From: a virus
Taxonomy: Duplodnaviria; Caudoviricetes
Length of the DNA: 64,000 bases
IMG/VR virus record: IMGVR_UViG_3300028048_000001
Span: 32,001 to 96,000 of that record
Direction: 5' to 3' (one strand)
In this document: positions 1-64,000 of the stretch, piece by piece
How positions within the stretch are numbered: position 1 is the stretch's first letter
Layout of the letters: each line of letters begins with the position of its first letter
Position numbers and translations under genes: made by a program
Notes under the pieces: generated by a model
Database searches by the model: none
The model's input: the letters and a program-made list of their open reading frames with translations, nothing else
What the model was told of the DNA's origin: nothing

Positions 1-263
1 GTTGAGACTATATCTTCCTATACAATAAATATATAGGCACGCCCATTTTGAATTTGCTTAAATTCTCAAGAGGTACACTCATCTCTCTTTAGTCGTTGAA
101 CCTTCTTCTGTTCTAGAAGCTTGGCTGCTGATCATCCAATCCTTAATAGTGTAACTATATCAAAATCCTATTATGGTTTGCCATTTATATATCCCTATAT
201 AAATTTAGTCATTAAGGCTCTAAGGATTTTCCAGCAATTAGAGCGTGTTAGGCAATGTTATTT
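1..263 (-). mobile_element. Group I intron 2 (IA-like) in non-virion RNAP beta' gene; 3' end lies beyond the window edge
   Basis: Minus strand: 5' splice site after GAT GGT (DG) with P1 GGU/GCC; core elements AAUUGCUGGAAA (P, ~228-240), AUCAGCAGCCAAG (Q, ~119-133), GAAGGUUCAACGACUA (R, ~90-105), GAAGAUAUAGUCU (S, ~5-17); P3 ACGCUC/GGGCGU. No ORF in the visible part. Confidence 0.9.
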
Positions 264-369
264 ACCATCGAAATCTGCTGCCAACAAAGGCAAAGGTTGA
301 AGGGGAACTGACATTGTATATGTTTCTGTAAATCCTACGCAAAACATACTTAATATACTTCCATAACTA
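264..369 (-). CDS. rpoC: Exon 2 of non-virion RNAP beta' subunit (catalytic ADFDG[D] motif); not in the ORF track
   Basis: Translates to SYGSILSMFCVGFTETYTMSVPLQPLPLLAADFDG. Joined to exon 1 after NRNPTI it gives NRNPTISYGSI...AADFDG, the conserved beta' region. The 5' boundary is uncertain by a few nt. Confidence 0.85.
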
Positions 370-1706
370 CGCTTTATTCACATAGAATCGTTGATATTAT
401 CTCTCTTTCTATGCAGTTCTCTTATGAACTTCCCTATATTTCTATAGGATACTAGACTATATCTTTATCTGCCAATTAGATATTCACCATTTCGATTTAA
501 AGGGTCTTACTTCCCTAAATGCCCTACCTACTTAGGCTCTAACTTCAAGATTATCTATTATGAGATATTCCTCTACAAATATCTGATATTGTGGAAATTG
601 AAAAATTTGGAAAAAACTTTTCGGTTATTTCTTTATAATTATATCCATGCTCATTAAGATTTCTAATTAAATCAGCATCTTCATCTGTAAGTCGATGAAG
701 ATTAGCAGGATTCTTTTTATATGAATCATAGTAAGATTTTGGTTGATAATTTGGATCATAATAAACCTTATTTAAACAAATATTTTGTATAGATGTACCA
801 GATATATTTTTATACCCCATATTTTGTATTTGACTATAGCTATAACCTTGATCATGAAGATCTCTAATTTTATTAGCCTCATCATAATTAAGTTTATTAC
901 AAGTTCTTACATTATTATTTTCAGCATGTATAACATTTTCTTTCATGGTGGCCCATTCAATATTAGAGTATAAAGATCCATCTGGCATAACTTTATTTAC
1001 ACAATTATTCGTTTTATCAAAATCTTTATGATTTACTGTTAATTGATCCATATTATTTATAGGATTAAATTTTTTAAGAACAAGTCTATGTATACTATAT
1101 TTCTTTTGTCCATTTTTACAATTATCTGCTGCTAAACAGACATATTGATATCCATTTGGCCGAAGATTAGGTTTAATCATTTTCCCAGATCTAATATTCA
1201 TTATTCTTCCATAGTTACTTACAGCATAATAATTTGGAAGAATATCTTTAGCTTCATTATCGGTTAAAACTTCAAATGTTTCACTTTCTTGAAGATCATC
1301 TGGTAAGAAAAATATGGCTTGTTTCATTGATGTATCATAGAGTCTTGTTCCTTTTGGACAAACTAATCCACCAAAATTACTATTTCCATTTTTTGTAACA
1401 TATTCTCCATTTTCATTATATCTTCCACTATCAGTTTCTTGAGTTGATCTCATAATATATTCTCCTTATATTTTTTAAAATTAAAATATAAAGAAAATAA
1501 TAATCTATTCAGATAGTCGTTGAACCTTCTTCTATTATTATAGAAGCTTGGCTGCTGATTGTCCATAAAATGGAGTTCCCAGCAATTAGATGAATTTTAA
1601 TATATGATATAATAACGTATTGGCATATCATATATTCGACATTATTCCCTTTATATTTTAATTATTTTTTATAACAATAATTAAAGATAACAGAGGGAGT
1701 CCGAAT
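370..1706 (-). mobile_element. Group I intron 1 carrying an HNH homing endonuclease ORF
   Basis: Minus strand: AAUUGCUGGGAA (~1576-1587), AUCAGCAGCCAAG (~1547-1559), GAAGGUUCAACGACUA (~1514-1529), P3' GGUGAAU (~482-488), AAAGAUAUAGUCUAG (~452-466); ends in G (AAAGCG) before exon 2. The ORF lies between R and P3'. Confidence 0.88.
551..1453 (-). CDS. Intron-encoded NUMOD4/HNH homing endonuclease with two C-terminal HTH-like repeats
   Basis: YAVSNYGRI (NUMOD4); HRLV...VNHKDFDKTNN...NIEWATMKENVIHA (HNH); repeated KL.....A..IR.L...GY.Y..I units; RBS AAGGAG. Confidence 0.9.
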   Translation of the reverse strand: MRSTQETDSGRYNENGEYVTKNGNSNFGGLVCPKGTRLYDTSMKQAIFFLPDDLQESETFEVLTDNEAKDILPNYYAVSNYGRIMNIRSGKMIKPNLRPNGYQYVCLAADNCKNGQKKYSIHRLVLKKFNPINNMDQLTVNHKDFDKTNNCVNKVMPDGSLYSNIEWATMKENVIHAENNNVRTCNKLNYDEANKIRDLHDQGYSYSQIQNMGYKNISGTSIQNICLNKVYYDPNYQPKSYYDSYKKNPANLHRLTDEDADLIRNLNEHGYNYKEITEKFFPNFSISTISDICRGISHNR

Positions 1707-3004
1707 ATCGTAGGGTTCCGATTTATTATTACGCTTAAACCAGGTAAACCTTTCTTCTTCTCATTATCTATTATACTTTGTATTATACTGCTTATTCTAT
1801 CTACTGGCTCAATTGTTGCTTTATACCATAATTGATGAGCTTCATTAGGACTCATATTATATGATCTGCATAATATATTTTTTATTCTTTGTTCAAGCAT
1901 TATTGCAAGTCCTATTACAGGTAATGTAACCTCATCAATTCTTAAATCGGGATTCTGAACTATAACATTTCTACTACTGAAGTTATATCGTCCTCCCAAT
2001 AAACATCTAAAATCTCCTTTTTTACCACTTAATATAGTTTCCAGCTCTGTATATAATTCCATAAATTTTTTCTGTAAATTATATAATTGCTGATTCTTTA
2101 TTTTTGGCTCTCTTTGTATTTTGGTTTTATTTCTATTTATTGTAGTTACTAATTTATTCATCATAGTATACATGGCATTTGTAGGTTCATATGTCATATT
2201 TCCATCTTTAATATCAAATGGTCTTAATAACGTAGTAAATACTGGTATACTATGTGTAAATACTATATTTCTGTGTTCATAAATATCATCATAATTTTCT
2301 TTCTTAGTAGGCCTTTTTCGTAAATAGAAATCCATTATTTCATCAAATCTTTTTACAAATTCAACCATACCAATTCCAAAAAACGGTTCATCTTTATTTT
2401 TAGTTTCAATTGCTTTACTAGATAAAGGAGTTACTATATCTGAAATATCTAAAATATTTTCTAATTTAGTTCTTTTAACTCCTTGTATAGTAATACCTTT
2501 ACCTAAGAAAATATCTATCTTTTTATAAAATGCTGGGTGTATAATAACAAAGGGATCTTTTAATACCATCCACCCAAAATAACTAAAATTATCATCTACA
2601 TATTCACATAAATGACCACATCTTGGACAACGTAATCCAGCGTTTAATCTTCCTTTTAAACCACCATCATCAGTACAATGACAACGATATCTATCTATAA
2701 AAGGATTTACATCTGCCAAAGTTTGTCCAAACCTTCTAGAAAATAATCCATCTTCTGCTTTTAAGTCTTTCTTAATATTTCTTCCAGAAGGAGCAACTTC
2801 AAATCCATTTCCAGAATCTATATCAAGTTTTCTTTCAGCATCAAAATCTATATATTCTATATAAGATTCATATTCATAGTTTTCACTATGAGGATATGTC
2901 ATTGAAGTTGATACTACATCTTTTTCATCATAGTGAAGAAAATTATTTTTATTGTGAGAATCTTCAAACAAAGATCCATATTTAATTTTTTCACTCATTA
3001 TCAT
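1707..3004 (-). CDS. rpoC: Exon 1 of non-virion RNA polymerase beta' (N-terminal/catalytic) subunit
   Basis: GLFSRRFG, Zn-binding CHC...CPRC, IPVFTTLLRP, GKKGDFR..LGGRYNFSSRNVI, INRNPT. The ORF-track tail FGLPLLSL... is intron read-through. Confidence 0.9.
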
Positions 3005-3462
3005 TCTCCAATATAATCATCGCAAGTATCATTTTTATTTATTTTTTTATATTTTTCATCATTATAACAATTATACTTATACTTATACATTTTTTTACGC
3101 TTAACTAATTTATCTAAATCTTTTTTAAACTTGTTTAATAAATCAGTAATATCATCCGTTACGCATTCTGTTTCATTAGAATTAATATAAGAAGAATATT
3201 CAATACTACAATTTACAAGTTTAGGAAAATCATAATTATCATCAAGAATCATCCAATCATTAGATGCAATATTGGTAAATGTATAAGCAGTATTTGTAGT
3301 ATTTCTTATATCAATAATTTCTCCATTAGAACAATGCATCATAATTGTATTATTTTCCCATTTCCAATATCCTTTCCACGATGGAAGTTTAATCTTTTTT
3401 CCATTAAGTAATTCAAACCAAGCTTGCCTCCAAGTTAAATTAGTATTTCCAGGTTTTGCCAT
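3001..3462 (-). CDS. tad2: DUF2829 / Tad2-like protein with C-terminal extension
   Basis: W.QA...L.NGKKIKLPSW.GYW.W...IMMHC...IDIR.T....YT..NI.S.DW.I pattern of the DUF2829 family. Confidence 0.65.
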   Translation of the reverse strand: MAKPGNTNLTWRQAWFELLNGKKIKLPSWKGYWKWENNTIMMHCSNGEIIDIRNTTNTAYTFTNIASNDWMILDDNYDFPKLVNCSIEYSSYINSNETECVTDDITDLLNKFKKDLDKLVKRKKMYKYKYNCYNDEKYKKINKNDTCDDYIGE

Positions 3463-3485
3463 ATATACCTCCTTAAAATTATTAT

Positions 3486-3704
3486 TTAATTGATTGGTTT
3501 AATTGTTTCATCTGATTCTTTTACTCTTCCAAAAAATTCATCTTTATTTTCTTTAATTTCTGTTATTTTTCCATCTTTATGTATAATATATTTTTTAGGT
3601 ATATTATTTATATACAATGGCTTTTTAATATTTTTACTAAATTTTATTTTTTCTTTTATTGAATCACTATTTAAAAAATCAGTCAAATTGTGTTCAAAGG
3701 ACAT
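3486..3704 (-). CDS. Hypothetical protein
   Basis: GGAGG RBS; follows an early-type promoter motif at ~3729-3745. Confidence 0.7.
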   Translation of the reverse strand: MSFEHNLTDFLNSDSIKEKIKFSKNIKKPLYINNIPKKYIIHKDGKITEIKENKDEFFGRVKESDETIKPIN

Positions 3705-3755
3705 TTAACCCTCCAAAATTGTATTCAATTTTATAATATATTTTTATACAAAAAT

Positions 3756-4367
3756 TTACCTAATGCAACTCAAAATATCATTATACCAATCCTCAATATC
3801 AGATTCGATATTTTGTGATTTTGCAATATTTCTATATTTAGGAGAATTTCCTATAATCATTATAGAATTAATTACATTAGACATAATTTCTGTTGAAGGT
3901 TTAAATTGAGTAAATTTAGTATGTGTAGTAGCAAACATTTTTCGAGCAGCAGCAACAATTGGTGTATCATGATGCTTATCTTCAAGATATATGATATTAG
4001 AAATACCAGTTTGAATGATAGCTTTAGCACATTCGTTACAAGGAAAGAGTGTAACATAAAGAGTAGAATTTCTCAGATCTTTAATGTCTCCACGATAATT
4101 TAAAATAGCATTAAATTCAGCATGAGATGACCACATATATTTATTATTAGGATCAGAAAGATCTCTGTTAGACCAATCGTACTCTGGATCATCATCAGAA
4201 ATACCATTAGGAAAACCATTATAACCAATAGAAAGAATTCTATCATCTTCAGATACAATAACTGCTCCTACTTGTGTATTAGGATCTTTAGAACGTTTAG
4301 AAATAATTTTAGCAATAAGCATATAAACAGAATCTTTAGATATTACATTGTGTCTTTTATTAGACAT
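3756..4367 (-). CDS. dCMP deaminase
   Basis: RSKDPNTQVGAVIV, GYNG, HAE..A, TLFPCNECAKAIIQ zinc motifs. Confidence 0.95.
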   Translation of the reverse strand: MSNKRHNVISKDSVYMLIAKIISKRSKDPNTQVGAVIVSEDDRILSIGYNGFPNGISDDDPEYDWSNRDLSDPNNKYMWSSHAEFNAILNYRGDIKDLRNSTLYVTLFPCNECAKAIIQTGISNIIYLEDKHHDTPIVAAARKMFATTHTKFTQFKPSTEIMSNVINSIMIIGNSPKYRNIAKSQNIESDIEDWYNDILSCIR

Positions 4368-4420
4368 AAAATAAACCCTCCTAAAAATAATAGTAATAAC
4401 AAGTGAAAATGAAAATGAAA

Positions 4421-4460
4421 AATAAATATCAGTAGAGTAACACTCTACTGATATTTATTT
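4421..4460. terminator. Intrinsic terminator after the free-standing HNH gene
   Basis: AATAAATATCAGTAGAGT-aac-ACTCTACTGATATTTATT inverted repeat. Confidence 0.85.
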
Positions 4461-4482
4461 TATATTAATTAATAAAATAATT

Positions 4483-5787
4483 TTATTTTATTTGATCTTG
4501 TGATATAGGTTTATTTGTAGAAGGGTCTATAAAATAAATTCCATTAATAGGTTTTAATATTTTTTTATTATTACATAATGGCATTGTTAAAGATTCTTCT
4601 ATAGATTTTCCAGATCTGATTCTTTTTGATACAGTTCCTGGGCCAAATCCTATAATTTTATCCCATTGATTATATGAAAATGTATCATCATTATATGTAA
4701 TTAATTTAGGTTTTCTAGAATCAGATACAGGTTCATATAAAGATTTATCCACAGACCAATTTTGTCTAAAATGCCTATCATAAATAAGACCTCTATCTAA
4801 TCCTGTGATTTTTGACCAATCTGATATTGTATGAGATTCTCCATTAGAATCTGTAAGAATTCTCATATATGCATTAACGGGTTCTGTTAATGCTCTTTCA
4901 TCAGGCCATCCATCTTCTTTTCTAGCATATAAAGTAAATGCAGAGATTCCAATTATTGGTTCCCATTCAGCAGCAGTATGAGTAATTCCATTTAGAGTAA
5001 GCTTTATATTATTTCTTCTATTATTTGCTTGAGTAACTCCATCTGTCCATCTACAATTTTCCGGGCAATAGTTTCCATCATTATTTATTCTATCTATACT
5101 TAATCCTGGTTTGTAACCATTAGCCATAGCCCATCTACAAAATGTATCAACACCTGTATCTGGATTTAACCATTCATCACAAATTGAAATTCCTCTTCCA
5201 CCATAATCTTTATATGAATTACGATTAGGGTTATAACATCTTGATTTCATATTATGATATATTTCATATATTGGAGTACCATGCCAACCATGTTTAGTTG
5301 ATACTTCAATTTGAGCACATCCACAACTTTTAGTATGTCCATTTCTTAAATTATGGCCTCTTACTATAACATTATTTCCACAATCACACTTACAAAGCCA
5401 TTGTGTTTCTCTTCCAGAAGTTCCAATAAAATCTTCTGCTCTTTCCAATACTGTAAGTTTACCAAATTTTTTTCCAATCATATTAATTAATTTATTAGAC
5501 TTACATTCTTTACAACAATGAACATTACCATTGAGAAGATTATGGTGTATAACTTCTATAGTATTGCCACAATCACATTTACAAAGCCATCTAGGTTCAT
5601 GTCTTCCAGTAGATGGATAAATATAGTCATCTATTCTTTTAATTACAATTAATTTATCAAATCTTTGATCTTTTAAATCTCTCCATCCTCTTTTTTTAAC
5701 AAATTTAAATTTCATTTTATATATAATATCTCCTTTATTTTTATAATATATAGTTATAAGTACATTAAAAAATAATTTAAATAACAT
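4483..5787 (-). CDS. Free-standing HNH endonuclease with tandem WLCKCDCG repeats; true start probably MKFKFV (5715)
   Basis: Two WLCKCDCGN modules; M..RC.NP....YKDYGGRGI.IC.EW; SIDRINNDGNYCPENCRW; three C-terminal W..I.G repeats; AAAGGAG upstream of 5715. Confidence 0.85.
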   Translation of the reverse strand: MLFKLFFNVLITIYYKNKGDIIYKMKFKFVKKRGWRDLKDQRFDKLIVIKRIDDYIYPSTGRHEPRWLCKCDCGNTIEVIHHNLLNGNVHCCKECKSNKLINMIGKKFGKLTVLERAEDFIGTSGRETQWLCKCDCGNNVIVRGHNLRNGHTKSCGCAQIEVSTKHGWHGTPIYEIYHNMKSRCYNPNRNSYKDYGGRGISICDEWLNPDTGVDTFCRWAMANGYKPGLSIDRINNDGNYCPENCRWTDGVTQANNRRNNIKLTLNGITHTAAEWEPIIGISAFTLYARKEDGWPDERALTEPVNAYMRILTDSNGESHTISDWSKITGLDRGLIYDRHFRQNWSVDKSLYEPVSDSRKPKLITYNDDTFSYNQWDKIIGFGPGTVSKRIRSGKSIEESLTMPLCNNKKILKPINGIYFIDPSTNKPISQDQIK

Positions 5788-5820
5788 ATTTGGATAGTTT
5801 AATAATTAATATAGATAAAA

Positions 5821-5855
5821 ATAATGGTGCTAGGAATAAATCCTAGCACCATTAT
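5821..5855 (-). terminator. Intrinsic terminator of the major capsid gene
   Basis: ATAATGGTGCTAGGA-ataaa-TCCTAGCACCATTAT with A-tract on the left. Confidence 0.9.
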
Positions 5856-5897
5856 TATAAATATCAGCAAGTGCTAAGTAATAATTAATTTTGACCT

Positions 5898-7652
5898 TTA
5901 CGGTTGACCTTTACGGATTCCCGACCGATTTATAATTTCGACGCGAGACTGTACCGGCTGATACTCGTCAACTAAGAATCTCTCAAATGCAGTAACAGCA
6001 GGAAGAGCAGGATTCTGAACGTTTCTAAGCTCATTGGAAACATACATCTGATAATCGTAGATTCTATACGTTACTCTGTTGGAGTTGTGTGGCATTAAAA
6101 GTACTATTAAATCGTTTTGCCACCTGAGTTTATCACTGCCAATGAACTGATAGACTCTCTTATCACTGGTAACAACAGTTCTCTTGAAGTCAAGATCCAC
6201 AGGACCAATGCTGCTCGGGCTTGTATAAGTATACTCAATAGGAGTAATCTTTCTAACAAGATCCGGATCACCGAAAATGGTAATAACCATATTAGGATCA
6301 TTCAGAACCTGAAGCATTCTGGTAACCTCAGAATCAAATGCATCAAAGAACATGCTGTGTCTCCAGGTAAGAGGATCAAGAGCATATCCAACAGGCGGAG
6401 CATAATCAAACTCCATGTAACCTCTACTATTCTCAGGAAGTCTATCATAAGACTCATCAAGATACTGCTTAATCTTATCATCCTTGTAGTTAGCAAGAGT
6501 GGTCTTAAGCAGGCTCATAATCTTGGTAAGCTGATTAACCTGATACAGAGCAGCAAGATCTTTAACCTCTTCAGGACTAATGGTAACACTCAGCGGAATA
6601 GCATTAGGAATCTCAATAAGTTTAGTATCAACCTTCCACTTAACAGTGCAGGTGTCAAGCATATGGTTAGCAGTATCAAGTTCTGCACTAAGCATAACTT
6701 TCTTCACTTCACCCTTAGCAGAGATAACAGTAAAGATATTCTTATCCATAGTGCCTGCAAGAACATCAGAGATCTTCTTGTTAGCATCAGCAGACTCTCT
6801 CACAACAAGCTGAACAGGAGCATTAAAGCTTCTCTCATACTGATTGTAACCAGGCTGGAACAGAATATTCACTGGGAACCAAACATTCTCAACTTCACCC
6901 TCATCAGCAGCAGTAGCAATAGGTCCATTTGGACGAATAAATCCATCAGCATCAGGCATGATATCACCCTCAGCAATATACATCTTCTCAATCTGTATAG
7001 CGGATATATGAGTCTTAATGCTAAGAGCATCAAGCTTAGTACCACCACAAAGAGCAAGAACATCGGTCTCACCAATCTCAGGAAGTTCAAGCTCAATATT
7101 ATAAACAGGATTAGAAGCATCAATTGCAGGGGTCATCTTATTCTGATCGGTGAACATATCGATCTCGTTACCCTGAGTATCAACAAGAATTCTCTTTTCC
7201 ATACTCATGGTGAACTTAGGACCTTCAGCAACAACTTTCTGAATAGCACCCTTATCGAAGACCATATTCATAAGAATATTCTTATGGACAGGGAAAGTCA
7301 TACCGATAACCGGGTTATAATCAGCCATATCAGCATGCTCAAAGACAGCTTCAACATCGTTCTCAAACTGTTGTTCCATCATTGCATACTGATCTTCAAT
7401 ATAGCCAGGATCATTCATGAAAGGATCATTGGTATTCTCATCCATGAAATTACTGCAGAAGAATTCTTTAAGAGCTTCTTTAGCTGCAGGTCTACGAAGA
7501 ACCTTTTTCGGCTCTTCAAAAATATCCATACCAGACTCATTAAGCAGGTTCTTAGCAAACTCTGCGAAAGATTGGACATAGTTAGTCATAGGATCTTTAG
7601 AGTAAGAACCACCAACAAAACCAGTCTTGGTAGAAAGCTTACCAATAGGCAT
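5898..7652 (-). CDS. Major capsid protein (AR9-like jumbo phage)
   Basis: Strongest codon bias and highest GC in the window, perfect AAGGAGG RBS, late promoter, strong terminator; size and C-terminus (P.VTAFERF....YQPVQSRVEI) resemble AR9-type capsid proteins. Confidence 0.8.
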   Translation of the reverse strand: MPIGKLSTKTGFVGGSYSKDPMTNYVQSFAEFAKNLLNESGMDIFEEPKKVLRRPAAKEALKEFFCSNFMDENTNDPFMNDPGYIEDQYAMMEQQFENDVEAVFEHADMADYNPVIGMTFPVHKNILMNMVFDKGAIQKVVAEGPKFTMSMEKRILVDTQGNEIDMFTDQNKMTPAIDASNPVYNIELELPEIGETDVLALCGGTKLDALSIKTHISAIQIEKMYIAEGDIMPDADGFIRPNGPIATAADEGEVENVWFPVNILFQPGYNQYERSFNAPVQLVVRESADANKKISDVLAGTMDKNIFTVISAKGEVKKVMLSAELDTANHMLDTCTVKWKVDTKLIEIPNAIPLSVTISPEEVKDLAALYQVNQLTKIMSLLKTTLANYKDDKIKQYLDESYDRLPENSRGYMEFDYAPPVGYALDPLTWRHSMFFDAFDSEVTRMLQVLNDPNMVITIFGDPDLVRKITPIEYTYTSPSSIGPVDLDFKRTVVTSDKRVYQFIGSDKLRWQNDLIVLLMPHNSNRVTYRIYDYQMYVSNELRNVQNPALPAVTAFERFLVDEYQPVQSRVEIINRSGIRKGQP

Positions 7653-7803
7653 AATTTAATCCTCCTTGTGATTATATAACTAGAATGAAGGACGTTAAGG
7701 CAATCTAGTTACTTCAAAAATATATTTTTTATTTATTTTTTATTATCAAAATACATAGGAGCTTAGAGAGTTACTCCCAAATATTTTATTTATTAGTTAA
7801 TAA

Positions 7804-8823
7804 TTATTTTTTAGAGTTATTAATTTCTTCAATAACTTTGTAAATTGAACGAAATACAGACATAAATTTAATATACATAGCATAATTTTCTAAGTAAGGA
7901 TTCTTATCAAAATTATTTTGTATATAATCTATTAATATATTTTTAGTTTTCTCTGTAAACAATGTAAGTCTTTTAATAGTATCAAGATTTTCCATTGTCT
8001 TAGGAATAGAATTTATCCCTTCTTTAGTGGTAATTATAGTTTCATATAAATCTTTATAATCTATTTTTAACTGTAATACTCTAATACGTTTTTGATCATC
8101 TGTCAAAGAATCATATAATTGTTCTTCAGAAGTTTTAATATCTTCATCTGATATACCGTCAGAAGGATCGGATGGAGGAGTATCAGTGGAACCTTCATCA
8201 GTTTGAGTACCACCTTCATCAGTATTTTCTCCGGTTGTATCGTCCCCTTCAGATTCTGCTGAACCTGCTGAATCTCCACCATTATCATCCATAGTGAAAT
8301 CATCAGCTTCTCCATTATCATCAGTTTGATCCTCTGCAGAAGTATCGGCTGTGGTATCAGTATTATTAGATTCATCTGTTTCTGTATCTGATGGTTGTTG
8401 TTCATCATCCATAGTGAAATTATCAGATTCATCACTATTATTATCATTATTATCTGTTTCATTATCATCAGCAGTAGATGAATCATCTTCATCTTCTAAA
8501 GTAAAATTATCTTCGTCTGTATTATCATCATCTTCAGTAGTATCAGTATCTGCCCCTAAATCTTCTGCAGTCTGAGTATCTGTTTCATTTGGATTCTCTG
8601 ATGCGTCTTCTGCAGCATCTTGAGGAGTATTTTCTCCAGATTCGGCTGTTTCATTTCCTTCATCAGTAGATTCATCATCAAAATTTTCTTCTTTATCGTC
8701 CATGGTGAAGTCATTATCATCTCCGACATCTTCACCATTAACTTGAATTTCATTAATGAATTTATTATTATTAGAAGAGAATAATGACTTATTTCTTATA
8801 TTTTTTAAATTAAATATAGCCAT
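7804..8823 (-). CDS. Highly acidic head-assembly/scaffold-like protein
   Basis: D/E/T/N-rich disordered centre with recurring FT(M/L)DD units, helical C-terminus; immediately upstream of the capsid gene. Confidence 0.5.
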   Translation of the reverse strand: MAIFNLKNIRNKSLFSSNNNKFINEIQVNGEDVGDDNDFTMDDKEENFDDESTDEGNETAESGENTPQDAAEDASENPNETDTQTAEDLGADTDTTEDDDNTDEDNFTLEDEDDSSTADDNETDNNDNNSDESDNFTMDDEQQPSDTETDESNNTDTTADTSAEDQTDDNGEADDFTMDDNGGDSAGSAESEGDDTTGENTDEGGTQTDEGSTDTPPSDPSDGISDEDIKTSEEQLYDSLTDDQKRIRVLQLKIDYKDLYETIITTKEGINSIPKTMENLDTIKRLTLFTEKTKNILIDYIQNNFDKNPYLENYAMYIKFMSVFRSIYKVIEEINNSKK

Positions 8824-8827
8824 ATTT

Positions 8828-11434
8828 TTACTCCCTTCCTCTTAATCCAGAAACCGGTTCCATAGGAATTTTACTTCCTTTTCTAGCAAGACCATAATAA
8901 ATTTCTTGCCTTTTTCTTTGTAAATTCTTTTGAATTGTAAGTAAAGCTCTATATTTCTTAGTAGAACCAGTAGACTCTGCTCTTTGAATTTCTCTATCTA
9001 ATACTTTTAATTCAATATCTATTTCATCTAATATTTGCATTTTTTCTTTTCTTGAAGTATAAGCAGATTTAGCCCACATTACTATAGGTCCTAATACTGC
9101 TAGTGTAGCAGCACCAACACTAGCTCCTGCTGAAGTAGCAACTCCAGCAACAGCACCTATACCGGCCCATGTTATAAGAATTTTTATAGATTTAGAAAGA
9201 CTTCTTTTTACTTGTCCAGTGATAATTTCTTCTCTATAATCTGTAGATAATCCATTTTCTATATTTTTACAGAGATGATTAAATTCCATATCAAGATCTC
9301 TAGATAATTCTTTTTCTTTAGTGGATAAATTTTTTAATTTACTTTTAACACCTGTCCATGCTAATTTAAAATCATTAAGAGACAACGGTTTCTTTTCTGG
9401 TTGTTTATATTGTTTATTTTCTTGATCAGATTCTGTATTATTTTTAATATTATTTTTCTTTATATCTTTAGTATTATGAGCAGTATTATAATCTACAGCT
9501 CCAGGTGTTTTCATAGAATTTTTTATTTTATTTGCAGGATTAAGATCATTAACAGCAGATTTTAAATTTACTTTAGCTCTATTAATTGCATCTTCATTTA
9601 TACCCATAACTTGAGCACAGAAATTTAATCTTAAATTATGATCTTCATAAATATCAAAAGGCTCTTTGTCTTTATTATAACAAATATATTTGATATAATT
9701 ATATCTAGGATTTGCTTCTTCTTTACATAATTCTACAAAATCTGTAAATATATTATCATCAGATTCTAAGTATGGACTAAGGATTTCATAAACCAATCCA
9801 GCTTCTTCTGCAGTAATTGTACCAGCATACTTTCTATCATGTAGTTTATCAACAATAGCAAGAATAGGGGTATCAATTAAGTTTTCAAGAAGATTAGTTG
9901 TTTCATTTAAATTACAAATTAAAGATTTTTCATATGTAGTAAATCCTTTATTTAATTTTTGATTTTCTGATATAATTACATCATATTTACTTCTTAAATT
10001 AATATCAAAACTATTTTCTCCAAGAGTATAATATGCATAAGAATCTCTATTATAAAGTATATTATTAAGACAATTAACAGTAGTATTTACAAAATTATAT
10101 GCTTCTTCTATAGAACCTTCATAATTATAAGATGCAATATTTGTAGAAATATGATTATTAGCATCTATATAATTCATAATATTATCATCATTAATATCAT
10201 CTTCATCTCTTTTTATTCTATGAATATTAAGAGGAGATTCTTTTGCAGAAGTTTTCTCTATAGTAGATAAGAAATCTCCAGCTGTTTGAGAATCTGTAAT
10301 AAGATTATTTATCTTGAATGGATCAATTTCATTAGAAGTAAAAGATACTCTTTCTTTATTACCATCAGCGTAATAAATATCGTTATTTATATCGGCTTCC
10401 CAAATATTAGTAAGATTTTCTACCAAACTATCTGTATCTTGAATATTATTCTCTTTAATAATATTTATTATATTATGTGCTTCACTTCCAGATACAAATT
10501 CTAAATTTTCAAAAATAGTTTTAGGATCAAAATCGATATTATTAATTTTAGTAAAATCATTAATAATATTATTAATTTCTGTAAGGGCAATAATATCATT
10601 AAGATTAGATTTTGCAATTTCTATAAGAGAATCTATAGATTTATTAGAATCTAACTTCCATCTATTAATCCTATCCATCCAATAAGAACTGTTTTTATTA
10701 GAAGATTCTGTTAAAAAACTGATATTTTTATCAGATGCTAAAGGTAAAACTCTAGATTCTTCTATAGCTCTTTTATAAGAATTAATATCTTCTTTTGTAT
10801 TACTATCTCTTAATAAAAAATAATTAGTTACATTTTCTACTATATTTTCTACAGGAATTTCTATTCCTTCTGAATAACATAAATAAGAAACTTCTTCTAA
10901 TACAATATTCATTTTAACAAAAGGAGATAAAGTATAAGTATCTACTTTTTCACAAATAGAAAATATTTTTTCTTTATCTGATTTTGCTTTATTAGAAAAA
11001 GATTCTAATTTAAATTTTTTAGATAAATTTTTATGATTTTTAATAATTCTATCTATTCTTTTATACATTTTAGCAGTTTCTACTAATCTATCAATATTAA
11101 TATCTCCAATATTAGAAGATCTAATAATATCAAGACAATCTCCAAGATTAGCATTCTCTACTAATGGAATAATATCATTAATAACCACTTGACAATATTT
11201 TTCAAGCAATTCATAATCATCTTTTTCATATAAAGATTCAAGAACTGAAATTGCAGATTTGTAATCTGTACATGAATTAAAGAAATTTTCTAATCTCCAT
11301 TTATATAGAGACTTATTAGAATCATCAGATAAATAATTAATATCATAATTAGATGATTCTGCAATACTATTTCTTTTTTCAAGATATCTTTGTCTCTTAT
11401 ACACGTACTTTAAATTTAATGGTTTACTAACCAT
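8828..11434 (-). CDS. Putative virion head (internal/core) protein
   Basis: In the capsid operon behind a late promoter; many hydrophobic-X-E sites; C-terminal small-residue hydrophobic segment plus coiled coil. Confidence 0.55.
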   Translation of the reverse strand: MVSKPLNLKYVYKRQRYLEKRNSIAESSNYDINYLSDDSNKSLYKWRLENFFNSCTDYKSAISVLESLYEKDDYELLEKYCQVVINDIIPLVENANLGDCLDIIRSSNIGDINIDRLVETAKMYKRIDRIIKNHKNLSKKFKLESFSNKAKSDKEKIFSICEKVDTYTLSPFVKMNIVLEEVSYLCYSEGIEIPVENIVENVTNYFLLRDSNTKEDINSYKRAIEESRVLPLASDKNISFLTESSNKNSSYWMDRINRWKLDSNKSIDSLIEIAKSNLNDIIALTEINNIINDFTKINNIDFDPKTIFENLEFVSGSEAHNIINIIKENNIQDTDSLVENLTNIWEADINNDIYYADGNKERVSFTSNEIDPFKINNLITDSQTAGDFLSTIEKTSAKESPLNIHRIKRDEDDINDDNIMNYIDANNHISTNIASYNYEGSIEEAYNFVNTTVNCLNNILYNRDSYAYYTLGENSFDINLRSKYDVIISENQKLNKGFTTYEKSLICNLNETTNLLENLIDTPILAIVDKLHDRKYAGTITAEEAGLVYEILSPYLESDDNIFTDFVELCKEEANPRYNYIKYICYNKDKEPFDIYEDHNLRLNFCAQVMGINEDAINRAKVNLKSAVNDLNPANKIKNSMKTPGAVDYNTAHNTKDIKKNNIKNNTESDQENKQYKQPEKKPLSLNDFKLAWTGVKSKLKNLSTKEKELSRDLDMEFNHLCKNIENGLSTDYREEIITGQVKRSLSKSIKILITWAGIGAVAGVATSAGASVGAATLAVLGPIVMWAKSAYTSRKEKMQILDEIDIELKVLDREIQRAESTGSTKKYRALLTIQKNLQRKRQEIYYGLARKGSKIPMEPVSGLRGRE

Positions 11435-11501
11435 AATTTAGAGCCCTTTCATATAGGATATTAATATAAAGTTAAATTTTAGATATTTAAAGAAAAATAT
11501 A

Positions 11502-11606
11502 AAAAATAAATCCCCATAGAGTTTTTTACTCTATGGGGTTAAGGAGAAATAATGTTCGCTGATAAGAAAAATCAGCGATGAGTGATAAAATGATATATTC
11601 TATCAT
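11502..11606 (-). ncRNA. Candidate sRNA A exposing an anti-SD/anti-AUG sequence
   Basis: Early-type promoter (11604-11626), 5' AU hairpin, hairpin TCGCTGAT/ATCAGCGA, single-stranded CAUUAUUUCUCCUU, terminator CCCCATAGAG/CTCTATGGGG plus U-tract. Confidence 0.6.
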
Positions 11607-11617
11607 TATTATAATAT

Positions 11618-12694
11618 TTAATTGAATTTATATATACTTTCACTGATTCTATCAGGTGTTACACCAAAATCTTTTTCATTAATCATATTATTTCTATGTA
11701 TATATAGATTTGCTCCAAATTGTTTGATAAATTCTTTTATTTGTTTCATCTTTTCATCAGTTCCAAATTCATCATTATCTGGATATACATGTACATCAAA
11801 GAAAAAAATTTCATAAGATACAATCAAATGAGTTATAAATCCTAAATAGCTACTTCCAGTAATAGCAGCAAATATACCATCTTCATATCTTCTTAAATTA
11901 TATTTTATTGATAATATATCAAACGGACCTTCTGCTACATGAATTTGTATTTTCTTTGGTATAGTTAAATCTATATTTGCTGGCATAACATACATTTTTT
12001 CTGTATTATCTATTTTATTATGTATATTATAATTTATATATCTTTTATCTATGCCTTTATATAAAATTCCTTCATTATACATTCTTCTTAAATTTACAAA
12101 ATTATTATCTAAAGATAAAAATCCAACGAAATTATCATTTAAAGAATTTATTATATTTATATGTCTTGTATAATAAGAATTATTATTTGTATTCATATTG
12201 TTCGATATATTATATCTATTATAATCTAATAAATCTTTTAAATTTAATATAATTTTTTGTTTTAAGCATTCTTCTATTGTTAATTCTACACCAATTCTAT
12301 TTTTAATATATTCAATTTTCTTATAAGCAAGATTTATATTATTTACATGATTATATATTGGATAATGAAAAGAATTATATCCTTTAAATTTATTATTAGA
12401 AATAGCTTTATTTATTAATTTATCAGTTTCTATTGCTATTTCTGGATTATAAATTCCCCATTCTATAAGTGTTTTACTATTTATAACACCAGATATTTGA
12501 CATTTAAAACAATGATATACAGGGCAATCATCTTTATCTTGTGGAATATGAATATACATATGTCCATGAGTTATATCTTTTGAATCCCCACATGAACGAC
12601 ACCTAACAATTATTTCACGATTTTGACTAGCTAATTTTGCTTCTGGAAAATTAGATATTATAAATTGAGCAAACTGCTCTCCAAATTCAAACAA
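11618..12694 (-). CDS. DNA primase (Zn-finger + TOPRIM), TTG start
   Basis: RCRSCGDS...H.Y...YHCFKC zinc finger; VAEGPFD and YPDND TOPRIM motifs; KDFG. Confidence 0.85.
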   Translation of the reverse strand: MFEFGEQFAQFIISNFPEAKLASQNREIIVRCRSCGDSKDITHGHMYIHIPQDKDDCPVYHCFKCQISGVINSKTLIEWGIYNPEIAIETDKLINKAISNNKFKGYNSFHYPIYNHVNNINLAYKKIEYIKNRIGVELTIEECLKQKIILNLKDLLDYNRYNISNNMNTNNNSYYTRHINIINSLNDNFVGFLSLDNNFVNLRRMYNEGILYKGIDKRYINYNIHNKIDNTEKMYVMPANIDLTIPKKIQIHVAEGPFDILSIKYNLRRYEDGIFAAITGSSYLGFITHLIVSYEIFFFDVHVYPDNDEFGTDEKMKQIKEFIKQFGANLYIHRNNMINEKDFGVTPDRISESIYKFN

Positions 12695-12763
12695 TTATTT
12701 TACCCCCTTTCACATTTATAATATTTATATGAAAGGATATTTAATTTTCTTCTTTGAATCTCA

Positions 12764-13141
12764 CTATAAAAATATCATTAATATTAATATTAATAAAATA
12801 CAAAGTATAGTAGATTCTACTAATAATATCCAAGTATTATATAATTCATATAATGTAAGTATAGTCATTAAACCAAATACAAGTAATAATCCGATACTGT
12901 TATATAAAAATAATTCTAAAAAGAATTTTATTTTTAAATTATACTTATTACAACGCTTATTAATAAATGATAAGCAAATAGTTCCTATTATGCCAATTAT
13001 AAAAACAATTCCTATTGGATGAGTATAAAATTTATATTTTATGAAATAATAAATTGTACTAAATATTAATAAACAAAAATCTATTAAAAGCATACATATT
13101 AAAATTATTGAAAATTTCTTTAAATTATTTATAATTTTCAT
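12764..13141 (-). CDS. Putative membrane protein (~4 TM)
   Basis: Four hydrophobic segments; AGGAG RBS. Confidence 0.6.
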   Translation of the reverse strand: MKIINNLKKFSIILICMLLIDFCLLIFSTIYYFIKYKFYTHPIGIVFIIGIIGTICLSFINKRCNKYNLKIKFFLELFLYNSIGLLLVFGLMTILTLYELYNTWILLVESTILCILLILILMIFL

Positions 13142-13160
13142 TTTAATGGCTCCTAAAAAT

Positions 13161-13187
13161 AAAGAGAGAACATATAGTTCTCTCTTT
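13161..13187 (-). terminator. Intrinsic terminator
   Basis: AAAGAGAGAAC-atata-GTTCTCTCTTT. Confidence 0.8.
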
Positions 13188-13195
13188 ATATATTT

Positions 13196-13663
13196 TTAAA
13201 TTTCTACATCAAATCTAATTTCATTATCATTTTGCCTTGATATATTTACAGCTCTACCAGTATTTTCTGTAGATATAGATATTACCATTGGAAGATTTGC
13301 TTTAAAAAATTCTTTCATCATTGGTAATTCACATATTATGAAAAATATATCTCTATATTTTAATAATTCATTTGGCAGTATATGAGATTTAAAGTTCATT
13401 TGTGATAAAGAAAACATAAATTTAGATTTATCTGTCATTAATGAATTAATGGTTTCTCCAATATGATTCATGCCATAATCATATATTATTCTACCAAGCA
13501 TTGATACATAAAAATCATCTTTTAAATTAAAAAATACTGGAAATAATTTACCATTATCATCTTCTGTAAACATTAATCTAAATTCATCATTTTTATTAGG
13601 ATCAATAGAATTTAAATCATCTAATTGAACTGACATTTTGCTTATATCTTTTATAGAACTCAT
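13196..13663 (-). CDS. Hypothetical protein (start corrected to MSSIKD)
   Basis: AAGGAG RBS before ATG at 13663; the upstream extension in the ORF track overlaps the structured RNA. Confidence 0.75.
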   Translation of the reverse strand: MSSIKDISKMSVQLDDLNSIDPNKNDEFRLMFTEDDNGKLFPVFFNLKDDFYVSMLGRIIYDYGMNHIGETINSLMTDKSKFMFSLSQMNFKSHILPNELLKYRDIFFIICELPMMKEFFKANLPMVISISTENTGRAVNISRQNDNEIRFDVEI

Positions 13664-13688
13664 AATATCTCCTTGATAAAAAATAAAA

Positions 13689-13899
13689 ATGGGTGAGGGA
13701 GGGATCTCACCTCCCACGATAGCTTAGCAGGGTCAGACATTCTAATGCCACGTTCAATGAAGAGTCAAATCTGGCCAGATTTCCAAGGTTGAGTTATGGT
13801 CATTATTAATGAAATCCTCTTCAAAGCTTATCCTCAGAAAAACACGTTCTTCTTCTGATGCTATCTCCCTCTTGCGTCTATTACTTCCGCCATCACCCA
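13689..13899 (-). ncRNA. tRNA-like structured RNA (~210 nt) with no anticodon arm and an expanded variable-arm domain
   Basis: Acceptor-like UGGGUGA/UCACCCA; U8G9 and Leu-type D arm GCGGAAGUAAUAGACGC; stem GAUAGC/GCUAUC enclosing ~130 nt; T arm GGGAGG-UGAGAUC-CCUCCC; GC-rich island followed by a U-tract. Confidence 0.7.
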
Positions 13900-13929
13900 T
13901 TATAAATAAGTACTTATTATAATAAATTA

Positions 13930-14175
13930 TTAATTAATAAATCCTAAATTATCATTTAATGCTTTTTCAAAATCTTTAAATTTTTCATTTGTCATTGTAA
14001 TAGAAATGCATCTTTTGTCATTAAAATTACCATGTATATGAATATTTTTAAAATCTTTTGGATCTCCATCTTTCATTGAAATAATAATACTATCTGTTTC
14101 ATAACTTTCTATAGCATACAAATTTATTACTATATCATCGTTTAATCTATATAACATTTTACAAGACTTTCTCAT
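13930..14175 (-). CDS. Small hypothetical protein, paralog of 14525-14749
   Basis: YRLN...VINLY.IESY ... F..FE.A....LGF shared; AGGAGG RBS; early-type promoter. Confidence 0.8.
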   Translation of the reverse strand: MRKSCKMLYRLNDDIVINLYAIESYETDSIIISMKDGDPKDFKNIHIHGNFNDKRCISITMTNEKFKDFEKALNDNLGFIN

Positions 14176-14289
14176 TATTGATTTCCTCCTTTTGTTAAAT
14201 AATATATTTTATATCATATTTATAATATATCTTTGAAATGAATTTATAAAAATTATCCAATAGGAGGAAACTTCTATTAGTTTTATAAA

Positions 14290-14405
14290 AAAAAATAAAA
14301 TTTATTGACCCAGAGTGATTAAACTCTGGGTCGATGGGAGAAATAATGCTGACCAATTATATTGGCCTAAAATGATAATAATGATAGAATATAATATTTT
14401 ATCAT
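14290..14405 (-). ncRNA. Candidate sRNA B, paralog of sRNA A
   Basis: Early-type promoter (14403-14426), 5' AU hairpin, hairpin GGCCAAU/AUUGGUC, single-stranded CAUUAUUUCUCC, terminator GACCCAGAGT/ACTCTGGGTC plus U-rich tail. Confidence 0.6.
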
Positions 14406-14524
14406 TATTATAATATCTAATTGAAATTAGATATAACTTCACTAATTTTATCTGAAGTTATATCATAAAAATTTATTTATTACATACTTCTACTATCTCT
14501 CACAAATAATATTATTTTTTTATA

Positions 14525-14749
14525 TTAGTTTTCTTTTTCATATCTTTTAATATAAAAACCTAATGTATTTTTAATAGCATCTTCAAACTCATCAAATTCT
14601 TCTTTTGATAAAAATACTACAATTGTATTTTCGAAACCCATTTTTATTTCAAGTCTTATTTTATTTAATTCTGTAACACTATACATATAAGATTCTATAC
14701 CATACAAATTTATTACATTCATACTATTTAATCTATACATTATGTACAT
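14525..14749 (-). CDS. Small hypothetical protein, paralog of 13930-14175
   Basis: Shared motifs as above; AAGGAG RBS. Confidence 0.8.
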   Translation of the reverse strand: MYIMYRLNSMNVINLYGIESYMYSVTELNKIRLEIKMGFENTIVVFLSKEEFDEFEDAIKNTLGFYIKRYEKEN

Positions 14750-14751
14750 TA

Positions 14752-14979
14752 TTAATTCTCCTTTTTTATTGTATATAATGATAATATTCCTGAATTTTTT
14801 GTAACAATAATAGATTTTTTATTTTTATGAAAATTGGATAAATTTATATATTTTCTTATTAATTCATTATACTCCTGATCAGTATATTCTGGATTATGAT
14901 TTTTACAATATTTGTCTAAATACATTTTACCACATTTAGTATTTATTTGTATTGCAGATCTAAATTGTTTTTCATTCAT
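14752..14979 (-). CDS. Hypothetical protein
   Basis: Overlap-coupled in the minus-strand early operon. Confidence 0.65.
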   Translation of the reverse strand: MNEKQFRSAIQINTKCGKMYLDKYCKNHNPEYTDQEYNELIRKYINLSNFHKNKKSIIVTKNSGILSLYTIKKEN

Positions 14980-15475
14980 CTTTATACTCCCAATTATTTG
15001 AAGTTCTTAAAGAGCAAGTGGTACAAGGTGAATTGTATTGATATTCTATTTCATTTTCCCATAATCCATTATTTTTACATGTTTTACATGTTTTTCTTAT
15101 AATTATACCATTTTCGATCATAATTTCATAATATAATTCATTAATCAAATTAATTGTTTCATAATTAAACGTAATAGATTTATTTTTTGTACTAAAAGAA
15201 TAATCTTGTAAATTAAAATTATTAATATCAAATGTTTGATTTTCTTTTAAATTAATAAATAAATATTCTGATCTTATTGTAAGATCAATTTCTTTTTTAT
15301 TTTTATAATTACAATAAATTTGAATCATATCATGAGTTACAACAAGTGGAGTTGTACTAAATAATTTCCATCTATGCAATAATGCAATATCTTGAGAATC
15401 TTGAGAACTAGTAGAATGAAAACCAAGTTTTTTAAATTTTCTATAAATATTAATTCTTTCTTTACTAAGTGCCAT
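14972..15475 (-). CDS. Hypothetical protein with C-terminal CxxC...CxxC
   Basis: CKTCKN...PCTTC...NW; AGGAGG RBS; early-type promoter at ~15514. Confidence 0.7.
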   Translation of the reverse strand: MALSKERINIYRKFKKLGFHSTSSQDSQDIALLHRWKLFSTTPLVVTHDMIQIYCNYKNKKEIDLTIRSEYLFINLKENQTFDINNFNLQDYSFSTKNKSITFNYETINLINELYYEIMIENGIIIRKTCKTCKNNGLWENEIEYQYNSPCTTCSLRTSNNWEYKDE

Positions 15476-15556
15476 TATTTTATCCTCCTATTAAAACTAA
15501 TATTAAATTGCTTCATTATTATAATATATTTTTAAAAAATAATTAGGTGAAAGCAT

Positions 15557-15760
15557 TTAGCTTTCACCTAGTTTATTATTATCAACATATGGCATAAATT
15601 CTAATAAAGCATTTTCAACTTCAAAAAATACATCTTCTCTATTATTGTCTTTAAATTTAACAGATAATACATCTGATTTTTCACCATTAAAAGTAATATA
15701 ATCTACATTATCCATATTTATTATATGCTTACCAAATTTAGATGTTATAGCTATTAACAT
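15557..15760 (-). CDS. Small hypothetical protein
   Basis: AAAGGAG RBS; IINMDNVDYI segment loosely like the two downstream paralogs. Confidence 0.7.
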   Translation of the reverse strand: MLIAITSKFGKHIINMDNVDYITFNGEKSDVLSVKFKDNNREDVFFEVENALLEFMPYVDNNKLGES

Positions 15761-15812
15761 TATAACTCCTTTTAAAAATGTATTTTATTATAATATGTTA
15801 ACAAAATAAAAA

Positions 15813-15842
15813 ATATAGGGGTTACAAAGTAACCCCTATATA
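15813..15842 (-). terminator. Intrinsic terminator
   Basis: ATATAGGGGTTAC-aaa-GTAACCCCTATAT. Confidence 0.9.
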
Positions 15843-17441
15843 TTAACACATTAAAATGAATGTTTCTACTTCTTCTATGATAATATTAATAGCTACTGTT
15901 TCCAATCTTTTTCCATTTATAGTAGGGTCTAAATCAACAATACTAAAATCCGATGAAATTATTGTTGCAATGATACTAAGAATATTATCAATAATATTTT
16001 CGTTTTTATATTTTTCTAATATTCTTGGATAAGAAGGAGAAGCTTCCACTAAGATTTTCTCTTTCTTATTTATAGTTTTTCTGCTTACAAGCTTTTCAAC
16101 TTTTCCAGATATAATATAAGGAAGAATAATCATGTTTTTACTTTTCAAAATCTTTTTAGCAGCGATAATTAATTTTACATATTCTTCTCTATTAATAGAA
16201 TGAATACTTTGTGTGTCTTTAAACCATCTATAAAACATTGAGAATATTAACTGTTTCTGGAATGGATTAATAGTGTAACCACCTTCTGGAGTCATTAATA
16301 CATTTCTCATATAAAGATCAATCTCTAAAGGATCAAATGGACCAAATTGAACTTCAATATTTCTCATGCAAACTTGTCCATTAATCTTATTCTGAAGATA
16401 TAACCCTTCATTCATTCTAATCAGATTGCTTTCAAATTTATCAAAATCTGATATAGAATCGTTATCTCTTTTTGATGAAGATATTGGAACATATGAAAAT
16501 TCAAATGATATATCTGTAATCTTATATGATGTATTTTTTCTAATACTTGCATAATTAAAACTAATAATATTTTTATCAAAAGTGTATTTCGGCATAATAT
16601 TAAGAATTATATTTTGTACCGAATCGGTAGAGTGAGTAGTAATATCTATTGATCTGATATCTTGCTTAATCCATATACCTTGATTATTTTTCTGATTAGC
16701 TATTACATTAGTATATGCAGTATCATATAATTTAGAATATATATCAATAGAAGTTTCCATATGAAGTATTCTATCATAAAAACTTAGCAGATAATCATCT
16801 ATATTTATATCTAATTTATGCATATAAGCATAATTAGTTAATAATGGTATACAAAGATCCATAATTATTGACATTTTATGTAATAATTTTGCATGTTCAT
16901 TTGTATACTGTAATGATGGGGATTTAATATTTGTATAATTTAAAACTTGATAATAATTATCATCAACCATCTGCTGAACTTTATTTGCTATATTAGAGTA
17001 TATAATATATCTTTCCATATCATAGAAAAACATTTCTATTGGATAAGATAAAACTTCAAATCTATCTATCTTAGATTTCATAGCAACTAATATAGATAAA
17101 TATTCATTATCTGTATCATAATAATTACAAAAATAATTTAAATATTTAAAAAGGTGCTCTCTCATTGCTACAGAATTGTAGCATTTTTTTGTTGATAAAA
17201 TAAATTTATTAAAATTATCTCCAAGACCAATAGATATATTGAAGTAAACACTTAAAGGTGCTATAAAAAATCCAGGTCTACAACTTATTATTACCTCTTC
17301 CATATCTTGAGGCCACCATTGGTCTACAGGAACAAATTTTCTTCCTTGATTCGATTTTGATTTTCTTTCTATCCTGTCCATAAAGTATATGGCAGGAACT
17401 TTCCCTTCTGTTATTTTATTAATGTCACTCATGTCGCACAT
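15843..17441 (-). CDS. Non-virion RNAP promoter-specificity (sigma-like) subunit, AR9 gp226 homolog
   Basis: Collinear with AR9 gp226 as recalled: LQYT....K.....S..M...IP.L; KLY...Y..V.........IW; I.PK......IS; E.NL.R..(E/Q)G; C-terminal EEV. Lies near a chaperonin, as gp226 and gp228 do in AR9. Confidence 0.8.
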   Translation of the reverse strand: MCDMSDINKITEGKVPAIYFMDRIERKSKSNQGRKFVPVDQWWPQDMEEVIISCRPGFFIAPLSVYFNISIGLGDNFNKFILSTKKCYNSVAMREHLFKYLNYFCNYYDTDNEYLSILVAMKSKIDRFEVLSYPIEMFFYDMERYIIYSNIANKVQQMVDDNYYQVLNYTNIKSPSLQYTNEHAKLLHKMSIIMDLCIPLLTNYAYMHKLDINIDDYLLSFYDRILHMETSIDIYSKLYDTAYTNVIANQKNNQGIWIKQDIRSIDITTHSTDSVQNIILNIMPKYTFDKNIISFNYASIRKNTSYKITDISFEFSYVPISSSKRDNDSISDFDKFESNLIRMNEGLYLQNKINGQVCMRNIEVQFGPFDPLEIDLYMRNVLMTPEGGYTINPFQKQLIFSMFYRWFKDTQSIHSINREEYVKLIIAAKKILKSKNMIILPYIISGKVEKLVSRKTINKKEKILVEASPSYPRILEKYKNENIIDNILSIIATIISSDFSIVDLDPTINGKRLETVAINIIIEEVETFILMC

Positions 17442-17522
17442 TTCTCCCTAATGCACAATATAGTTAATAAGTTATACTTTTTCAAGTATCATATTTATAA
17501 TATATATCTATTATAAATTTTA

Positions 17523-18299
17523 TTATTTTTTAAAGTGAGCAAATTTATTATCACTTATCTTTTCTATTTTTGGTTTTTTAAAATGTCCAAATTCTTTTTG
17601 ATTTGGCGATTTAAATTTAGAAGTTATTGGTACAGATAACTTCTTAAATTTATCCGATTGATTCTTTTCTTTATTATCTAATCTTTTTCTTGTTTTTCTA
17701 TCAGCATTAATTAATTCATTAGCTTTTCTAATTTTATCATCTGCATGTTCTACTGTTTGATTCCATACGTTTTTATTATATTTTTTAGCTAAAGTTTCCC
17801 ATCTTGATTTGGTAAATAAATCTCCTCTTTTAATTTCTAAATATGCAAAAAATATTGATTTTACATATCCAAGTTCATTTCTAGGATTTTTAATTTTTGC
17901 TTTTTGCTTTAATGCTAATTCACTCATTTTAGAAGATAAATCTTTTATAAACATCTTTCTAGAATTGAAAGCATAACAATAAGTGAATACAAAATTAGCA
18001 TCATTAGAATAAACTTGAATATCATAATTTTTTAAAGTCTTTTCCATTTTTACAGTACTTTTTGTAGGGTAAAATCTTATTACTGTATCATAATAAAAAT
18101 TTTTAGAAATTTCTGATGGGATTTTTAAATGAATATAATAATCATCGGATCCAACATAAAGATTATACATAATCAATCCATTTTCTTTAACTAACAATTC
18201 ATCAAACTGTTTTTGATACATTGCGTGGTACATTTGTCTATTAGTAATAATAGATGCACCTTTACCAGCAGGATTTTTTATATATTCATCAAATGTCAT
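17523..18299 (-). CDS. Basic hypothetical protein between the sigma-like subunit and the chaperonin
   Basis: HLKIPSE...FYYDTVI.F, YSND..FVFTY.Y; Lys-rich C-terminus. Confidence 0.7.
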   Translation of the reverse strand: MTFDEYIKNPAGKGASIITNRQMYHAMYQKQFDELLVKENGLIMYNLYVGSDDYYIHLKIPSEISKNFYYDTVIRFYPTKSTVKMEKTLKNYDIQVYSNDANFVFTYCYAFNSRKMFIKDLSSKMSELALKQKAKIKNPRNELGYVKSIFFAYLEIKRGDLFTKSRWETLAKKYNKNVWNQTVEHADDKIRKANELINADRKTRKRLDNKEKNQSDKFKKLSVPITSKFKSPNQKEFGHFKKPKIEKISDNKFAHFKK

Positions 18300-18657
18300 G
18301 GTAACTCACTCTTCCATCCATAAATTTCTCTATAATATGACCAAGGGCCATACATTTTACAATAATCATAACAAGATTGTCCTGTATAAGAATCTTTATG
18401 TTTGTAGTCTATTGTATAAGAATAATCTTTACATTGATAAAATTCAGTACTGTTAATTGTAGTTGTTTGATGTGGGAATGTAGTATAAGTTGTTGAAGTA
18501 TTAATTAAACTAGGGGATATTGTTGTATGATTAGACATTATAGTTCTACAGCAACTACATTCATTACATTTTGCATCACAATATCTCCATGTATTTCCAC
18601 ACATTCTCATCTTATATTCTGTATAATCTATATTTGGATTATAAGATTCAGAAAACA
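18296..18657 (-). CDS. Cys-rich hypothetical protein (probable start MFSESY)
   Basis: C...W.YC...C..C..C cluster; RBS-like GAAGG before ATG 18657; the upstream ORF extension overlaps a terminator hairpin. Confidence 0.55.
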
Positions 18658-18675
18658 TATTAACCTTCTTTCTCT

Positions 18676-18702
18676 GGAGAAGGGATGTTACTCCCTTCTC
18701 CA
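18676..18702. terminator. Terminator-like hairpin after the chaperonin gene
   Basis: GGAGAAGGGA-tgttac-TCCCTTCTCC; weak U-tract. Confidence 0.65.
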
Positions 18703-18711
18703 AATATATTA

Positions 18712-20544
18712 TTAATAATGAGAGGTTAATGCTGGCGCTTGCAAAATAGCCTGATTAGCAGTATACATGATTGTAATAATCTTAGAAATAGTATCTAAAA
18801 TTACAGGTTCAGATTCAATTGATGTAAGCACTAATCCATCATATTTTTTAGTATTAATATTATAAGGCTTTCCACCTTCTAAATAAATATTGTCAATAAT
18901 AGTATCTATAACTTCATCATTGAAGACTGTTCTATATAGAGATCTGATCATGTTAGCATATGCTTCATTAATAATTTTAATCATATTATATAAATCTCTA
19001 TTTTCAAAACCATTTCTTTCAATCATATCTCTTGTGATACAATATCCCATTGTGTTGGCACCATATCCAACACCATTTTTTGCTGCAGAACGAGTATTAA
19101 GTACAGCATCTTCTACAAGATCTCTCAAAGAATCTCTATCAGAAATTGAAATTCCTCCAATAAATAATTCAACCATATTAGCTTTAACAGCATTTAATTG
19201 TCTTTTAAGAGATCCAAGTATACCAATATTTCCACCTTGTTCTGAATTCGATTTATATTGTGCTTCTAAGAAATTTATAATATTATTGTATGTTTTACTA
19301 TATATAGGATATCCTTCTTCATCTAATTTAATATCACCTTTTTCATCTTTTTCATACATTTTTTCTGGATCGATAAATCTGGTAATATTAGCATCGGCTT
19401 CTACTTCTCCAGCTGTACCATAGAATTCGCATACGTTTTTTAAAGTAGGAGCTAATCCGCTGTCTTGATCAGCTTTATGAATTTTATCATCAATATATTT
19501 TTTGATTGGTTTACATCCACAAAGATTAGATATATGATCTACATAATTTTCATCAAGTCCAGCATAATTTGTTACAATAAGTAATTGTGGTTTTTGAGAA
19601 TATTCAGATTCACTAAATTGAAGAAGCATTTGAACAACTCTTCTCATATATGCATGAGCATCCCTACTAATTTGTGGAGCTAAAATAACAGTAGGAATTT
19701 CTCTTTGCCTATTTGATCTTTTTCTCATTATATTTTCTTCAATAATTTCAACGAATAAAGCCAATTGTTCACTAGTATCGATTGACTCAGCAAATTGATA
19801 AATATGTACAGGATATGTTTCTGTAGATCTTATACGACAATCATTTCTTTCAAGATTATTAATCATAGCAGGGTCAGAATATCCAGCCTCAATTGTAATA
19901 CCATTATATGCTTTTACATATGTATTTTCATTTGTTGAAGCTGATACATCAATAAAAACAGACATTCCATAATCTTTATAAATTTGCTGAATTTGTTCAG
20001 CAATTTCAGCACTACCATTAGTAGATATATAAGCTATATTATAAATATCGTCAATAGTACAAGCTCTTCCATTTTCTCTTACTTTTTCACTAATGAGTTC
20101 AACACATTTTTTAAATAATCTCATTGTATCATATGGATCATATCCGAATTCTCCATTAAGATATGCTTCATTTAAAGCATCAAAAATCAATGAAGACATT
20201 ACTACTATAGATGAAGTACCATCACCAACAGTTTTTTCTATATATCTAGTAGAATTTTCAATTTCAGATTTAATAGCCATTTCAATAGGATATTGATATT
20301 TAATACTCTTAATAATTTTATTACCATCTTTTGAATATTCTGCAACAATATCCTGATCAGAAGATCCTCTTAAAATAAGAGAGTTAGAACCAGCTGGGCC
20401 CATTGAATTGATTATTGCTTCTTTAAGATCATTTAAAACAGAAGATTGAATTTCCTTAAGTTTCTGTCCAGATACAATGTTGTTAACAGGCTTTGATGAA
20501 TTTACTATTACTTTAGGTATTACTCTATTTTCATTTTTCATCAT
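18712..20544 (-). CDS. groEL: Phage GroEL-like chaperonin
   Basis: SMGPAG, SKDG, GDGTSS nucleotide-binding motif, VEDAV..TRSA...GVGYGA. Confidence 0.92.
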   Translation of the reverse strand: MMKNENRVIPKVIVNSSKPVNNIVSGQKLKEIQSSVLNDLKEAIINSMGPAGSNSLILRGSSDQDIVAEYSKDGNKIIKSIKYQYPIEMAIKSEIENSTRYIEKTVGDGTSSIVVMSSLIFDALNEAYLNGEFGYDPYDTMRLFKKCVELISEKVRENGRACTIDDIYNIAYISTNGSAEIAEQIQQIYKDYGMSVFIDVSASTNENTYVKAYNGITIEAGYSDPAMINNLERNDCRIRSTETYPVHIYQFAESIDTSEQLALFVEIIEENIMRKRSNRQREIPTVILAPQISRDAHAYMRRVVQMLLQFSESEYSQKPQLLIVTNYAGLDENYVDHISNLCGCKPIKKYIDDKIHKADQDSGLAPTLKNVCEFYGTAGEVEADANITRFIDPEKMYEKDEKGDIKLDEEGYPIYSKTYNNIINFLEAQYKSNSEQGGNIGILGSLKRQLNAVKANMVELFIGGISISDRDSLRDLVEDAVLNTRSAAKNGVGYGANTMGYCITRDMIERNGFENRDLYNMIKIINEAYANMIRSLYRTVFNDEVIDTIIDNIYLEGGKPYNINTKKYDGLVLTSIESEPVILDTISKIITIMYTANQAILQAPALTSHY

Positions 20545-21194
20545 TTATCTTCTCCATAATTAGAATAATTTTTTCCTATAGATACAAATTCATTATATAA
20601 AGCTAAATTATTATCTGTATCTCTTATATAAATAGCATTATATCTTTTAGGAGATATATAAATCTTCTTTTGCACAATATCTGTTAAATTATTATTTGTA
20701 AAAAAAATATAATCTTTTACATAATATACATCTTTTGATGCTAAATTTCTTTTATCTTTATTATCGGTTGTTTTACTTATATTAAAAAATCTATATATTT
20801 CTTCTTCTTCTAATTTATCATTTATAAATATTACTGGATTAATTCCTAAATTATTACAATTAGCAAACATCATTGATATAAATAAATTTATATTTTTATA
20901 AGTAAGAGATCTATGAATTATATCTTTTTTATAAGTATCAAAAAAGCTTTTATATAATTCATCTATATCTGGTAAATTTTCTTCTGTAGATATTATAGAT
21001 AAAGGGTTCCAATTTAATCGAGAATATAAGAGTGATAGAATATATCTATCACTCTTATTTAATATATCTAATTTGAAGACTCTATCATCTTGGAATTTTT
21101 CTCTAATAAATCTAATTAGGCCTATATCTGTATCTACAAGAAAATTAAAATCTATTAATGTAGATAATACTCTACCACCTAAATTAGTATTCAT
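20541..21194 (-). CDS. Hypothetical protein
   Basis: ATGA overlap with the chaperonin gene; LIDF..LVDTDIGL N-terminus. Confidence 0.75.
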   Translation of the reverse strand: MNTNLGGRVLSTLIDFNFLVDTDIGLIRFIREKFQDDRVFKLDILNKSDRYILSLLYSRLNWNPLSIISTEENLPDIDELYKSFFDTYKKDIIHRSLTYKNINLFISMMFANCNNLGINPVIFINDKLEEEEIYRFFNISKTTDNKDKRNLASKDVYYVKDYIFFTNNNLTDIVQKKIYISPKRYNAIYIRDTDNNLALYNEFVSIGKNYSNYGEDK

Positions 21195-21199
21195 ATTTA

Positions 21200-22003
21200 T
21201 TATCCAAGTTCATCTTCCAAATTAGTAATAGGCTTATAATTATTACGTCCTGTATTATTGTCAGATTTATTATTAGAAGATTCTGAATAACCATTATTTA
21301 CTGAAGAAAAATATGAATTATTAGAAACTCCATTATAACTCTTATCTATTGCTCCAACTTTTTCTCCAATTTTTCTAATTAAATTAGATGCTTTAGCGGT
21401 TTCATATCTAGCAGTATCATGATAGAAATAAGCTGCAGCACATGAAGCATTTCTAGAATAATCTTCAAGAAGATCTTTTAACTGATTAAGTTCAATATAA
21501 TTATCATATTCTTTTTTAAATCCAAGTTTTACAATATCATTTATTTGAAGAGAATAATGATAATCTGTATTGAAATTAAATCTTTGATTAGATTCATATT
21601 TACCATTAGCATCTACTTTTGCAATAACAAGATAAGGCTTTCCCATATCTCTGCCAATAGCAATTAATCCTCTAGTTTCTCCTGTACCAGTATCAACTCC
21701 AAAAATATCAATAGCTTCTGGATTTTCAATAATTCTTTTTACACAAGTTGAAAATATTCTTGCCTTTGTGGGAGATAAATGAATATATGCTAATTCATTA
21801 TTTCTACCATCTTGTGCTGTTCCTGCCTCAGAAATAGATAATCTGAGAGTACCATTCCAAAAAGTAAAAGAGAGACGCAAATTATCAACAGGATTTTTTA
21901 TTGAAAGTCTTGAATAATATGTTGGATTATATAATGTATTATTCTGATTATTATTTGAATATGATCTATTGTTAGAATTGCTGTAGGTGCTACCGAGTGC
22001 CAT
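21200..22003 (-). CDS. Putative single-stranded DNA-binding protein
   Basis: Beta-rich core, N/S-rich disordered linker and acidic tip LEDELG; strong RBS. Function inferred from architecture only. Confidence 0.4.
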   Translation of the reverse strand: MALGSTYSNSNNRSYSNNNQNNTLYNPTYYSRLSIKNPVDNLRLSFTFWNGTLRLSISEAGTAQDGRNNELAYIHLSPTKARIFSTCVKRIIENPEAIDIFGVDTGTGETRGLIAIGRDMGKPYLVIAKVDANGKYESNQRFNFNTDYHYSLQINDIVKLGFKKEYDNYIELNQLKDLLEDYSRNASCAAAYFYHDTARYETAKASNLIRKIGEKVGAIDKSYNGVSNNSYFSSVNNGYSESSNNKSDNNTGRNNYKPITNLEDELG

Positions 22004-22063
22004 AATATTTTCTCCTTTTTATAATTTTTAAATAAATAATAAGTTTTAAAAATAATAAAATAA

Positions 22064-22312
22064 ATTGGCCATATCAGTTATGAGCTGATGTTAAAAGAAT
22101 AATATAAATATAATAACAACATATGGCAAAAAGAAAGAGGGTTTGGCTTATCAAATTATATGTATCATCGGAGGTATAGGTGATTTAGTATAAATAATAT
22201 ATAGCATACCGAAAGGATTAGCAAATTATTCTTACATTTATATTAATCTTTTAGTCTTACATTAAACGAATGGCCAATAAATATACTATTATGATTATAT
22301 AATAGTATATTT
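22064..22312. ncRNA. Structured intergenic element / candidate ncRNA
   Basis: Closing stem ATTGGCCAT/ATGGCCAAT (22064-72/22270-78), nested AAGAATAAT/ATTATTCTT, hairpin ATCAGTT/AGCTGAT, adjacent AT hairpin 22280-22311; no ORF. Confidence 0.45.
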
Positions 22313-22342
22313 TTGTTATTATAAAAATAAAAATTAAATAAA

Positions 22343-24154
22343 TTAAAATTCTGGTTGTGTTAATTTATTTGTATCACTTGATAATACTAAAGTTAAATTA
22401 TATATCGATTGAACAGCCTCTTTTTCTGATACTCTAATATTCTCACATCCAAGATCTATATAGTTTGATTTAAGATTTACAAAATTTGAAAGTTCTTCGT
22501 TTGTTTCATTCATAAAAGATCCTTTTACTTGGATTGTATCGCCATCATAATCCATTCCAGCACCTTTTAGATAAAGATTACTTACTTGCATAGTATCTAC
22601 AAATTTACTTGCAGAGCTTTTTAATATATCTTCCATTCTAATTTTAGGATAAAATCTATAATATTCACCATTTAAAATTATTTGTTCTGTTTCTGTAGTA
22701 CTTGCAACTTCGATTCCAGTATATATAGTATTAAAATAACTATCATAAGGAAATCTTGTAATAGATATTGTTTTTCCTTCAGTAGATTTAACAGCTGCAA
22801 TATAAATTACATCAACCCAAGTTAATGGTCTTCTTATAATAGGCTCTGGATTAGTTTTTAATTCTTCTTTTGGATCTTTCCATCGTTCTCCTTTAAATTG
22901 CATCATATATACTTTTCCAGGATCCGAATTTTTATCTTTAATAGTAATCTCTATTGGAAGAAATCTATTATCATGAGAATATACAAATTTCTTTAATTGA
23001 TCTTTTAATTTATCATCAGTAAATTCAAGCATTACATTACTTACATCATAATTATGTAAATTTCCTTGAGAATCAATAACTTCATAATTTGTTACATTAA
23101 GAAATTCATTTTCAAAAAATTTTCTCATATGAAATAACATAAACGGATAAAAATCTGCAGCTACTGCAGCAAGAGGCATAGCAGATTTGTCTAATGAAAC
23201 CATTAAGTCATCTATAGTTTCTTTTTTAAGTTCTGGAGCAGATACGACCAATCTAGAAGAATAATCACTTGTATATCCAAGATTCATTTTTATAATTCCA
23301 AATTTACCACTTAACCCAGTTCCTGGATCTTTTATTGTATCGTTTCTATTTCCACAGAACCAATCATATATAGCTCTTAATGTTTCTTGTATTCTAGCAC
23401 ATGTTGTGTCTGCCATTGATAATCCGTAATCTGCATTATCTTTTAAAGCATTAGCAGCTGTTATAAGATTTACATATAAAGTATTAATCTGTCCAACACC
23501 AACATGCTTTTTACTAGTATTAGCATCTCTATAATATGGAGGAATTACTATCCATTTATTAGTAAATAAAGTTCCTCTTTTTAAATTATGATCTATATAT
23601 TTAATTCTCATATCTCTTGTACGAGAATTTGTTCTTTTAAATTTAATTTTATCAAAATTTGCTTTTAACCATTTTATTCCAGTACCACCACCTTGATCTT
23701 CTACTAAATTTCCATTTCCATCTATTTTATATTTTTTTAATCCTTTTACAATAAAACTAAATTTTTGATCTAATCTAAGTAAGCATTTATAACAACTTGG
23801 ATCTATAAAATATTCATAAAGATTAATATAAGCAAAAATGCCAGCTCTATCAGATTGAGTGATACCAAAAATTTCATTACTTAATAACCCATCAGAAGTT
23901 GGAACTCCTCCAGTAGCAAAAAATGTAGGGTTAGTTATAGGTTTTAATTCATTTACTTTTATATATCTATCGATATCTAATACTTCTAATGATAAAATCT
24001 CTTTTTTTGCTCTTTCTTCATAAGAAATTTCGTTAAGATATTTAAGTTCATTATCGTATTTAGAAAATTTTTCATCTAATGGATCTTCATAATATTTGAA
24101 TTCCATAATATCTTCATAGATAAATTCATTATTAGTATTATTTAATATTGGCAT
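22343..24154 (-). CDS. rpoC: Virion RNA polymerase beta' catalytic subunit
   Basis: PTSDGLLSNEIFG, AYINL, VIPPYYRD, GKFG, DYSSRLVV, TRFP, GMDYDGD catalytic motif. Confidence 0.9.
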   Translation of the reverse strand: MPILNNTNNEFIYEDIMEFKYYEDPLDEKFSKYDNELKYLNEISYEERAKKEILSLEVLDIDRYIKVNELKPITNPTFFATGGVPTSDGLLSNEIFGITQSDRAGIFAYINLYEYFIDPSCYKCLLRLDQKFSFIVKGLKKYKIDGNGNLVEDQGGGTGIKWLKANFDKIKFKRTNSRTRDMRIKYIDHNLKRGTLFTNKWIVIPPYYRDANTSKKHVGVGQINTLYVNLITAANALKDNADYGLSMADTTCARIQETLRAIYDWFCGNRNDTIKDPGTGLSGKFGIIKMNLGYTSDYSSRLVVSAPELKKETIDDLMVSLDKSAMPLAAVAADFYPFMLFHMRKFFENEFLNVTNYEVIDSQGNLHNYDVSNVMLEFTDDKLKDQLKKFVYSHDNRFLPIEITIKDKNSDPGKVYMMQFKGERWKDPKEELKTNPEPIIRRPLTWVDVIYIAAVKSTEGKTISITRFPYDSYFNTIYTGIEVASTTETEQIILNGEYYRFYPKIRMEDILKSSASKFVDTMQVSNLYLKGAGMDYDGDTIQVKGSFMNETNEELSNFVNLKSNYIDLGCENIRVSEKEAVQSIYNLTLVLSSDTNKLTQPEF

Positions 24155-24175
24155 CTTTATTATCTCCTCAAAAAA

Positions 24176-24200
24176 GGGATAGGATATTAATTCCTATCCC
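24176..24200 (-). terminator. Intrinsic terminator
   Basis: GGGATAGGA-tattaat-TCCTATCCC with A-tract on the left. Confidence 0.85.
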
Positions 24201-24206
24201 AGAAAT

Positions 24207-24791
24207 TTAAAAACTCATATTAATATCATTAAGAGATCTTTGCAATCTATGTAAACAATAATCTATATCTTTTTCTTTAATATTAAAGTATTCGATATAA
24301 AACTCCTTTTTATTTGTTATTTTTAATATCCATTTTTCTAAATAATATTTGTCTAAATTTATATTAGAAATTATCCATTTAAATTTTACAAAGTTTTTTT
24401 CTTCTAAAGCATCTTCTAAAGTTATTTCTAATTTCTTTATTTTATTTATATTTTTAAATATATTTTGATTATTTTTTTCTCTAATATAATTAATAGTATT
24501 AATTATTACCCATTCTTTTTCTTCTATAGATCTTATTATTCCTATTTGAGATACTACTTCGTCCTCAAAAAATGTTATATAAGAAGACATTGTATTATTT
24601 TGAGTTAAATATGCTATAGTATCTTTTTCGTCACAAGAATCTAATATAATTGGTAAACCTATATATTCAGGAAATCCTTCAACTACTGTAGAGTATCTTC
24701 CTACTGTAACAGCAATTATATTATGCTTATTATTTTCTGTAGGTTTTAATACAACTATAGTACCATTTACTAAAAATCCTGGATTTTTCAT
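24207..24791 (-). CDS. Hypothetical protein
   Basis: AAGGAG RBS. Confidence 0.7.
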   Translation of the reverse strand: MKNPGFLVNGTIVVLKPTENNKHNIIAVTVGRYSTVVEGFPEYIGLPIILDSCDEKDTIAYLTQNNTMSSYITFFEDEVVSQIGIIRSIEEKEWVIINTINYIREKNNQNIFKNINKIKKLEITLEDALEEKNFVKFKWIISNINLDKYYLEKWILKITNKKEFYIEYFNIKEKDIDYCLHRLQRSLNDINMSF

Positions 24792-24803
24792 TAAGCTCCT
24801 TCC

Positions 24804-25403
24804 TTAGAGCCAATTTTCATGTCTAAAAATAATTCCATGATAAAAATTTTGCATTGTTCTTGTATAATTATCTTGTATTTTTATTTGCTTATATAATAAA
24901 TACATTGTTTTATAATAGTATATAGATAATTGATATTTATAAATCTCTTCTTTATAAACTTCTAAATCATAATTATTACATAAAGAGATTAATAAATAAA
25001 TAATCATGAAAAGTGGCCTAAAAAATGTATTAACAGAATATTGATCTTTATTAATAATATTATAAAGATCAAGATTAAATTTTTCTAATAAATCTGTATT
25101 ATATTGTAATAAATCTTTATTATTTCTTGATATTGTAACAAAGATTTCATATATAATTGAACATATAGCTTCATCTATAATATTAATTTTAAAAATAGAA
25201 TATTCTAATTCAGAAAATATTGGTAAAATATTATCTGGGTTTAATGATTCATTATTAATAATTTTATACAAATAATCTAAACAATCTTGAATAGAAATAA
25301 ATTGATGTTCTGATTTTATTCTATTTAAAAAAGATAATTTATCTATTTCAAAAGGATTATGATGAATGGCTAATAAAGGTTTTAATTTGTTTATATCCTT
25401 CAT
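24804..25403 (-). CDS. Hypothetical helical protein
   Basis: GAGG RBS; AACC-N6-TA promoter-like motif upstream. Confidence 0.65.
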   Translation of the reverse strand: MKDINKLKPLLAIHHNPFEIDKLSFLNRIKSEHQFISIQDCLDYLYKIINNESLNPDNILPIFSELEYSIFKINIIDEAICSIIYEIFVTISRNNKDLLQYNTDLLEKFNLDLYNIINKDQYSVNTFFRPLFMIIYLLISLCNNYDLEVYKEEIYKYQLSIYYYKTMYLLYKQIKIQDNYTRTMQNFYHGIIFRHENWL

Positions 25404-25467
25404 TTATATAGTCCTCTTATATACAACCTATTATAATAAGGTTAAAATATGATAATTATAATAATAT

Positions 25468-25507
25468 AAATATATCCCTAATAGGATCACCTATTAGGGA
25501 TATATTT
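25468..25507. terminator. Intrinsic terminator
   Basis: ATATCCCTAATAGG-atca-CCTATTAGGGATAT. Confidence 0.85.
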
Positions 25508-25525
25508 ATATTATTAATTATTATA

Positions 25526-26563
25526 TTACTTTCCTTCAAATTTATCAGCAGTTCCTCTAAGAGCTTTACCAATAGTTCTTCTAGCCCCAATTCCAGAGTT
25601 TCTGATTCCGTGATAAACTTTACCAGCAGGAGTTTGACTAAAGTTTTCTTTTTTAGCTTCTTTATTAGCTTCTTTTTGAGCTTTATTTTTTTCTCCTTCA
25701 TCAGATTTTACAGATTTAATAAGAGCACTAACAATAGAAGCATTTGCAAGATAGAATTTGTTATATGCTTTACACATATCTTTACAAACATTAGCATTGC
25801 TCTTAAGAGCATTATTTGCTCTATTCATAGCTTCGCCTAATTCTTCTCCTTTAAATGCAGAGAAATTTTTCTTCATATTATTAAGAGATTTATCTGCTTC
25901 TTCTCTATCTTTTCTAATTTTTTTAATAAGGTCATTTCCAGTAACAACATCAATCGCAGCACTTAAGACACCAGATTTAGTAACTTCTTTACCTTTACCA
26001 TTTTCTTCTCTAATACTGTTTTTAGCAATATCTTCAAATTCTTTAAAGAATTCATCTTTCTCATAAATAGTATGTTCTTTTTGAGAATTAGAAATTAATT
26101 TTTCTTTAAGTCCAGAATCAATTTTATTTTCAATAGCTTTAGATTGCCATCCATTCGTTTTAAAAGAAATGGAAATGTTATTACGTTCTGCATATTCAAC
26201 AGCTTTATCAAGTTTTTGTTTATTCATTCCAATGGTGGCAAGCTTATGCTTAAGAGAATCTATATTATTAGAAATAAAATCAATAATCTTGGAAAAAAGA
26301 GCACTAATCTTAGTTCTAATCGTGTCTACAGCTTGGAAAAACTTATCTTTAAGAGATCTACTATTTTCATTCTCTGAACCATCTTCATTAAAATAATTAA
26401 TTTCAACACCATTCTCATAAAGATATGAATGTTCTGTAAGAAGACAATTCATCATAAAATCATTACAAGTTTCATATACACCTATAAGCATATCATCACA
26501 AGCATCAGAAACACTCATACCTTCATATAAATTTTCTCTAGGCTGATCAATAACAGTAATCAT
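25526..26563 (-). CDS. Putative internal head protein
   Basis: N-terminal LYE/VYE/LTE/FNE sites followed by a helical body; late promoter motif. Confidence 0.55.
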   Translation of the reverse strand: MITVIDQPRENLYEGMSVSDACDDMLIGVYETCNDFMMNCLLTEHSYLYENGVEINYFNEDGSENENSRSLKDKFFQAVDTIRTKISALFSKIIDFISNNIDSLKHKLATIGMNKQKLDKAVEYAERNNISISFKTNGWQSKAIENKIDSGLKEKLISNSQKEHTIYEKDEFFKEFEDIAKNSIREENGKGKEVTKSGVLSAAIDVVTGNDLIKKIRKDREEADKSLNNMKKNFSAFKGEELGEAMNRANNALKSNANVCKDMCKAYNKFYLANASIVSALIKSVKSDEGEKNKAQKEANKEAKKENFSQTPAGKVYHGIRNSGIGARRTIGKALRGTADKFEGK

Positions 26564-26644
26564 AGTATTATAATACTCCTTTACTAATTTTAAAGTAAAA
26601 TTTTAACGTTAAAATGTTGTTTAAGATTATAAGAATTTTATATA

Positions 26645-27262
26645 TTAAAAGAGATCATCCCAATTAGTGAAACTCTCTTCAATATCATTGTCAACAAATT
26701 TATCATCTAAACCATCTACATTAGAAAATTGATCTTTTTCTTCTGGATAAGATGGAACAGTATTCTGATCAACTCCATCATCATCTATATAATCGTCTTC
26801 GTCTTCACCGTTAGGAGCATATCCATCTTCTTCAAGAACAGCAAGAATATACTCTGCTGCTTCTCTAAGATTCTTTCTCACATTAGCCGGTAAATCAGGA
26901 ATATTAGTAGCTTCAGCTTCTGTAGCTTCAGTAAAATATTTACTCATATTAGTATCTTCCTCCAGATTATCAAAATCTTCACTTGTAAGAGCTTTATTGA
27001 AAATCATTTCAACATCAGTATCTTCACCATCGGATGCAGTGGTAAAACTATTAGCAGCATCAGCAGCTGCATCAAGTCCTTCACTATCTGGTTGATCTAA
27101 TTTATCTTCTCCAAATTCATCTTGTTCTTGAACTGGATCATCACCAAAATCATTACTTGGCTTTTTACTAGAAGGAGTAACTTCTCCAAATTCTTTACTA
27201 TTATCATTAGCATGACTGAAGTCTTCATGTAATGATTTCATATAATCACTAAAATTAATCAT
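26645..27262 (-). CDS. Highly acidic putative head/scaffold protein
   Basis: D/E-rich with LHE, LEE, FTE, LRE, IEE sites; late promoter. Confidence 0.55.
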   Translation of the reverse strand: MINFSDYMKSLHEDFSHANDNSKEFGEVTPSSKKPSNDFGDDPVQEQDEFGEDKLDQPDSEGLDAAADAANSFTTASDGEDTDVEMIFNKALTSEDFDNLEEDTNMSKYFTEATEAEATNIPDLPANVRKNLREAAEYILAVLEEDGYAPNGEDEDDYIDDDGVDQNTVPSYPEEKDQFSNVDGLDDKFVDNDIEESFTNWDDLF

Positions 27263-27409
27263 TTTTATAAATCATATCCTTATAATAAGGATATAACTCC
27301 TTTCTTATATTATAATTAAGTTCTGTAATTATAATACTGACAGGTATTTATTTAGTATAATATTACGAGCTCAAAAAATAATTTATATTATACTAATTTA
27401 TTAAAAATA

Positions 27410-28474
27410 TTAAAATAACCCACCATCGTCGGAAGAATCATCATCTTCTTTTTTTCTTTTCTTTCTATATTCTTCATCATCTTTTTCTGATTCTTTTTTA
27501 GCTTTAGAATCTTTAAGTGCAAAGATGTTAGAAAGTTTCTTCAAAGTTTCTACAATTTTCATTTGTCTTTGATATACTACTTTTTTATGATCATCTCCCT
27601 GATCATCATCCCTATATTGTAAATTCTCAGCATTTACTCTTAAAAATTCTGCTTGAATAGCAAAATAATCAGATACATTCATACTCATATTAAGAAGCCA
27701 ATAAATTGCTTTTCTTAATACAAAGAATAACATTTTAAGTGATTGAATGCTTAAAATAATAAATGCAGGAATTTTTACAATTATAGGTAATCCAGCAAGA
27801 ACTGCTGGAAATACTTCATTAAGAGAATCATAATTTTCTCCAGCAGCTTCTCTCATATGAGTAGCATTATTTTTAATACATTCATTGCATACTTTATCAA
27901 TATTACCATTTCTACATTCATTATTAAATTGCTCTGCATATTGATATAATATATGATCATGAGATTTATTATAAGATGCTTTATCGAAACTTATAGAAAA
28001 TGAATCATGACCATTTTTAATATATTCTATAGAAGAAGTAATTAATAATGATGTTCCTGCTACTACTGACATAACAGCCATATTATATAGCATAATAGGT
28101 AATTCAATATTAAGAGCAAATGCTTTAGCAAAAGTACGTTCTCTTTTTTGTATATTATCTATTAACGTATAAAGAGTAGTAACTTGTTTAGGATCTTCAT
28201 TATATTCTGTTATAAGATCTCTAATAATATTGAGACAATCAACCATTTGCTGATAATTTTCTACCTTAGTGATAATACCTTTAGATCTTGGAATAGTACC
28301 AAAATCTATAGCAGTATAATTAGATTTAATATGTTCATAAAGCTTTTCAACAATATGCTCTATATTAGATATCTTTTTAGCTTCATTGCAAAATAATATT
28401 TCTTTTTTTGTTTTATAGTCAGATAAATCATAATATTCACTGACTAATTGCATATATTGAATATCAGTAAGCAT
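27410..28474 (-). CDS. Putative virion structural protein
   Basis: DFGTIP.SKG.ITK; in a late operon; AGGAGG RBS. Confidence 0.55.
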   Translation of the reverse strand: MLTDIQYMQLVSEYYDLSDYKTKKEILFCNEAKKISNIEHIVEKLYEHIKSNYTAIDFGTIPRSKGIITKVENYQQMVDCLNIIRDLITEYNEDPKQVTTLYTLIDNIQKRERTFAKAFALNIELPIMLYNMAVMSVVAGTSLLITSSIEYIKNGHDSFSISFDKASYNKSHDHILYQYAEQFNNECRNGNIDKVCNECIKNNATHMREAAGENYDSLNEVFPAVLAGLPIIVKIPAFIILSIQSLKMLFFVLRKAIYWLLNMSMNVSDYFAIQAEFLRVNAENLQYRDDDQGDDHKKVVYQRQMKIVETLKKLSNIFALKDSKAKKESEKDDEEYRKKRKKEDDDSSDDGGLF

Positions 28475-28491
28475 AATATAATTTATCCTCC

Positions 28492-29880
28492 TTATCTATT
28501 ATTTGCCATGAGCTTAAGCATAGATTTATAAGTTTCGGTTTCTGTTTCTTTAGCAAGCATTTTATATGAAAATTCTTCAAAATATCTATTTCCATCATCA
28601 AACATAAATTTCACAGATTCTACAGAATCATCTGTAATAGCAAATCCAAGAAGATTATAAGATTCCATAAAATGCTTAGCTACGGTAGGGTCTGTAATAT
28701 CAAGATTTTCTTCTTTAAAAAGATCATCTGCATCTTCTCTGGAAATTACTACTGTGGTGATTGCAGAGAAATCATTTCTTTGTCCTCTTGCAATAGCAGT
28801 TTTCGCTGCAGCTGCTCTATTTTGAAGAAGGTTCCATGTATCACCATATGCACCTTTAACTCTTGTTGATTTAAGATCTTCTTTAGTACGAGATAATCCT
28901 AAAAGAAAATCTGTCATTTTAAGCTCACCAGTTATAGCTCTCATTAAATTAAGGAAAGATTTGCCATCTTTATTATCATTAGCAATACGTCTAAGAATTT
29001 CATCAGCATTAATACCAAGAACTTTAGACTTAATGCCAATAATAAATTCTGTAGCTACACTAGCTGTAGCAGAATTATAAAATTTAACTACAATAAGAGA
29101 AGGAACAGCAGCATTCATTTTCTTAATATCTTGATCTTTAAGAATCATAGAAGAATGCCTAGTTTTATTATCATCTTTATTATTAATATCCATCTCTGTA
29201 AAAGATTTAAAAGTAACTTTATAATTATCAAATGACTCTTTTACTATGAAATCATTAATACTTCTCTCATTAAGTTGAGTATCATAAATTTGATATTTTT
29301 CTGCATCACTAAACATTTCCATTAATTCTTTCATCTGTTGATTTGAAATATTAATAGAATTATCATGTTCAAACATTCCATCAAGATTAAATTCATTTAA
29401 ACTATTATTAATTATTGATCCAGAAACTGTAGAAGTTTCTCTAATCTTTTTATTTCTAAAATTAGATATGTCTCTACCCATTGCATTAATAATAGTTGCC
29501 ATAGCAGCCATATCATCTCCACCAATATTTAAGTTTTGATGAAATTTTCTTAAATATTCTGCACCATTTTCTGCATTAGAAATATTCATCATCTGTAATG
29601 CAAGTTGAATAATGATGCAACCTTTTTGCTCGATATATTTAGAAATCATCTGGGCAGTACCAGAACTAACAGATCTACTAATTAAAATTGGATAAACAGC
29701 AATTAATTTTGATGCTGCTTTAGCTGTAGAAGAATAAGAATATGAGTCTCTTTTATCACTAATACTACTAGCATTTCCAGTAGCTAATGCTATTCCTTCT
29801 CCAGCAGCAGCTATAAGTTGACTAACATTTTTAATTGTATTAGGATCAACCATTTCATGTAGATGCTTTGACATCTGCAT
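28492..29880 (-). CDS. Putative virion structural protein
   Basis: First gene after an AACA-N6-TA promoter; central region rich in hydrophobic-X-E sites. Confidence 0.55.
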   Translation of the reverse strand: MQMSKHLHEMVDPNTIKNVSQLIAAAGEGIALATGNASSISDKRDSYSYSSTAKAASKLIAVYPILISRSVSSGTAQMISKYIEQKGCIIIQLALQMMNISNAENGAEYLRKFHQNLNIGGDDMAAMATIINAMGRDISNFRNKKIRETSTVSGSIINNSLNEFNLDGMFEHDNSINISNQQMKELMEMFSDAEKYQIYDTQLNERSINDFIVKESFDNYKVTFKSFTEMDINNKDDNKTRHSSMILKDQDIKKMNAAVPSLIVVKFYNSATASVATEFIIGIKSKVLGINADEILRRIANDNKDGKSFLNLMRAITGELKMTDFLLGLSRTKEDLKSTRVKGAYGDTWNLLQNRAAAAKTAIARGQRNDFSAITTVVISREDADDLFKEENLDITDPTVAKHFMESYNLLGFAITDDSVESVKFMFDDGNRYFEEFSYKMLAKETETETYKSMLKLMANNR

Positions 29881-29903
29881 ACCTCCTAAAGAGTATGAAT
29901 ATT

Positions 29904-29914
29904 ATACTAATGTT
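29904..29914 (-). promoter_or_regulatory. Late promoter AAC(A/T/C)-N6-TA (representative copy)
   Basis: AACA-ttagta-TA; also upstream of genes at ~7798(-), 11473(-), 27322(-), 30466(+), 35883(+), 39755(-), 41507(-), 52337(-); matches the AR9 nvRNAP consensus AACA-N6-TA/G. Confidence 0.7.
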
Positions 29915-30099
29915 AAAAAATAAAATATATTATGTTTTAAATAAATAAAATAATACGAATATAATTCATATTATTTTATTTATTTTTAATCTTCATGATC
30001 AATCATTATATAAAATAAGCAAATAATAATCATGAAGACTTTAAACATAAAATATCCATATTCTTCAAAAAATTCAGTCATTATTTTTATTCTCCTATT

Positions 30100-30363
30100 T
30101 TATTTTTTATTTATAAATTCTATAGCTTTTCTATCTTCTTTAAATTCTTTTCCAATAAAATCTGATGCAGCTTTTCTTTTTGTTTCATCAAAAGAACCAA
30201 CAACAGAATCAATTAATCCAAACCCAACATCTCTTCTTTTTGTGTAATTGGTTATCATTGTTCCACAACATTCTATCCCATAAGTTAATAATCCAATAAT
30301 TAAATGATCCATATTTACCTTTTCTGTAATTTTATTTAAAAAATCATTCACAATATGTTTCAC
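30100..30363 (-). CDS. Small hypothetical protein
   Basis: Downstream of the early-type promoter at ~30413-30428; GTG start, weak RBS. Confidence 0.5.
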   Translation of the reverse strand: MKHIVNDFLNKITEKVNMDHLIIGLLTYGIECCGTMITNYTKRRDVGFGLIDSVVGSFDETKRKAASDFIGKEFKEDRKAIEFINKK

Positions 30364-30501
30364 TTTCTATTGTATTGATAAAATGATATTATTCTCTTTA
30401 TAACACCATTTCATTATTATAATATATTTTTATATTTTATTTTATCCATTATATTTAGTAGGCTGAACTTTAATATAATATTTCAAATTAGGAGTATTAG
30501 A

Positions 30502-31800
30502 ATGGCTGAAAATACAAAATACTTCAGCAATCTAGAACCTAGTGTTATAGATAAATCTAGAACTATTCCAGAAAATTTAAAACCATATAATAGAATAACA
30601 GATGAATTTATGTCATCTGTTGGTCTATATTCTAAAGAAGAATTAGAAAAATCTAGATTTAATAAATATTCTAGATTCGGCAGACCTTTAGATCCTTATG
30701 GAAAATTAAATGATTGTAGAGAATATTTATTTTTTGTTAAACCAGATCTTCATATTGTTGTTCCAAGCGGAGAAACATCAGAAGGTATATATAAATTAGG
30801 ATTATCTTCTTCTGGTTCTTTATATTATGAAGATACTTCATCTTATAACAATTTAAGACTTAATCCTCAATTAGATAATAATCCATATTTTAGAGAATTA
30901 ATAACATCTCACCCAGATGTTATTAGACAACTACAAAAGAGTGCTCCAGTACAATCAGGAATGATTGCAAATGATCCATTTTGTCATTTATTAAGTTTTT
31001 CAGTAAATAGTTATTTGGAACTTCCTGGATCTGAAGCTACTACTTTAGATAATTCATCTACAGTATTTGGTACATCTTATGAATATTTAAAAGATGCAGA
31101 AGAAGCAGACGAAAATCCTTCTTTTTCACTTGAATTTATGGATAATAAGTATTTAGATACTTATCATTTTTTTAAAGCTTATTCTGAATATCATATAGCT
31201 AGAAAATCTGGTTTAGTTACTCCTCCTTCATTAAATTATTATAGATATAAAAGGCTTCATAATACTATGGGTATTTATAAATTCATTGTGGCTGAAGATA
31301 TGGAAACTATTATTTATTATGCATACTTTTGGGGGGTATATCCTACATCTTGTCCAAGAGAAACATTTAGTGATCCATTATTTAATGAAGGACTTACTTT
31401 TTCTGTAAGCTTTAAATCTGCTTTTATAGAAGATATGAATCCTATTATATTAGCACAGTTTAATAAGTTAATGAGTAATGTTATAACTTCATATGGAATT
31501 AACAAAAATGTTTGGCTTCCTGTAGTTAAACAAAATGCTTCTAATGAAACATTATATGCTTCAAAAATAGGTCAGCCAGCTGTACGAATAATGGATAATT
31601 CTTATGATGTAACATCTTTAGGGTTACCTAATTCTAATAAAGGTGTATTTCCTACAAGTATGATTAATGGGGAATTACCAGTGGCTGCTCTTGTTGATGG
31701 TAGACATATTTCTACAAATAAACTTACCATTGAACAAGAGAGACCTAAATATAAATTAAGATGGTATGGAATACCAAAGGAGATATCAGTCAATGGCTAA
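30502..31800 (+). CDS. Virion structural protein (tail tube/baseplate-like)
   Basis: YLFFVKPDL, YA...GVYP...P, SF motifs like tube-fold proteins of this group; late promoter at 30466. Confidence 0.55.
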   Translation: MAENTKYFSNLEPSVIDKSRTIPENLKPYNRITDEFMSSVGLYSKEELEKSRFNKYSRFGRPLDPYGKLNDCREYLFFVKPDLHIVVPSGETSEGIYKLGLSSSGSLYYEDTSSYNNLRLNPQLDNNPYFRELITSHPDVIRQLQKSAPVQSGMIANDPFCHLLSFSVNSYLELPGSEATTLDNSSTVFGTSYEYLKDAEEADENPSFSLEFMDNKYLDTYHFFKAYSEYHIARKSGLVTPPSLNYYRYKRLHNTMGIYKFIVAEDMETIIYYAYFWGVYPTSCPRETFSDPLFNEGLTFSVSFKSAFIEDMNPIILAQFNKLMSNVITSYGINKNVWLPVVKQNASNETLYASKIGQPAVRIMDNSYDVTSLGLPNSNKGVFPTSMINGELPVAALVDGRHISTNKLTIEQERPKYKLRWYGIPKEISVNG

Positions 31801-34800
31801 GAAATCAGTAAACTCAGATATCTACAATCTTTCTCAACTTGTAGACGATGTAAAAAAGACTTTTATACCAAATGAAACTGATGAGACTCTGGCTATTGGC
31901 ACATATGGATATATTGGTGCTCTTGAGTCTCATAGATTACAAACTCAAGTTCAGATGACTGGAGAATTATGTAATGAATCGTTTCCTTCCAGGGCAAGAC
32001 TTGAACGTAATGTTATAACCCATGCTATAATGGCAAATATTGAAGATATAAATGCTATTCCTGCTAAGATGACAACTTATCTGATTCTTAAAGAATCAGA
32101 TGTTGATTATTATCTTGATAGATCTAATAGTACATTTACTATTGACAGAGAATGTCCTATTTATATTGGAGATTATGAATTTCATTTAGAATATGATATT
32201 ATTTTAAAACAAATTTATATTCCAGATAAAGATGTAAATACATATGCAGCTTGGTATAATATTCCCGAAAAAAGAGAAGTTCCTACAAGTTCTGTAGATC
32301 TTTCTACTGGAAATCCATATATATCTCCTCCTGCTATTGTGAATATAGGAAATCAAAATTATATTTATATTACTACAACTTTATCTCAAGTTTCTCATTT
32401 TACAGAATATAAAAAATTAGTTACTTCAAATATAATTGATAATAAAACTTTAAATTTTGAATTTGAAGATCAGTTAGCATATTTTGAAGTAGAAATAGAT
32501 GAATCAAATGATGTAAAATATTTACAACCAGTTTTTGAAGGATCTAATGTACCAGATAATGCTTATTTATATTATTGCTGGTACCAGTATATGGATAGTA
32601 ATCTTATACGAATTAGATTTGATAGAAAATCTTATATGCCAGGACTTAATGCGAATGTTAGTGTCCTTATAAAAACCACAAAAGGAGCAGAAGGAAACTT
32701 TGATCATAGAGGACAAATTGCCGTATCTTTATCTTCTGATAGATATGGATATAAAAATATTCCTATGATTCTTGATCCTGTTACTTCATCGGTTAATGGT
32801 AGAGATAGAAAAACTAAAGAAGAATTACAATCTTTAATTCCTAAAGAATTACTTTCCAGAGGTTCTCTTACTACTATTACAGATTTAAATAACTATTTTT
32901 CTACACTTGATACAGAAGAAGGTAGAGTAGTTATTCAAAAGAAAATAGATAATCAGATAGAAAGAGTATATTATGCATATTTAGTTGCTAAAGATAGTAA
33001 TAATAATATTATTCCTTCTAATACTATTGATCTTAAAGTAGGTTTAGAAGATTTGGTTGCTACAAGAATACCAGGATCTTTATCCGATAGATATACTCTT
33101 AAATCTGGTATGTGTATAAAACTTGATGAAGACGGGATAGGATATATAAATCATAACCCTTTACAAGCTACTCAAGAAACATTAATTGCTGGAGTTGTAA
33201 AAAGAGGACAATTAGTAAAAGGAAAATTTAAAGCTAAAATAACAGATGCTACAGTAGATTCTGTATCTGCTGAAGTTTTAGTAGATGGAAATTCTGCTGG
33301 ATGTGTTGTTATACCTGATAATTATGTTTTATATTCTAATTCTAAAAATCCTATTGAGGTTGAAGATTATATGCTTATGTCGGTAGGAAAAAGATATCTT
33401 TATAAATTTGAATATGTAACAAAACAAAATGATCCTGTAATTAGATTAACAGATTCAAATTTAGATTGTTTAGATTTTATTAAAGGATATTACTATATTC
33501 CGGGATATGAAGAAGATAAAACATATTTTGATTCTATTCCAATTTCTTTTAGAGGATATGAGAAGAATACAAGAATAGTTATTGCACTTGAATATAGATT
33601 AAATAATAATCCTAATAAAGTTACAACGTTTAGAAATGGATCTCTTTATAAAAGTCTTAATTCAAATAAGACTACAGGAGATTTTGATGATATTGCTGCA
33701 ATATGTGGTGTATATTCTAGAATACAATCTGTAACAAATTATGATACAGATATTTTTGAAATTTTTAAAGATGATAACAATGAATGGACAATAAATATTC
33801 TTCAGCCATTTGAAGATGAAAAAACCATTGATGTTTGGGCAGAACAAGGTTTAGTTACATTAACTGTTTCACAGACAGATAATATCATCGAAAATGTTTT
33901 TGGTATTTCTGAATTAGATATCACTGGAGAAGATTTTTCTCGTATTATAAAAATTGATGGATATGTAGAAGAAACTAAGCTTTATGTTAGAGATCCAGAA
34001 GCTTATGTAAGATATCAAACATTAGTATTGACATCTACTGATGTAGAATATAGATATACTTGTTATATTCCTTCTATTAATGTATCAAATATGCCAACTG
34101 TATTAAAAGAAGGAGATATTATTGAATTCGAATATTCTTATAGATCTCCTAATAGTAATACTCAACCTAGAATAGATATAATTCTTTCTGAAGGATTAGA
34201 ATATGTACCATTTTCTCATTCAATAGATACTGAGGAATATGAATATTCTGTAGAACCTGTAGAAAGAAATATTAGAAATGAAGGATTTATTTATACTAAT
34301 CCTTATGCAATTAGTATAAATGGATACCATTTATATTCAGCATTTTATATGATGTCTATGGATGAAAATCCATATTTACATTATGATTATGTATATGAAA
34401 AATCTGATATACAATTTATTGCAAATAATATTAGATGGACTAGAGATTTCTTAGGTGAAAATAAAGAAGTATATCATTTTAGTTTTGATGCCATACAATC
34501 TGTACAAGAAGATTTAGGCTTATTCCCAGAAGATGAAGAAGGTAATAAATATCCACCTTTAGTAAAAGCTATTGCTATATTTTATAAGAATGATATTCCT
34601 TATAGATATAGAACTTTAAATTTATCAGACTGGGATGAAAATGAATATACTTTTACATTTGAACAAGATTTTTATGCTACAGATGTATTTGATAATGATA
34701 ATTCTATTAAAGTAGAAAATATGACTCCTATCAATGTAAGAGAGGATAGAGTATTCCAATGTAAATTTACTTGTGATTTTAGAGAATATAATTTGATGTC

Positions 34801-35881
34801 TGATGGTACATTTACAGAAAAATTGTCAGACTTTATAGCTAGATTTGGTATATCTGGAGAAATAGAAGACTATTATTCTACTAATGAAAATATATTTAGT
34901 TTTATTATAGAAAATCAAAATACTTCTTCTGAAGAAGTTTATATTTGTATGAACGAAGCTTTTGTAAAAGAAGAAAGTATTTTGGTTACAGTTGATGGTA
35001 CAGAATATCAAATAAGAGCTGAAAAAACTTATATTGAATCTGGATTTATGAGTCCTACTACTAAAGTAAGAATTTATATGCTTTGTGGTTTAGGAGATTA
35101 TTCTAAATATGATTTAATGAATTATGTTCCATTAATTGATAGAAACTGGACAGTTACAAATGTATATGATGTTGTAAATGGAGTTACAATGTATCATAAC
35201 TATTCTGGAGTTATGGGTTCACAGATAGTTCCATATGGAACAAGTAATACCGATGAAGAAGGTAATACTACCATGACTTTAGAAGGATATTATATTTATA
35301 GTGTACCAGTTTTAGGTTATGATTATTGTACTAATGAATATTTAGTACAAGAAGCAATAAATGGATTAAATTATAGAAAATCATATATAGATGCAGTTAT
35401 TGATAAATTAGAAAATTCGTTTGGTATTGATTTTAAATTATTTAATACATATGGACCATCACATACTTATTATATTATTAGGGATACTAATTCTAATATG
35501 ATCCTTGACGAAGAAAAAGAATATATTGATAAAGTACATCTTACTCTTAATTTCAGAATTAAACTTCAATCTAGTAAAGATTCATATACTAAAGATAATA
35601 TCGTTAGAGATATTAAAGAATATATGGAAGATCTTGATAAGCTTGGAGAACTTCATATTCCTAATTTAGTTACGTTAATTACTAATAATTATAAAGAACA
35701 AATTGTATATTTTGAATATCTTGGATTTAACTCTTATGGAGCAGATATTCAGCATATCTATAGAGATGATGATAGTAAAATAGATATCCATATCGCACCT
35801 GAGTTCCTTAATGTTGCTAATATAATAGATGCTGATGGAACTCTTAGTCCAGATATAAATATCTATGTATCTGATATGTAA
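31793..35881 (+). CDS. Large baseplate (wedge-like) structural protein; start corrected to MAKKSV
   Basis: AAGGAG before ATG 31793; E.FP.RA.L...V..HA, TTKGAEGNF, G.D......L, T.TDLNNYF resemble baseplate wedge/J-like proteins. Confidence 0.6.
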   Translation: MAKKSVNSDIYNLSQLVDDVKKTFIPNETDETLAIGTYGYIGALESHRLQTQVQMTGELCNESFPSRARLERNVITHAIMANIEDINAIPAKMTTYLILKESDVDYYLDRSNSTFTIDRECPIYIGDYEFHLEYDIILKQIYIPDKDVNTYAAWYNIPEKREVPTSSVDLSTGNPYISPPAIVNIGNQNYIYITTTLSQVSHFTEYKKLVTSNIIDNKTLNFEFEDQLAYFEVEIDESNDVKYLQPVFEGSNVPDNAYLYYCWYQYMDSNLIRIRFDRKSYMPGLNANVSVLIKTTKGAEGNFDHRGQIAVSLSSDRYGYKNIPMILDPVTSSVNGRDRKTKEELQSLIPKELLSRGSLTTITDLNNYFSTLDTEEGRVVIQKKIDNQIERVYYAYLVAKDSNNNIIPSNTIDLKVGLEDLVATRIPGSLSDRYTLKSGMCIKLDEDGIGYINHNPLQATQETLIAGVVKRGQLVKGKFKAKITDATVDSVSAEVLVDGNSAGCVVIPDNYVLYSNSKNPIEVEDYMLMSVGKRYLYKFEYVTKQNDPVIRLTDSNLDCLDFIKGYYYIPGYEEDKTYFDSIPISFRGYEKNTRIVIALEYRLNNNPNKVTTFRNGSLYKSLNSNKTTGDFDDIAAICGVYSRIQSVTNYDTDIFEIFKDDNNEWTINILQPFEDEKTIDVWAEQGLVTLTVSQTDNIIENVFGISELDITGEDFSRIIKIDGYVEETKLYVRDPEAYVRYQTLVLTSTDVEYRYTCYIPSINVSNMPTVLKEGDIIEFEYSYRSPNSNTQPRIDIILSEGLEYVPFSHSIDTEEYEYSVEPVERNIRNEGFIYTNPYAISINGYHLYSAFYMMSMDENPYLHYDYVYEKSDIQFIANNIRWTRDFLGENKEVYHFSFDAIQSVQEDLGLFPEDEEGNKYPPLVKAIAIFYKNDIPYRYRTLNLSDWDENEYTFTFEQDFYATDVFDNDNSIKVENMTPINVREDRVFQCKFTCDFREYNLMSDGTFTEKLSDFIARFGISGEIEDYYSTNENIFSFIIENQNTSSEEVYICMNEAFVKEESILVTVDGTEYQIRAEKTYIESGFMSPTTKVRIYMLCGLGDYSKYDLMNYVPLIDRNWTVTNVYDVVNGVTMYHNYSGVMGSQIVPYGTSNTDEEGNTTMTLEGYYIYSVPVLGYDYCTNEYLVQEAINGLNYRKSYIDAVIDKLENSFGIDFKLFNTYGPSHTYYIIRDTNSNMILDEEKEYIDKVHLTLNFRIKLQSSKDSYTKDNIVRDIKEYMEDLDKLGELHIPNLVTLITNNYKEQIVYFEYLGFNSYGADIQHIYRDDDSKIDIHIAPEFLNVANIIDADGTLSPDINIYVSDM

Positions 35882-35919
35882 AAACTTACATATAAATATG
35901 ATTCCAAAGGAGAATTATT

Positions 35920-36849
35920 ATGGGACTCAGAGAAGATAGGAATTATCTTAAAGAAAGAAAAGAATTAAGAAAATCTCTTGCTGAAAATGCTAAAAAACAA
36001 GAGATTGAAAATATTAATAGACTTCATGAAGAATATGATAATATTAAACTTATGCATGAAGCAAAAGTAGATAAATTTTTCCAATATAAAGATGATGTAA
36101 AGAAAACTCTTATTACTGAAGCTCTTGGAAAAATTTATAAAAATTCTATTTATCATATCACTGATAGAGAAGCTAGTCTTTGTGATGCTTTACTCGGCAG
36201 TTATATAGAATCTACTGGTGTTGATACTATTCTTAGAAATATGAAATTCTCTAAATCTGGCATTCTTGTTAGTATTTATGAAGCAGAACAAGATGCTTTT
36301 GATAAGATTACAGATGGAGCAAATGCTGAAGATATAAATTCTCAAACTATTGATCCTAAGGCTATTGACGATTTTTGGGATGAAATTGATAAGAATAATG
36401 ATATTGAAGATATAACTAATACTATTAGACTTAGAGTATCTAATGCTGAAGAAGATTTTGTTAATAGGAATCAAGCAGATAAAGAAGATATTAAAACTAT
36501 CTTAAAAGATACAGCAGAAAGAGTTCAGAATGCTAAATCTACTAATGATAATGATTACTCTGATGCTGTAGAAGAATCTGAAATGAGAATTGCTAAAGAT
36601 AAGATTTATCAGATTCAGCATGAAGGATATCATAATATATTTGATAGAATGGTTAGAAATATTTCTGAATCTGTTATTAAAAATGAAGAGATTAAGAAAG
36701 AATTTACTCTTGAAAATGGTAGACTCGATATGAATAAGATCGTTGAATCTGCTAGATGTATGTATACACTTTTAGAAATGGTTTCTACACTTAAAATTGA
36801 AAATGTAGATTCTCAATATATTGAAGATGCTCTTAAATCTATTAAATAA
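35920..36849 (+). CDS. Putative virion head protein
   Basis: Own late promoter (AACT-tacata-TA), biased codons, many hydrophobic-X-E sites, C-terminal YTLLEMVSTLK. Confidence 0.55.
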   Translation: MGLREDRNYLKERKELRKSLAENAKKQEIENINRLHEEYDNIKLMHEAKVDKFFQYKDDVKKTLITEALGKIYKNSIYHITDREASLCDALLGSYIESTGVDTILRNMKFSKSGILVSIYEAEQDAFDKITDGANAEDINSQTIDPKAIDDFWDEIDKNNDIEDITNTIRLRVSNAEEDFVNRNQADKEDIKTILKDTAERVQNAKSTNDNDYSDAVEESEMRIAKDKIYQIQHEGYHNIFDRMVRNISESVIKNEEIKKEFTLENGRLDMNKIVESARCMYTLLEMVSTLKIENVDSQYIEDALKSIK

Positions 36850-36866
36850 ATTTTAAATAATATAAA

Positions 36867-36895
36867 AAGGAGTAGACTTATAAAGTCTACTCCTT
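36867..36895. terminator. Bidirectional terminator between convergent genes
   Basis: AAGGAGTAGACTT-ata-AAGTCTACTCCTT. Confidence 0.9.
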
Positions 36896-36926
36896 GTATT
36901 TTATTTTGTAATTATTATTTTATCAA

Positions 36927-37496
36927 TTAAATTTTTACATCTCTTATCTTGCATTTTTTATAATGATTCTTTCGTTTTCTATATTCTTTTCTTTCTTTTT
37001 TAGTATTTTTTGAAAGTTTAGTATAATTTTTACTGTTATCTGATTTCCATTTATCATGCTCTACAATATATGTAAGCATAGATAATATATCTTTTTGTCC
37101 TTTATAATTTTGCTTATGATAATGATATTGTATATGTTTATTCTTTACTTTTAATTTTGATATTCTTTCTGAATTTGCATGATATAGTTCTAATCCATAC
37201 CTTGTAGATTCTGTAGTAATCTTCCAAGCAGATGTTATATTATCGATAAACATTGAATCATCTTCAATATACATCTTCATATAATTATGAAGAATAAATC
37301 TATCTATTTCTTCCTTATCTTTATTATAATATGATACTAATCTGGAACATTTGTAACAATGAGTATAACCATGATTTCTAGCATCATTTTTTGAATTAAA
37401 ATTTATTCTATATTTTTCTGGAATAGAATCTATACATATGCAATCTTTATAATGAAATATTTTTCTTTTAGAATCTCCTATTAGTGCAAGACTCAT
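36927..37496 (-). CDS. Protein with N-terminal Ada-like metal-binding domain
   Basis: IG....KIFH..DC.....I......F.S...A...GY..C.KC. Confidence 0.6.
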   Translation of the reverse strand: MSLALIGDSKRKIFHYKDCICIDSIPEKYRINFNSKNDARNHGYTHCYKCSRLVSYYNKDKEEIDRFILHNYMKMYIEDDSMFIDNITSAWKITTESTRYGLELYHANSERISKLKVKNKHIQYHYHKQNYKGQKDILSMLTYIVEHDKWKSDNSKNYTKLSKNTKKERKEYRKRKNHYKKCKIRDVKI

Positions 37497-37514
37497 GTAT
37501 ATTATCCTTCTTCC

Positions 37515-37874
37515 TCAAATTCTAATAATAATATTATTAGTTCCTACTATTGTAATATTAATTAAATTTGGAGTAATCGTAACATACTCTCCTAATTTAT
37601 TAATAATTTTTTGTAAAGCTTTAGAAGCTTTATTTAGATAGAAACTATATTGATCAGAGAAAGATTTAGATATTTCATTATCAAATTTTGATGGCTCAAA
37701 TCCAATATCTATATTTAACCCACCATATTGATCACATTGAAATTTAAAATCATAAGCATTAAATATTTCAGAAAAAGACCCAATAAATTCTGCTTTAAAT
37801 TGAGGTTTAGAATAAACATTTGTTCTAAGATAAGAGATGGTAGAGGTAATATTATCAGAATCTAATACTGTCAT
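37515..37874 (-). CDS. Hypothetical protein
   Basis: In operon; RBS GGTGG. Confidence 0.7.
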   Translation of the reverse strand: MTVLDSDNITSTISYLRTNVYSKPQFKAEFIGSFSEIFNAYDFKFQCDQYGGLNIDIGFEPSKFDNEISKSFSDQYSFYLNKASKALQKIINKLGEYVTITPNLINITIVGTNNIIIRI

Positions 37875-37903
37875 TATCTTTTACCACCTAATATTATTTA
37901 TTC

Positions 37904-38356
37904 TTATTCTTCATCTTTTTCATTAATATCACATTCTTCAAAAAGTTCATCTGTATCACTAATAACATATCCTGTTTTTTCAGCCAATTCAACAATAATT
38001 GAATCTCCAAGATCAATAGATACGTGATCATAAACCCAATCAAGAAGAGTAAAAGCTAATCTAAAGCAGTCAATTGTAATATCTTTAACCTTTTTATCAA
38101 ATGCTTTATAATACTTATCAAGTACTTTATATTTAACTTCTTTTTTACCAATTTCTTCATTAAATTCATCTTCATCAGAGCATTTTACTTTTGCACTATA
38201 TTTATTTTTAATAAGAAGAGAATCATAATCCCTTATCTTAAAAAACTTAGAATTATTATTAACCTTTTTATCAATAAAAGTAAGAAAATCTTTTTCAGCA
38301 TTATCAAGAGTACCAACAGTGACTTTAGTTTCAGTATTTACAACTTTAGTAATCAT
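37904..38356 (-). CDS. Hypothetical phage protein with C...D.F.EEIGK motif
   Basis: YSAKVKCSDEDEFNEEIGKKEV; AAAGGAG RBS. Confidence 0.65.
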   Translation of the reverse strand: MITKVVNTETKVTVGTLDNAEKDFLTFIDKKVNNNSKFFKIRDYDSLLIKNKYSAKVKCSDEDEFNEEIGKKEVKYKVLDKYYKAFDKKVKDITIDCFRLAFTLLDWVYDHVSIDLGDSIIVELAEKTGYVISDTDELFEECDINEKDEE

Positions 38357-38375
38357 TTTATAATCTCCTTTTAAT

Positions 38376-38972
38376 TTAATCTTTTTTAGATTCTATATCA
38401 GAAAATCCTCTAATAATTTCTTCTTTTCTTTCTGGCCAATTATCTTTTTCCATTTCACAAAGAAATGCCATATTACAACAAGCATGCCATAAATGAGGTA
38501 ATCCAGATTCTTTATCAACTGATTTATTATCATCAAGATAGCCAAGAATATGTCTCATTAAAGCATCAATATATCTTCTTTTTTCTACACTTGTCCAATT
38601 AGATGGAGAATGATATTTTTCATTACCATACATTCTAATTTTAGCAATTGCTCTTATAATTTCTGTAGGAACTAAAGAAATCTGAAGTTTACCATTATCT
38701 GCTTTTGCTGTGTTATTGTAATTATTAAAAATTTGATTATCACTCACATGTATTGATTCAAAATGTTTTTCTCCAGCTATATTAACATCGTGCCAAAATC
38801 CATTATAATATACCTGTTTATATCTATTATCATTCGGGTTATCTCTAATATCACCATTTTTATAAGCATAAAAATCTGATGCTGTAATATTCTCTACAGT
38901 AAGAGGTTTACTATTATTTTCATTATTTTCATAATCATTACAATCTGTAGATTCATTTGGTAATTCTATCAT
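38376..38972 (-). CDS. dATP/dGTP diphosphohydrolase domain protein (DUF5664)
   Basis: K.D.GK....LVP........I..YG..KY....NW........Y.DAL.RH...D.ESGLPHL.HA.CN..FL. Confidence 0.88.
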   Translation of the reverse strand: MIELPNESTDCNDYENNENNSKPLTVENITASDFYAYKNGDIRDNPNDNRYKQVYYNGFWHDVNIAGEKHFESIHVSDNQIFNNYNNTAKADNGKLQISLVPTEIIRAIAKIRMYGNEKYHSPSNWTSVEKRRYIDALMRHILGYLDDNKSVDKESGLPHLWHACCNMAFLCEMEKDNWPERKEEIIRGFSDIESKKD

Positions 38973-38980
38973 ATTTAATT

Positions 38981-39724
38981 TTATCCTCCTTCATAATGTA
39001 TATAACCTGTATTATCCAAGTATTGTATTGGATAATTTGGATTATAATCTTTTCTATTTATTATTTGATTATAATGTTGATAAGATGTAACACAATTTAA
39101 ATATCTAATATATATTTCTACTCTTGGTAAAATAGAATAATATTTATGGACTTCACCATCTGTAACAAGATTATCATCTAACCAAATATTAGCATTGAAC
39201 ATGTCTGTATATTTCTTTCCAACATTATCCCAGTCTGGCTTGTTTATATGTCTATGTAATCCTATTTCTGCTAATAATATATCTTCTTTATTAAAATATG
39301 ATGGTGTTTTAAAAAATACATTTATACATACTTGGCACGGAGTTTGAATAAAATTGTTTAATTGAATTAATTCTGAATCTATAAGTTTATGCATAAATCT
39401 ATGATCTTCTGCTGCATTTGGAGAAAATACATGAACAAAACTTCCTCCACCTAAAGCAGTATTCATATAATTTTTTCTATTCACCATTCTAAAACGTGGT
39501 CGTTTAGCTCCTTCTGGATCTTCATAAAGAATTATTTTATAATCATAATAAAATAATTGTGATTCCATTACACGTTTTCTTTCAATTATATCATCCATTT
39601 TTTGTGGATTTAATCTCATAGAATTTATTAAAAAATAAATACGTTCACTATTGTCTTTTGGAATATGAGAATATTTAATCTCATATTCTTCCATTTTTAA
39701 TATTCTAGATTTTTGTTTTGACAA
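38981..39724 (-). CDS. rusA: RusA-family Holliday junction resolvase
   Basis: RPRF; KPDWDNVGK...D.....IW.DD..V......K.YS..PRVEI. Confidence 0.9.
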   Translation of the reverse strand: MSKQKSRILKMEEYEIKYSHIPKDNSERIYFLINSMRLNPQKMDDIIERKRVMESQLFYYDYKIILYEDPEGAKRPRFRMVNRKNYMNTALGGGSFVHVFSPNAAEDHRFMHKLIDSELIQLNNFIQTPCQVCINVFFKTPSYFNKEDILLAEIGLHRHINKPDWDNVGKKYTDMFNANIWLDDNLVTDGEVHKYYSILPRVEIYIRYLNCVTSYQHYNQIINRKDYNPNYPIQYLDNTGYIHYEGG

Positions 39725-39776
39725 AAAATCACCTCATTTATAATTATACACAGGTTATATATAAAATAAAAAATAA

Positions 39777-39806
39777 ATAGAGGTAGAATTTTTTTTCTAC
39801 CTCTAT
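39777..39806 (-). terminator. Intrinsic terminator
   Basis: ATAGAGGTAGAA...TTCTACCTCTAT. Confidence 0.85.
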
Positions 39807-39809
39807 ATT

Positions 39810-41474
39810 TTACCATCCTAAACTTCTTACATCAGAGAAATTACTTAATATATTAGCTGCCTGATGAGCTAATCCTCTTTTAACACCACCCCAAAAATCA
39901 TTTACATAATCTCTAGGAGCATCTTTTAATATCATAGCAGCCATTTTCATTAATCTAGTAAATTCATAATCATTAAGATTAACTCCAGCCATTGTAGCAA
40001 GATAATCCATTTCTGCTGTATTGGCAATAATACCCATCATTTTAGATATAAACATACTAGAATATAAATCTTTTAAAGTAAGAGTAACATCTGCTGTATA
40101 AGGTTGTCCCATAACATTCCATCTATCTGAACCACCTTTTGTTATTGATAATGATTGTACTATTCCAAGATCACAATTAAATATAGATTTATAAGTAGCT
40201 CTAACTAAGAATGGAGCTTGATATGAATTTGATTTATTTCCTATTTGTCTTGGAGCAGCTAAAGATACTAATAATACTATCGGTAAATACACATTTAAAA
40301 ATATACTAACAGGATCAGGATCTGGAGATCTTAATTTAAGACTTATATTATATGATTTAGAATAAGAAGATCCAGACCAAATTTCTGGAAATATAATTTT
40401 TCCACCAGATACTATAGTTGTTAATTCTCCGGTAATTCTAGATAATAAATTTTTTCCAGCTAAAGCATCTGATAATTGTCCTGCAGCTTCAGCTAAATTA
40501 GTACCTATTTCTGTTACAGCAGATCCCATGGCTTTCATTAACCCACCACCATCTCTACTACCGAGAATGAATTGAATTTCCCTTGCAGTCTGTGAAAACC
40601 CATTAGCAGTTTGAGAGATCATAGATTCTGTTGTGTCATTACCAAAATCTTCACTTATAGAAGTTTCTGCGTCTAAATAAAAAGGTAATACACAGTTTGT
40701 ACCAAATATTTTTGTAAAATCTGTAGATACAAAATCTTCTATATCTATTTTAGATAATTTTTTATCTTTCATAGTACCTGGAATAGGTATAACCATATCA
40801 GATATTCCCATGTAAAAAGCTAATGATCTTAATGCTGTATTAGCATATTTTTTATATTCTGGAAAATTTTGTGCAAATGTATAATATCTTCCATCTTCAT
40901 CAATATCGTCATCATCAATACTACTATCACTATTAAGAGCACCATATAAATTTTGTGCTAGACTTAAAGCAGCATGACCTTTAGCACTACCTTTTCCCAT
41001 AAATAATGGTTCACCAGGAGTAAGGAAAAGTACTGGCATTACTGATAAAATTTTTTGAGTATATTTTCTTCCAACATGTATTGTATTATCATTATTTTTA
41101 TTATTTTTACTTACACTATCTTCTATTTTAAAATCACCTTTTTCATCCATTATAGGATCAACTTCTGGAGAAAACTGATATGGTAATCCAAATATTCCTG
41201 TTATACTATTTGTAATTTTTTTAGCATAAGTAGAATTATTCTTTTTTCCGTTAACTTGATACACATTTTCATCATTTTCTAATGAATCTAAAAGATCGTC
41301 ATAAGATTCAAATGTAGTTTGTTTTCCATATAATTCTTCAAACTCTTCATTTTCTTCATCAGCGGTTTCTTCTATAGAAGTATCCACGTATTGATATCCA
41401 GGATCAGAAGGTTTGCTACCACTACTATCAGGAACTGGAGTGGGATTGGTTATTGTATTATCATTATCAGGCAT
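39810..41474 (-). CDS. Virion baseplate/tail-initiation structural protein
   Basis: GLPYQF...VDP, SE.FGN.TTES, FPEIW..S.YS, Y..PFLVRA, DV..T.KDLY; directly downstream of the tape-measure gene. Confidence 0.6.
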   Translation of the reverse strand: MPDNDNTITNPTPVPDSSGSKPSDPGYQYVDTSIEETADEENEEFEELYGKQTTFESYDDLLDSLENDENVYQVNGKKNNSTYAKKITNSITGIFGLPYQFSPEVDPIMDEKGDFKIEDSVSKNNKNNDNTIHVGRKYTQKILSVMPVLFLTPGEPLFMGKGSAKGHAALSLAQNLYGALNSDSSIDDDDIDEDGRYYTFAQNFPEYKKYANTALRSLAFYMGISDMVIPIPGTMKDKKLSKIDIEDFVSTDFTKIFGTNCVLPFYLDAETSISEDFGNDTTESMISQTANGFSQTAREIQFILGSRDGGGLMKAMGSAVTEIGTNLAEAAGQLSDALAGKNLLSRITGELTTIVSGGKIIFPEIWSGSSYSKSYNISLKLRSPDPDPVSIFLNVYLPIVLLVSLAAPRQIGNKSNSYQAPFLVRATYKSIFNCDLGIVQSLSITKGGSDRWNVMGQPYTADVTLTLKDLYSSMFISKMMGIIANTAEMDYLATMAGVNLNDYEFTRLMKMAAMILKDAPRDYVNDFWGGVKRGLAHQAANILSNFSDVRSLGW

Positions 41475-41499
41475 TATAATACCTCCATTACTAATTAAT

Positions 41500-41528
41500 A
41501 TGGAGTTGGGCTATTAAACCCAACTCCA
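41500..41528 (-). terminator. Terminator hairpin overlapping a late promoter
   Basis: TGGAGTTGGG-ctattaaa-CCCAACTCCA; the minus strand reads AACT-ccatat-TA. Confidence 0.75.
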
Positions 41529-41535
41529 AAATTAT

Positions 41536-44500
41536 TTAAAGTGTACTAGAAATAGATTCTAATTTTTGTATAATAGAAGAAATATCAGCATTAATATTAT
41601 TTACTTGATCTTGATTAGTAATAGTAGTTGAATTAGAATTTACTGTAGCAGTAATTCCAGCTAATTTAGAAATAAGATCAACAATAGTAGGTAATGCGGC
41701 TTCATATTTACTATTATCAGCAATAGTCTTTAAATATTCAAGAATACTATTAAGGGATGCAGTATCTATTCCTCCAGCAACATATCCTCCAGAATTAGAA
41801 TTGTAAGTTCCTCCAGATGAATAAGAAGAACCAGAATTAGTTGTTCCAGAAGAAGATTTATTTGCTTTGGCATAATTATTATTCTGCATCTTCCTGATAG
41901 CTTCGTTATCAGCTTCCCAAGAAGCAGCAGCTTTATTTCTATTAATAGTTTCATTAATAGCTCTTTGTTCATCATCCCAAATCTTAGCAGCATTCTTTAT
42001 ATAATAATTATTATTCTGCATCTTCCTGATAGCTTCGTTATCAGCTTCCCAAGAAGCAGCAGCTTTATTTCTATTAATAGTTTCATTAATAGCTCTTTGT
42101 TCATCATCCCAAGAATCTAAATAATGCTTGCCGTATTTAGAACTACTAGTACCAGCTTTACCACCAGTAAAATTATATAATTGTAATCCAGATCCTGAAG
42201 CAATTGTTGCACTCCAATCTGGTCTTCCAAATCCAGTAAGTTTTTTATCCATAGAACTTCCATCACCTAAAGTCCACTGATGTCTAGCAACAACACCACC
42301 ATTACGGTTAAACTTATTACTGGATCCAGTATTACCTTCAAGAGTAGAAATCTGTTTTCCATTAACAGTTTCAACTAATCCAGTATGCGATGATCCGTTC
42401 TTAAATATAACAATATCACCTGGTTGAGGATCATTAGTCATAGCTCCAGCACGTTTAAAATTATCCCATAATCCAGATACAGCTGCAGATGGTGAACCTC
42501 TAAGAGCTTTATTTCTGGCTGTTTTATCTCCATTAAATGTTTTGTCCATAACCCATGATACAAAAGAAGCACACCATGGTTGACCGTCCATTCCCATAAA
42601 TTTACCATAATCGGTAATATTACCATTATTGGAACCTTCAGGTCCTTCAACAACACCTAACTGAGATTGTGCTATCTGAACCATAGACTGAGGAGTTCCT
42701 TTACCTTGAGGAGCAGGTTTTGCCTTTCCACCATATTGAGGTGTATTATCTCCACTCATAGATGTTTGAATAGTACTATTAGCACTTTCTCCACTTGTTA
42801 CAGTAGAACCATCAGATGATGTAGAATTGCTAGATGTTCCTCCAAGATTAAGTCCACCAGTAAAAAGTTTAAATATAGAACCAGCTTTACCTGTTAATTT
42901 ACTTCCAATAGCACCAAATACACTACTAAATGCACTTGAAAGTATTCCAGCTAAATTAGTAGGTTTAGAAGAATTTCCAAATGCATCTCCATTAGAAGCA
43001 CCACTAGAACTTGATGTTCCAGTAGAATAGCCAGCAGGAGCTGTTACAGTACCATCAGCACTAATATTATAATGAGCATCACCATGCTTCGATCTCATTT
43101 CTTCAGATGTATATCCAAAAGGATCAGATCTATCATCTGGGAAACTATAGAATGTCCACTTAGATCCATATTTATTTGTAATTTGAGTTTGATTAGGAAC
43201 ATAAGCAGATCTATTCTTTTTATCAATCGAAGGATTGGTAGAAGATATATCAGAGAAGCAATCATGCTCATTAATATATCTAGGCATAGTACGTTTACCG
43301 TTATTAAATATATCAGTAGCTGCAGCTAAAGCAGTATCTTCAATTTTAACTGATCCTGCAGCACCTTGTTCATAACGATTTTTACCATCAGCAAACCAGT
43401 TTTGTCCTTTTGGTTTAGTAAGATATGCAACAAGATTTTGAGCAGTAGCTCTAGAATCATCTTTCATATCAATGAGGTTTGCCATAAGTGAAGCTTCAGC
43501 ATATCTAGCTTGTACTTTACCTTGTTCATGCTGAATAATATTAGCAACACCTTTAAGTTGAGAATCTGTAAGATTATAAGTTGGGAAGCTTATAGTTTGT
43601 CCTCCACCAGATTCTCCTAATGTTGTAGGAGCACCAAAACTAGTATCTTTTGGTGGTTCTTTAGTAAATTTATCATAATAAGTTTGACCATAAGAAGCTC
43701 TAGTGGAACTATGTGACATAGCATCTTCAGGAGATTCAAAATCAGTTAAAACTTTATTAGAAGCTTCAGCTAAACTAGTAGTAGTTTTAAGTGTATTATA
43801 TACTCCAGGATACTTATTCTGTAACTCATAGAGTAAATACTCTAATTGTGTTTGTTTATCAGAAATAGATACACCTTTTTGCTTAACAAGATCATATAAT
43901 CCTTGTTTTCTTCCAAAACTTGTCCATTGGACTAAGCCATATCCATTCTGACCAAAATAAGTACCATCAGACTTTTGTCTAGAAGTCTTCCATGGCATTC
44001 TAACAAATTCATATTCAGGAATAACTCCAAAAGTAGGCTTAAGATTTTGTTCAGCACTACCTTTAAGTCCTTGTTTTAATCCTTTATCAACAGCAGCAGT
44101 ATAAGAATCACTATCATATGTAAATCCATAATCTCTATTATAATCATGAGATTGAATATTACTCTTTTTAATAGAAGAAGCTTCTACTTTATTAGATTTT
44201 AATCCAGATTCTGCATAGAGATTACCCATTAAACCTGCTACACCAGCATCTGTAAATCCAGCAGATTTAAGATAATTCCATATTGCTCCGTCATCAGCTT
44301 GAATTGCATTACTTCCACCACCAGTAAGTACTCCAAGCTTAGCTTTATTAATTATATTCTTATTATATATTGCAGGTGCTCTTAATTCAGGATCATCAAT
44401 TAATACATGACCTTTAGAATCTGATCCTCTAGCTACAACATAATGAGGATTAGGTCCAAAAGGAGAATTAATTTTAGATCTATTAGATCTATCTTGTCCT

Positions 44501-47500
44501 AATAATATGGTAGGATTACCTGATCCAATAGCACCTCTAATAGAATTTTTAGAATTAGTATAAGAAGTTCTAATACCATTAGCTCCTAATATATCAGAGA
44601 AATAAGAAGCTCTAGTACCAACAGCATCAGATCTTCCTGCTACATATCCACCAAGTTCAGCATATCTGGCAGCATCTTCAAGATTACCACCTTTACCATA
44701 AGCTCTAAGTACAGTAGCAGCAGTTGCAGGTCCACAACCATTATCGTCTATAGTAGAAGAGCCAAATCTTCTGCTAGATCCCTTTTGTGATACATGAATT
44801 CCTGATCCACTACCTGTTTCTGCATTATGTTGTGTATTAGATGTATTATCATTAAGTGCCCAATTTTTAATACTTGTAAAAATATTATCTGCACCTTCAA
44901 CAAATCCACCTACTACACCACCAACTTTATCTCCAACAATTTTAAGAGGTCTAATAATAGTAAGAAGCAATCTCATAATACCGCCTGTTGCAGATACCAT
45001 CGCACTATTAAGAGAACCAAATACATTATCTCCAGTAGTTTTAAAACTATCAACTGTAGAAGAATATGTATCCATACTATTATTAGTGTCAGAATATTGT
45101 TTCCAAAGTTTATCAATAATATCACCCATATTGGGTATAGAATTTTTAGTTTTAGTAAAGATATTATTAATAGATTTTCCTATAGCATTAATTCCTGTTG
45201 GAATTGAATAAGCGAATTTAAATCCAGTGTCAGCAAGTTTAGATATAAATCCTTCTCCTTCTCCTCCAGCATCTTTATTATCAGAAGCCCAAAGACCACC
45301 AAAATCTCCATTTTGCATGTATATCTTTTTAGCTTCACCAATAGAAGCGATATTATTAGCTTCTTTACTAACAAATTCTCCAATGGATTTAATTCCTTCT
45401 ACAGTTTTATGACCTACAAAGGATACAAGTGTAGGAACAGTAAGTCCATATGATGTAGCCATATTAGTAATAGTAGAAATAAATCCAAAAGGATTATCTT
45501 CACTAACAGTAGATTTATTTGTCCAAAGACCCACTATATCTCCAGATTTAAAAGAATCAATATTTGAACCTACTGTTGTGGTTGTATCTGATATTATTGT
45601 CCTACCCATCTCAATATATGGGGTAACTGCATTTTTAATTTTTATACCAAATTCTTCTACTTTATTTTTTATATTATTAAATATTTCTTCTGCTTTATTC
45701 TTTACTTTAATACCAATATATTTAGCAAAAAGTCCTGGAATAATAGCAGCTTTAGTACCATTAGCTATAGTATTTGTAATTCCATAAAGAGGATTATCTT
45801 CTTTGATATTAGGCTTAACAGCTATAACATCAGACATTTTAGCATCTTTATTTACAAATACTTTTTCCATTTTTCCAGCAAGAGTAGTAATTCCAGTAAC
45901 GGCTTCTTTTACATAATCTTTACCTTTACTTAATTTTTCTCCAGCTGTTTTAACAAGATTTTTAGCACCAGAAGCTATATTGGTTCCAAAATTCTTAATC
46001 CTAGTACTAGCTTTAGATCCAAAGTTTTTAATACCAGTAATACCTTTTACTGCAGTAGTTTTTACTGTATTAAACCCATTACTAGCAGTTTCTTTAACTT
46101 TAGAAATTGCTCCTCCTATTGATTTTTTCACTTTTTCTTGAGTTGTATATTCACCTAATACATTATGAACATATTCTTCAAGAGTAGCACCAGGATTATT
46201 GGTAGCTTTTTTATATTCTTCAAGAGTAACTTTAGCTGCTTCTCTTTGTTCCTGTAACCCTCCAAGATTAATACCAAATTTCTCAAATATCCAATATAGA
46301 ATATTAAATAATACTTCTGTAGGAATTAATCCTCCTATTCCAGGAATAGCATAATTTATACCATTTAAAGCTGCAGCTAATAATCTTTGAGTAATTGTAG
46401 GATCTGCAGTTATACCTAATATAACTTTTGCTTTTGCTTTTTCAAAACCATCTTCAAGAGCAAGTATTATTCTACCAATATAAATTACAGATCCGATACT
46501 ACTTAAAAGTTTTCCAAGATTAGCAGATCCACCTTTTGATACAATTGCTTGAGCAGTAGCTTCGGCAGCTTCGTCTGCAGCGGATCCAGCTTGTTTAACA
46601 CCAAGCTTATTAAATACCCAATTAAAAATATTTTTAACTTTATCAGATATAGTAGATATAAGACCGTCATCTGCTACTTGACCAATAGTATCATATAACT
46701 TTTCACCAAGTTTTCCACTATCGGCAAGTTTAGACATAACTTTTTCATTATTCCAAATTTTTGATGCTGCATTTTTAAATATATTAGTACCTTCTGGTAA
46801 TTTAGATCCGATTTTAGAAGCTAATCCTATCGGAGAAGATAATGCTTTACCTATAACAGGAACTTTACCAATTGTATTAGATACAATTTTAGCTCCGGCT
46901 TTACCAATAGATCCTCCGAATGCCATTCCACTTAAAAGATTTATACCAGTAGTTTTAATACCTCTATCTATAGCATAATCTGATACGAAATCTTTACTGC
47001 TATATGCATTCATATTTTTTCTGGTAATAATATTTTGAGTGTCTTTAGCTCCGTAATATGCTCTTTCGAAAAAGCTCATATCTTTACTTTTCTTAAGAGT
47101 ATTAGGATCTATATCACTTCTTACTCTTGAATCTTTATCCGAACCTTCTACTTTATCATGAATTTTAGAAAGTCCCCAAGTAATTCCAGCACCTGCAAGA
47201 ATTGTACTAAGTGCACCACTACTTACAAGTCCTTCAAATCCAGCTTTAATAAGTCCAGTAATCCCAGAACCAGTAAGCATTCCTATTAAACTAGAAATAC
47301 CATTAGTAATAGGAGATAACAAATTACCAATAAAATTACCAGCAGTAGAAAGAAATCCAAGAGCTCCTTTTTTTAATTTATCAAATATAGTTTCTTTTTT
47401 TTCTTCTTTATTAATTCCAAATATTTTACCAAGCCCAGTAAGAAGACCACCACCAAGGAAGAAATTATAAAATCTTGTTTTAAGATTCTTCTCCTCTTTT

Positions 47501-50500
47501 TCTTCCTTTTCCTTATCGTTAGTTTCTTTATCAGATAAATCAGGAACCCATTTACCACCTCTATATTCTTCATTTTTTTCGGTGATAGGATTCTGTCTTT
47601 TATCTCCCTCTTTAGGTCCGGCATTTTCATTTGATTTATTTTCATTACTTGGAATATTAGTATTCTCTTTAGCTTTATCAAAAGAATTCTTTTCTGGTAA
47701 TTCAATACCATTGTGCTGAGCTATTGATTTTACTGTATCAAGAATAGTATTAAGTATACTATTTCTTTTAGCTCCCAAAGGATCAGTTTTTTCTGCGTCT
47801 TTAATAGTTTCAGCAATATTTTTATTTTCTTCTTTTAACCAATTTTTTCTATCATTAATATTTATTCTTCTATAATCATTATCGGTTTGATGCATTAATT
47901 TAAGTAATTTTTTATCACTTAATTTACCATTCAAACCTCTAATATCATAACCTTTATATTCATCTTTAGAAAATTCAGATTCTCTAACAGCATCCCAATT
48001 ATCTAATTGAACAGATCTTTCATTAAATTCAGCTTGTTTTTCTTTTAAAAGATTAATAGCTGATGTTGCTCTTTCACCTGTTATACCATATTCACCATTT
48101 TCAATAGCTTTTATTAATTTACTATAGTCTGTATGCTCTTTTTTGGGTCCAAAAGGCTTATTATTATTTCTAGTATAAGTAGTAGAATCTTTTATAGCTT
48201 TTCTAAGAGCATTTACTACTTTAGGATCGCTAGCTCCACCATTATCTAGTGTAGCAACCATAGTATCTGCTAAATCTTCTCTTTGAGATCTAAGAGCTTT
48301 TCTTGCACCATTTTCATTATTAGAATAGAAACGTATTTTTTGAATAAAATCATTTCTTTTTCTAATTCCTTCTTCACTATTATCTTTTTCCAATTCAGCA
48401 AGAGATTTATCATAAGATGTAGCATCAGATCCCATAGCTTTTACTCTCTCTGCTGCAGAAGCAGTAGAGTAACCCATTCTTATATTATGTTTATTAAGAG
48501 CTTCTCCAGCTCTACCCATTATATTGAATGGAACAGATATTAATCCCTTGCCAAATTTTAAAAGTTTATCTCCAGAGAATCCTAAAAGTGATAATAATCT
48601 ACCAAAAGTTTTATTAAATAATTCTCCAATATTTCTTCCAATACGAACTATTATATTTTTAGCCCCTTCAGTAACCCCTTCAAGTAGCCTAGTTCCTTTT
48701 CCTTTGACCCAATCAGTAAGAGGAACAAATAATTTTTTAACATTTTCACCAACAGTATTTTTTAAGAATTCACCAACTTTACCGATTCCGTTTTTAACAT
48801 AATCGGCCAATGGATCTACTACTCTAACTTTAAGAGAACCGATAATTCCGCCTCTTCTTTTACCATCGGCACCTTTATTACCAAATAAAGCTCCAGATAT
48901 ATATTCTTTTACAGTTTCATTATGGGCAAGCATATCAACACCTGCACCAAGCATAAATCCACCAAGAATTCCACCAGGAGCTAATCCCATAAGTCCAAGA
49001 GCTGTTCCTAAAGCTCCAGATTTAGCTATTGAAGGAACTCTCTTTTTAATAAATGTAGCAGCCTTAGCAGGAATTAACCCGCCAGACATGGTTTTTGTTC
49101 CATCAGAATTTGTACGTTCTTCGCCAAAAAGTTTTTTAGAAATATCATCAGAATTTTTTAATACATGAACTCCAGCACCAATAGCAAATCCACCAAGAAG
49201 TCCTAATCCAGAACCTGTCATGGCACCTGCAACAATAGCACCGATAGTACCAGATGATATAGTTTGAGGTAAAGACTTTTTGATTACATTCATTGCTGAT
49301 TTAGCAACGTCTTTAGTTCCTGTATATTTATCTCCGAAATAGTCAGACATAGCTTGATCAGCTTTAGACATCATATCTTTCATTTTCTGACCATAATCGG
49401 TTTCCATAATTTTTCCAGCAAAGCTTTTGGCACCATCTATAACTTTAGAACCTGTAGTTTTTACATTATCTACAGTTTCTCCTACAATATCTTGAACGTT
49501 TTTTGATTCTACATACCTTTTAACTGCATTATAGTTCTTTTTAATTCTTTTAGCAATAGTATTAGGATCTAATCCTTGTTCTAAAAGTTTATCAATATTA
49601 CTTTTATCTTTTTTAGATAATTTAGGTCTTTTAGATTTACCACCTTTACTAAAATTTCCCCAATAATCATCTGTATTTCCACCTCTAGCAACCCAATTTC
49701 TATAATTCATTGCTTCTTGGGCTCTTTGAGATGATTTATTGGTTCTTCCTTTGTAAAAAGGATTTTTCTCAGAAGGAATAATCATTTCACCTTCTGATAC
49801 AGAAATCATACCAGATTTGGTGACCATACCACCATTGGCAGCAGATCCACTGTAATTACCAGTAACCCAATCTACAACACTACCAGCAGATTTTTTAGCA
49901 TGTCCCCAAATAGATTTTCCAATTCCACTAACTTGATCTTTCATAGATCCAAAATAGGATCTACCAAAATCAGAAGATTTAAATTTTTCCCATTTATCTA
50001 AAGCCCAATTTTTAGCTTTATCTTTAATACTTTCTATTGCTTGAGCTATAGTACCAGGAAGATCTTTAAATAATTTTACTAATCCACCATTTGCAAAAAA
50101 TTCTTTAGCTTGACTTATCCCATTACCAAAGAATACCTTAGAAAGAAAATCATTTATTTTATCTACGCCTTTTGTAAATATAGACGATTTTTCATTTTCT
50201 TCTCGTCTTTCATCAAGTTTATTTGTTGATTTATATGGCGATTCTCTATATGTTCCATCTTTTTCTAATACATAAGTATCATCTTTAGCAGTATTTTCAT
50301 TATATATTTTATTTTTTATTGCTTGGTTTTCTCTTCTTCTTAATTCTTTAAGTTCTTTACTTAATGGAACATTATATTTTCTTCTAGCTTTATATCCTCT
50401 ATCTCCAGAGAAATTTTGACTAGATATACTGTCTTCTAAATACTTAAAAGAACTATAAAAGCTTTGTAAATACCAATAAATATCATGGCCTTTATCATCT

Positions 50501-52293
50501 TGAAGTGCTAATATACTATTACTATAAGCACCCTTTTTATTTTTATTATTTTCAACTTTAAGTAATCCTGATCCATTAAATATAGCACTATATTGAGTTC
50601 CAGCATCAGCCATAAATTTATTATGTGCTATTTTACTACCATAAACAGAAGAATTTAATTGACCAGCATGTTTCTTAAAAGCTTTTCTTAATTCTTCACC
50701 AGATTTTTTGGTGATCATTTTTTTACGAACTAAAAGAAGTAATTCACGGTCAATATCAGTATTACTAGAATCTATATTATTGACGGTAAAATATTCCATT
50801 ACTTTATCAAAATCTCTTGAAAGATCAAGTGTTCCTTTTGATCTGTAAGACATTTCTGCTTGACCAGCAGAAAGTTTGGAATTATAATTATCAATAAATT
50901 CTCTAGTAATAGTATCTCTAAAACTAGAATTCTCATTAGCAATAGACTTACTTCTACCTTCTCTAAAATTCTTAGTCATATTCTTAGGAGTTTCCCATCG
51001 ACCAGTTTTATAATTAAAAACTTTAGGTATTCCTCCTAATTGAGAAATAATCATTGCTAATTGCTGAGGAATAACTTCTGTTAAAGCTTTTTTACTCTCT
51101 CCATCCCAATCAAGAGGACCTCTATAATACTTAGAAATATCTATCTTCTTATTGGCTTTAGGAGCTATATCAAAAGCAGATAATATAGAATTTAATAAAG
51201 TTCCACCACGAGCTTTTCCATACTTATCATACTTTATATTATTTTTATTAAATCTATTTCTAGCAGCAATATTTCCTACTAATTTTGCAAATCCACCTTT
51301 AAAAATATTCTCAGTTCTATTTAAACTCTTTCCAAATTTAGAATTTTGTAATCTATCTGTAATAGCCATTGATGCTATTAATGCAATAGGAGAACTTAAC
51401 CCTCCAGACTCAGATATCATAGCCAGCATATCTGGAGATAATAAATCTGTCATAAATCCTAAAGAACTAGAATTCATAAAATTAGTTTTTGCATATTGTC
51501 CCCATTTTTTAAGATTTGGTAAACCACCAGAAAAAATATCTTCCCATGCTGTAGCTTTATAACTACTTTTATTTCCAAATCCAGCTTTTCTGGTTTCATA
51601 TCTTTCTGTAAGTATCTTATTTATGTTTTCAAGATACTTAGTTTGCATAGCTAATTCAGAAGTAGCAGCTTGATAAAAATTTCCAGAATTAATAATATGA
51701 GTATTTAATGGAGTAGCTATATCTTGATGAAGATTTAAGATACTTGTATTAATAACAGATAAAGATGTATTAACTAATCCAAGCATCCTATTACTAGATT
51801 TGATACTTAATCTTGTATTAGCCTTATATGATCTAACTATTTCATCAGTAGAAGCAGCAGTAAGTTTCTGTTGCGTTATACTAAGAGAATTAATAGCTTT
51901 AGATTCTGCGGATGAAGACTCAGTGTCTTCACCAAAATCTTCATCAATATCAAAATCTAAATCATCAAAAGAAAAACCTTCTTTTTTCATATACTCATCA
52001 AGAGCAGCTTTTTCTCTTTCTGGGTTATAAAATTTTCCTGTTCTAATATCATCAAGGATATTTTTCTTTTGTGTATTAAATTCTTTTAAAAATACATTAC
52101 CATTTTCATCTATTTTTTCTTTAGATCTTCTTCTAAAATCTTTAGCGAAATCATACATTTCTCTAGCAGAAGAAGCAGTTTCGGTAATGTATGATGTAAT
52201 GGTTGGATTAACACCCTTAATTGATTGAGCTGTAATATATCCAGCAGATCTAAGTACATTTTTAGCATAAGACTTTGGATCAAACCTAGCCAT
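41536..52293 (-). CDS. Tape measure protein with C-terminal peptidoglycan hydrolases (C39-like, phage tail lysozyme, putative third hydrolase, CHAP)
   Basis: 3585 aa, G/A/K-rich helical body; GCGP...HYVV...IDDP (C39-like); AGLMGNLYAESGL...GYGLVQWT (phage lysozyme 2); PWCASFVSW...HTGLVE...EGNT (CHAP). Confidence 0.85.
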   Translation of the reverse strand: MARFDPKSYAKNVLRSAGYITAQSIKGVNPTITSYITETASSAREMYDFAKDFRRRSKEKIDENGNVFLKEFNTQKKNILDDIRTGKFYNPEREKAALDEYMKKEGFSFDDLDFDIDEDFGEDTESSSAESKAINSLSITQQKLTAASTDEIVRSYKANTRLSIKSSNRMLGLVNTSLSVINTSILNLHQDIATPLNTHIINSGNFYQAATSELAMQTKYLENINKILTERYETRKAGFGNKSSYKATAWEDIFSGGLPNLKKWGQYAKTNFMNSSSLGFMTDLLSPDMLAMISESGGLSSPIALIASMAITDRLQNSKFGKSLNRTENIFKGGFAKLVGNIAARNRFNKNNIKYDKYGKARGGTLLNSILSAFDIAPKANKKIDISKYYRGPLDWDGESKKALTEVIPQQLAMIISQLGGIPKVFNYKTGRWETPKNMTKNFREGRSKSIANENSSFRDTITREFIDNYNSKLSAGQAEMSYRSKGTLDLSRDFDKVMEYFTVNNIDSSNTDIDRELLLLVRKKMITKKSGEELRKAFKKHAGQLNSSVYGSKIAHNKFMADAGTQYSAIFNGSGLLKVENNKNKKGAYSNSILALQDDKGHDIYWYLQSFYSSFKYLEDSISSQNFSGDRGYKARRKYNVPLSKELKELRRRENQAIKNKIYNENTAKDDTYVLEKDGTYRESPYKSTNKLDERREENEKSSIFTKGVDKINDFLSKVFFGNGISQAKEFFANGGLVKLFKDLPGTIAQAIESIKDKAKNWALDKWEKFKSSDFGRSYFGSMKDQVSGIGKSIWGHAKKSAGSVVDWVTGNYSGSAANGGMVTKSGMISVSEGEMIIPSEKNPFYKGRTNKSSQRAQEAMNYRNWVARGGNTDDYWGNFSKGGKSKRPKLSKKDKSNIDKLLEQGLDPNTIAKRIKKNYNAVKRYVESKNVQDIVGETVDNVKTTGSKVIDGAKSFAGKIMETDYGQKMKDMMSKADQAMSDYFGDKYTGTKDVAKSAMNVIKKSLPQTISSGTIGAIVAGAMTGSGLGLLGGFAIGAGVHVLKNSDDISKKLFGEERTNSDGTKTMSGGLIPAKAATFIKKRVPSIAKSGALGTALGLMGLAPGGILGGFMLGAGVDMLAHNETVKEYISGALFGNKGADGKRRGGIIGSLKVRVVDPLADYVKNGIGKVGEFLKNTVGENVKKLFVPLTDWVKGKGTRLLEGVTEGAKNIIVRIGRNIGELFNKTFGRLLSLLGFSGDKLLKFGKGLISVPFNIMGRAGEALNKHNIRMGYSTASAAERVKAMGSDATSYDKSLAELEKDNSEEGIRKRNDFIQKIRFYSNNENGARKALRSQREDLADTMVATLDNGGASDPKVVNALRKAIKDSTTYTRNNNKPFGPKKEHTDYSKLIKAIENGEYGITGERATSAINLLKEKQAEFNERSVQLDNWDAVRESEFSKDEYKGYDIRGLNGKLSDKKLLKLMHQTDNDYRRININDRKNWLKEENKNIAETIKDAEKTDPLGAKRNSILNTILDTVKSIAQHNGIELPEKNSFDKAKENTNIPSNENKSNENAGPKEGDKRQNPITEKNEEYRGGKWVPDLSDKETNDKEKEEKEEKNLKTRFYNFFLGGGLLTGLGKIFGINKEEKKETIFDKLKKGALGFLSTAGNFIGNLLSPITNGISSLIGMLTGSGITGLIKAGFEGLVSSGALSTILAGAGITWGLSKIHDKVEGSDKDSRVRSDIDPNTLKKSKDMSFFERAYYGAKDTQNIITRKNMNAYSSKDFVSDYAIDRGIKTTGINLLSGMAFGGSIGKAGAKIVSNTIGKVPVIGKALSSPIGLASKIGSKLPEGTNIFKNAASKIWNNEKVMSKLADSGKLGEKLYDTIGQVADDGLISTISDKVKNIFNWVFNKLGVKQAGSAADEAAEATAQAIVSKGGSANLGKLLSSIGSVIYIGRIILALEDGFEKAKAKVILGITADPTITQRLLAAALNGINYAIPGIGGLIPTEVLFNILYWIFEKFGINLGGLQEQREAAKVTLEEYKKATNNPGATLEEYVHNVLGEYTTQEKVKKSIGGAISKVKETASNGFNTVKTTAVKGITGIKNFGSKASTRIKNFGTNIASGAKNLVKTAGEKLSKGKDYVKEAVTGITTLAGKMEKVFVNKDAKMSDVIAVKPNIKEDNPLYGITNTIANGTKAAIIPGLFAKYIGIKVKNKAEEIFNNIKNKVEEFGIKIKNAVTPYIEMGRTIISDTTTTVGSNIDSFKSGDIVGLWTNKSTVSEDNPFGFISTITNMATSYGLTVPTLVSFVGHKTVEGIKSIGEFVSKEANNIASIGEAKKIYMQNGDFGGLWASDNKDAGGEGEGFISKLADTGFKFAYSIPTGINAIGKSINNIFTKTKNSIPNMGDIIDKLWKQYSDTNNSMDTYSSTVDSFKTTGDNVFGSLNSAMVSATGGIMRLLLTIIRPLKIVGDKVGGVVGGFVEGADNIFTSIKNWALNDNTSNTQHNAETGSGSGIHVSQKGSSRRFGSSTIDDNGCGPATAATVLRAYGKGGNLEDAARYAELGGYVAGRSDAVGTRASYFSDILGANGIRTSYTNSKNSIRGAIGSGNPTILLGQDRSNRSKINSPFGPNPHYVVARGSDSKGHVLIDDPELRAPAIYNKNIINKAKLGVLTGGGSNAIQADDGAIWNYLKSAGFTDAGVAGLMGNLYAESGLKSNKVEASSIKKSNIQSHDYNRDYGFTYDSDSYTAAVDKGLKQGLKGSAEQNLKPTFGVIPEYEFVRMPWKTSRQKSDGTYFGQNGYGLVQWTSFGRKQGLYDLVKQKGVSISDKQTQLEYLLYELQNKYPGVYNTLKTTTSLAEASNKVLTDFESPEDAMSHSSTRASYGQTYYDKFTKEPPKDTSFGAPTTLGESGGGQTISFPTYNLTDSQLKGVANIIQHEQGKVQARYAEASLMANLIDMKDDSRATAQNLVAYLTKPKGQNWFADGKNRYEQGAAGSVKIEDTALAAATDIFNNGKRTMPRYINEHDCFSDISSTNPSIDKKNRSAYVPNQTQITNKYGSKWTFYSFPDDRSDPFGYTSEEMRSKHGDAHYNISADGTVTAPAGYSTGTSSSSGASNGDAFGNSSKPTNLAGILSSAFSSVFGAIGSKLTGKAGSIFKLFTGGLNLGGTSSNSTSSDGSTVTSGESANSTIQTSMSGDNTPQYGGKAKPAPQGKGTPQSMVQIAQSQLGVVEGPEGSNNGNITDYGKFMGMDGQPWCASFVSWVMDKTFNGDKTARNKALRGSPSAAVSGLWDNFKRAGAMTNDPQPGDIVIFKNGSSHTGLVETVNGKQISTLEGNTGSSNKFNRNGGVVARHQWTLGDGSSMDKKLTGFGRPDWSATIASGSGLQLYNFTGGKAGTSSSKYGKHYLDSWDDEQRAINETINRNKAAASWEADNEAIRKMQNNNYYIKNAAKIWDDEQRAINETINRNKAAASWEADNEAIRKMQNNNYAKANKSSSGTTNSGSSYSSGGTYNSNSGGYVAGGIDTASLNSILEYLKTIADNSKYEAALPTIVDLISKLAGITATVNSNSTTITNQDQVNNINADISSIIQKLESISSTL
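41872..42112. repeat. Perfect 109-bp direct repeat, 132-bp period, in frame
   Basis: 41872-41980 equals 42004-42112; encodes WDDEQRAINETINRNKAAASWEADNEAIRKMQNNNY twice. Confidence 0.95.
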
Positions 52294-52364
52294 ATTACTT
52301 TCCTTTCATTTAATAAATAATCTATTATGTTGATGTTAAATTTGACTATATACCAAAAAAAAAA

Positions 52365-52396
52365 TAAAAGGGTAGGTTATTAAACCTACCCTTTTA
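52365..52396 (-). terminator. Intrinsic terminator
   Basis: TAAAAGGGTAGGTT-atta-AACCTACCCTTTTA. Confidence 0.9.
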
Positions 52397-52401
52397 TATT
52401 A

Positions 52402-53283
52402 TCAAAAATTATTATCAGAATAATAGAAAAGAGCTTTTAGAATAATATATTTAAATTCTTCTTTTTGTTGAATAGGAATATTTTCATATTCTCCAGATTT
52501 AATTAGTTCGATTGCAACATTGATATCAAGTTCTGATAATTCATCCATATTTTTTATATATTCTTCTATTTCTTCATCTATTTTTCTTTCCTCTTCTTCG
52601 TCATCATTTAAATTATCAGATTTTGATTCTGTTTCGCTTTCATCATCCTCATCATCTTCATCATCAATATCTATATCAACATATGATCTAATTATATTTT
52701 CATTTTTCATATCATATGTTTCTGATAAATCTGTAAGATCTACATTATTAATTACTAATTTTTCATACGGACCTCCCCAAAAACATCCTTCTACTGTAAG
52801 TGTATTTTCAAAATTATTATCAGAATCTTGAAAATATGATATTTCTGTAGGACAGAACCCATTATAAGAAGGTCTATTATCACCTTCATTTATTACATAG
52901 CCATACATATAAGATTTAATTTCCCCATCAGTAAGATTTAATACTGTTAAACTCATATATTGAGATGAAGTAATAATAAATTCTTTTTTATTTTGTATAG
53001 TATATATAATTTGCGTGCTGCTAAGAGAATGATAATTTCTTCCAAATGTCATATATGGAAGAAAATCATTTGAACTTTCATCAAATTTTAATATATCATA
53101 AGAAGATACGTCCCAATAATGAGAATCTGGGTCTTTAAATTTATAAATATGCTCTATAATTTTCCATTTATTTAAATCCATAGAAAAATCAGAATTATCT
53201 TCACTAGGATTTTTTTCTGTTTGTTCTACTTCTTCATATCCTTTATCTATAAAATTCTGAATATCAATCACACTTGTTATCAT
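52402..53283 (-). CDS. Hypothetical protein with acidic tract
   Basis: Overlaps the upstream gene; EGCFWGGPYE motif. Confidence 0.7.
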   Translation of the reverse strand: MITSVIDIQNFIDKGYEEVEQTEKNPSEDNSDFSMDLNKWKIIEHIYKFKDPDSHYWDVSSYDILKFDESSNDFLPYMTFGRNYHSLSSTQIIYTIQNKKEFIITSSQYMSLTVLNLTDGEIKSYMYGYVINEGDNRPSYNGFCPTEISYFQDSDNNFENTLTVEGCFWGGPYEKLVINNVDLTDLSETYDMKNENIIRSYVDIDIDDEDDEDDESETESKSDNLNDDEEEERKIDEEIEEYIKNMDELSELDINVAIELIKSGEYENIPIQQKEEFKYIILKALFYYSDNNF

Positions 53284-53803
53284 ATGTAGTACCTATCACC
53301 TTTCCATTTTCATCCGAAATAATCCAATCTGGTGTTTTATTTATAGATTTTATTCCACCATGTTCAGGAATAAGTACTTTACTATTATTAGAAGGTACTC
53401 TTGCTTCTCTTGCTGAAATATTTTTCCAAGCAAGCTGAATATCTGAATCTATTCTTCCTCCCAAAGGAAGTTTTCTTCCAGTTTTAAGATAAGTATAAGT
53501 AAATTCTTTTGATAAATTTACCATACCCTGTGCATCAGTTTTAGTAAATTCATATTTATCTGCAAGTTCTGTAGCTTCTTTAATAGGAATTTTAGTAATA
53601 CTTGATACAGCATTGGCTACAATTTTTCTTAACTCTCTTGAAGGATAATAAGTCTCTACTCCATTTAATGTACCATAAATTTTAGTAGAATATTCTGTAT
53701 CATTCATAAGAGCTTTCATTACAGTAACTTCATCTTTTTTTGAAGAAGATTTTTGTTTTACATTATCTGTTACAATTTTGATTACTTCTCTTGCATTCTC
53801 CAT
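53264..53803 (-). CDS. Hypothetical protein, possibly DNA-binding (start MENARE)
   Basis: GAAGGAG before ATG 53803; YL.TGRK..L segment. Confidence 0.65.
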   Translation of the reverse strand: MENAREVIKIVTDNVKQKSSSKKDEVTVMKALMNDTEYSTKIYGTLNGVETYYPSRELRKIVANAVSSITKIPIKEATELADKYEFTKTDAQGMVNLSKEFTYTYLKTGRKLPLGGRIDSDIQLAWKNISAREARVPSNNSKVLIPEHGGIKSINKTPDWIISDENGKVIGTTYDNKCD

Positions 53804-53939
53804 TATTTTCTCCTTCATCATTATTATCTATAAATGTAATAGCATTTGCCATTTTTTTCTTTCCATGTTGTGATATAAATTTATTTAATTCTTCTGGTGT
53901 AGTAGAACATAATATTTTATAAAAATTTTCTTTTTCCAT
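53763..53939 (-). CDS. 58-aa small protein below the ORF-track cutoff
   Basis: AGGAG RBS; MEKENFYKILCSTTPEELNKFISQHGKKK...; late-type AACT-atcaaa-TA upstream. Confidence 0.6.
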   Translation of the reverse strand: MEKENFYKILCSTTPEELNKFISQHGKKKMANAITFIDNNDEGENNGECKRSNQNCNR

Positions 53940-54018
53940 ACATCTCTCCTAAACAATCTATATTTGATAGTTTGAGAATAGTTAAAAATTAAAATTAACA
54001 TATATTTTTCAATATATG

Positions 54019-54366
54019 TTAATTTTTCTTTAATCTTCCATCTTTCAATGCTTCTTCTAATTCAGATGGATGTATGTCCATAAGTTTCATAGGATCAATG
54101 TTATCATCTTGAAAAAGTACTTTTCTATATTTACATCCATCAATATTACAAAAGAAACACATTGTTCCTCTTGTCATTACATAACATCTGTTTGATAAAC
54201 CATGAATAATATTATCATATTTATTATCAATATCTTTAATTTTAGATTTTAGATCTTCATTTTCTTTAATCAAATTATTAAAATGCGTAATAGTTGCTTT
54301 TTGAAGTTTAGGATCAAGTTTTCCAAAATTATTGCTTAAATTTCTCATAGCCATCTCATTAGTCAT
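54019..54366 (-). CDS. Hypothetical protein (coiled coil + Cys cluster)
   Basis: RC...TRG.MC.FC....C; AGGAGG RBS; early-type promoter 54410-54433. Confidence 0.7.
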   Translation of the reverse strand: MTNEMAMRNLSNNFGKLDPKLQKATITHFNNLIKENEDLKSKIKDIDNKYDNIIHGLSNRCYVMTRGTMCFFCNIDGCKYRKVLFQDDNIDPMKLMDIHPSELEEALKDGRLKKN

Positions 54367-54409
54367 TTTATTCCTCCTAAAAATCCTAAAAATAGTAGAA
54401 TATTAGTTT

Positions 54410-54433
54410 CATTATTATAATATCTATATGAAA
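54410..54433 (-). promoter_or_regulatory. Early-type promoter, consensus TTTCA-N5-ATATTATAA(T/A)A(A/T)TG (representative copy)
   Basis: Same spacing at ~11604-11626, 12713-12734, 14216-14238 and 14403-14426; core only at ~3729, 15514, 17490 and 30413. Confidence 0.7.
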
Positions 54434-54505
54434 ATTAACTTTAATTAATGATAAAATCCCCCAGAAGAACTTTTCTATAATCTATATATAGGAGGAAGCT
54501 TAATA

Positions 54506-57500
54506 ATGGTATCATTAGATGATCTTAAAGAATTGGTTATGTATAAAAAGCCATTCTTTTTGCCAATAGATCCTAAAGATAAGAAAAAAGGATCTGCCAT
54601 TATGCTTTTAACCCCAAATTATAAATCTTCAATGATTGCAATGACAGCACCTTATACTATTAATAGAAGATATTTTGAATCTTATTATTTCGAAAGAACT
54701 GTTACAAGATATATTAAAAATGAATCAGTAATATATCCAGAAGATCCTGGAGAATATATTTTTGAATCTGCTCTTTCGAGTAAAGATAGAAATGATTTAC
54801 CAGATTCAGAATTTGGATTACCTTCTCAAAGAAGATATCCAATGCCAGATAAATCTCATGTATTATCTGCTATTAGATTCTTCAATCATGTAGAAGAAGA
54901 ATATGAAGCCGAACTTGCTAAAAATATTATTAAAAAAATTAAAAAATTTGATATGGCAAGTGAAGTTCATGTTGGGAAAAATAATAGATTTCTTCCATAT
55001 TGGGAAAAATCTGGACTTGCTTCTTCTATAAATGAAAATGCAGAAGAATATTTAGATGAGTTTGTTGTATCAAAAGGAATTGAAATTCTTAATAAAAAAA
55101 TTTATTCATCTAGTAATCTTTTATTTTCTGGATATAAAAGAGATATAGATATAGTAAAGAAATATATTACAAAAGATGATGGTGTAATTCCTTTTAAAAA
55201 ATTAGAGATAGATGTTCCTAAATCTATAAATGTAGTAGTAACAAGTAATCCTAAAATAGAAGAAGAGATTACTTATAATTCTCTTTTAATATATACACCA
55301 AATGCTTTTAAGAAAAGAGGATATGAGTTTGATTATGAATCTTATATTAAATTCATATTTCAATTATATGCAATATATACAATAAAGCCAATTACTGGTG
55401 TTCATGTATTAGATAATTTAGCGGAACCTTTAGCAATTTTGTTATCTGGAATTGTTGATGATAAACTTGATATCGAAGAAAATCAAGATAAATTTTATGT
55501 AGAAAGAGTATTTAGATATATAAAATATACAAAAGGAATGACAGAAATTAAGAATATTCTTATATCAAATAATCTTATAGCATTTTATAGATATGCTAAA
55601 GAATATTCTAATAAATATGAACAATTTAGAAAAAATATAAAAGAATCCGATCTTTATATAGAACAAGATTGTTATGATTATTTAAATGAATGTAAAAAAT
55701 ACGAATCTCTTACAGAAGAAGAATTAGCTGTTCCTGAATCTATTAAAAAAATTCAAAATTTGGCTACAAATCTTAAAAGAAGAATAAGAAAGCAATCTGT
55801 ATATAAATTAAATAAAATTAGAAGAGATCTTCTTAGAGGTAATTTAGGTAAAGAAGAAAAAGGTGCTGGATTATCTACATTACAACAACTTCAAACTGGT
55901 AATATTAGTGGTGAATCTAAACCAGAAAATGTAGAAGAAGGAACATTTGAAAAATTTAAAAAATGGTCTCAAGGAGATTATATCCTTGAAGGAAATTTAA
56001 TGTATCTTTTTGAGGATAATATTAATTATGATATGTTCCTTAGAAAAGCATTATATAAAGATAGATTAAGAAATGTTAAACAAGCAATAGCTATATATAA
56101 AAATGTAAAAGCAACTATGCCTTTTATTAAGTATGCATTTCCTGATCTTTATAGATATAATAGAAAAAATTTATTTTATGATCTTTCTTTTTATAATGAA
56201 ACATTCTTTAAGAATTTTGATGAAATAAATATAGATGATAAAATTAATTCATTAAGAAAATTTAAAGTTTATGCAGAATTGATGAATAGACTTATCTCTT
56301 CTAATGAATTAACAAATTATTCAAAGAAAACTATATTTATTCCTATTCTTGACTGGAGACATAATAATTCTCTCAAAATGTGGATGTACAAAGAAGATGT
56401 TAATCCAATTTCTGTAATATATTATTATATGAAATTTGATCAAATGTCTCTTAAGAAGTTATTTAGTAATTATGACGTTGTATTTATGGGTGCTAAAAAC
56501 TATTTTAAAATAAATTTCTCAAAAACAGATTTTAGTAAACCTGCAAATATTACTAAATTTATGATCCTTTTAAGAAGAATTATTGCTCTTGGATATAATT
56601 CTCCAGCAGATCCAGATCCAGAAGGAGAATTCGAAGATTCACCTACTGGTATTGCTATGGATATTGTTGATAAAATTGAAAAATCTCAAAATATATCTAT
56701 CGATAATGTATCAAAATTTAATGATTTAAATAAATCTGCTGATTTATTTAATAATGATTTTAATAAAGTAACAAATACTGATAATACAGTTACTGCAGTA
56801 AAAAAAGAAATAGTAAACGATGATAAAGATTCTAATCTTACAAAAATATCTATTACTGGTAAAGTAAATGTTAAAGATAGATCTAAATCGTTTAGAGGTA
56901 AATCAATATCTGCTCCTGTAGAAGTTGAAAAAATTACTGTTACTAAAGATCAATCTGATGCTGACACTAAATTTTCTTCAGAAGATAAAGCTGTTAATAC
57001 AACTTCTGAAGAAGATAGAAAAGATGTTATTATTGATAAAATTGCTGATGTGGCTAACAGTGCAACGTCTGTAGATGATGCATTAGATAAATTAGATAAT
57101 GATGAATTTAAAGCTCTTATAATATCTTTACAAACAGATTCTGAAGAAAATGTTAGAGTTGATAAAACTAGAGCATCAAAAATCGTACAGATTGAAGATG
57201 AATTCCATAAAAAAGAAGTTGCAGGAAAATCTGTTAAAGAGATGCTTGAATCTGATCCTGCAAAAACTAAATTAGAAAGTACAAAACTTAAAGTATCTTC
57301 AATTAATAATGACTGGAATAATATGTCTTTCATGAATTTTGATAAGAATTATGATCCAGATACAGATATTGTTAAGATGCTTGATTCGATGCAACATTGG
57401 ACTTTTCCAATAGCTGTAAAAAATATAAATATTAAAGATAATTCAACATCAGAAGATTATGTTGATCTTTGGACAATAGAATGTATAGATTATAAAGGAA

Positions 57501-60292
57501 CCAAATTTACTTTAAAAGTAGATATTCCTAAATTTATTAAAGGATCAAATCTTCTTAAATTAAGAGGAAATGAAAAGAATATATTTATTCAATCTGTAAT
57601 GATTCCTATCACTAAAAGTGATATAGATGAATGCCAGATTATTGGTACTGGTGGATATAATAAAATATTTGTAAGAAGATTTGGATCTAGAAAAGGTCAA
57701 TCTATGCCATCTACCAATAAACTTATTAGAACTTTAAATAGATTGATTAAAAATAATTCTTCAGAAGTTAAAATTATTCCTGGAGATAATACTAATGTTT
57801 GTAATAAATATGAATTACCTATGGATTATACAGATATTGCATCTGTAATAGATTATATTGAAACCAATCAATATAAATTCTATTTTAATCAGGATATATT
57901 TAGAACAGAATATGTTGTAGACGATACTAAAGGTATCCCGATTGCTATAAAGAAAGTATATGATTCTAAAACCAAGAAAGCAACAGAATGTATTGTATAT
58001 TATAATGAATCTATTAAACGAGATTTTCCAACTATTAATGGATATATTGGACTTTTACTTTGTGATGAATCTGAAGAATTTAGAAAAATTTATCTCAATT
58101 TAATGACAGCTGGTTCTAGATATTCTTATTCTCAAGCAAGTATTTTAAATTCAAAAATTCCTGTAGTTATTCTTTGTAGTTATTTAGAAGGATTAATGTC
58201 TGTACTTAAGAAAGCTAATATTGCTTATCAATTTGTAAAAGAATTAGATAAAGGGTACAGATATTCTGATAGATATGATTATATTAAATTTAAAGATGGA
58301 TATTTGTTATATGAAGTAAATTATTCTTCTTCTCTTCTTATGAATGGATTTAAAGAATGCGATACAGAATCTTATTCTATTAAAGATATTAATAATAGAA
58401 TAATGTATATGGAATTCTTAGAAAACTATGGTGGCACTTTAAAGGCTGATGGTATCGAGAATTCTTATGATTGTATGCTTGATCCTATTACTAAAGAAAT
58501 ATTAAGTATTTATAAACTTCCTACAGATTATGTATCTGTATTGATTCATGCCAATAATCTTCTTTCAGATAATAAATATATTAGACACACAGATCAAGCT
58601 GGAAGAAGATGGAGAAGAAAAGAATTAATTGCTGGATATTTTTATAAAGCATTAACTACTGCTTATCAAGAATATGCTAACTCATCTAGACGTAATAGAA
58701 AAACTACAAAAATGTCTATGAAACAATCTGCTGTTATTGATCTTATAGTTTCAATAGATCCTACGACATCAAATTATTCTGCAAATAATGTAATTAATGA
58801 TGTAGAATGTACTAATACTATAACAAGTAAAGGTCTTGTAGGTATGAACCAAGCTAGAGCATATTCTGTTGGGACTCGTACTTATGATAAATCAATGCTT
58901 AATGTTATGGGTATGGATACAGCTTTCTCTGGTAATGTTGGTATCAATAGACAAGCCACTATTGATGCTAATATAGAAAATGAAAGAGGATTAATAAAAA
59001 CGATAGATGGAGATACAGATAAATTATCTGTTGCTAAAACTCTTACTATTACAGAAGCTATGACTCCACTTGGATCTACTCATGATGATCCACAAAGAAC
59101 ATTAATGACATATGCTCAGACATCTAAGCATATGGTTAGATGTTTAAATAATGATCCAATGCTGGTTACAAATGGTGCAGATGAAGCTTTGCCATATCTT
59201 GCATCTAATATATTTTCATATAAAGCTAAACAAGATGGTGTTGTAATAGAATTAGTTGAGCATGGTTATCTTAAAGATAATTACATGATTATACAATATA
59301 AAGATGGCACCAAAGAATATATTGATCTTAAAGAAGAAATTAAACAGAACTCTGATGGTGGATATTTTGTACCAATAAAATTATCTACTGATTTAAAATT
59401 AGGTTCTAAATTTAAAGCTAATGATATTCTTGCTTATGATAAATTATCTTTCTCAAAATCTTTAGGAGAATCTGGAAATCTTGCTGGTGCTATTGGAACT
59501 TTAGCTAAAGTTGCGATAATTAATACAGATGAAGGATTCGAAGATTCAGCTGCTGTAACAGAATCTTTTGCTGCTAAATTAGGTACAGAAGTTATAATGC
59601 CTATTGAAGCTGTTATAGATAAAGGTTCTAATATACAAGTTTATAAAACTCTTGGTGATAATGTAATGGAAGGAGATACATTATTTACATATCAGGCAGA
59701 TTTTGATGAAGATGTTGCTAATACTCTGCTTAAAAATCTTGCTATGGATAGTAGTGGAATCTCTGATCTTGGTAAAAATCCAATAAAAACTAAATATACA
59801 GGAATTGTAGCAGATATAAAAATATATAGAACAGTTGAATTAGATGAACTTTCAGATTCTTTAAGAAGAATTGTTGAAAATTATGAGAAAGAAATTAAAA
59901 GAACTAAAAAAATATATAGTAAATATGATTTAGATACATCTACATTACCTATAACTGATAAATTAGATAATGTTGGAAAAGCTAAAAATGTATATGATGG
60001 CGTAAAAATCATATACTACATTAAATATGTAGATAATATAGGAATAGGAGATAAAATTGTATTTTATTCTGCTAATAAAGGAATAATTAAATATCTTATT
60101 CCTAAAGATAAAGAACCATATACAGACTTTAGACCCAATGAACATGTTGATTCATTTATGAGTTTAAGTTCAATTAGTGGTCGTATGACAATGTCTATAC
60201 CAATTTTTGCTTCTGTATCTAAACTTATGGTAGAACTTGATAGATCTGTTAAAGATATAGCTGGAATTCCTTATGATGATTCTAAAATTTAA
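54506..60292 (+). CDS. rpoB: Virion RNA polymerase beta subunit with long N-terminal extension (DUF6582-like module)
   Basis: DIPKF, YNKIFV.R, G.VG..R, HDDPQR..M...Q.SKH, FEDS, GDKI......KG, GRM; N-terminal LS.KDR..LPDSEFGLP..RRYPMPD.SHV.SAI.FF. Confidence 0.9.
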   Translation: MVSLDDLKELVMYKKPFFLPIDPKDKKKGSAIMLLTPNYKSSMIAMTAPYTINRRYFESYYFERTVTRYIKNESVIYPEDPGEYIFESALSSKDRNDLPDSEFGLPSQRRYPMPDKSHVLSAIRFFNHVEEEYEAELAKNIIKKIKKFDMASEVHVGKNNRFLPYWEKSGLASSINENAEEYLDEFVVSKGIEILNKKIYSSSNLLFSGYKRDIDIVKKYITKDDGVIPFKKLEIDVPKSINVVVTSNPKIEEEITYNSLLIYTPNAFKKRGYEFDYESYIKFIFQLYAIYTIKPITGVHVLDNLAEPLAILLSGIVDDKLDIEENQDKFYVERVFRYIKYTKGMTEIKNILISNNLIAFYRYAKEYSNKYEQFRKNIKESDLYIEQDCYDYLNECKKYESLTEEELAVPESIKKIQNLATNLKRRIRKQSVYKLNKIRRDLLRGNLGKEEKGAGLSTLQQLQTGNISGESKPENVEEGTFEKFKKWSQGDYILEGNLMYLFEDNINYDMFLRKALYKDRLRNVKQAIAIYKNVKATMPFIKYAFPDLYRYNRKNLFYDLSFYNETFFKNFDEINIDDKINSLRKFKVYAELMNRLISSNELTNYSKKTIFIPILDWRHNNSLKMWMYKEDVNPISVIYYYMKFDQMSLKKLFSNYDVVFMGAKNYFKINFSKTDFSKPANITKFMILLRRIIALGYNSPADPDPEGEFEDSPTGIAMDIVDKIEKSQNISIDNVSKFNDLNKSADLFNNDFNKVTNTDNTVTAVKKEIVNDDKDSNLTKISITGKVNVKDRSKSFRGKSISAPVEVEKITVTKDQSDADTKFSSEDKAVNTTSEEDRKDVIIDKIADVANSATSVDDALDKLDNDEFKALIISLQTDSEENVRVDKTRASKIVQIEDEFHKKEVAGKSVKEMLESDPAKTKLESTKLKVSSINNDWNNMSFMNFDKNYDPDTDIVKMLDSMQHWTFPIAVKNINIKDNSTSEDYVDLWTIECIDYKGTKFTLKVDIPKFIKGSNLLKLRGNEKNIFIQSVMIPITKSDIDECQIIGTGGYNKIFVRRFGSRKGQSMPSTNKLIRTLNRLIKNNSSEVKIIPGDNTNVCNKYELPMDYTDIASVIDYIETNQYKFYFNQDIFRTEYVVDDTKGIPIAIKKVYDSKTKKATECIVYYNESIKRDFPTINGYIGLLLCDESEEFRKIYLNLMTAGSRYSYSQASILNSKIPVVILCSYLEGLMSVLKKANIAYQFVKELDKGYRYSDRYDYIKFKDGYLLYEVNYSSSLLMNGFKECDTESYSIKDINNRIMYMEFLENYGGTLKADGIENSYDCMLDPITKEILSIYKLPTDYVSVLIHANNLLSDNKYIRHTDQAGRRWRRKELIAGYFYKALTTAYQEYANSSRRNRKTTKMSMKQSAVIDLIVSIDPTTSNYSANNVINDVECTNTITSKGLVGMNQARAYSVGTRTYDKSMLNVMGMDTAFSGNVGINRQATIDANIENERGLIKTIDGDTDKLSVAKTLTITEAMTPLGSTHDDPQRTLMTYAQTSKHMVRCLNNDPMLVTNGADEALPYLASNIFSYKAKQDGVVIELVEHGYLKDNYMIIQYKDGTKEYIDLKEEIKQNSDGGYFVPIKLSTDLKLGSKFKANDILAYDKLSFSKSLGESGNLAGAIGTLAKVAIINTDEGFEDSAAVTESFAAKLGTEVIMPIEAVIDKGSNIQVYKTLGDNVMEGDTLFTYQADFDEDVANTLLKNLAMDSSGISDLGKNPIKTKYTGIVADIKIYRTVELDELSDSLRRIVENYEKEIKRTKKIYSKYDLDTSTLPITDKLDNVGKAKNVYDGVKIIYYIKYVDNIGIGDKIVFYSANKGIIKYLIPKDKEPYTDFRPNEHVDSFMSLSSISGRMTMSIPIFASVSKLMVELDRSVKDIAGIPYDDSKI

Positions 60293-60298
60293 AATATT

Positions 60299-60332
60299 AA
60301 AGAGAGAGTAGGAAATTTCCTACTCTCTCTTT
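60299..60332. terminator. Bidirectional terminator
   Basis: AAAGAGAGAGTAGGAA/TTCCTACTCTCTCTTT between convergent genes. Confidence 0.9.
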
Positions 60333-60349
60333 AATTATTATTTAGATTA

Positions 60350-60916
60350 TTAATTTTCTTCATCAGCTGTACTATCTTTAATATCATTCATATTATTATC
60401 ATTATCAACATTTTCTATATCATTAATTAATTTATCTGTTGGATCTACAAAAGACATATTATCTTGAGTTTTAAAATTTTCTTCTACTACCATTAAATTA
60501 TAATATAAATCTGGAACAATATTAACATTACCAATATTTTGAACCATTTCTACTATATCATAAAGCCTTACATCATCATAAGATTGTAATGCTTGTAATT
60601 GATAAGGATTTCTCAAAATAGCAGCAAAATAAACCCCATTAATAAAATTAGGATTATTTTCATTTCCTACATTTACAGTAAAAATAGAAATTGGAATAGC
60701 TCTTCTAATTTCTCCACCATTTTGTACTATGATCTCAATATCAGCATTAAATTGTTCAAGATAAAATTTTCTAATAGAATCTTCAATCATTTGGTTTGAT
60801 TCAGATTCGAAAATTCCACAAGACCAAAGATTTGGTATAATTGATTTTTCGCTTCCTTTAGCAACTAAAAATTTTCCAGATGATGTCATGCATACAGTAC
60901 TGATAAACATACCCAT
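60350..60916 (-). CDS. Hypothetical protein, possibly a degenerate Nudix fold
   Basis: GKFLVAK.......PNLW..G..E......ED...K...E pattern, but the canonical REUXEE box is not intact. Confidence 0.45.
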   Translation of the reverse strand: MGMFISTVCMTSSGKFLVAKGSEKSIIPNLWSCGIFESESNQMIEDSIRKFYLEQFNADIEIIVQNGGEIRRAIPISIFTVNVGNENNPNFINGVYFAAILRNPYQLQALQSYDDVRLYDIVEMVQNIGNVNIVPDLYYNLMVVEENFKTQDNMSFVDPTDKLINDIENVDNDNNMNDIKDSTADEEN

Positions 60917-60966
60917 ATACTCTCCTTATTAAATTATTTTTATATTCTATGTAAATTACTAAATAA

Positions 60967-61007
60967 AAAATAAATCCAGAGAATTATATTTTCTCTGGAT
61001 TTATTTT
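60967..61007. terminator. Intrinsic terminator
   Basis: AAAATAAATCCAGAGAA...TTCTCTGGATTTATTTT. Confidence 0.85.
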
Positions 61008-61013
61008 TATAAA

Positions 61014-63563
61014 TTAATATTTATTATTATCTAAATTATATTTACAATATTTTAATACATTTAATAAATCTTCTTCAAATTTTTTATTATCTTTAATATT
61101 TTGAATAAGAATTAAATTTCTATAAAAATCAGAAAGTTTATTATAATTTGATCTTAATACTTTTAAACTAAATTCATTAAAATAATTATTATTAGAATCA
61201 AAATCATGTTTAAGAGTTTTTATTTCAGGTTTAAGTCTAAAATAATATTTTTCAGCAGAATCGGTATAAAATCTATATCCATCTGGTAGTTTTATTTCAG
61301 TTTGATATCTAGATTCTTTATCTTCATCAGATGTATGATTTATATCAATAATTTTATCTGTATTATCGTTTATAATCGTATTTATCATATCTAAGATAAG
61401 ATATATATCATTTTTCTTCAAATATCCATCTTTTATCAATTCATCAAAAATGTCCATTAATTGACCAACAGAATATCCATCTGAATATTCTAAATATTTG
61501 TTTTCTCTAAGTTGATTTTCTCCTCTATAATTATTGTCTTTAATATATTCTTCATGAAAAACATTAGATATTACAGACCATATATAAGAAGAAATCTCAA
61601 ATATGTTTCTATTAGTAAATCTATCATCAGAAATTCTTGTAGCATCTAAAAATATCTGTTTATTGTCTTTACCAAATATATAATTATATAATCCAGTAAG
61701 ATCTATATTTATACAGCCTATACATGAGCATATATTAAGATTCAATTTACTATATGTATCATACATTGTTCCATTTTTATACCAATTTTTTACTTTTGGC
61801 ATAGAACAATTTATTTTATCAAATATTCTTCCTAATCGTACAGTATTTCCATCATATAAAGTACACATAGAATCTAATAAAATATCTTTATAATTAATAT
61901 TTATTAAAAGTGAATCATATTTAAATAGTTCATTATAAATAAAATCACTAAATATATTATTATAGTCATAATATTCTACAGCAGACATATCAGCAAATTC
62001 TTTATACAACATAGAAGTCAATTTTAAATCTTCTTTATTTAAACAAAATTGTACTTTTATACACTTTAAATATTGCAATAATTGCTCTTTTATATATTCT
62101 TCATATTGTAATGGATTTTGAAATTTTACATAAACTTTATTATTTTTTCTTCCTGATATTGTTTTATTTTTATTTAAAATTTTATTATTGACATTACTGT
62201 TGATATTATTCATAATATCATCTATTAAATCATTAATTTCAGAAAAATTAGAAGTAGTGTTTTTATCTAATACAATTACATTACATTTATTAGAATTATT
62301 AATGATATCTGAAATAGAATCACTGGTAGAGATTATTCCATTCACAAGCATAGAAACAGGAATACCGAAATTCTCTAATTCTTCTTGAAGCCAATTTATT
62401 ATTTCTGAATAACATTTTGCTACATTATTATCATTAATTTTATTCTCTTTTATTATATTATAATTTTCATCTAATAACATTATAACAGGAAAATGCATAG
62501 ATATATTTCTGTCTTTATCTAATACATCTGTACAACCTATATTTATTTTATAATATTTTCCTGCTTCATATTGATAGCTTACAATAGTTTTAAAATAATT
62601 CTTTATTTTTTGAGGAACCATAAGTGTTGTTGTTTTATTACCACAAAAGCATTGTATTTCTTCTAAAGAACTAATAATATTATCTACAGATTTTTCTAAT
62701 TGAAAATTATTATTAGATGGGATTTCAATATTATCTTCTTCATTTTCTTTTATAACATAATTTACAACACTTGATTTTAAATCTTGTACTAATTTTTTAT
62801 ACTTACTATCAGCAATATTTTTGTCTAAAATCCATTTATATTTTTTATTATTCTCATCCAAATATTCACTTAATATTTCGTAAAAATAATCGTCATTACA
62901 AACAAATTTATAGTCATTAAAATTTTTTCTTATATCTAGTATTGTAAACTCAAATGTTTTTAATGCTAATACAATATTATATATTATATCTTTAAGCATT
63001 TTAAAAATTTGTTCTTTTCTATTTTCTTTTTGGTCTATAATAGCTGTAGATATATAATTTGATTCGTCTTTATATACCATACAAAAATTAAATTTACCAA
63101 TATTATTTTTTGATTCTTCTATTATAATTTTAACATTAGTATTATTGTCTCTATTAAAATATACAGTATTAGAAATTTCTCCATAAAATCCAAAATTCAA
63201 TTCTTCTATATTGTTATAATCTTTATATACTGTATGTATTACATCACCGTAAGTATAATCTTCCCAATTATTATCAAATATATCAATTTTTCTTGGATAA
63301 TCGTTGATATAAGGCATCTCATCGTCTAATAAGTCATCAAAGATATAAAGATTCGAATCACATTTTGAATTTGCAAAATTTAAAAGTTCATTATTTGGTT
63401 CATCTAATCCAATATATGGATTATTATACATAGACCCTAAATCTATTATTAATCTGATAAGATTAGATCCTAATTCATCTAATATATATATAAATAAATT
63501 ATTATCTTTATCTTCATAATTTTTTAATATATGATAGATAACTTTTGATATTTCTTTAAACAT
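61014..63563 (-). CDS. Large hypothetical protein
   Basis: 849-aa N/I/K-rich ORF; AGGAG RBS; TAATG coupling. Confidence 0.75.
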   Translation of the reverse strand: MFKEISKVIYHILKNYEDKDNNLFIYILDELGSNLIRLIIDLGSMYNNPYIGLDEPNNELLNFANSKCDSNLYIFDDLLDDEMPYINDYPRKIDIFDNNWEDYTYGDVIHTVYKDYNNIEELNFGFYGEISNTVYFNRDNNTNVKIIIEESKNNIGKFNFCMVYKDESNYISTAIIDQKENRKEQIFKMLKDIIYNIVLALKTFEFTILDIRKNFNDYKFVCNDDYFYEILSEYLDENNKKYKWILDKNIADSKYKKLVQDLKSSVVNYVIKENEEDNIEIPSNNNFQLEKSVDNIISSLEEIQCFCGNKTTTLMVPQKIKNYFKTIVSYQYEAGKYYKINIGCTDVLDKDRNISMHFPVIMLLDENYNIIKENKINDNNVAKCYSEIINWLQEELENFGIPVSMLVNGIISTSDSISDIINNSNKCNVIVLDKNTTSNFSEINDLIDDIMNNINSNVNNKILNKNKTISGRKNNKVYVKFQNPLQYEEYIKEQLLQYLKCIKVQFCLNKEDLKLTSMLYKEFADMSAVEYYDYNNIFSDFIYNELFKYDSLLININYKDILLDSMCTLYDGNTVRLGRIFDKINCSMPKVKNWYKNGTMYDTYSKLNLNICSCIGCINIDLTGLYNYIFGKDNKQIFLDATRISDDRFTNRNIFEISSYIWSVISNVFHEEYIKDNNYRGENQLRENKYLEYSDGYSVGQLMDIFDELIKDGYLKKNDIYLILDMINTIINDNTDKIIDINHTSDEDKESRYQTEIKLPDGYRFYTDSAEKYYFRLKPEIKTLKHDFDSNNNYFNEFSLKVLRSNYNKLSDFYRNLILIQNIKDNKKFEEDLLNVLKYCKYNLDNNKY

Positions 63564-63952
63564 TATTTTCTCCTATTATATATTTGAATATTTTTTATCT
63601 GTTCATCTATCCAATCTTTTCTATCTATAGAAACCATACCAGAATTATGATCTACCCAAATAGCATAATCCGATTCACCACAATTAAGAAATTCATAATT
63701 TCTTGGAAAAGTAGAAAGAATATCAATAACTTCTCCTACTGTATAATTATCAAATTCTCTTTTTTCAATTCCATTATTGATATCTTTTTCGTTAATTTCT
63801 TTAATTTTTGCATTACTAATAGATTTTATCTCTGGCCATTCATCTGTATTAATAAATGTTTCAATATGATGATCTACACATTTTGCTAACTCTTCAAATG
63901 CATTATTTTCAATTTCTACAATCATAGATATATTTACTTTTTTAGTTTTCAT
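63563..63952 (-). CDS. Hypothetical protein
   Basis: GGAGG RBS. Confidence 0.75.
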   Translation of the reverse strand: MKTKKVNISMIVEIENNAFEELAKCVDHHIETFINTDEWPEIKSISNAKIKEINEKDINNGIEKREFDNYTVGEVIDILSTFPRNYEFLNCGESDYAIWVDHNSGMVSIDRKDWIDEQIKNIQIYNRRK

Positions 63953-64000
63953 AATAAACCTCCATTAATATAAAATTAGTTATTAAGTTATTTTTCATTA

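Follow-up and report, generated by a model that had tools for sequence, protein, structure and literature searches.

Cassette A, a short segment directly downstream of the DNA primase gene of a jumbo phage, is very probably a real, conserved gene for a structured non-coding RNA. At more evenly balanced odds, the predicted RNA of about 100 nt would block the translation of phage messages through a single-stranded pyrimidine tract, with the leader of a sigma-like late transcription factor as the likeliest conserved target. The window analyzed here (64,000 nucleotides) was taken from a complete virus record of 274,241 bp (bases 32001-96000), which has terminal repeats and a G+C content of 26.6% and is referred to below as genome G000. 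The gene content of this phage includes multisubunit RNA polymerase pieces, a chaperonin and group I introns, and its ribosome-binding sites are strong AGGAG-type sequences lying mostly 7-9 nt from the start codon; on these grounds, the phage belongs with the AR9-like jumbo phages. A DNA search of GenBank phages returned no match, and single-protein locus searches of IMG/VR with the neighboring 868-aa protein or the primase found no relatives; the IMG/VR relatives described below were reached solely by alignment-based search.

The RNA of cassette A spans 11604-11501 on the minus strand, which contains no ORF in the cassette. Its elements follow in the order promoter, hairpin 1, hairpin 2, unpaired pyrimidine tract and intrinsic terminator. 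All of them are present by fold and by sequence, as an earlier sequence-only reading had proposed when it described a stand-alone minus-strand unit free of genes. The primase gene (11618-12694, minus strand; phrog_19847, E = 9e-42) ends with a stop codon at 11620-11618 that adjoins the promoter (11603-11617). Hairpin 1 (11584-11604, 21 nt) begins at the predicted 5′ end of the RNA, and hairpin 2 (11556-11578) consists of 7-8 bp closed by a 7-nt loop. The 17-nt tract (11539-11555) has a mean unpaired probability of 0.99 and carries the core UAUUUCUCC, preceded by CAU in this copy. The terminator (11501-11538) is formed by an 11-bp G+C-rich stem at 11538-11512 and a T run extending to 11501. The minus-strand fold has a minimum free energy of -37 kcal/mol (z = -6.97), which none of 200 shuffled sequences equaled. 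Also borne out was the proposal that the unpaired tract is antisense to an ideal initiation region: the corresponding 16-mer lies at 11541-11556, with its antisense reading on the minus strand. Cassette A is accordingly laid out as an independent transcription unit without a conserved ORF, with promoter consensus and terminator on one strand. From the gene layout, the terminator would be common to the primase mRNA and the small RNA.

The promoter agrees with a known early class. Its core 7-mer ATATTAT occupies 11617-11611 and is followed by a 6-nt spacer and a predicted start G at 11604. The 15-nt sequence at 11617-11603 is identical to a motif found repeatedly upstream of genes throughout the genome, where its usual place is behind a terminator and 30-100 nt before a ribosome-binding site; the strict core ATATTAT-N6-G occurs within 110 nt upstream of 34 called genes of G000. 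In Bacillus phage AR9, the experimentally mapped early promoter is AAATATATATTAT-(6N)-G+1; the injected virion polymerase can use it before any new protein has been made (PMC5312081). The segment 11617-11604 fits this consensus in being AT-rich and in ending with ATATTAT, six nucleotides and an initiating G. The assignment of an early-type promoter by the sequence-only reading was thus upheld, for a promoter known here from sequence alone. Because of this match, we infer that the RNA is transcribed early. By analogy with the AR9 promoter, transcription would start at G 11604, which is the first base of hairpin 1, and would yield an RNA of about 100 nt.

A search of the whole window against Rfam at gathering thresholds returned a group I intron alone and no match for cassette A. 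Over the region 11400-14500, with E values up to 10 admitted, Rfam gave noise only, and the best score over the cassette was that of the trpB motif (21 bits against a threshold of 59); no Rfam family, C4 and RsaE/RoxS included, thus reached its gathering threshold there. Nine distinct sequences of the family were assembled: cassette A, a second copy B in the same genome, and the copies L015, L151, L011, G001/L154, L010/L210, L209 and L060. The suggestion that A represents a new phage sRNA family is borne out by these nine sequences with their covarying helices, their conserved exposed tract and the lack of an Rfam match. The family is new in this sense, and the mechanism proposed for it below is of a kind already known.

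The members of the family have the same layout. The promoter consensus is kept to within one mismatch in every copy inspected. The tract core is invariant in all nine distinct sequences, where it is preceded by CAU, CAC or CACA. Hairpin 2 differs in sequence in every lineage, and its pairing is always kept. Covariation was counted on seven of the nine distinct sequences in a model-fitted alignment, since MAFFT alignments misalign the hairpins; such an alignment leans toward the structure and so favors pairing, and the folds of the individual sequences agree with it independently. Across the seven sequences, 92% of cells are paired and 13 of the 26 pairs are changed on both sides, values reached by none of 500 shuffles. 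When the partners were slid by 1-3 columns as a control, pairing fell to 33-45%. All three helices covary: helix 1 has 85.7% of cells paired and two pairs changed on both sides, hairpin 2 has six of its seven pairs changed on both sides, and helix 3, the terminator stem, is 100% paired with 5 of 10 pairs changed on both sides. The conserved structure with its compensatory changes is joined by a conserved, accessible seed: in four members the tract is unpaired with a probability of 0.94-0.99 and in two with 0.74-0.76, and in the L010 group the value is lower, at 0.50-0.60.

The genomic position of the cassette is also largely constant. It follows the primase stop codon in every copy except B and L060, the latter being a short contig without an upstream gene. 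The carriers behind the primase are L015/L016, L151, L011-L014, L010/L210, L209 and the IMG/VR genome G001 (L154/L155). Primase homologues are abundant in metagenomes, and the contigs with the closest ones show the primase, a short gap and a gene of about 860 aa. The cassette is absent from the primase 3′ end in L150 and L153, whose primase is 73% identical and is followed by a plain terminator, and also from L152, L017 and L022. L150 and L153 keep the terminator, the same downstream promoter-like element and the downstream gene. On the strength of these cassette-less relatives, the module of promoter, two hairpins and tract looks like an insertion ahead of the primase terminator.

Searched with two covariance models of the family (R1 and R2), all of G000 yielded A and B only, and G001 yielded one copy; the sequence-only reading had suggested searches of this kind in this genome and related jumbo phages. 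Genome positions 133369 and 145878, considered as further copies in G000, are not cassettes. A separate contig, L182, was matched by model R1 (E = 1.5e-5) and not recovered by R2; it is possibly a distant analogue only.

The second cassette, B, proved to be real and lies at 14288-14425 on the minus strand. Its promoter (14416-14402) is followed by a start G at 14403, and its RNA runs over 14403-14288. By fold and alignment, it consists of hairpin 1 (14403-14383), hairpin 2 (14367-14351), the tract (14350-14333), the terminator (14332-14307) and a T run to about 14288. B lies between small genes, in a gap that relatives share but in which they have no cassette, and beyond it the next gene has an early promoter of its own. 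Directly upstream of B, the alignment of A and B remains similar for about 55 nt beyond the promoter, into the coding end of the primase of A, and marks a primase 3′-end remnant of about 17 codons plus stop at 14417-14470 (minus strand). This remnant shows, on the evidence of the alignment, that a copy located behind a primase gene gave rise to B. B shares 62% identity with A, as against 75-76% with the copies of L015 and L151. Because B is closer to those copies than to A, G000 thus appears to combine a unique type A at the canonical site with an L015/L151-like type B at a new site; the origin of this two-type state would be either a duplication or an exchange between phages.

We then asked which sites might be partners of the tract. 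With duplexes of -10 kcal/mol or better counted, it pairs with 132 of the 299 initiation regions of G000 (about 44%), compared with 3% of random windows, so its specificity may be low; shuffled tracts pair with initiation regions more weakly than the real one. The invariant core complements the commonest Shine-Dalgarno-plus-spacer form of G000. The exact 12-mer complement turns up three times in 274 kb: once in each of the two cassettes and once at an ORF of 17 codons. No long gene of G000 and no gene of G001 carries it. The sequence-only reading had singled out the starts of two genes as partners. Both do match the tract if one inserted base is allowed, at 63561-63573 for the 849-aa gene and at 53801-53813 for the 179-aa gene, but they are not special targets, as their G001 orthologues lose the match (-10.3 and -10.8 kcal/mol). 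Within G000, the A tract pairs best with a 548-aa early gene (genome position 105350, L215:9451-11097), at its leader and start; the duplex has -23.1 kcal/mol, which is 4.4 better than the next. Among the phages compared, an A-type copy is present in G000 only, and A is, by its predicted pairing, the most generic member of the family. The RNA probably acts by covering ribosome-binding regions, a reading to which we give about even weight.

A candidate target was found by ranking orthologous initiation regions in G000 and G001, using 226 reciprocal best hits with a mean identity of 69%. It is the leader of a 532-aa gene at 15843-17441 (minus strand), which has its own early promoter at 17489-17503. 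The product matches chain A of PDB 7S01 (464 aa) at E = 1.4e-6, over residues 76-495 against 32-434, and phrog_25005 at 6e-15; the 464-aa chain is present only in holoenzyme PDB entries. In AR9, the promoter specificity of the non-virion (late) RNA polymerase is conferred by a sigma-like subunit, the 464-residue gp226 (PMC9209446). By homology over most of its length, the product is a sigma-like subunit of the AR9 gp226 type. Duplex ranks and the fold of the leader hairpin place the best conserved predicted target site at 17436-17451 (minus strand), in the loop and 3′ arm of a Shine-Dalgarno hairpin.

For a uniform ranking, the 28 nt before each terminator were compared with positions -32 to +10 of every called gene. 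The B tract of G000 placed the sigma-like leader first of 299 (-22.5 kcal/mol), and the G001 tract placed its own first of 324 (-24.0 kcal/mol, the next best being -20.1). The A tract placed it fifth of 299 at -17.3 kcal/mol. The G002 tract placed its sigma-like leader first of 323 by a narrow margin (-20.9 versus -20.7), and that of G003 placed it 50th of 303. The leader is thus ranked first in three of five tract-genome tests, fifth with A and 50th in G003, at a site that is sticky in shuffles: when the UCUCC core was kept and the flanks were shuffled, the sigma-like leader still came first in 5/40, 2/40 and 1/40 trials. Owing to this stickiness, the per-genome significance is about 0.03-0.13, not 1/300. 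B and G001 are moreover homologues facing an identical target core and represent non-independent tests, and opening the target site would cost 6-8 kcal/mol.

A further comparison was made between clades. In more distant relatives, whose primase is 51-56% identical, a non-coding stretch of 440-480 nt follows the primase and ends in a pyrimidine tract before the terminator. In the complete genome G002, the tract and the sigma-like leader both differ in sequence from those of the G000 clade, and the tract covers the start codon and the next bases; as this tract stands at the end of a non-coding stretch of about 480 nt, it may not belong to the same RNA family. Non-cognate clade pairs have ranks of 43-61 overall: with the G001 tract, the leader of G002 comes 48th and that of G003 43rd, and with the G002 tract, the leader of G000 comes 61st and that of G001 57th. 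Within the family, a G-to-A substitution has altered an arm of the Shine-Dalgarno hairpin in the L010-type leader; the 5′ arm compensates for it, and the L010-type RNA tract matches the changed leader over 15 contiguous pairs. For the family as a whole, these comparisons make the sigma-like leader the most likely conserved target. That the sigma-like subunit is a principal target of the family is a narrower claim, which we hold tentatively and at clearly less than even weight.

The foremost alternative is that of the sequence-only reading, a general translation silencer: the early RNA would cover many host and/or phage ribosome-binding sites, with no privileged target. The excess of initiation regions over random windows among the tract's partners speaks for such a role, as does the complementarity of the invariant core to the commonest form of ribosome-binding site, and in each of the four genomes the A tract gives the sigma-like leader a high rank, suggesting generic pairing. 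However, one small RNA could hardly silence hundreds of messages stoichiometrically unless it were very abundant, the flanks of the tract vary between lineages in step with one leader, and the two gene starts first named as partners lose their match in G001. We consider general silencing unlikely. The same earlier reading had offered, next to host shut-off, a part in the early-to-late switch, and as the comparative ranking points to the sigma-like subunit, this idea would fit the data better than general silencing.

A slightly less probable alternative assigns the structured RNA a role without pairing, either as a protein-binding decoy or in stabilizing the 3′ end of the primase message, so that the tract would be a protein site instead of a seed. 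The shared terminator and the location of the unit in the primase 3′ untranslated region in nearly all phages would suit this role, as would the long structured non-coding region at the equivalent position in G002 and G003, and the targets of the RNA are predictions only. Against it, every copy inspected has retained its own promoter consensus, B resides away from any primase gene, and the close relatives L150 and L153 do without the cassette. The match between tract and leader is furthermore reciprocally clade-specific.

Two further readings carry far less weight. The cassette could be a leader or attenuator of the downstream 868-aa gene, its terminator being read through under some condition, and the order of promoter, hairpins, terminator and gene allows this, as does the absence from A of a second early promoter before the 868-aa gene. 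This is very improbable: a conserved promoter-like element resembling the AR9 late form AACA-N6-TA (here AACT-N6-TA, 11473-11462) separates the terminator from the 868-aa gene and is present in cassette-less relatives as well, the gene that follows B is served by a separate early promoter, and another gene intervenes in L015 and L151. Least probable of all is the plus-strand coding alternative of the earlier reading (the peptide MFADKKNQR), a minigene like lambda bar or a micropeptide: a near-ideal Shine-Dalgarno, a 5-nt spacer and an ATG do exist in A and B, each with 9 codons and then TGA, but the coding reading is rejected because this opposite-strand frame is not conserved across the family (9, 9, 8, at least 17, at least 16, 4, 1, 1 and 1 codons, with unrelated peptides and GTG in two copies), no consensus promoter is visible on the plus strand in the region read, all neighboring genes run the opposite way, and the promoter consensus, the covarying hairpins and the T run fit the minus strand.

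Under the preferred reading, a translational repressor acting on phage messages, the injected virion RNA polymerase would transcribe the RNA early from the promoter at the primase stop codon. The RNA would begin with hairpin 1 and end at the terminator it has in common with the primase message, and these two elements are assumed to be its stabilizing ends. The 17-nt single strand between hairpin 2 and the terminator would pair with the Shine-Dalgarno and spacer of phage messages and thereby block 30S binding. In the sigma-like leader, where the Shine-Dalgarno is predicted to lie in the loop of a small hairpin, base pairing with the RNA would take in the loop together with the 3′ arm, and synthesis of the late factor would be limited or delayed. 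Copy B would be the best fit to this target; copy A would be more generic, with its best match at the 548-aa early gene.

We tentatively extend this to a more specific proposal, in which the family would be a built-in timer of the early-to-late switch in AR9-like jumbo phages. The injected polymerase would make the RNA alongside the sigma-like message, the RNA would invade the Shine-Dalgarno hairpin, and the late factor would be held back until the message outnumbers the RNA; the seed would co-evolve with the leader across clades, and duplicates such as A would be free to drift to new early targets. If confirmed, this would amount to RNA-level control of the transcription program in phages that bring their own polymerases, and to a compact, portable translational repressor module. 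In this family, the anatomy of the gene is clear, covariation is strong, the seed is conserved, and the candidate target, the factor that switches on late genes, can be tested; even with the wrong target, the family would be a solid addition to the catalogue of phage non-coding RNAs.

Several known systems share parts of this design. In Firmicutes, host-encoded sRNAs of the RoxS/RsaE type pair a single-stranded pyrimidine motif with the Shine-Dalgarno of several messages, and they have several C-rich motifs, often in loops. The RNA of cassette A has instead one U-rich CUCC tract between a hairpin and the terminator, with no Rfam match. The 3′-UTR sRNAs of the DapZ/MicL type are transcribed from their own promoter in or at the end of the upstream gene, use a shared terminator and expose a single-stranded seed; they are enterobacterial and Hfq-dependent. 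Cassette A resembles them in its promoter at the end of the primase gene, the terminator common to the primase mRNA and the single-stranded seed, whereas its promoter is of the phage virion-RNAP type.

Among phages, the c4 antisense RNA of P1/P7 (Rfam C4) and the sar RNA of P22 pair an exposed segment with the region around the ribosome-binding site of a phage message and block its translation (PMC12197685). The likeness lies in a phage-encoded small RNA with an exposed anti-ribosome-site segment, as proposed for cassette A. However, c4 arises in temperate phages by processing of the very operon transcript under its control, whereas the RNA of cassette A would have its own promoter and terminator, belongs to a virulent-type jumbo phage, lies about 6 kb from its proposed target and matches no Rfam family in sequence or structure. 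Small RNAs are on record from lytic as well as jumbo phages. In the jumbo phages 201phi2-1 and phiKZ, transcript mapping uncovered short sRNA units in which a terminator comes soon after the start site, one of them conserved between genera; no target, seed or mechanism was proposed there (PMC11512511; PMC8244752). The RNA of cassette A is, by comparison, known from its sequence only but comes with a conserved seed and a candidate target, and the lineages are unrelated, Pseudomonas phiKZ-like phages there and AR9-like phages here.

Broader scans were also made. A loose scan for promoter-then-terminator units was too noisy to be of use, and a survey of the late-promoter motif gave an enrichment of only about 2-fold and serves here as context alone. 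The long RNA of L018 contains no convincing anti-leader tract. The first pattern scan of IMG/VR gave one chance match and the second gave chance matches only; a leader-motif scan of IMG/VR returned the two known relatives and unrelated prophages only. None of the 120 stretches from the pattern scan of prokaryote genomes is real, and the metagenome pattern scan gave 119 stretches, one of which, L060, is a real member of the family.

A possible distant analogue of the cassette was found directly 3' of the primase gene in a phage whose primase shows only 36% identity (L182:1965-2106). This unit comprises a promoter-like site, a pair of hairpins, an unpaired segment that includes CUCCUU, and a terminator. 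The unit was matched by R1 (E = 1.5e-5) and missed by R2, the two covariance models built from the small RNA family.

Relatives with primases 51-56% identical carry a non-coding stretch of 440-480 nt 3' of the primase gene (L020:5066-5692; L156-L159 and L163 at ~4030-4560; G002:27520-28100, in a complete relative genome), which structure modeling predicts to be highly structured. A pyrimidine tract lies at its end, ahead of a terminator. The stretch may represent a larger RNA related to the small one, or else a different RNA. In a further relative, L018, the same early promoter is present at the primase stop, but the non-coding stretch of ~330 nt that it drives (L018:5057-5400) differs, with a hairpin loop in which CCCUC is abundant.

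Within the phage's own genome, the 12-nt "ideal start" sequence complementary to the core of the small RNA tract has a third exact copy outside the window, at genome positions 133369-133383 (L216), the other two lying in cassettes A and B. This copy heads an ORF of merely 17 codons on the minus strand, is located ~95 nt downstream of a plus-strand promoter-like site, and has no terminator. Inside the window, a near-consensus early promoter with one mismatch occurs on the minus strand at 21026-21073, directly followed by a perfect 8-12-bp hairpin resembling hairpin 1 of the cassettes. Because both elements fall within the region encoding the N terminus of ORF 20541-21194 as listed, the start of this ORF may have been miscalled.

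The sigma-like (gp226-type) gene has a leader (window 17400-17503, minus strand; also L207:8170-8260 and L210:4900-5003) with a small hairpin that exposes the Shine-Dalgarno sequence in its loop and is preserved between phage clades through compensatory changes. Between the Shine-Dalgarno sequence and the AUG lie 11 nt, an unusually long spacer. On the 3' side of this gene's terminator, the minus strand of window 15560-15842 contains a promoter-like site together with an ORF of 67 aa; the ORF starts at 15760 with a strong ribosome-binding site, and no family match was found for it.

A 3585-aa ORF includes two perfect 109-nt repeat copies 132 nt apart (window 41872-42112). A group I intron was identified by Rfam on the minus strand at window 1-302 (54.5 bits), truncated by the window edge, and a core sequence shared with it recurs 1.4 kb away on the same strand (~1529-1565). 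In one relative, L151, the sequence that lies between the primase gene and a gene of 81 aa (2401-2877) resembles an uncalled coding sequence for a small homing-endonuclease-type protein.

Follow-up and report, generated by a model that had tools for sequence, protein, structure and literature searches.

A candidate early small RNA gene in two copies in an AR9-like jumbo phage and its predicted pairing with a polymerase subunit message

Background

About 100 nt with no open reading frame on the minus strand lie between a perfect early-promoter motif and a terminator in the genome of a cattle-gut jumbo phage, which raises the question of what such a short unit (cassette B) produces, on what it may act and from where it was acquired. 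The phage is uncultured and AR9-like, and its record of 274,241 bp has direct terminal repeats and a G+C content of 26.6%. The window, that is the whole stretch of DNA that was analysed, has a length of 64,000 nt and represents bases 32001-96000 of this virus record. The primase of the phage is about 30% identical to primases of Staphylococcus, Bacillus and Yersinia jumbo phages, and comparison of the region with GenBank phages by blastn gave no match. The initial annotation had described cassette B as a diverged copy of another anti-ribosome-site cassette (A), in which the RNA structure and a short seed are under selection. In AR9, the injected virion polymerase reads early promoters with the consensus AAATATATATTAT-N6-G(+1) (PMC5312081). 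Promoter recognition by the late polymerase of AR9 requires its gp226 subunit (PMC5449584).

Results and Discussion

Organisation of the cassettes

The genes around cassettes A and B are all located on the minus strand, and the coordinates of all the parts of cassette B named in the initial annotation were verified on this strand. The RNA B unit occupies 14403 to about 14288 of this strand, in the order promoter, weak 5' hairpin, GC hairpin, unpaired CAUUAUUUCUCC and terminator. The features of both cassettes in window coordinates are as follows.

14417..14468, minus strand: primase 3' end remnant, non-coding, 52 nt; reads ..YDITSDKISEVISNFN followed by stop; closest to the L187/L207-type primase tail
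14400..14416, minus strand: early (virion RNA polymerase type) promoter ATATTATAATAATGATA; ATATTAT-N6-G, predicted start G at 14403
14383..14403, minus strand: 5' AU hairpin of RNA B; weak, with an A.C mismatch where the relatives have G-C
14351..14367, minus strand: middle GC hairpin GGCCAAU-AUA-AUUGGUC; 7 bp, one G.U pair
14337..14348, minus strand: unpaired tract CATTATTTCTCC (tract in the RNA as given above); unpaired probability 0.98 in B
14288..14332, minus strand: intrinsic terminator; 10-bp GC-rich stem GACCCAGAGT/ACTCTGGGTC at 14332..14307, U-rich tail starting AAUAAA
14257..14280, minus strand: second terminator-like hairpin, decayed; perfect in L007, L187 and L207
14212..14228, minus strand: second early promoter; serves the 81-aa gene 13930..14175, 37 nt before the gene start
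11500..11617, minus strand: cassette A, paralogue of B, directly after the primase stop codon; predicted RNA from 11604 to 11500
11462..11473, minus strand: AR9-type late promoter AACTTTATATTA; AACT-N6-TA, fits AAC(A/T)-N6-TA; behind A, upstream of the 868-aa gene

The layout of cassette A (11617..11500) has the same order of parts as that of B, as had been stated earlier. By analogy with AR9, we infer that transcription starts at 14403 for RNA B and at 11604 for RNA A. The AU hairpin described earlier is present, but a part of it as drawn lies upstream of the likely start and the hairpin is weak in the RNA. The U-tract of the B terminator is interrupted. As a second early promoter is situated behind B, RNA B forms a separate transcription unit. 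The late promoter behind A is kept in relatives down to 45% primase identity.

Cassette B is flanked by two minus-strand genes of 81 aa (13930-14175) and 74 aa (14525-14749), which are paralogues with common N- and C-terminal motifs; neither showed a family match in Pfam or PHROGs. A conserved non-coding element of about 210 nt, GC-richer and also found in L005, L007 and L009, was observed at 13690-13912 of the window (minus strand), upstream of a 173-aa gene. The sole Rfam match at gathering score in the window was a group I intron at 1-302 (minus strand, 54.5 bits), which is cut by the window edge.

The promoter motif fits the AR9 early promoter rule. Allowing up to one mismatch, the genome contains 21 copies of it and the reversed control none, and nearly every copy precedes a gene of the same orientation by 25-100 nt. 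Of roughly 35 intergenic early promoters, about 5 are followed by a terminator ahead of the next gene, and among these units only A and B are long. Terminator-like sites numbered 12 in 10 kb against 1.2 expected. The exact 12-mer CATTATTTCTCC is present three times in the 274-kb genome and is absent from the reversed control. The cassette count proposed earlier for the whole genome was obtained with a covariance model, which finds only A and B here and one cassette in the complete relative genome G001. Another match of the model, at genome position 190965, was rejected because it covers the last part of a coding region together with a terminator. An exact pattern of promoter plus tract searched in IMG/VR gave 1 match, an unrelated real gene start, while a looser pattern gave 117 matches, mostly by chance, the real ones being the known relatives only.

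The third copy of the 12-mer belongs to a non-coding stretch of about 230 nt flanked by plus-strand genes (L003:1405-1661, plus strand, equal to genome 133273-133529). This unit begins with an AR9-type late promoter AACA-N6-TA, ends in a terminator and contains a second anti-start box, CATGGATAAGGCCTCC; G001 retains both boxes in place with different spacers. Outside the window, CAUUUUUAUUUUCUCCCA (genome 232930-233120, minus strand) lies directly 5' of a terminator behind a minus-strand gene and appears to be another anti-ribosome-site unit.

Conservation and RNA structure

Relatives were collected as metagenomic primase homologues, of which there were many, by a protein search with an alignment as query, and their contigs were fetched; a search of the locus with a single protein found no relatives. 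Eight further distinct versions of the cassette were obtained (L005, L206, L007, L185, L187, L207, L009 and L013), all directly 3' of the primase stop codon and accompanied by primases 69-76% identical to that of this phage. Two relatives with 73% primase identity, L186 and L292, have a plain terminator in place of the cassette, and no cassette was found after the primase gene of AR9 and more distant relatives. The tract UAUUUCUCC is invariant in all ten versions (A, B and the eight relatives). The three bases before it are CAU or CAC, with one U missing (CA) in L005 and L206. The middle hairpin is represented by four unrelated sequence types.

Each version folds on its own into three hairpins with z of -4.9 to -8.2 (B -6.1, A -8.2). 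An alignment made by MAFFT supported the terminator only, and a covariance model was therefore built for realignment. In the resulting alignment 95.6% of the cells at paired positions were paired against 77.9% in shuffles, a value reached by 0 of 500 shuffles, though these figures lean towards structure because the alignment was fitted to the model and consists of ten related sequences with only four stem types. Changes on both sides were seen in 19 of the 26 pairs, and controls with slid partners gave 33-44% paired. All three stems vary across the versions and remain paired, with the tract invariant, so that the structural alignment proposed earlier came out in favour of the structure. The homologues retain the structure and the tract and not the stem sequences, in accordance with the earlier suggestion of selection on RNA structure plus a seed. 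The accompanying statement that the stems of A and B differ and still pair was correct for the pairing, but the terminator stems share the stem top AGAG...CUCU.

The conserved tract is exposed, with an unpaired probability of 0.87-0.99 in eight of the ten versions, and is half buried (about 0.45) in L005 and L206. The sense fold was stronger than the antisense fold in nine versions out of ten, the exception being B. The G-U pair that had been read as favouring the minus strand is borne out, as G.U pairs are found on the gene strand in B and in the relatives (two in the middle hairpin of L185, three in that of L005 and one in the terminator of L187). We hold with high confidence that the A/B type is a real and selected RNA unit of the minus strand.

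Other elements were observed behind the primase genes of relatives. In L019 (49% primase identity), positions 1110-1290 contain an early promoter after the primase and then an RNA of about 150 nt with a long closing stem, which includes CAUAUUCUCC. L015, L017, L211 and L217 (52-56% primase identity), at least some of which are from human-gut assemblies, have a long GC-richer non-coding stretch behind the primase and no cassette.

Predicted target of the exposed tract

Pairing energies were calculated between the exposed region of the RNA and every start region, 275 here and 298 in G001, and the start regions were ranked. The ranking pointed to the leader of the gp226-like gene, in which the following site is predicted.

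17433..17448, minus strand: predicted target site GGGAGAAAUGUGCGAC; leader of the gp226-like gene 15843..17441

This leader ranks 2/275 for B (-22.8 kcal/mol) and 6/275 for A (-16.5 kcal/mol), while in G001, with the RNA of that genome, it ranks 1/298 (-22.7 kcal/mol, the next best being -18.4). Its complementarity exceeds chance, as shuffles in which CUCC was kept fixed reached the observed energy in 0/120 cases for B and 1/120 for G001. The predicted duplex begins at the Shine-Dalgarno GGGAG and stops 4 nt short of the start codon. B matches the target of this phage better than A does (CUCCC against GGGAG), and the duplex predicted for A is modest. A bulged U is required in most of the RNA-leader duplexes; the L005-type RNAs pair without it over 12 contiguous pairs. 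The exact 12-mer is carried by no gene. Pairing in cis with the neighbouring ribosome sites (primase, 868-aa and 81-aa genes) gave no convincing match.

The protein of 532 aa encoded by this gene was assigned to a phrog RNA polymerase family and matches RNA polymerase subunits of phiR1-37 and AR9/PBS1, with 25% identity to AR9 gp226 over 377 aa (E 2e-13). The gene order GroEL-g227-g226-primase is common with AR9. The gene has an early promoter of its own at 17503..17487 here, and likewise in G001 and in AR9, so that the RNA and its target would be made simultaneously.

The bases beside the core of the tract also seem to vary together with the leader. AUGC in the leader occurs with CAU in the RNA within the same contigs of L005, L007 and L185, and GUGC with CAC in L009 and G001; in this phage GUGC faces CAU, which leaves only a G.U pair at the key position. 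Similarly, GAC in the leader occurs with GUC in the RNA in L007 and B, and AAC with GUU in L185. These matched changes amount to one or two substitutions in six genome pairs and represent few lineages or independent events. A related phage lacking the cassette at the primase site has the same leader, which indicates that more than the RNA shapes the leader.

The tract may instead act as a generic anti-ribosome-site RNA, blocking or soaking up many phage or host messages of the GGAGAAAUA type with no main target. The motif GGAGAAA is frequent among the ribosome sites of these phages, being present in the start regions of 27-30 genes, so that some match is expected; GGAGAAAUA occurs in 5 start regions of this phage and in 8 of G001. 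Several genes can pair with a single bulge, and the host probably belongs to the low-GC bacteria and has similar sites. However, the orthologues of the other top candidates fall to ranks 39-285 in G001, bar one (rank 4, and twelfth for A), and the flanks outside the anti-SD core match the gp226-like leader and appear to change together with it. The start regions behind loosely defined early promoters differed from the others in pairing strength by a small amount, about the same as for a generic anti-SD control, a comparison that had no discriminating power, since early promoters were classified too loosely. An exclusively generic action is thus considered unlikely, though not negligible. The earlier name anti-RBS is justified in that an exposed anti-ribosome-site tract is conserved, but the tract is not only generic and, with its flanks, matches the gp226-like leader best. 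The gp226-like leader as the main target of the RNA is a supported but unproven prediction, and the RNA likely acts by masking ribosome sites.

The cassette as a possible transcription signal

The block could also be regarded as a composite transcription signal having no RNA function, in which the hairpins end the transcription of the primase gene, the whole serves as a recombination or insulation module and the conserved tract is a protein or RNase site, or a relic. The comparable PeSL cassettes of T4-type phages are small blocks of an early promoter and a stem-loop, and gene modules are swapped there (PMC4122927, PMC2839356). The likeness is that B looks as if it moved as a module, the borders of the swapped segment coinciding with the cassette. 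The homology between B and L187 stops at the promoter of the next gene, and a different gene follows here; an ORF resembling a homing endonuclease adjoins the primase in one relative, and related phages lacking the cassette have a plain terminator. PeSL cassettes, however, occur in many dispersed copies with the terminator first, whereas the present type has the promoter first and a conserved unpaired tract, and the covariance model recovered two copies here and one in G001, which is not a dispersed family. The middle hairpin and the unpaired tract of 9 nt are moreover maintained across four stem types, and a plain terminator needs neither. With the promoter in front of the hairpins, transcription of the block must yield a short RNA. 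A signal devoid of RNA function is accordingly rather improbable, and the reading as a small RNA gene is preferred.

Origin and state of cassette B

Cassette B is 87% identical to the post-primase module of L187/L207 over about 270 nt, a match that starts inside the primase tail and continues through the RNA and both terminators to the next promoter. The identity with A is 83% and extends over only about 100 nt. This difference identifies B as an allele from another lineage. The view of B as a diverged copy, in which the contrast between A and B reflects a local duplicate under selection, had to be abandoned, B being closer to the L187/L207 module and carrying a remnant of a primase tail. B was thus placed in front of a different gene (81 aa).

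Since the transfer, B has undergone two fully compensated pair changes in the terminator relative to L187, G-C to A-U and U-A to C-G. It has also gained the A.C mismatch in the 5' hairpin, and decay is seen in the second hairpin and in the CCUCC box that follows it. The wobble that had been taken earlier as favouring the plus strand is this A.C mismatch, which looks like decay and not like selection on the plus strand.

These changes raise the possibility that B is a decaying, non-working extra copy and that only A, or neither, is functional. The mismatch, the degraded state of the second terminator and CCUCC box compared with L187/L207, and the finding of a second copy within 5 kb in none of the sampled relatives would agree with it. 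Against this, B matches the promoter motif perfectly and retains an intact middle hairpin and tract, its terminator changes relative to the closest relatives are compensated in full, and it gives the best predicted match to the target of this phage. Loss of function in B therefore seems improbable, and B is treated here, like A, as a small RNA gene.

A further box, UCCUCCUUUC, was observed between the second terminator and the next promoter at L005:6210-6260, L007:6190-6240, L187:4075-4125 and L207:2075-2125. Over 9-10 nt this box can base-pair with the ribosome site GAAAGGAGGA of the next small gene, and it could silence read-through transcripts; it is lost in B. The long open frame upstream of the primase at L187:2400-2890 appears by eye to be homing-endonuclease-like, which would be in keeping with gene conversion being frequent near the primase.

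Coding potential of the plus strand

The remaining alternative is a functional plus strand, with a ribosome site and a mini-ORF serving as a leader peptide or a translated start. A consensus ribosome site followed at 4-5 nt by ATG or GTG is indeed present on this strand in 10/10 versions, and the plus-strand fold of B is slightly more stable than the minus-strand fold. The ORFs behind GGAGAAAUA have 9, 9, 22, 8, 8, 13, 22, 4, 1 and 1 codons in the ten versions, with no common sequence, and the length of 9 codons shared by A and B is a coincidence. The earlier argument against a peptide function is thus upheld, as neither frame, length nor peptide is conserved. In view of these lengths of 1 to 22 codons with no shared sequence, of the A.C mismatches into which the stem G.U pairs turn on the plus strand, of the lack of any plus-strand promoter or downstream gene in our searches, and of the match of the tract to the leader, by which the conserved ATG/GTG becomes a mirror of the upstream AUG/GUG of the target, the peptide reading is rejected and a functional plus strand is scarcely credible.

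Comparison with known systems

At the sequence level, the unit on the minus strand has a promoter and terminator of its own, no conserved ORF and an accessible conserved tract, the features by which a small RNA gene is recognized. By mechanism, its nearest counterparts are c4 RNA and the Gram-positive anti-SD sRNAs. In the Gram-positive sRNAs of the RsaE/RoxS type, unpaired C-rich motifs between hairpins pair with the Shine-Dalgarno sequence and an intrinsic terminator forms the end. Those RNAs are bacterial and have several C-rich motifs, while the present RNA is phage-encoded with a single CUCC, the AU-rich extension of which also covers the spacer and the upstream start codon. The RegB endoribonuclease of T4 shuts down early messages by acting at GGAG of ribosome sites; being a protein nuclease with no homology to this RNA, it offers a functional analogy only.

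The c4 RNA of P1/P7 is a structured small RNA encoded by these phages; its exposed bases pair in the region of the ribosome-binding site of a phage regulatory gene, and translation of that gene is blocked (PMC12197685). The likeness to c4 (Rfam C4) lies in the exposed tract and the predicted pairing at the ribosome site of a phage regulatory gene. There is no match in sequence or structure in Rfam searches; the cassette region 11400-14600 gave nothing relevant at E up to 5, C4 included. In addition, c4 arises by processing of an operon transcript of temperate phages and regulates an antirepressor, whereas here a jumbo phage of virulent type, an early promoter dedicated to the RNA and a predicted target in an RNA polymerase specificity subunit are involved.

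As regards setting, short promoter-to-terminator RNAs of giant Pseudomonas phages come closest. ONT-cappable-seq of phiKZ and 201phi2-1 revealed short units with a terminator close behind the start site, some of them conserved between genera (PMC11512511). These RNAs are from phiKZ-like Pseudomonas phages and mostly from 5' UTRs, and neither an anti-ribosome-site tract nor a target was suggested in their case. They were seen experimentally, whereas the RNAs of cassettes A and B are predicted from sequence.

Proposed mode of action

In the reading preferred here, A and B are early small RNA genes whose product pairs with the gp226-like leader and damps its translation, a proposal for and against which we find the balance about even. 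RNAs of about 105-115 nt would be made early from both cassettes. From the AR9 rule and the sequence, the virion RNA polymerase would start at the G of ATATTAT-N6-G and stop at the intrinsic terminator. The unpaired tract and a few flanking bases would then pair with the leader of the gp226-like mRNA, and this pairing would exclude ribosomes from it, so that the factor activating the late genes would be damped or delayed. Weaker targets may include other phage messages with GGAGAAA-type ribosome sites. Through such a predicted action, the RNA probably sets when the phage changes over from early genes to late ones.

Conclusion

The fuller picture, in which an early sRNA made by the virion polymerase is a timer on the message of the specificity subunit of the second polymerase, with a second and better-matched copy gained by module exchange, is put forward tentatively. 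To our knowledge, gene timing in jumbo phages with two polymerases of their own is thought to rest on promoter choice alone. If true, the present proposal would add an RNA-based layer of control acting on the gp226-type specificity subunit message, and the RNA would be among the first phage small RNAs of this group with a named target. The module origin of B further shows RNA genes moving between related phages as promoter-bounded modules.

Follow-up and report, generated by a model that had tools for sequence, protein, structure and literature searches.

To our knowledge, the polymerase of phage AR9 is the sole multisubunit RNA polymerase known to read promoters in the template strand and to require uracil in doing so, and a thymine-tolerant version of this enzyme was previously known only as a laboratory mutant. 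We likewise know of only one studied thymine-DNA relative, phiKZ, and its promoter recognition is completely different. In AR9, the template-strand uracil at -10 occupies a pocket between helix 2.1bis of gp226 and the beta-N subunit gp105, where it is wedged by I207 and R363 and hydrogen bonded to K375 as well as to the V206/I207 main chain (PMC9209446). The C-beta of V206 lies 3.9 A from C5 of this uracil, Y210 stacks on -9G, and the valine is conserved among homologues from phages with deoxyuridine (dU) DNA (PMC9209446). The V206G mutant engineered by Fraser et al. (2022, PMC9209446) accepts uracil and thymine at -10 equally. The AR9 enzyme rejects thymine at -11 almost as strongly, via packing of the DNA backbone (PMC9209446), which V206G leaves unaddressed, and -11 would still reject thymine in this mutant. 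Known dU phages are AR9/PBS1, phiR1-37 and S6, and LPJP1 shows uracil-type PCR behavior (PMC8460666). The jumbo phage phiKZ has two RNA polymerases of its own, and its late promoters carry TATG at -3 to +1. This phage has thymine in its DNA, and TATG is recognized on the non-template strand through GP123, a beta-like subunit (PMC12809450).

The window analyzed here, a stretch of 64,000 nucleotides, comprises bases 32001-96000 of IMG/VR record IMGVR_UViG_3300028048_000001, a genome of 274,241 bp with direct terminal repeats that is 100% complete according to CheckV. A 532-aa ORF on its minus strand (15843-17441) encodes a sigma-like protein of the AR9 gp226/phiKZ gp68 family. Judged by homology and modeled fold, the product is the AR9 gp226 orthologue and the predicted promoter-specificity fifth subunit of the phage's non-virion multisubunit RNA polymerase. 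AR9 gp226 (7s01_A) was the sole match in a phmmer search of all PDB chains (E 1.4e-6, query residues 76-495 vs 32-434), PHROG 25005 "RNA polymerase" matched at 6e-15, and tblastn matched phiR1-37 g245 at 1e-11 and AR9 at 5e-6. An AlphaFold2 model of the protein (pLDDT 81.4) returned 7s01_A as the top Foldseek match (E 1e-13), followed by 7um0_A (6e-11) and then by phiKZ gp68 (8que_B, E 2e-6). Sequence homology and fold thus both place the protein in the gp226/gp68 family. The fold match draws phiKZ gp68 (PDB 7OGP, 8QUE, 9RJS) into the same family, and the protein is nearer to AR9 gp226 than to gp68 by sequence as well as by fold. It shares the fold of AR9 gp226 (PDB 7S01, 7UM0, 7UM1) and a detectable sequence homology with it, but identity is only ~25% and the protein has an N-terminal extension of ~50 aa relative to AR9 gp226. 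The second ATG (M4) is probably the true start, as the Shine-Dalgarno spacing favors it, in which case Gly255, discussed below, would become Gly252. Strong AGGAGG Shine-Dalgarno sites are present in upstream regions genome-wide and, together with a whole-genome GC content of 26.6%, a value no higher than that of dU phages, suggest a low-GC Gram-positive (Firmicutes-type) host.

The gene order, from a GroEL-like gene through small ORFs to the gp226-like gene, is that of AR9, BpSp, and phiR1-37. The GroEL-like chaperonin gene lies at 18712-20544 (minus strand), and a 258-aa ORF at 17523-18299 (minus strand), which has no Pfam family match, takes the position of AR9 gp227 and phiR1-37 g244. Further subunits of the non-virion polymerase were identified as a beta-prime-N homologue at 1658-3004 on the minus strand (best PDB match AR9 7s01_d, E 1.7e-19), a beta-N homologue outside the window (G000:C1:169484-171424; 7s00_c, E 2.5e-40), and a beta-C found in the genome by tblastn (2e-75); the genome therefore encodes split beta and beta-prime subunits. 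Upstream of the gp226-like gene, at 17489-17503 on the minus strand, is an early-type promoter-like motif, ATATTATAAATATGA, one base off the motif ATATTATAAT-WW-TGA found in ~45 upstream regions genome-wide. AR9 g226 is likewise under early promoters (PMC5312081). The genome-wide motif resembles the AR9 early consensus, AAATATATATTAT-N6-G.

The peptide KLYDTAYTNVIANQKNNQGIW (K237-W257; 16671-16733, minus strand) extends from the end of one helix into the first part of a short one (residues 254-261) that is the counterpart of AR9 helix 2.1bis. In the AlphaFold2 model Gly255 stands at the start of this short helix; its codon, GGT (ACC on the plus strand), occupies 16677-16679. The original prediction had aligned this glycine with AR9 V206, and three alignment methods agree on the column: phmmer sets NNQ-G255-I-W on SDV-V206-I-W, so that G255-I256-W257 correspond to V206-I207-W208, and the same column was obtained with MAFFT (120 metagenomic homologues plus AR9, BpSp, and phiR1-37) and with tblastn using an AR9 fragment. 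The AR9 peptide given in that prediction is an exact match to KLYKIIYSRVFETKYSDVVIW, and its description of the V206 contact and of the V206G phenotype was correct (PMC9209446).

This phage and AR9 thus share the GroEL-like/gp227-position neighborhood, the I207/W208 pair (I256/W257 here), and a beta-N arginine matching gp105 R363, and they differ at V206, at Y210, which is replaced by K259, and at gp105 K375, which is not conserved in this phage or its clade. The dU-group signature D-x-V-[IM]-W-x-[YF]-L with Val206 is absent, the corresponding segment reading N-Q-G-I-W-I-K-Q. Gly255 has the same aligned position as the engineered glycine that makes the AR9 enzyme tolerate thymine at -10. That change is a laboratory point mutation in a dU-phage background assayed at -10 only, whereas Gly255 occurs naturally, within a helix that has diverged, and belongs to the many residues tolerated in the clade.

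The genome encodes a thymidylate synthase, ThyA, outside the window (G000:C1:189540-190568, minus strand; 263 bits Pfam, above the TIGR03284 cut-off) that retains the dUMP-specifying Asn and the C-terminal IAV. A DHFR gene adjoins it directly downstream. A dCMP deaminase, the predicted supplier of dUMP, is encoded at 3756-4367 on the minus strand and is also present in AR9, BpSp, and phiR1-37. Neither ThyA nor ThyX was found in any of the seven cultured relatives with valine at the V206 column (AR9, BpSp, phiR1-37, LPJP1, S6, Machias, and SA1), the DNA of which is known or suspected to contain dU. The original prediction that this phage has T-containing DNA is supported by these comparisons, and from its gene content its DNA very probably contains thymine. 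The presence of a thymidylate synthase gene is strong, though indirect, evidence of this. AR9, by comparison, combines dU-DNA with Ugi. The ThyA is 342 aa long with an insertion of ~60 residues relative to typical ThyA, and its match to the NCBIfam models is divided into two stretches.

A phage that still has dU DNA like AR9, in which the glycine would be irrelevant to genome chemistry, is a highly improbable alternative. It would fit the dCMP deaminase shared with dU phages, the very low GC content, also a feature of dU phages (PMC8460666), and the failure to find dUTPase and UDG in the genome by Pfam. The last of these does not discriminate, since Pfam detected no dUTPase, Tmk, or UDG either in this genome or in any dU phage or clade relative covered by the respective search. 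ThyA and the adjoining DHFR would counteract dU-DNA synthesis, and the contrast with the synthase-free cultured dU-type genomes (0/7) speaks against it as well. A weak further point is that tblastn found no homologue of AR9 Ugi, a search made uninformative by a query of only 84 aa.

Promoters were predicted using our own ORF calls (280 genes, 181 upstream regions of the genome). Of all 4-mers in upstream regions, AACT shows the strongest strand asymmetry, with 66 sense vs 28 antisense occurrences. Nineteen copies of AACT-N5-ATAAT are present in the genome, 15 of them intergenic and 14 in the correct orientation no more than 80 nt from a gene; for AACA-N5-ATAAT the figures are 17, 11, and 10. 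When the spacing is N4 or N6, or when AATT, AAGT, or ATCT is substituted for AACT, nearly every copy lies in coding sequence. AAC(A/T)-N5-(A/T)TAA is thus enriched, at a strict spacing, in oriented intergenic DNA, and the predicted late promoters, AAC(A/T)-N6-TA, have the layout of the AR9 late promoter, AACA-N6-T(A/G) (PMC5312081), and differ from the phiKZ arrangement. In this respect the expectation that AR9-type promoters are kept is supported for the layout; a motif by itself does not distinguish which of the two strands is read. A control on a 45-kb AR9 chunk recovered ACA-N6-T(A/G) at rank 6 only (p 9e-5), indicating that the scan is modest on small samples.

Within the window, an example of the late-type promoter (AACT-N5-ATAA, i.e., AACW-N6-TA) is found at 30466-30478 on the plus strand, 24 nt upstream of a 432-aa gene. 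Other copies of the motif are located on the minus strand at 11461-11473, 26609-26621, 27310-27322, 29902-29914, 41495-41507, and 52325-52337, and on the plus strand at 35883-35895 and 54468-54480. The motif in the window precedes large, probably structural, genes.

Homologues of the gp226-like protein are numerous (701 at E<=1e-3) and none of them is from a cultured phage. Similarly, 20 kb of window sequence had zero megablast matches in a cultured-phage collection, and the clade has no cultured member there. In the tree, the seven cultured Val-type sequences (99*) stand apart from 76 metagenomic sequences that include this phage (99*), with approximately one change per column on the stem of each group, and this phage is accordingly placed outside the dU group.

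The V206 column, two residues before an invariant Trp (the AR9 W208 position), was read in 75 IMG/VR loci fetched for this count. Glycine was observed in 16, Ile in 12, Val in 9, Lys in 8, Arg and Thr in 6 each, Pro and Asp in 5 each, Leu in 3, and Glu in 2, and Ala, His, and Ser were also seen. The column thus accommodates at least 13 residues in the clade, with 22 changes on the tree, and ranks as the 31st most variable of 202 columns, whereas the I207/W208 positions are conserved. In the deeply diverged dU group the same column is invariant Val (7/7 cultured genomes), though neighboring columns vary there.

The distribution of glycine could be read as a sign that Gly255 is a specific adaptive counterpart of V206G, opening the -10 pocket to the 5-methyl group of thymine and required for T-containing promoters. 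Besides the behavior of the engineered AR9 mutant at -10 (PMC9209446), this reading could draw on glycine being the most frequent residue, on its appearance in at least five separate lineages on the tree, and on its invariance in all relatives at least 58% identical to this protein; selection for a small residue is possible given its frequency and its fixation among close relatives. This genome and six of seven near-complete Gly-type genomes also encode ThyA, the seventh encoding ThyX. Against this, Lys, Thr, and Ile occupy the column among relatives within branch lengths of ~0.1, and thymine at -11 is barred in AR9 by backbone packing that V206G does not address (PMC9209446). Since the column is so variable in the clade, Gly255 does not stand out as the enabling change.

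The distribution of synthases argues further against a requirement for glycine. Among 30 clade genomes at least 90% complete, 26 encode a thymidylate synthase, 13 of them ThyA and a different 13 ThyX, and four have neither. The synthase-positive near-complete genomes carry G, V (G036/G037), I, L, H, T, K, D, or P at the V206 column. Glycine was also considered as a marker of ThyA, but the association comes mostly from one subclade, and with ThyX counted 26/30 genomes have a synthase whatever the residue. As to a correlation of this residue with genome chemistry across the clade, which the original prediction had suggested looking for, what emerges is a difference in constraint: valine is fixed in the dU phages, and the position varies freely in the thymine clade. 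ThyA and ThyX exclude each other throughout the clade (30 near-complete genomes; IMG/VR records behind L006-L080, handles G001-G050), suggesting repeated swaps between the two synthase types.

The promoter signal is equally indifferent to the residue. At least 200 kb was fetched from each of 11 relatives, giving a comparison of 12 genomes including this one that carry G, V, I, K, D, R, L, or T at the V206 column. AAC-N7-TA is two to five times more frequent than expected in sense-oriented upstream DNA in all 12, the non-Gly genomes included, and the motif does not exceed expectation when spaced by N6 or N8. The AAC is fixed in 12/12 genomes, and we found no covariation of the V206-column residue with the -10 or -11 promoter base. 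The claim that a Val-to-Gly change is what permits thymine finds no support in these comparisons, and we regard the adaptive reading of Gly255 as unlikely. Because bulky residues coexist with synthases and the same promoter, the steric argument made for AR9 cannot be transferred unchanged. A link between glycine and T at promoter position -8 (AACT) was examined and set aside: Gly-type genomes have T there more often than most others do, but the ranges overlap (39-53% T in Gly-type genomes vs 21-45% in others).

The variability of the column, which includes Lys, Arg, Asp, and Glu, might instead mean that residue 255 makes no contact with the -10 base in this clade, that the AACW element is read otherwise (in the non-template strand, or by a beta-like subunit as in phiKZ), and that the alignment to V206 is positional only. 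The loss of the AR9 Y210 and gp105 K375 equivalents is compatible with this, since the pocket may function otherwise or not at all without them, as are the reading of TATG in the non-template strand by phiKZ GP123 (PMC12809450) and one relative, G016, that lacks the arginine equivalent to R363. However, the promoter agrees with AR9 and not with phiKZ in its element, in its AAC core, and in the distance from the element to the TA start. The I207/W208 pair is conserved with an invariant Trp, the beta-N arginine is kept in 10/11 genomes of the clade, and gp226 is a much nearer relative of the protein than gp68 is. We therefore judge the absence of contact to be quite improbable, more so than the adaptive reading. 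G016 (record behind L028; beta-N with NLVSAT for GIYRIS) is also the only examined genome with Lys at the V206 column, and the two changes could represent a compensatory swap across the pocket, although this is a single case.

The reading we favor as the probable one is that Val206 is locked in the dU phages and that this constraint was lost in the thymine clade, Gly255 being one permissive state and not the enabling change. The phage is a member of a large uncultured clade, sister to the dU-DNA jumbo phages (PBS1/AR9, BpSp, LPJP1, S6-like, and phiR1-37), that retains the predicted AAC(A/T)-N6-TA promoter layout, equal to 3'-TTG-5' at template-strand positions -11 to -9. We infer that a pocket formed by I256/W257 and the beta-N arginine recognizes the AACW element on the template strand, and that the geometry of this pocket differs from that of AR9 enough to leave room for the 5-methyl group beside bulky side chains. 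Thymine would be provided by a pathway from dCMP deaminase through ThyA to dTMP, with DHFR encoded beside ThyA. Val206 would be invariant in dU phages because it allows the polymerase to reject thymine-containing (host) DNA; such selection would be absent in the thymine clade, leaving the position to drift through its many residues.

These observations describe a natural clade in which AR9-type predicted promoters are paired with thymidylate synthesis. The fixation of valine in dU phages only is evolutionary evidence that independently backs the role of V206, and the steric rule in its simple form, by which thymine is barred by any side chain at 206, fails to carry over to the clade. A comparison of this enzyme with that of the Val-type, ThyA-positive relative G036 would show how tolerance of the 5-methyl group is achieved. 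A limited literature search that included a 2026 jumbo-phage review (PMC13282480) turned up neither an account of a thymine-DNA clade that has AR9-type promoters nor one of natural V206 variation.

A broader proposal, which we advance tentatively and with less confidence than the loss of constraint itself, is that a large and wholly uncultured clade of thymine-DNA jumbo phages from rumen and gut uses AR9-mode reading of 3'-TTG-5' in the template strand by way of a pocket between the sigma-like and beta-N subunits, with position 206 acting as a natural U/T selectivity switch. The switch would be locked as Val only where a phage needs to distinguish its dU-DNA from that of the host and otherwise be free, most often resting at Gly, in genomes that reverted to thymine or stayed with it. 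If this is true, the clade would offer a ready natural series for studying how a polymerase reads base chemistry, and the few Val members without a synthase, such as G008, would be candidate new dU-DNA phages.

G008 (record behind L015) is 200,990 bp long with inverted terminal repeats, is 100% complete, has Val at the V206 column, and encodes neither ThyA nor ThyX. From its sequence it is a candidate dU-DNA phage within an otherwise synthase-encoding clade. The other genomes lacking both synthases are G007, G010, and G035, with Pro, Ile, and Arg, respectively, at the column.

Two irregular gene structures were also noted among the relatives. In L048/L049, L052, L053, L072, L074, L075, and L078 the gp226-like match spans 1.8-2.1 kb for ~500 residues, and the gene is probably interrupted by an intron, intein, or inserted ORF. 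In G026 (record behind L053; C1:206943-207823), ThyA shows up as two neighboring segments (144 and 217 codons), for which a frameshift, an intron, or splitting of the gene could be responsible.
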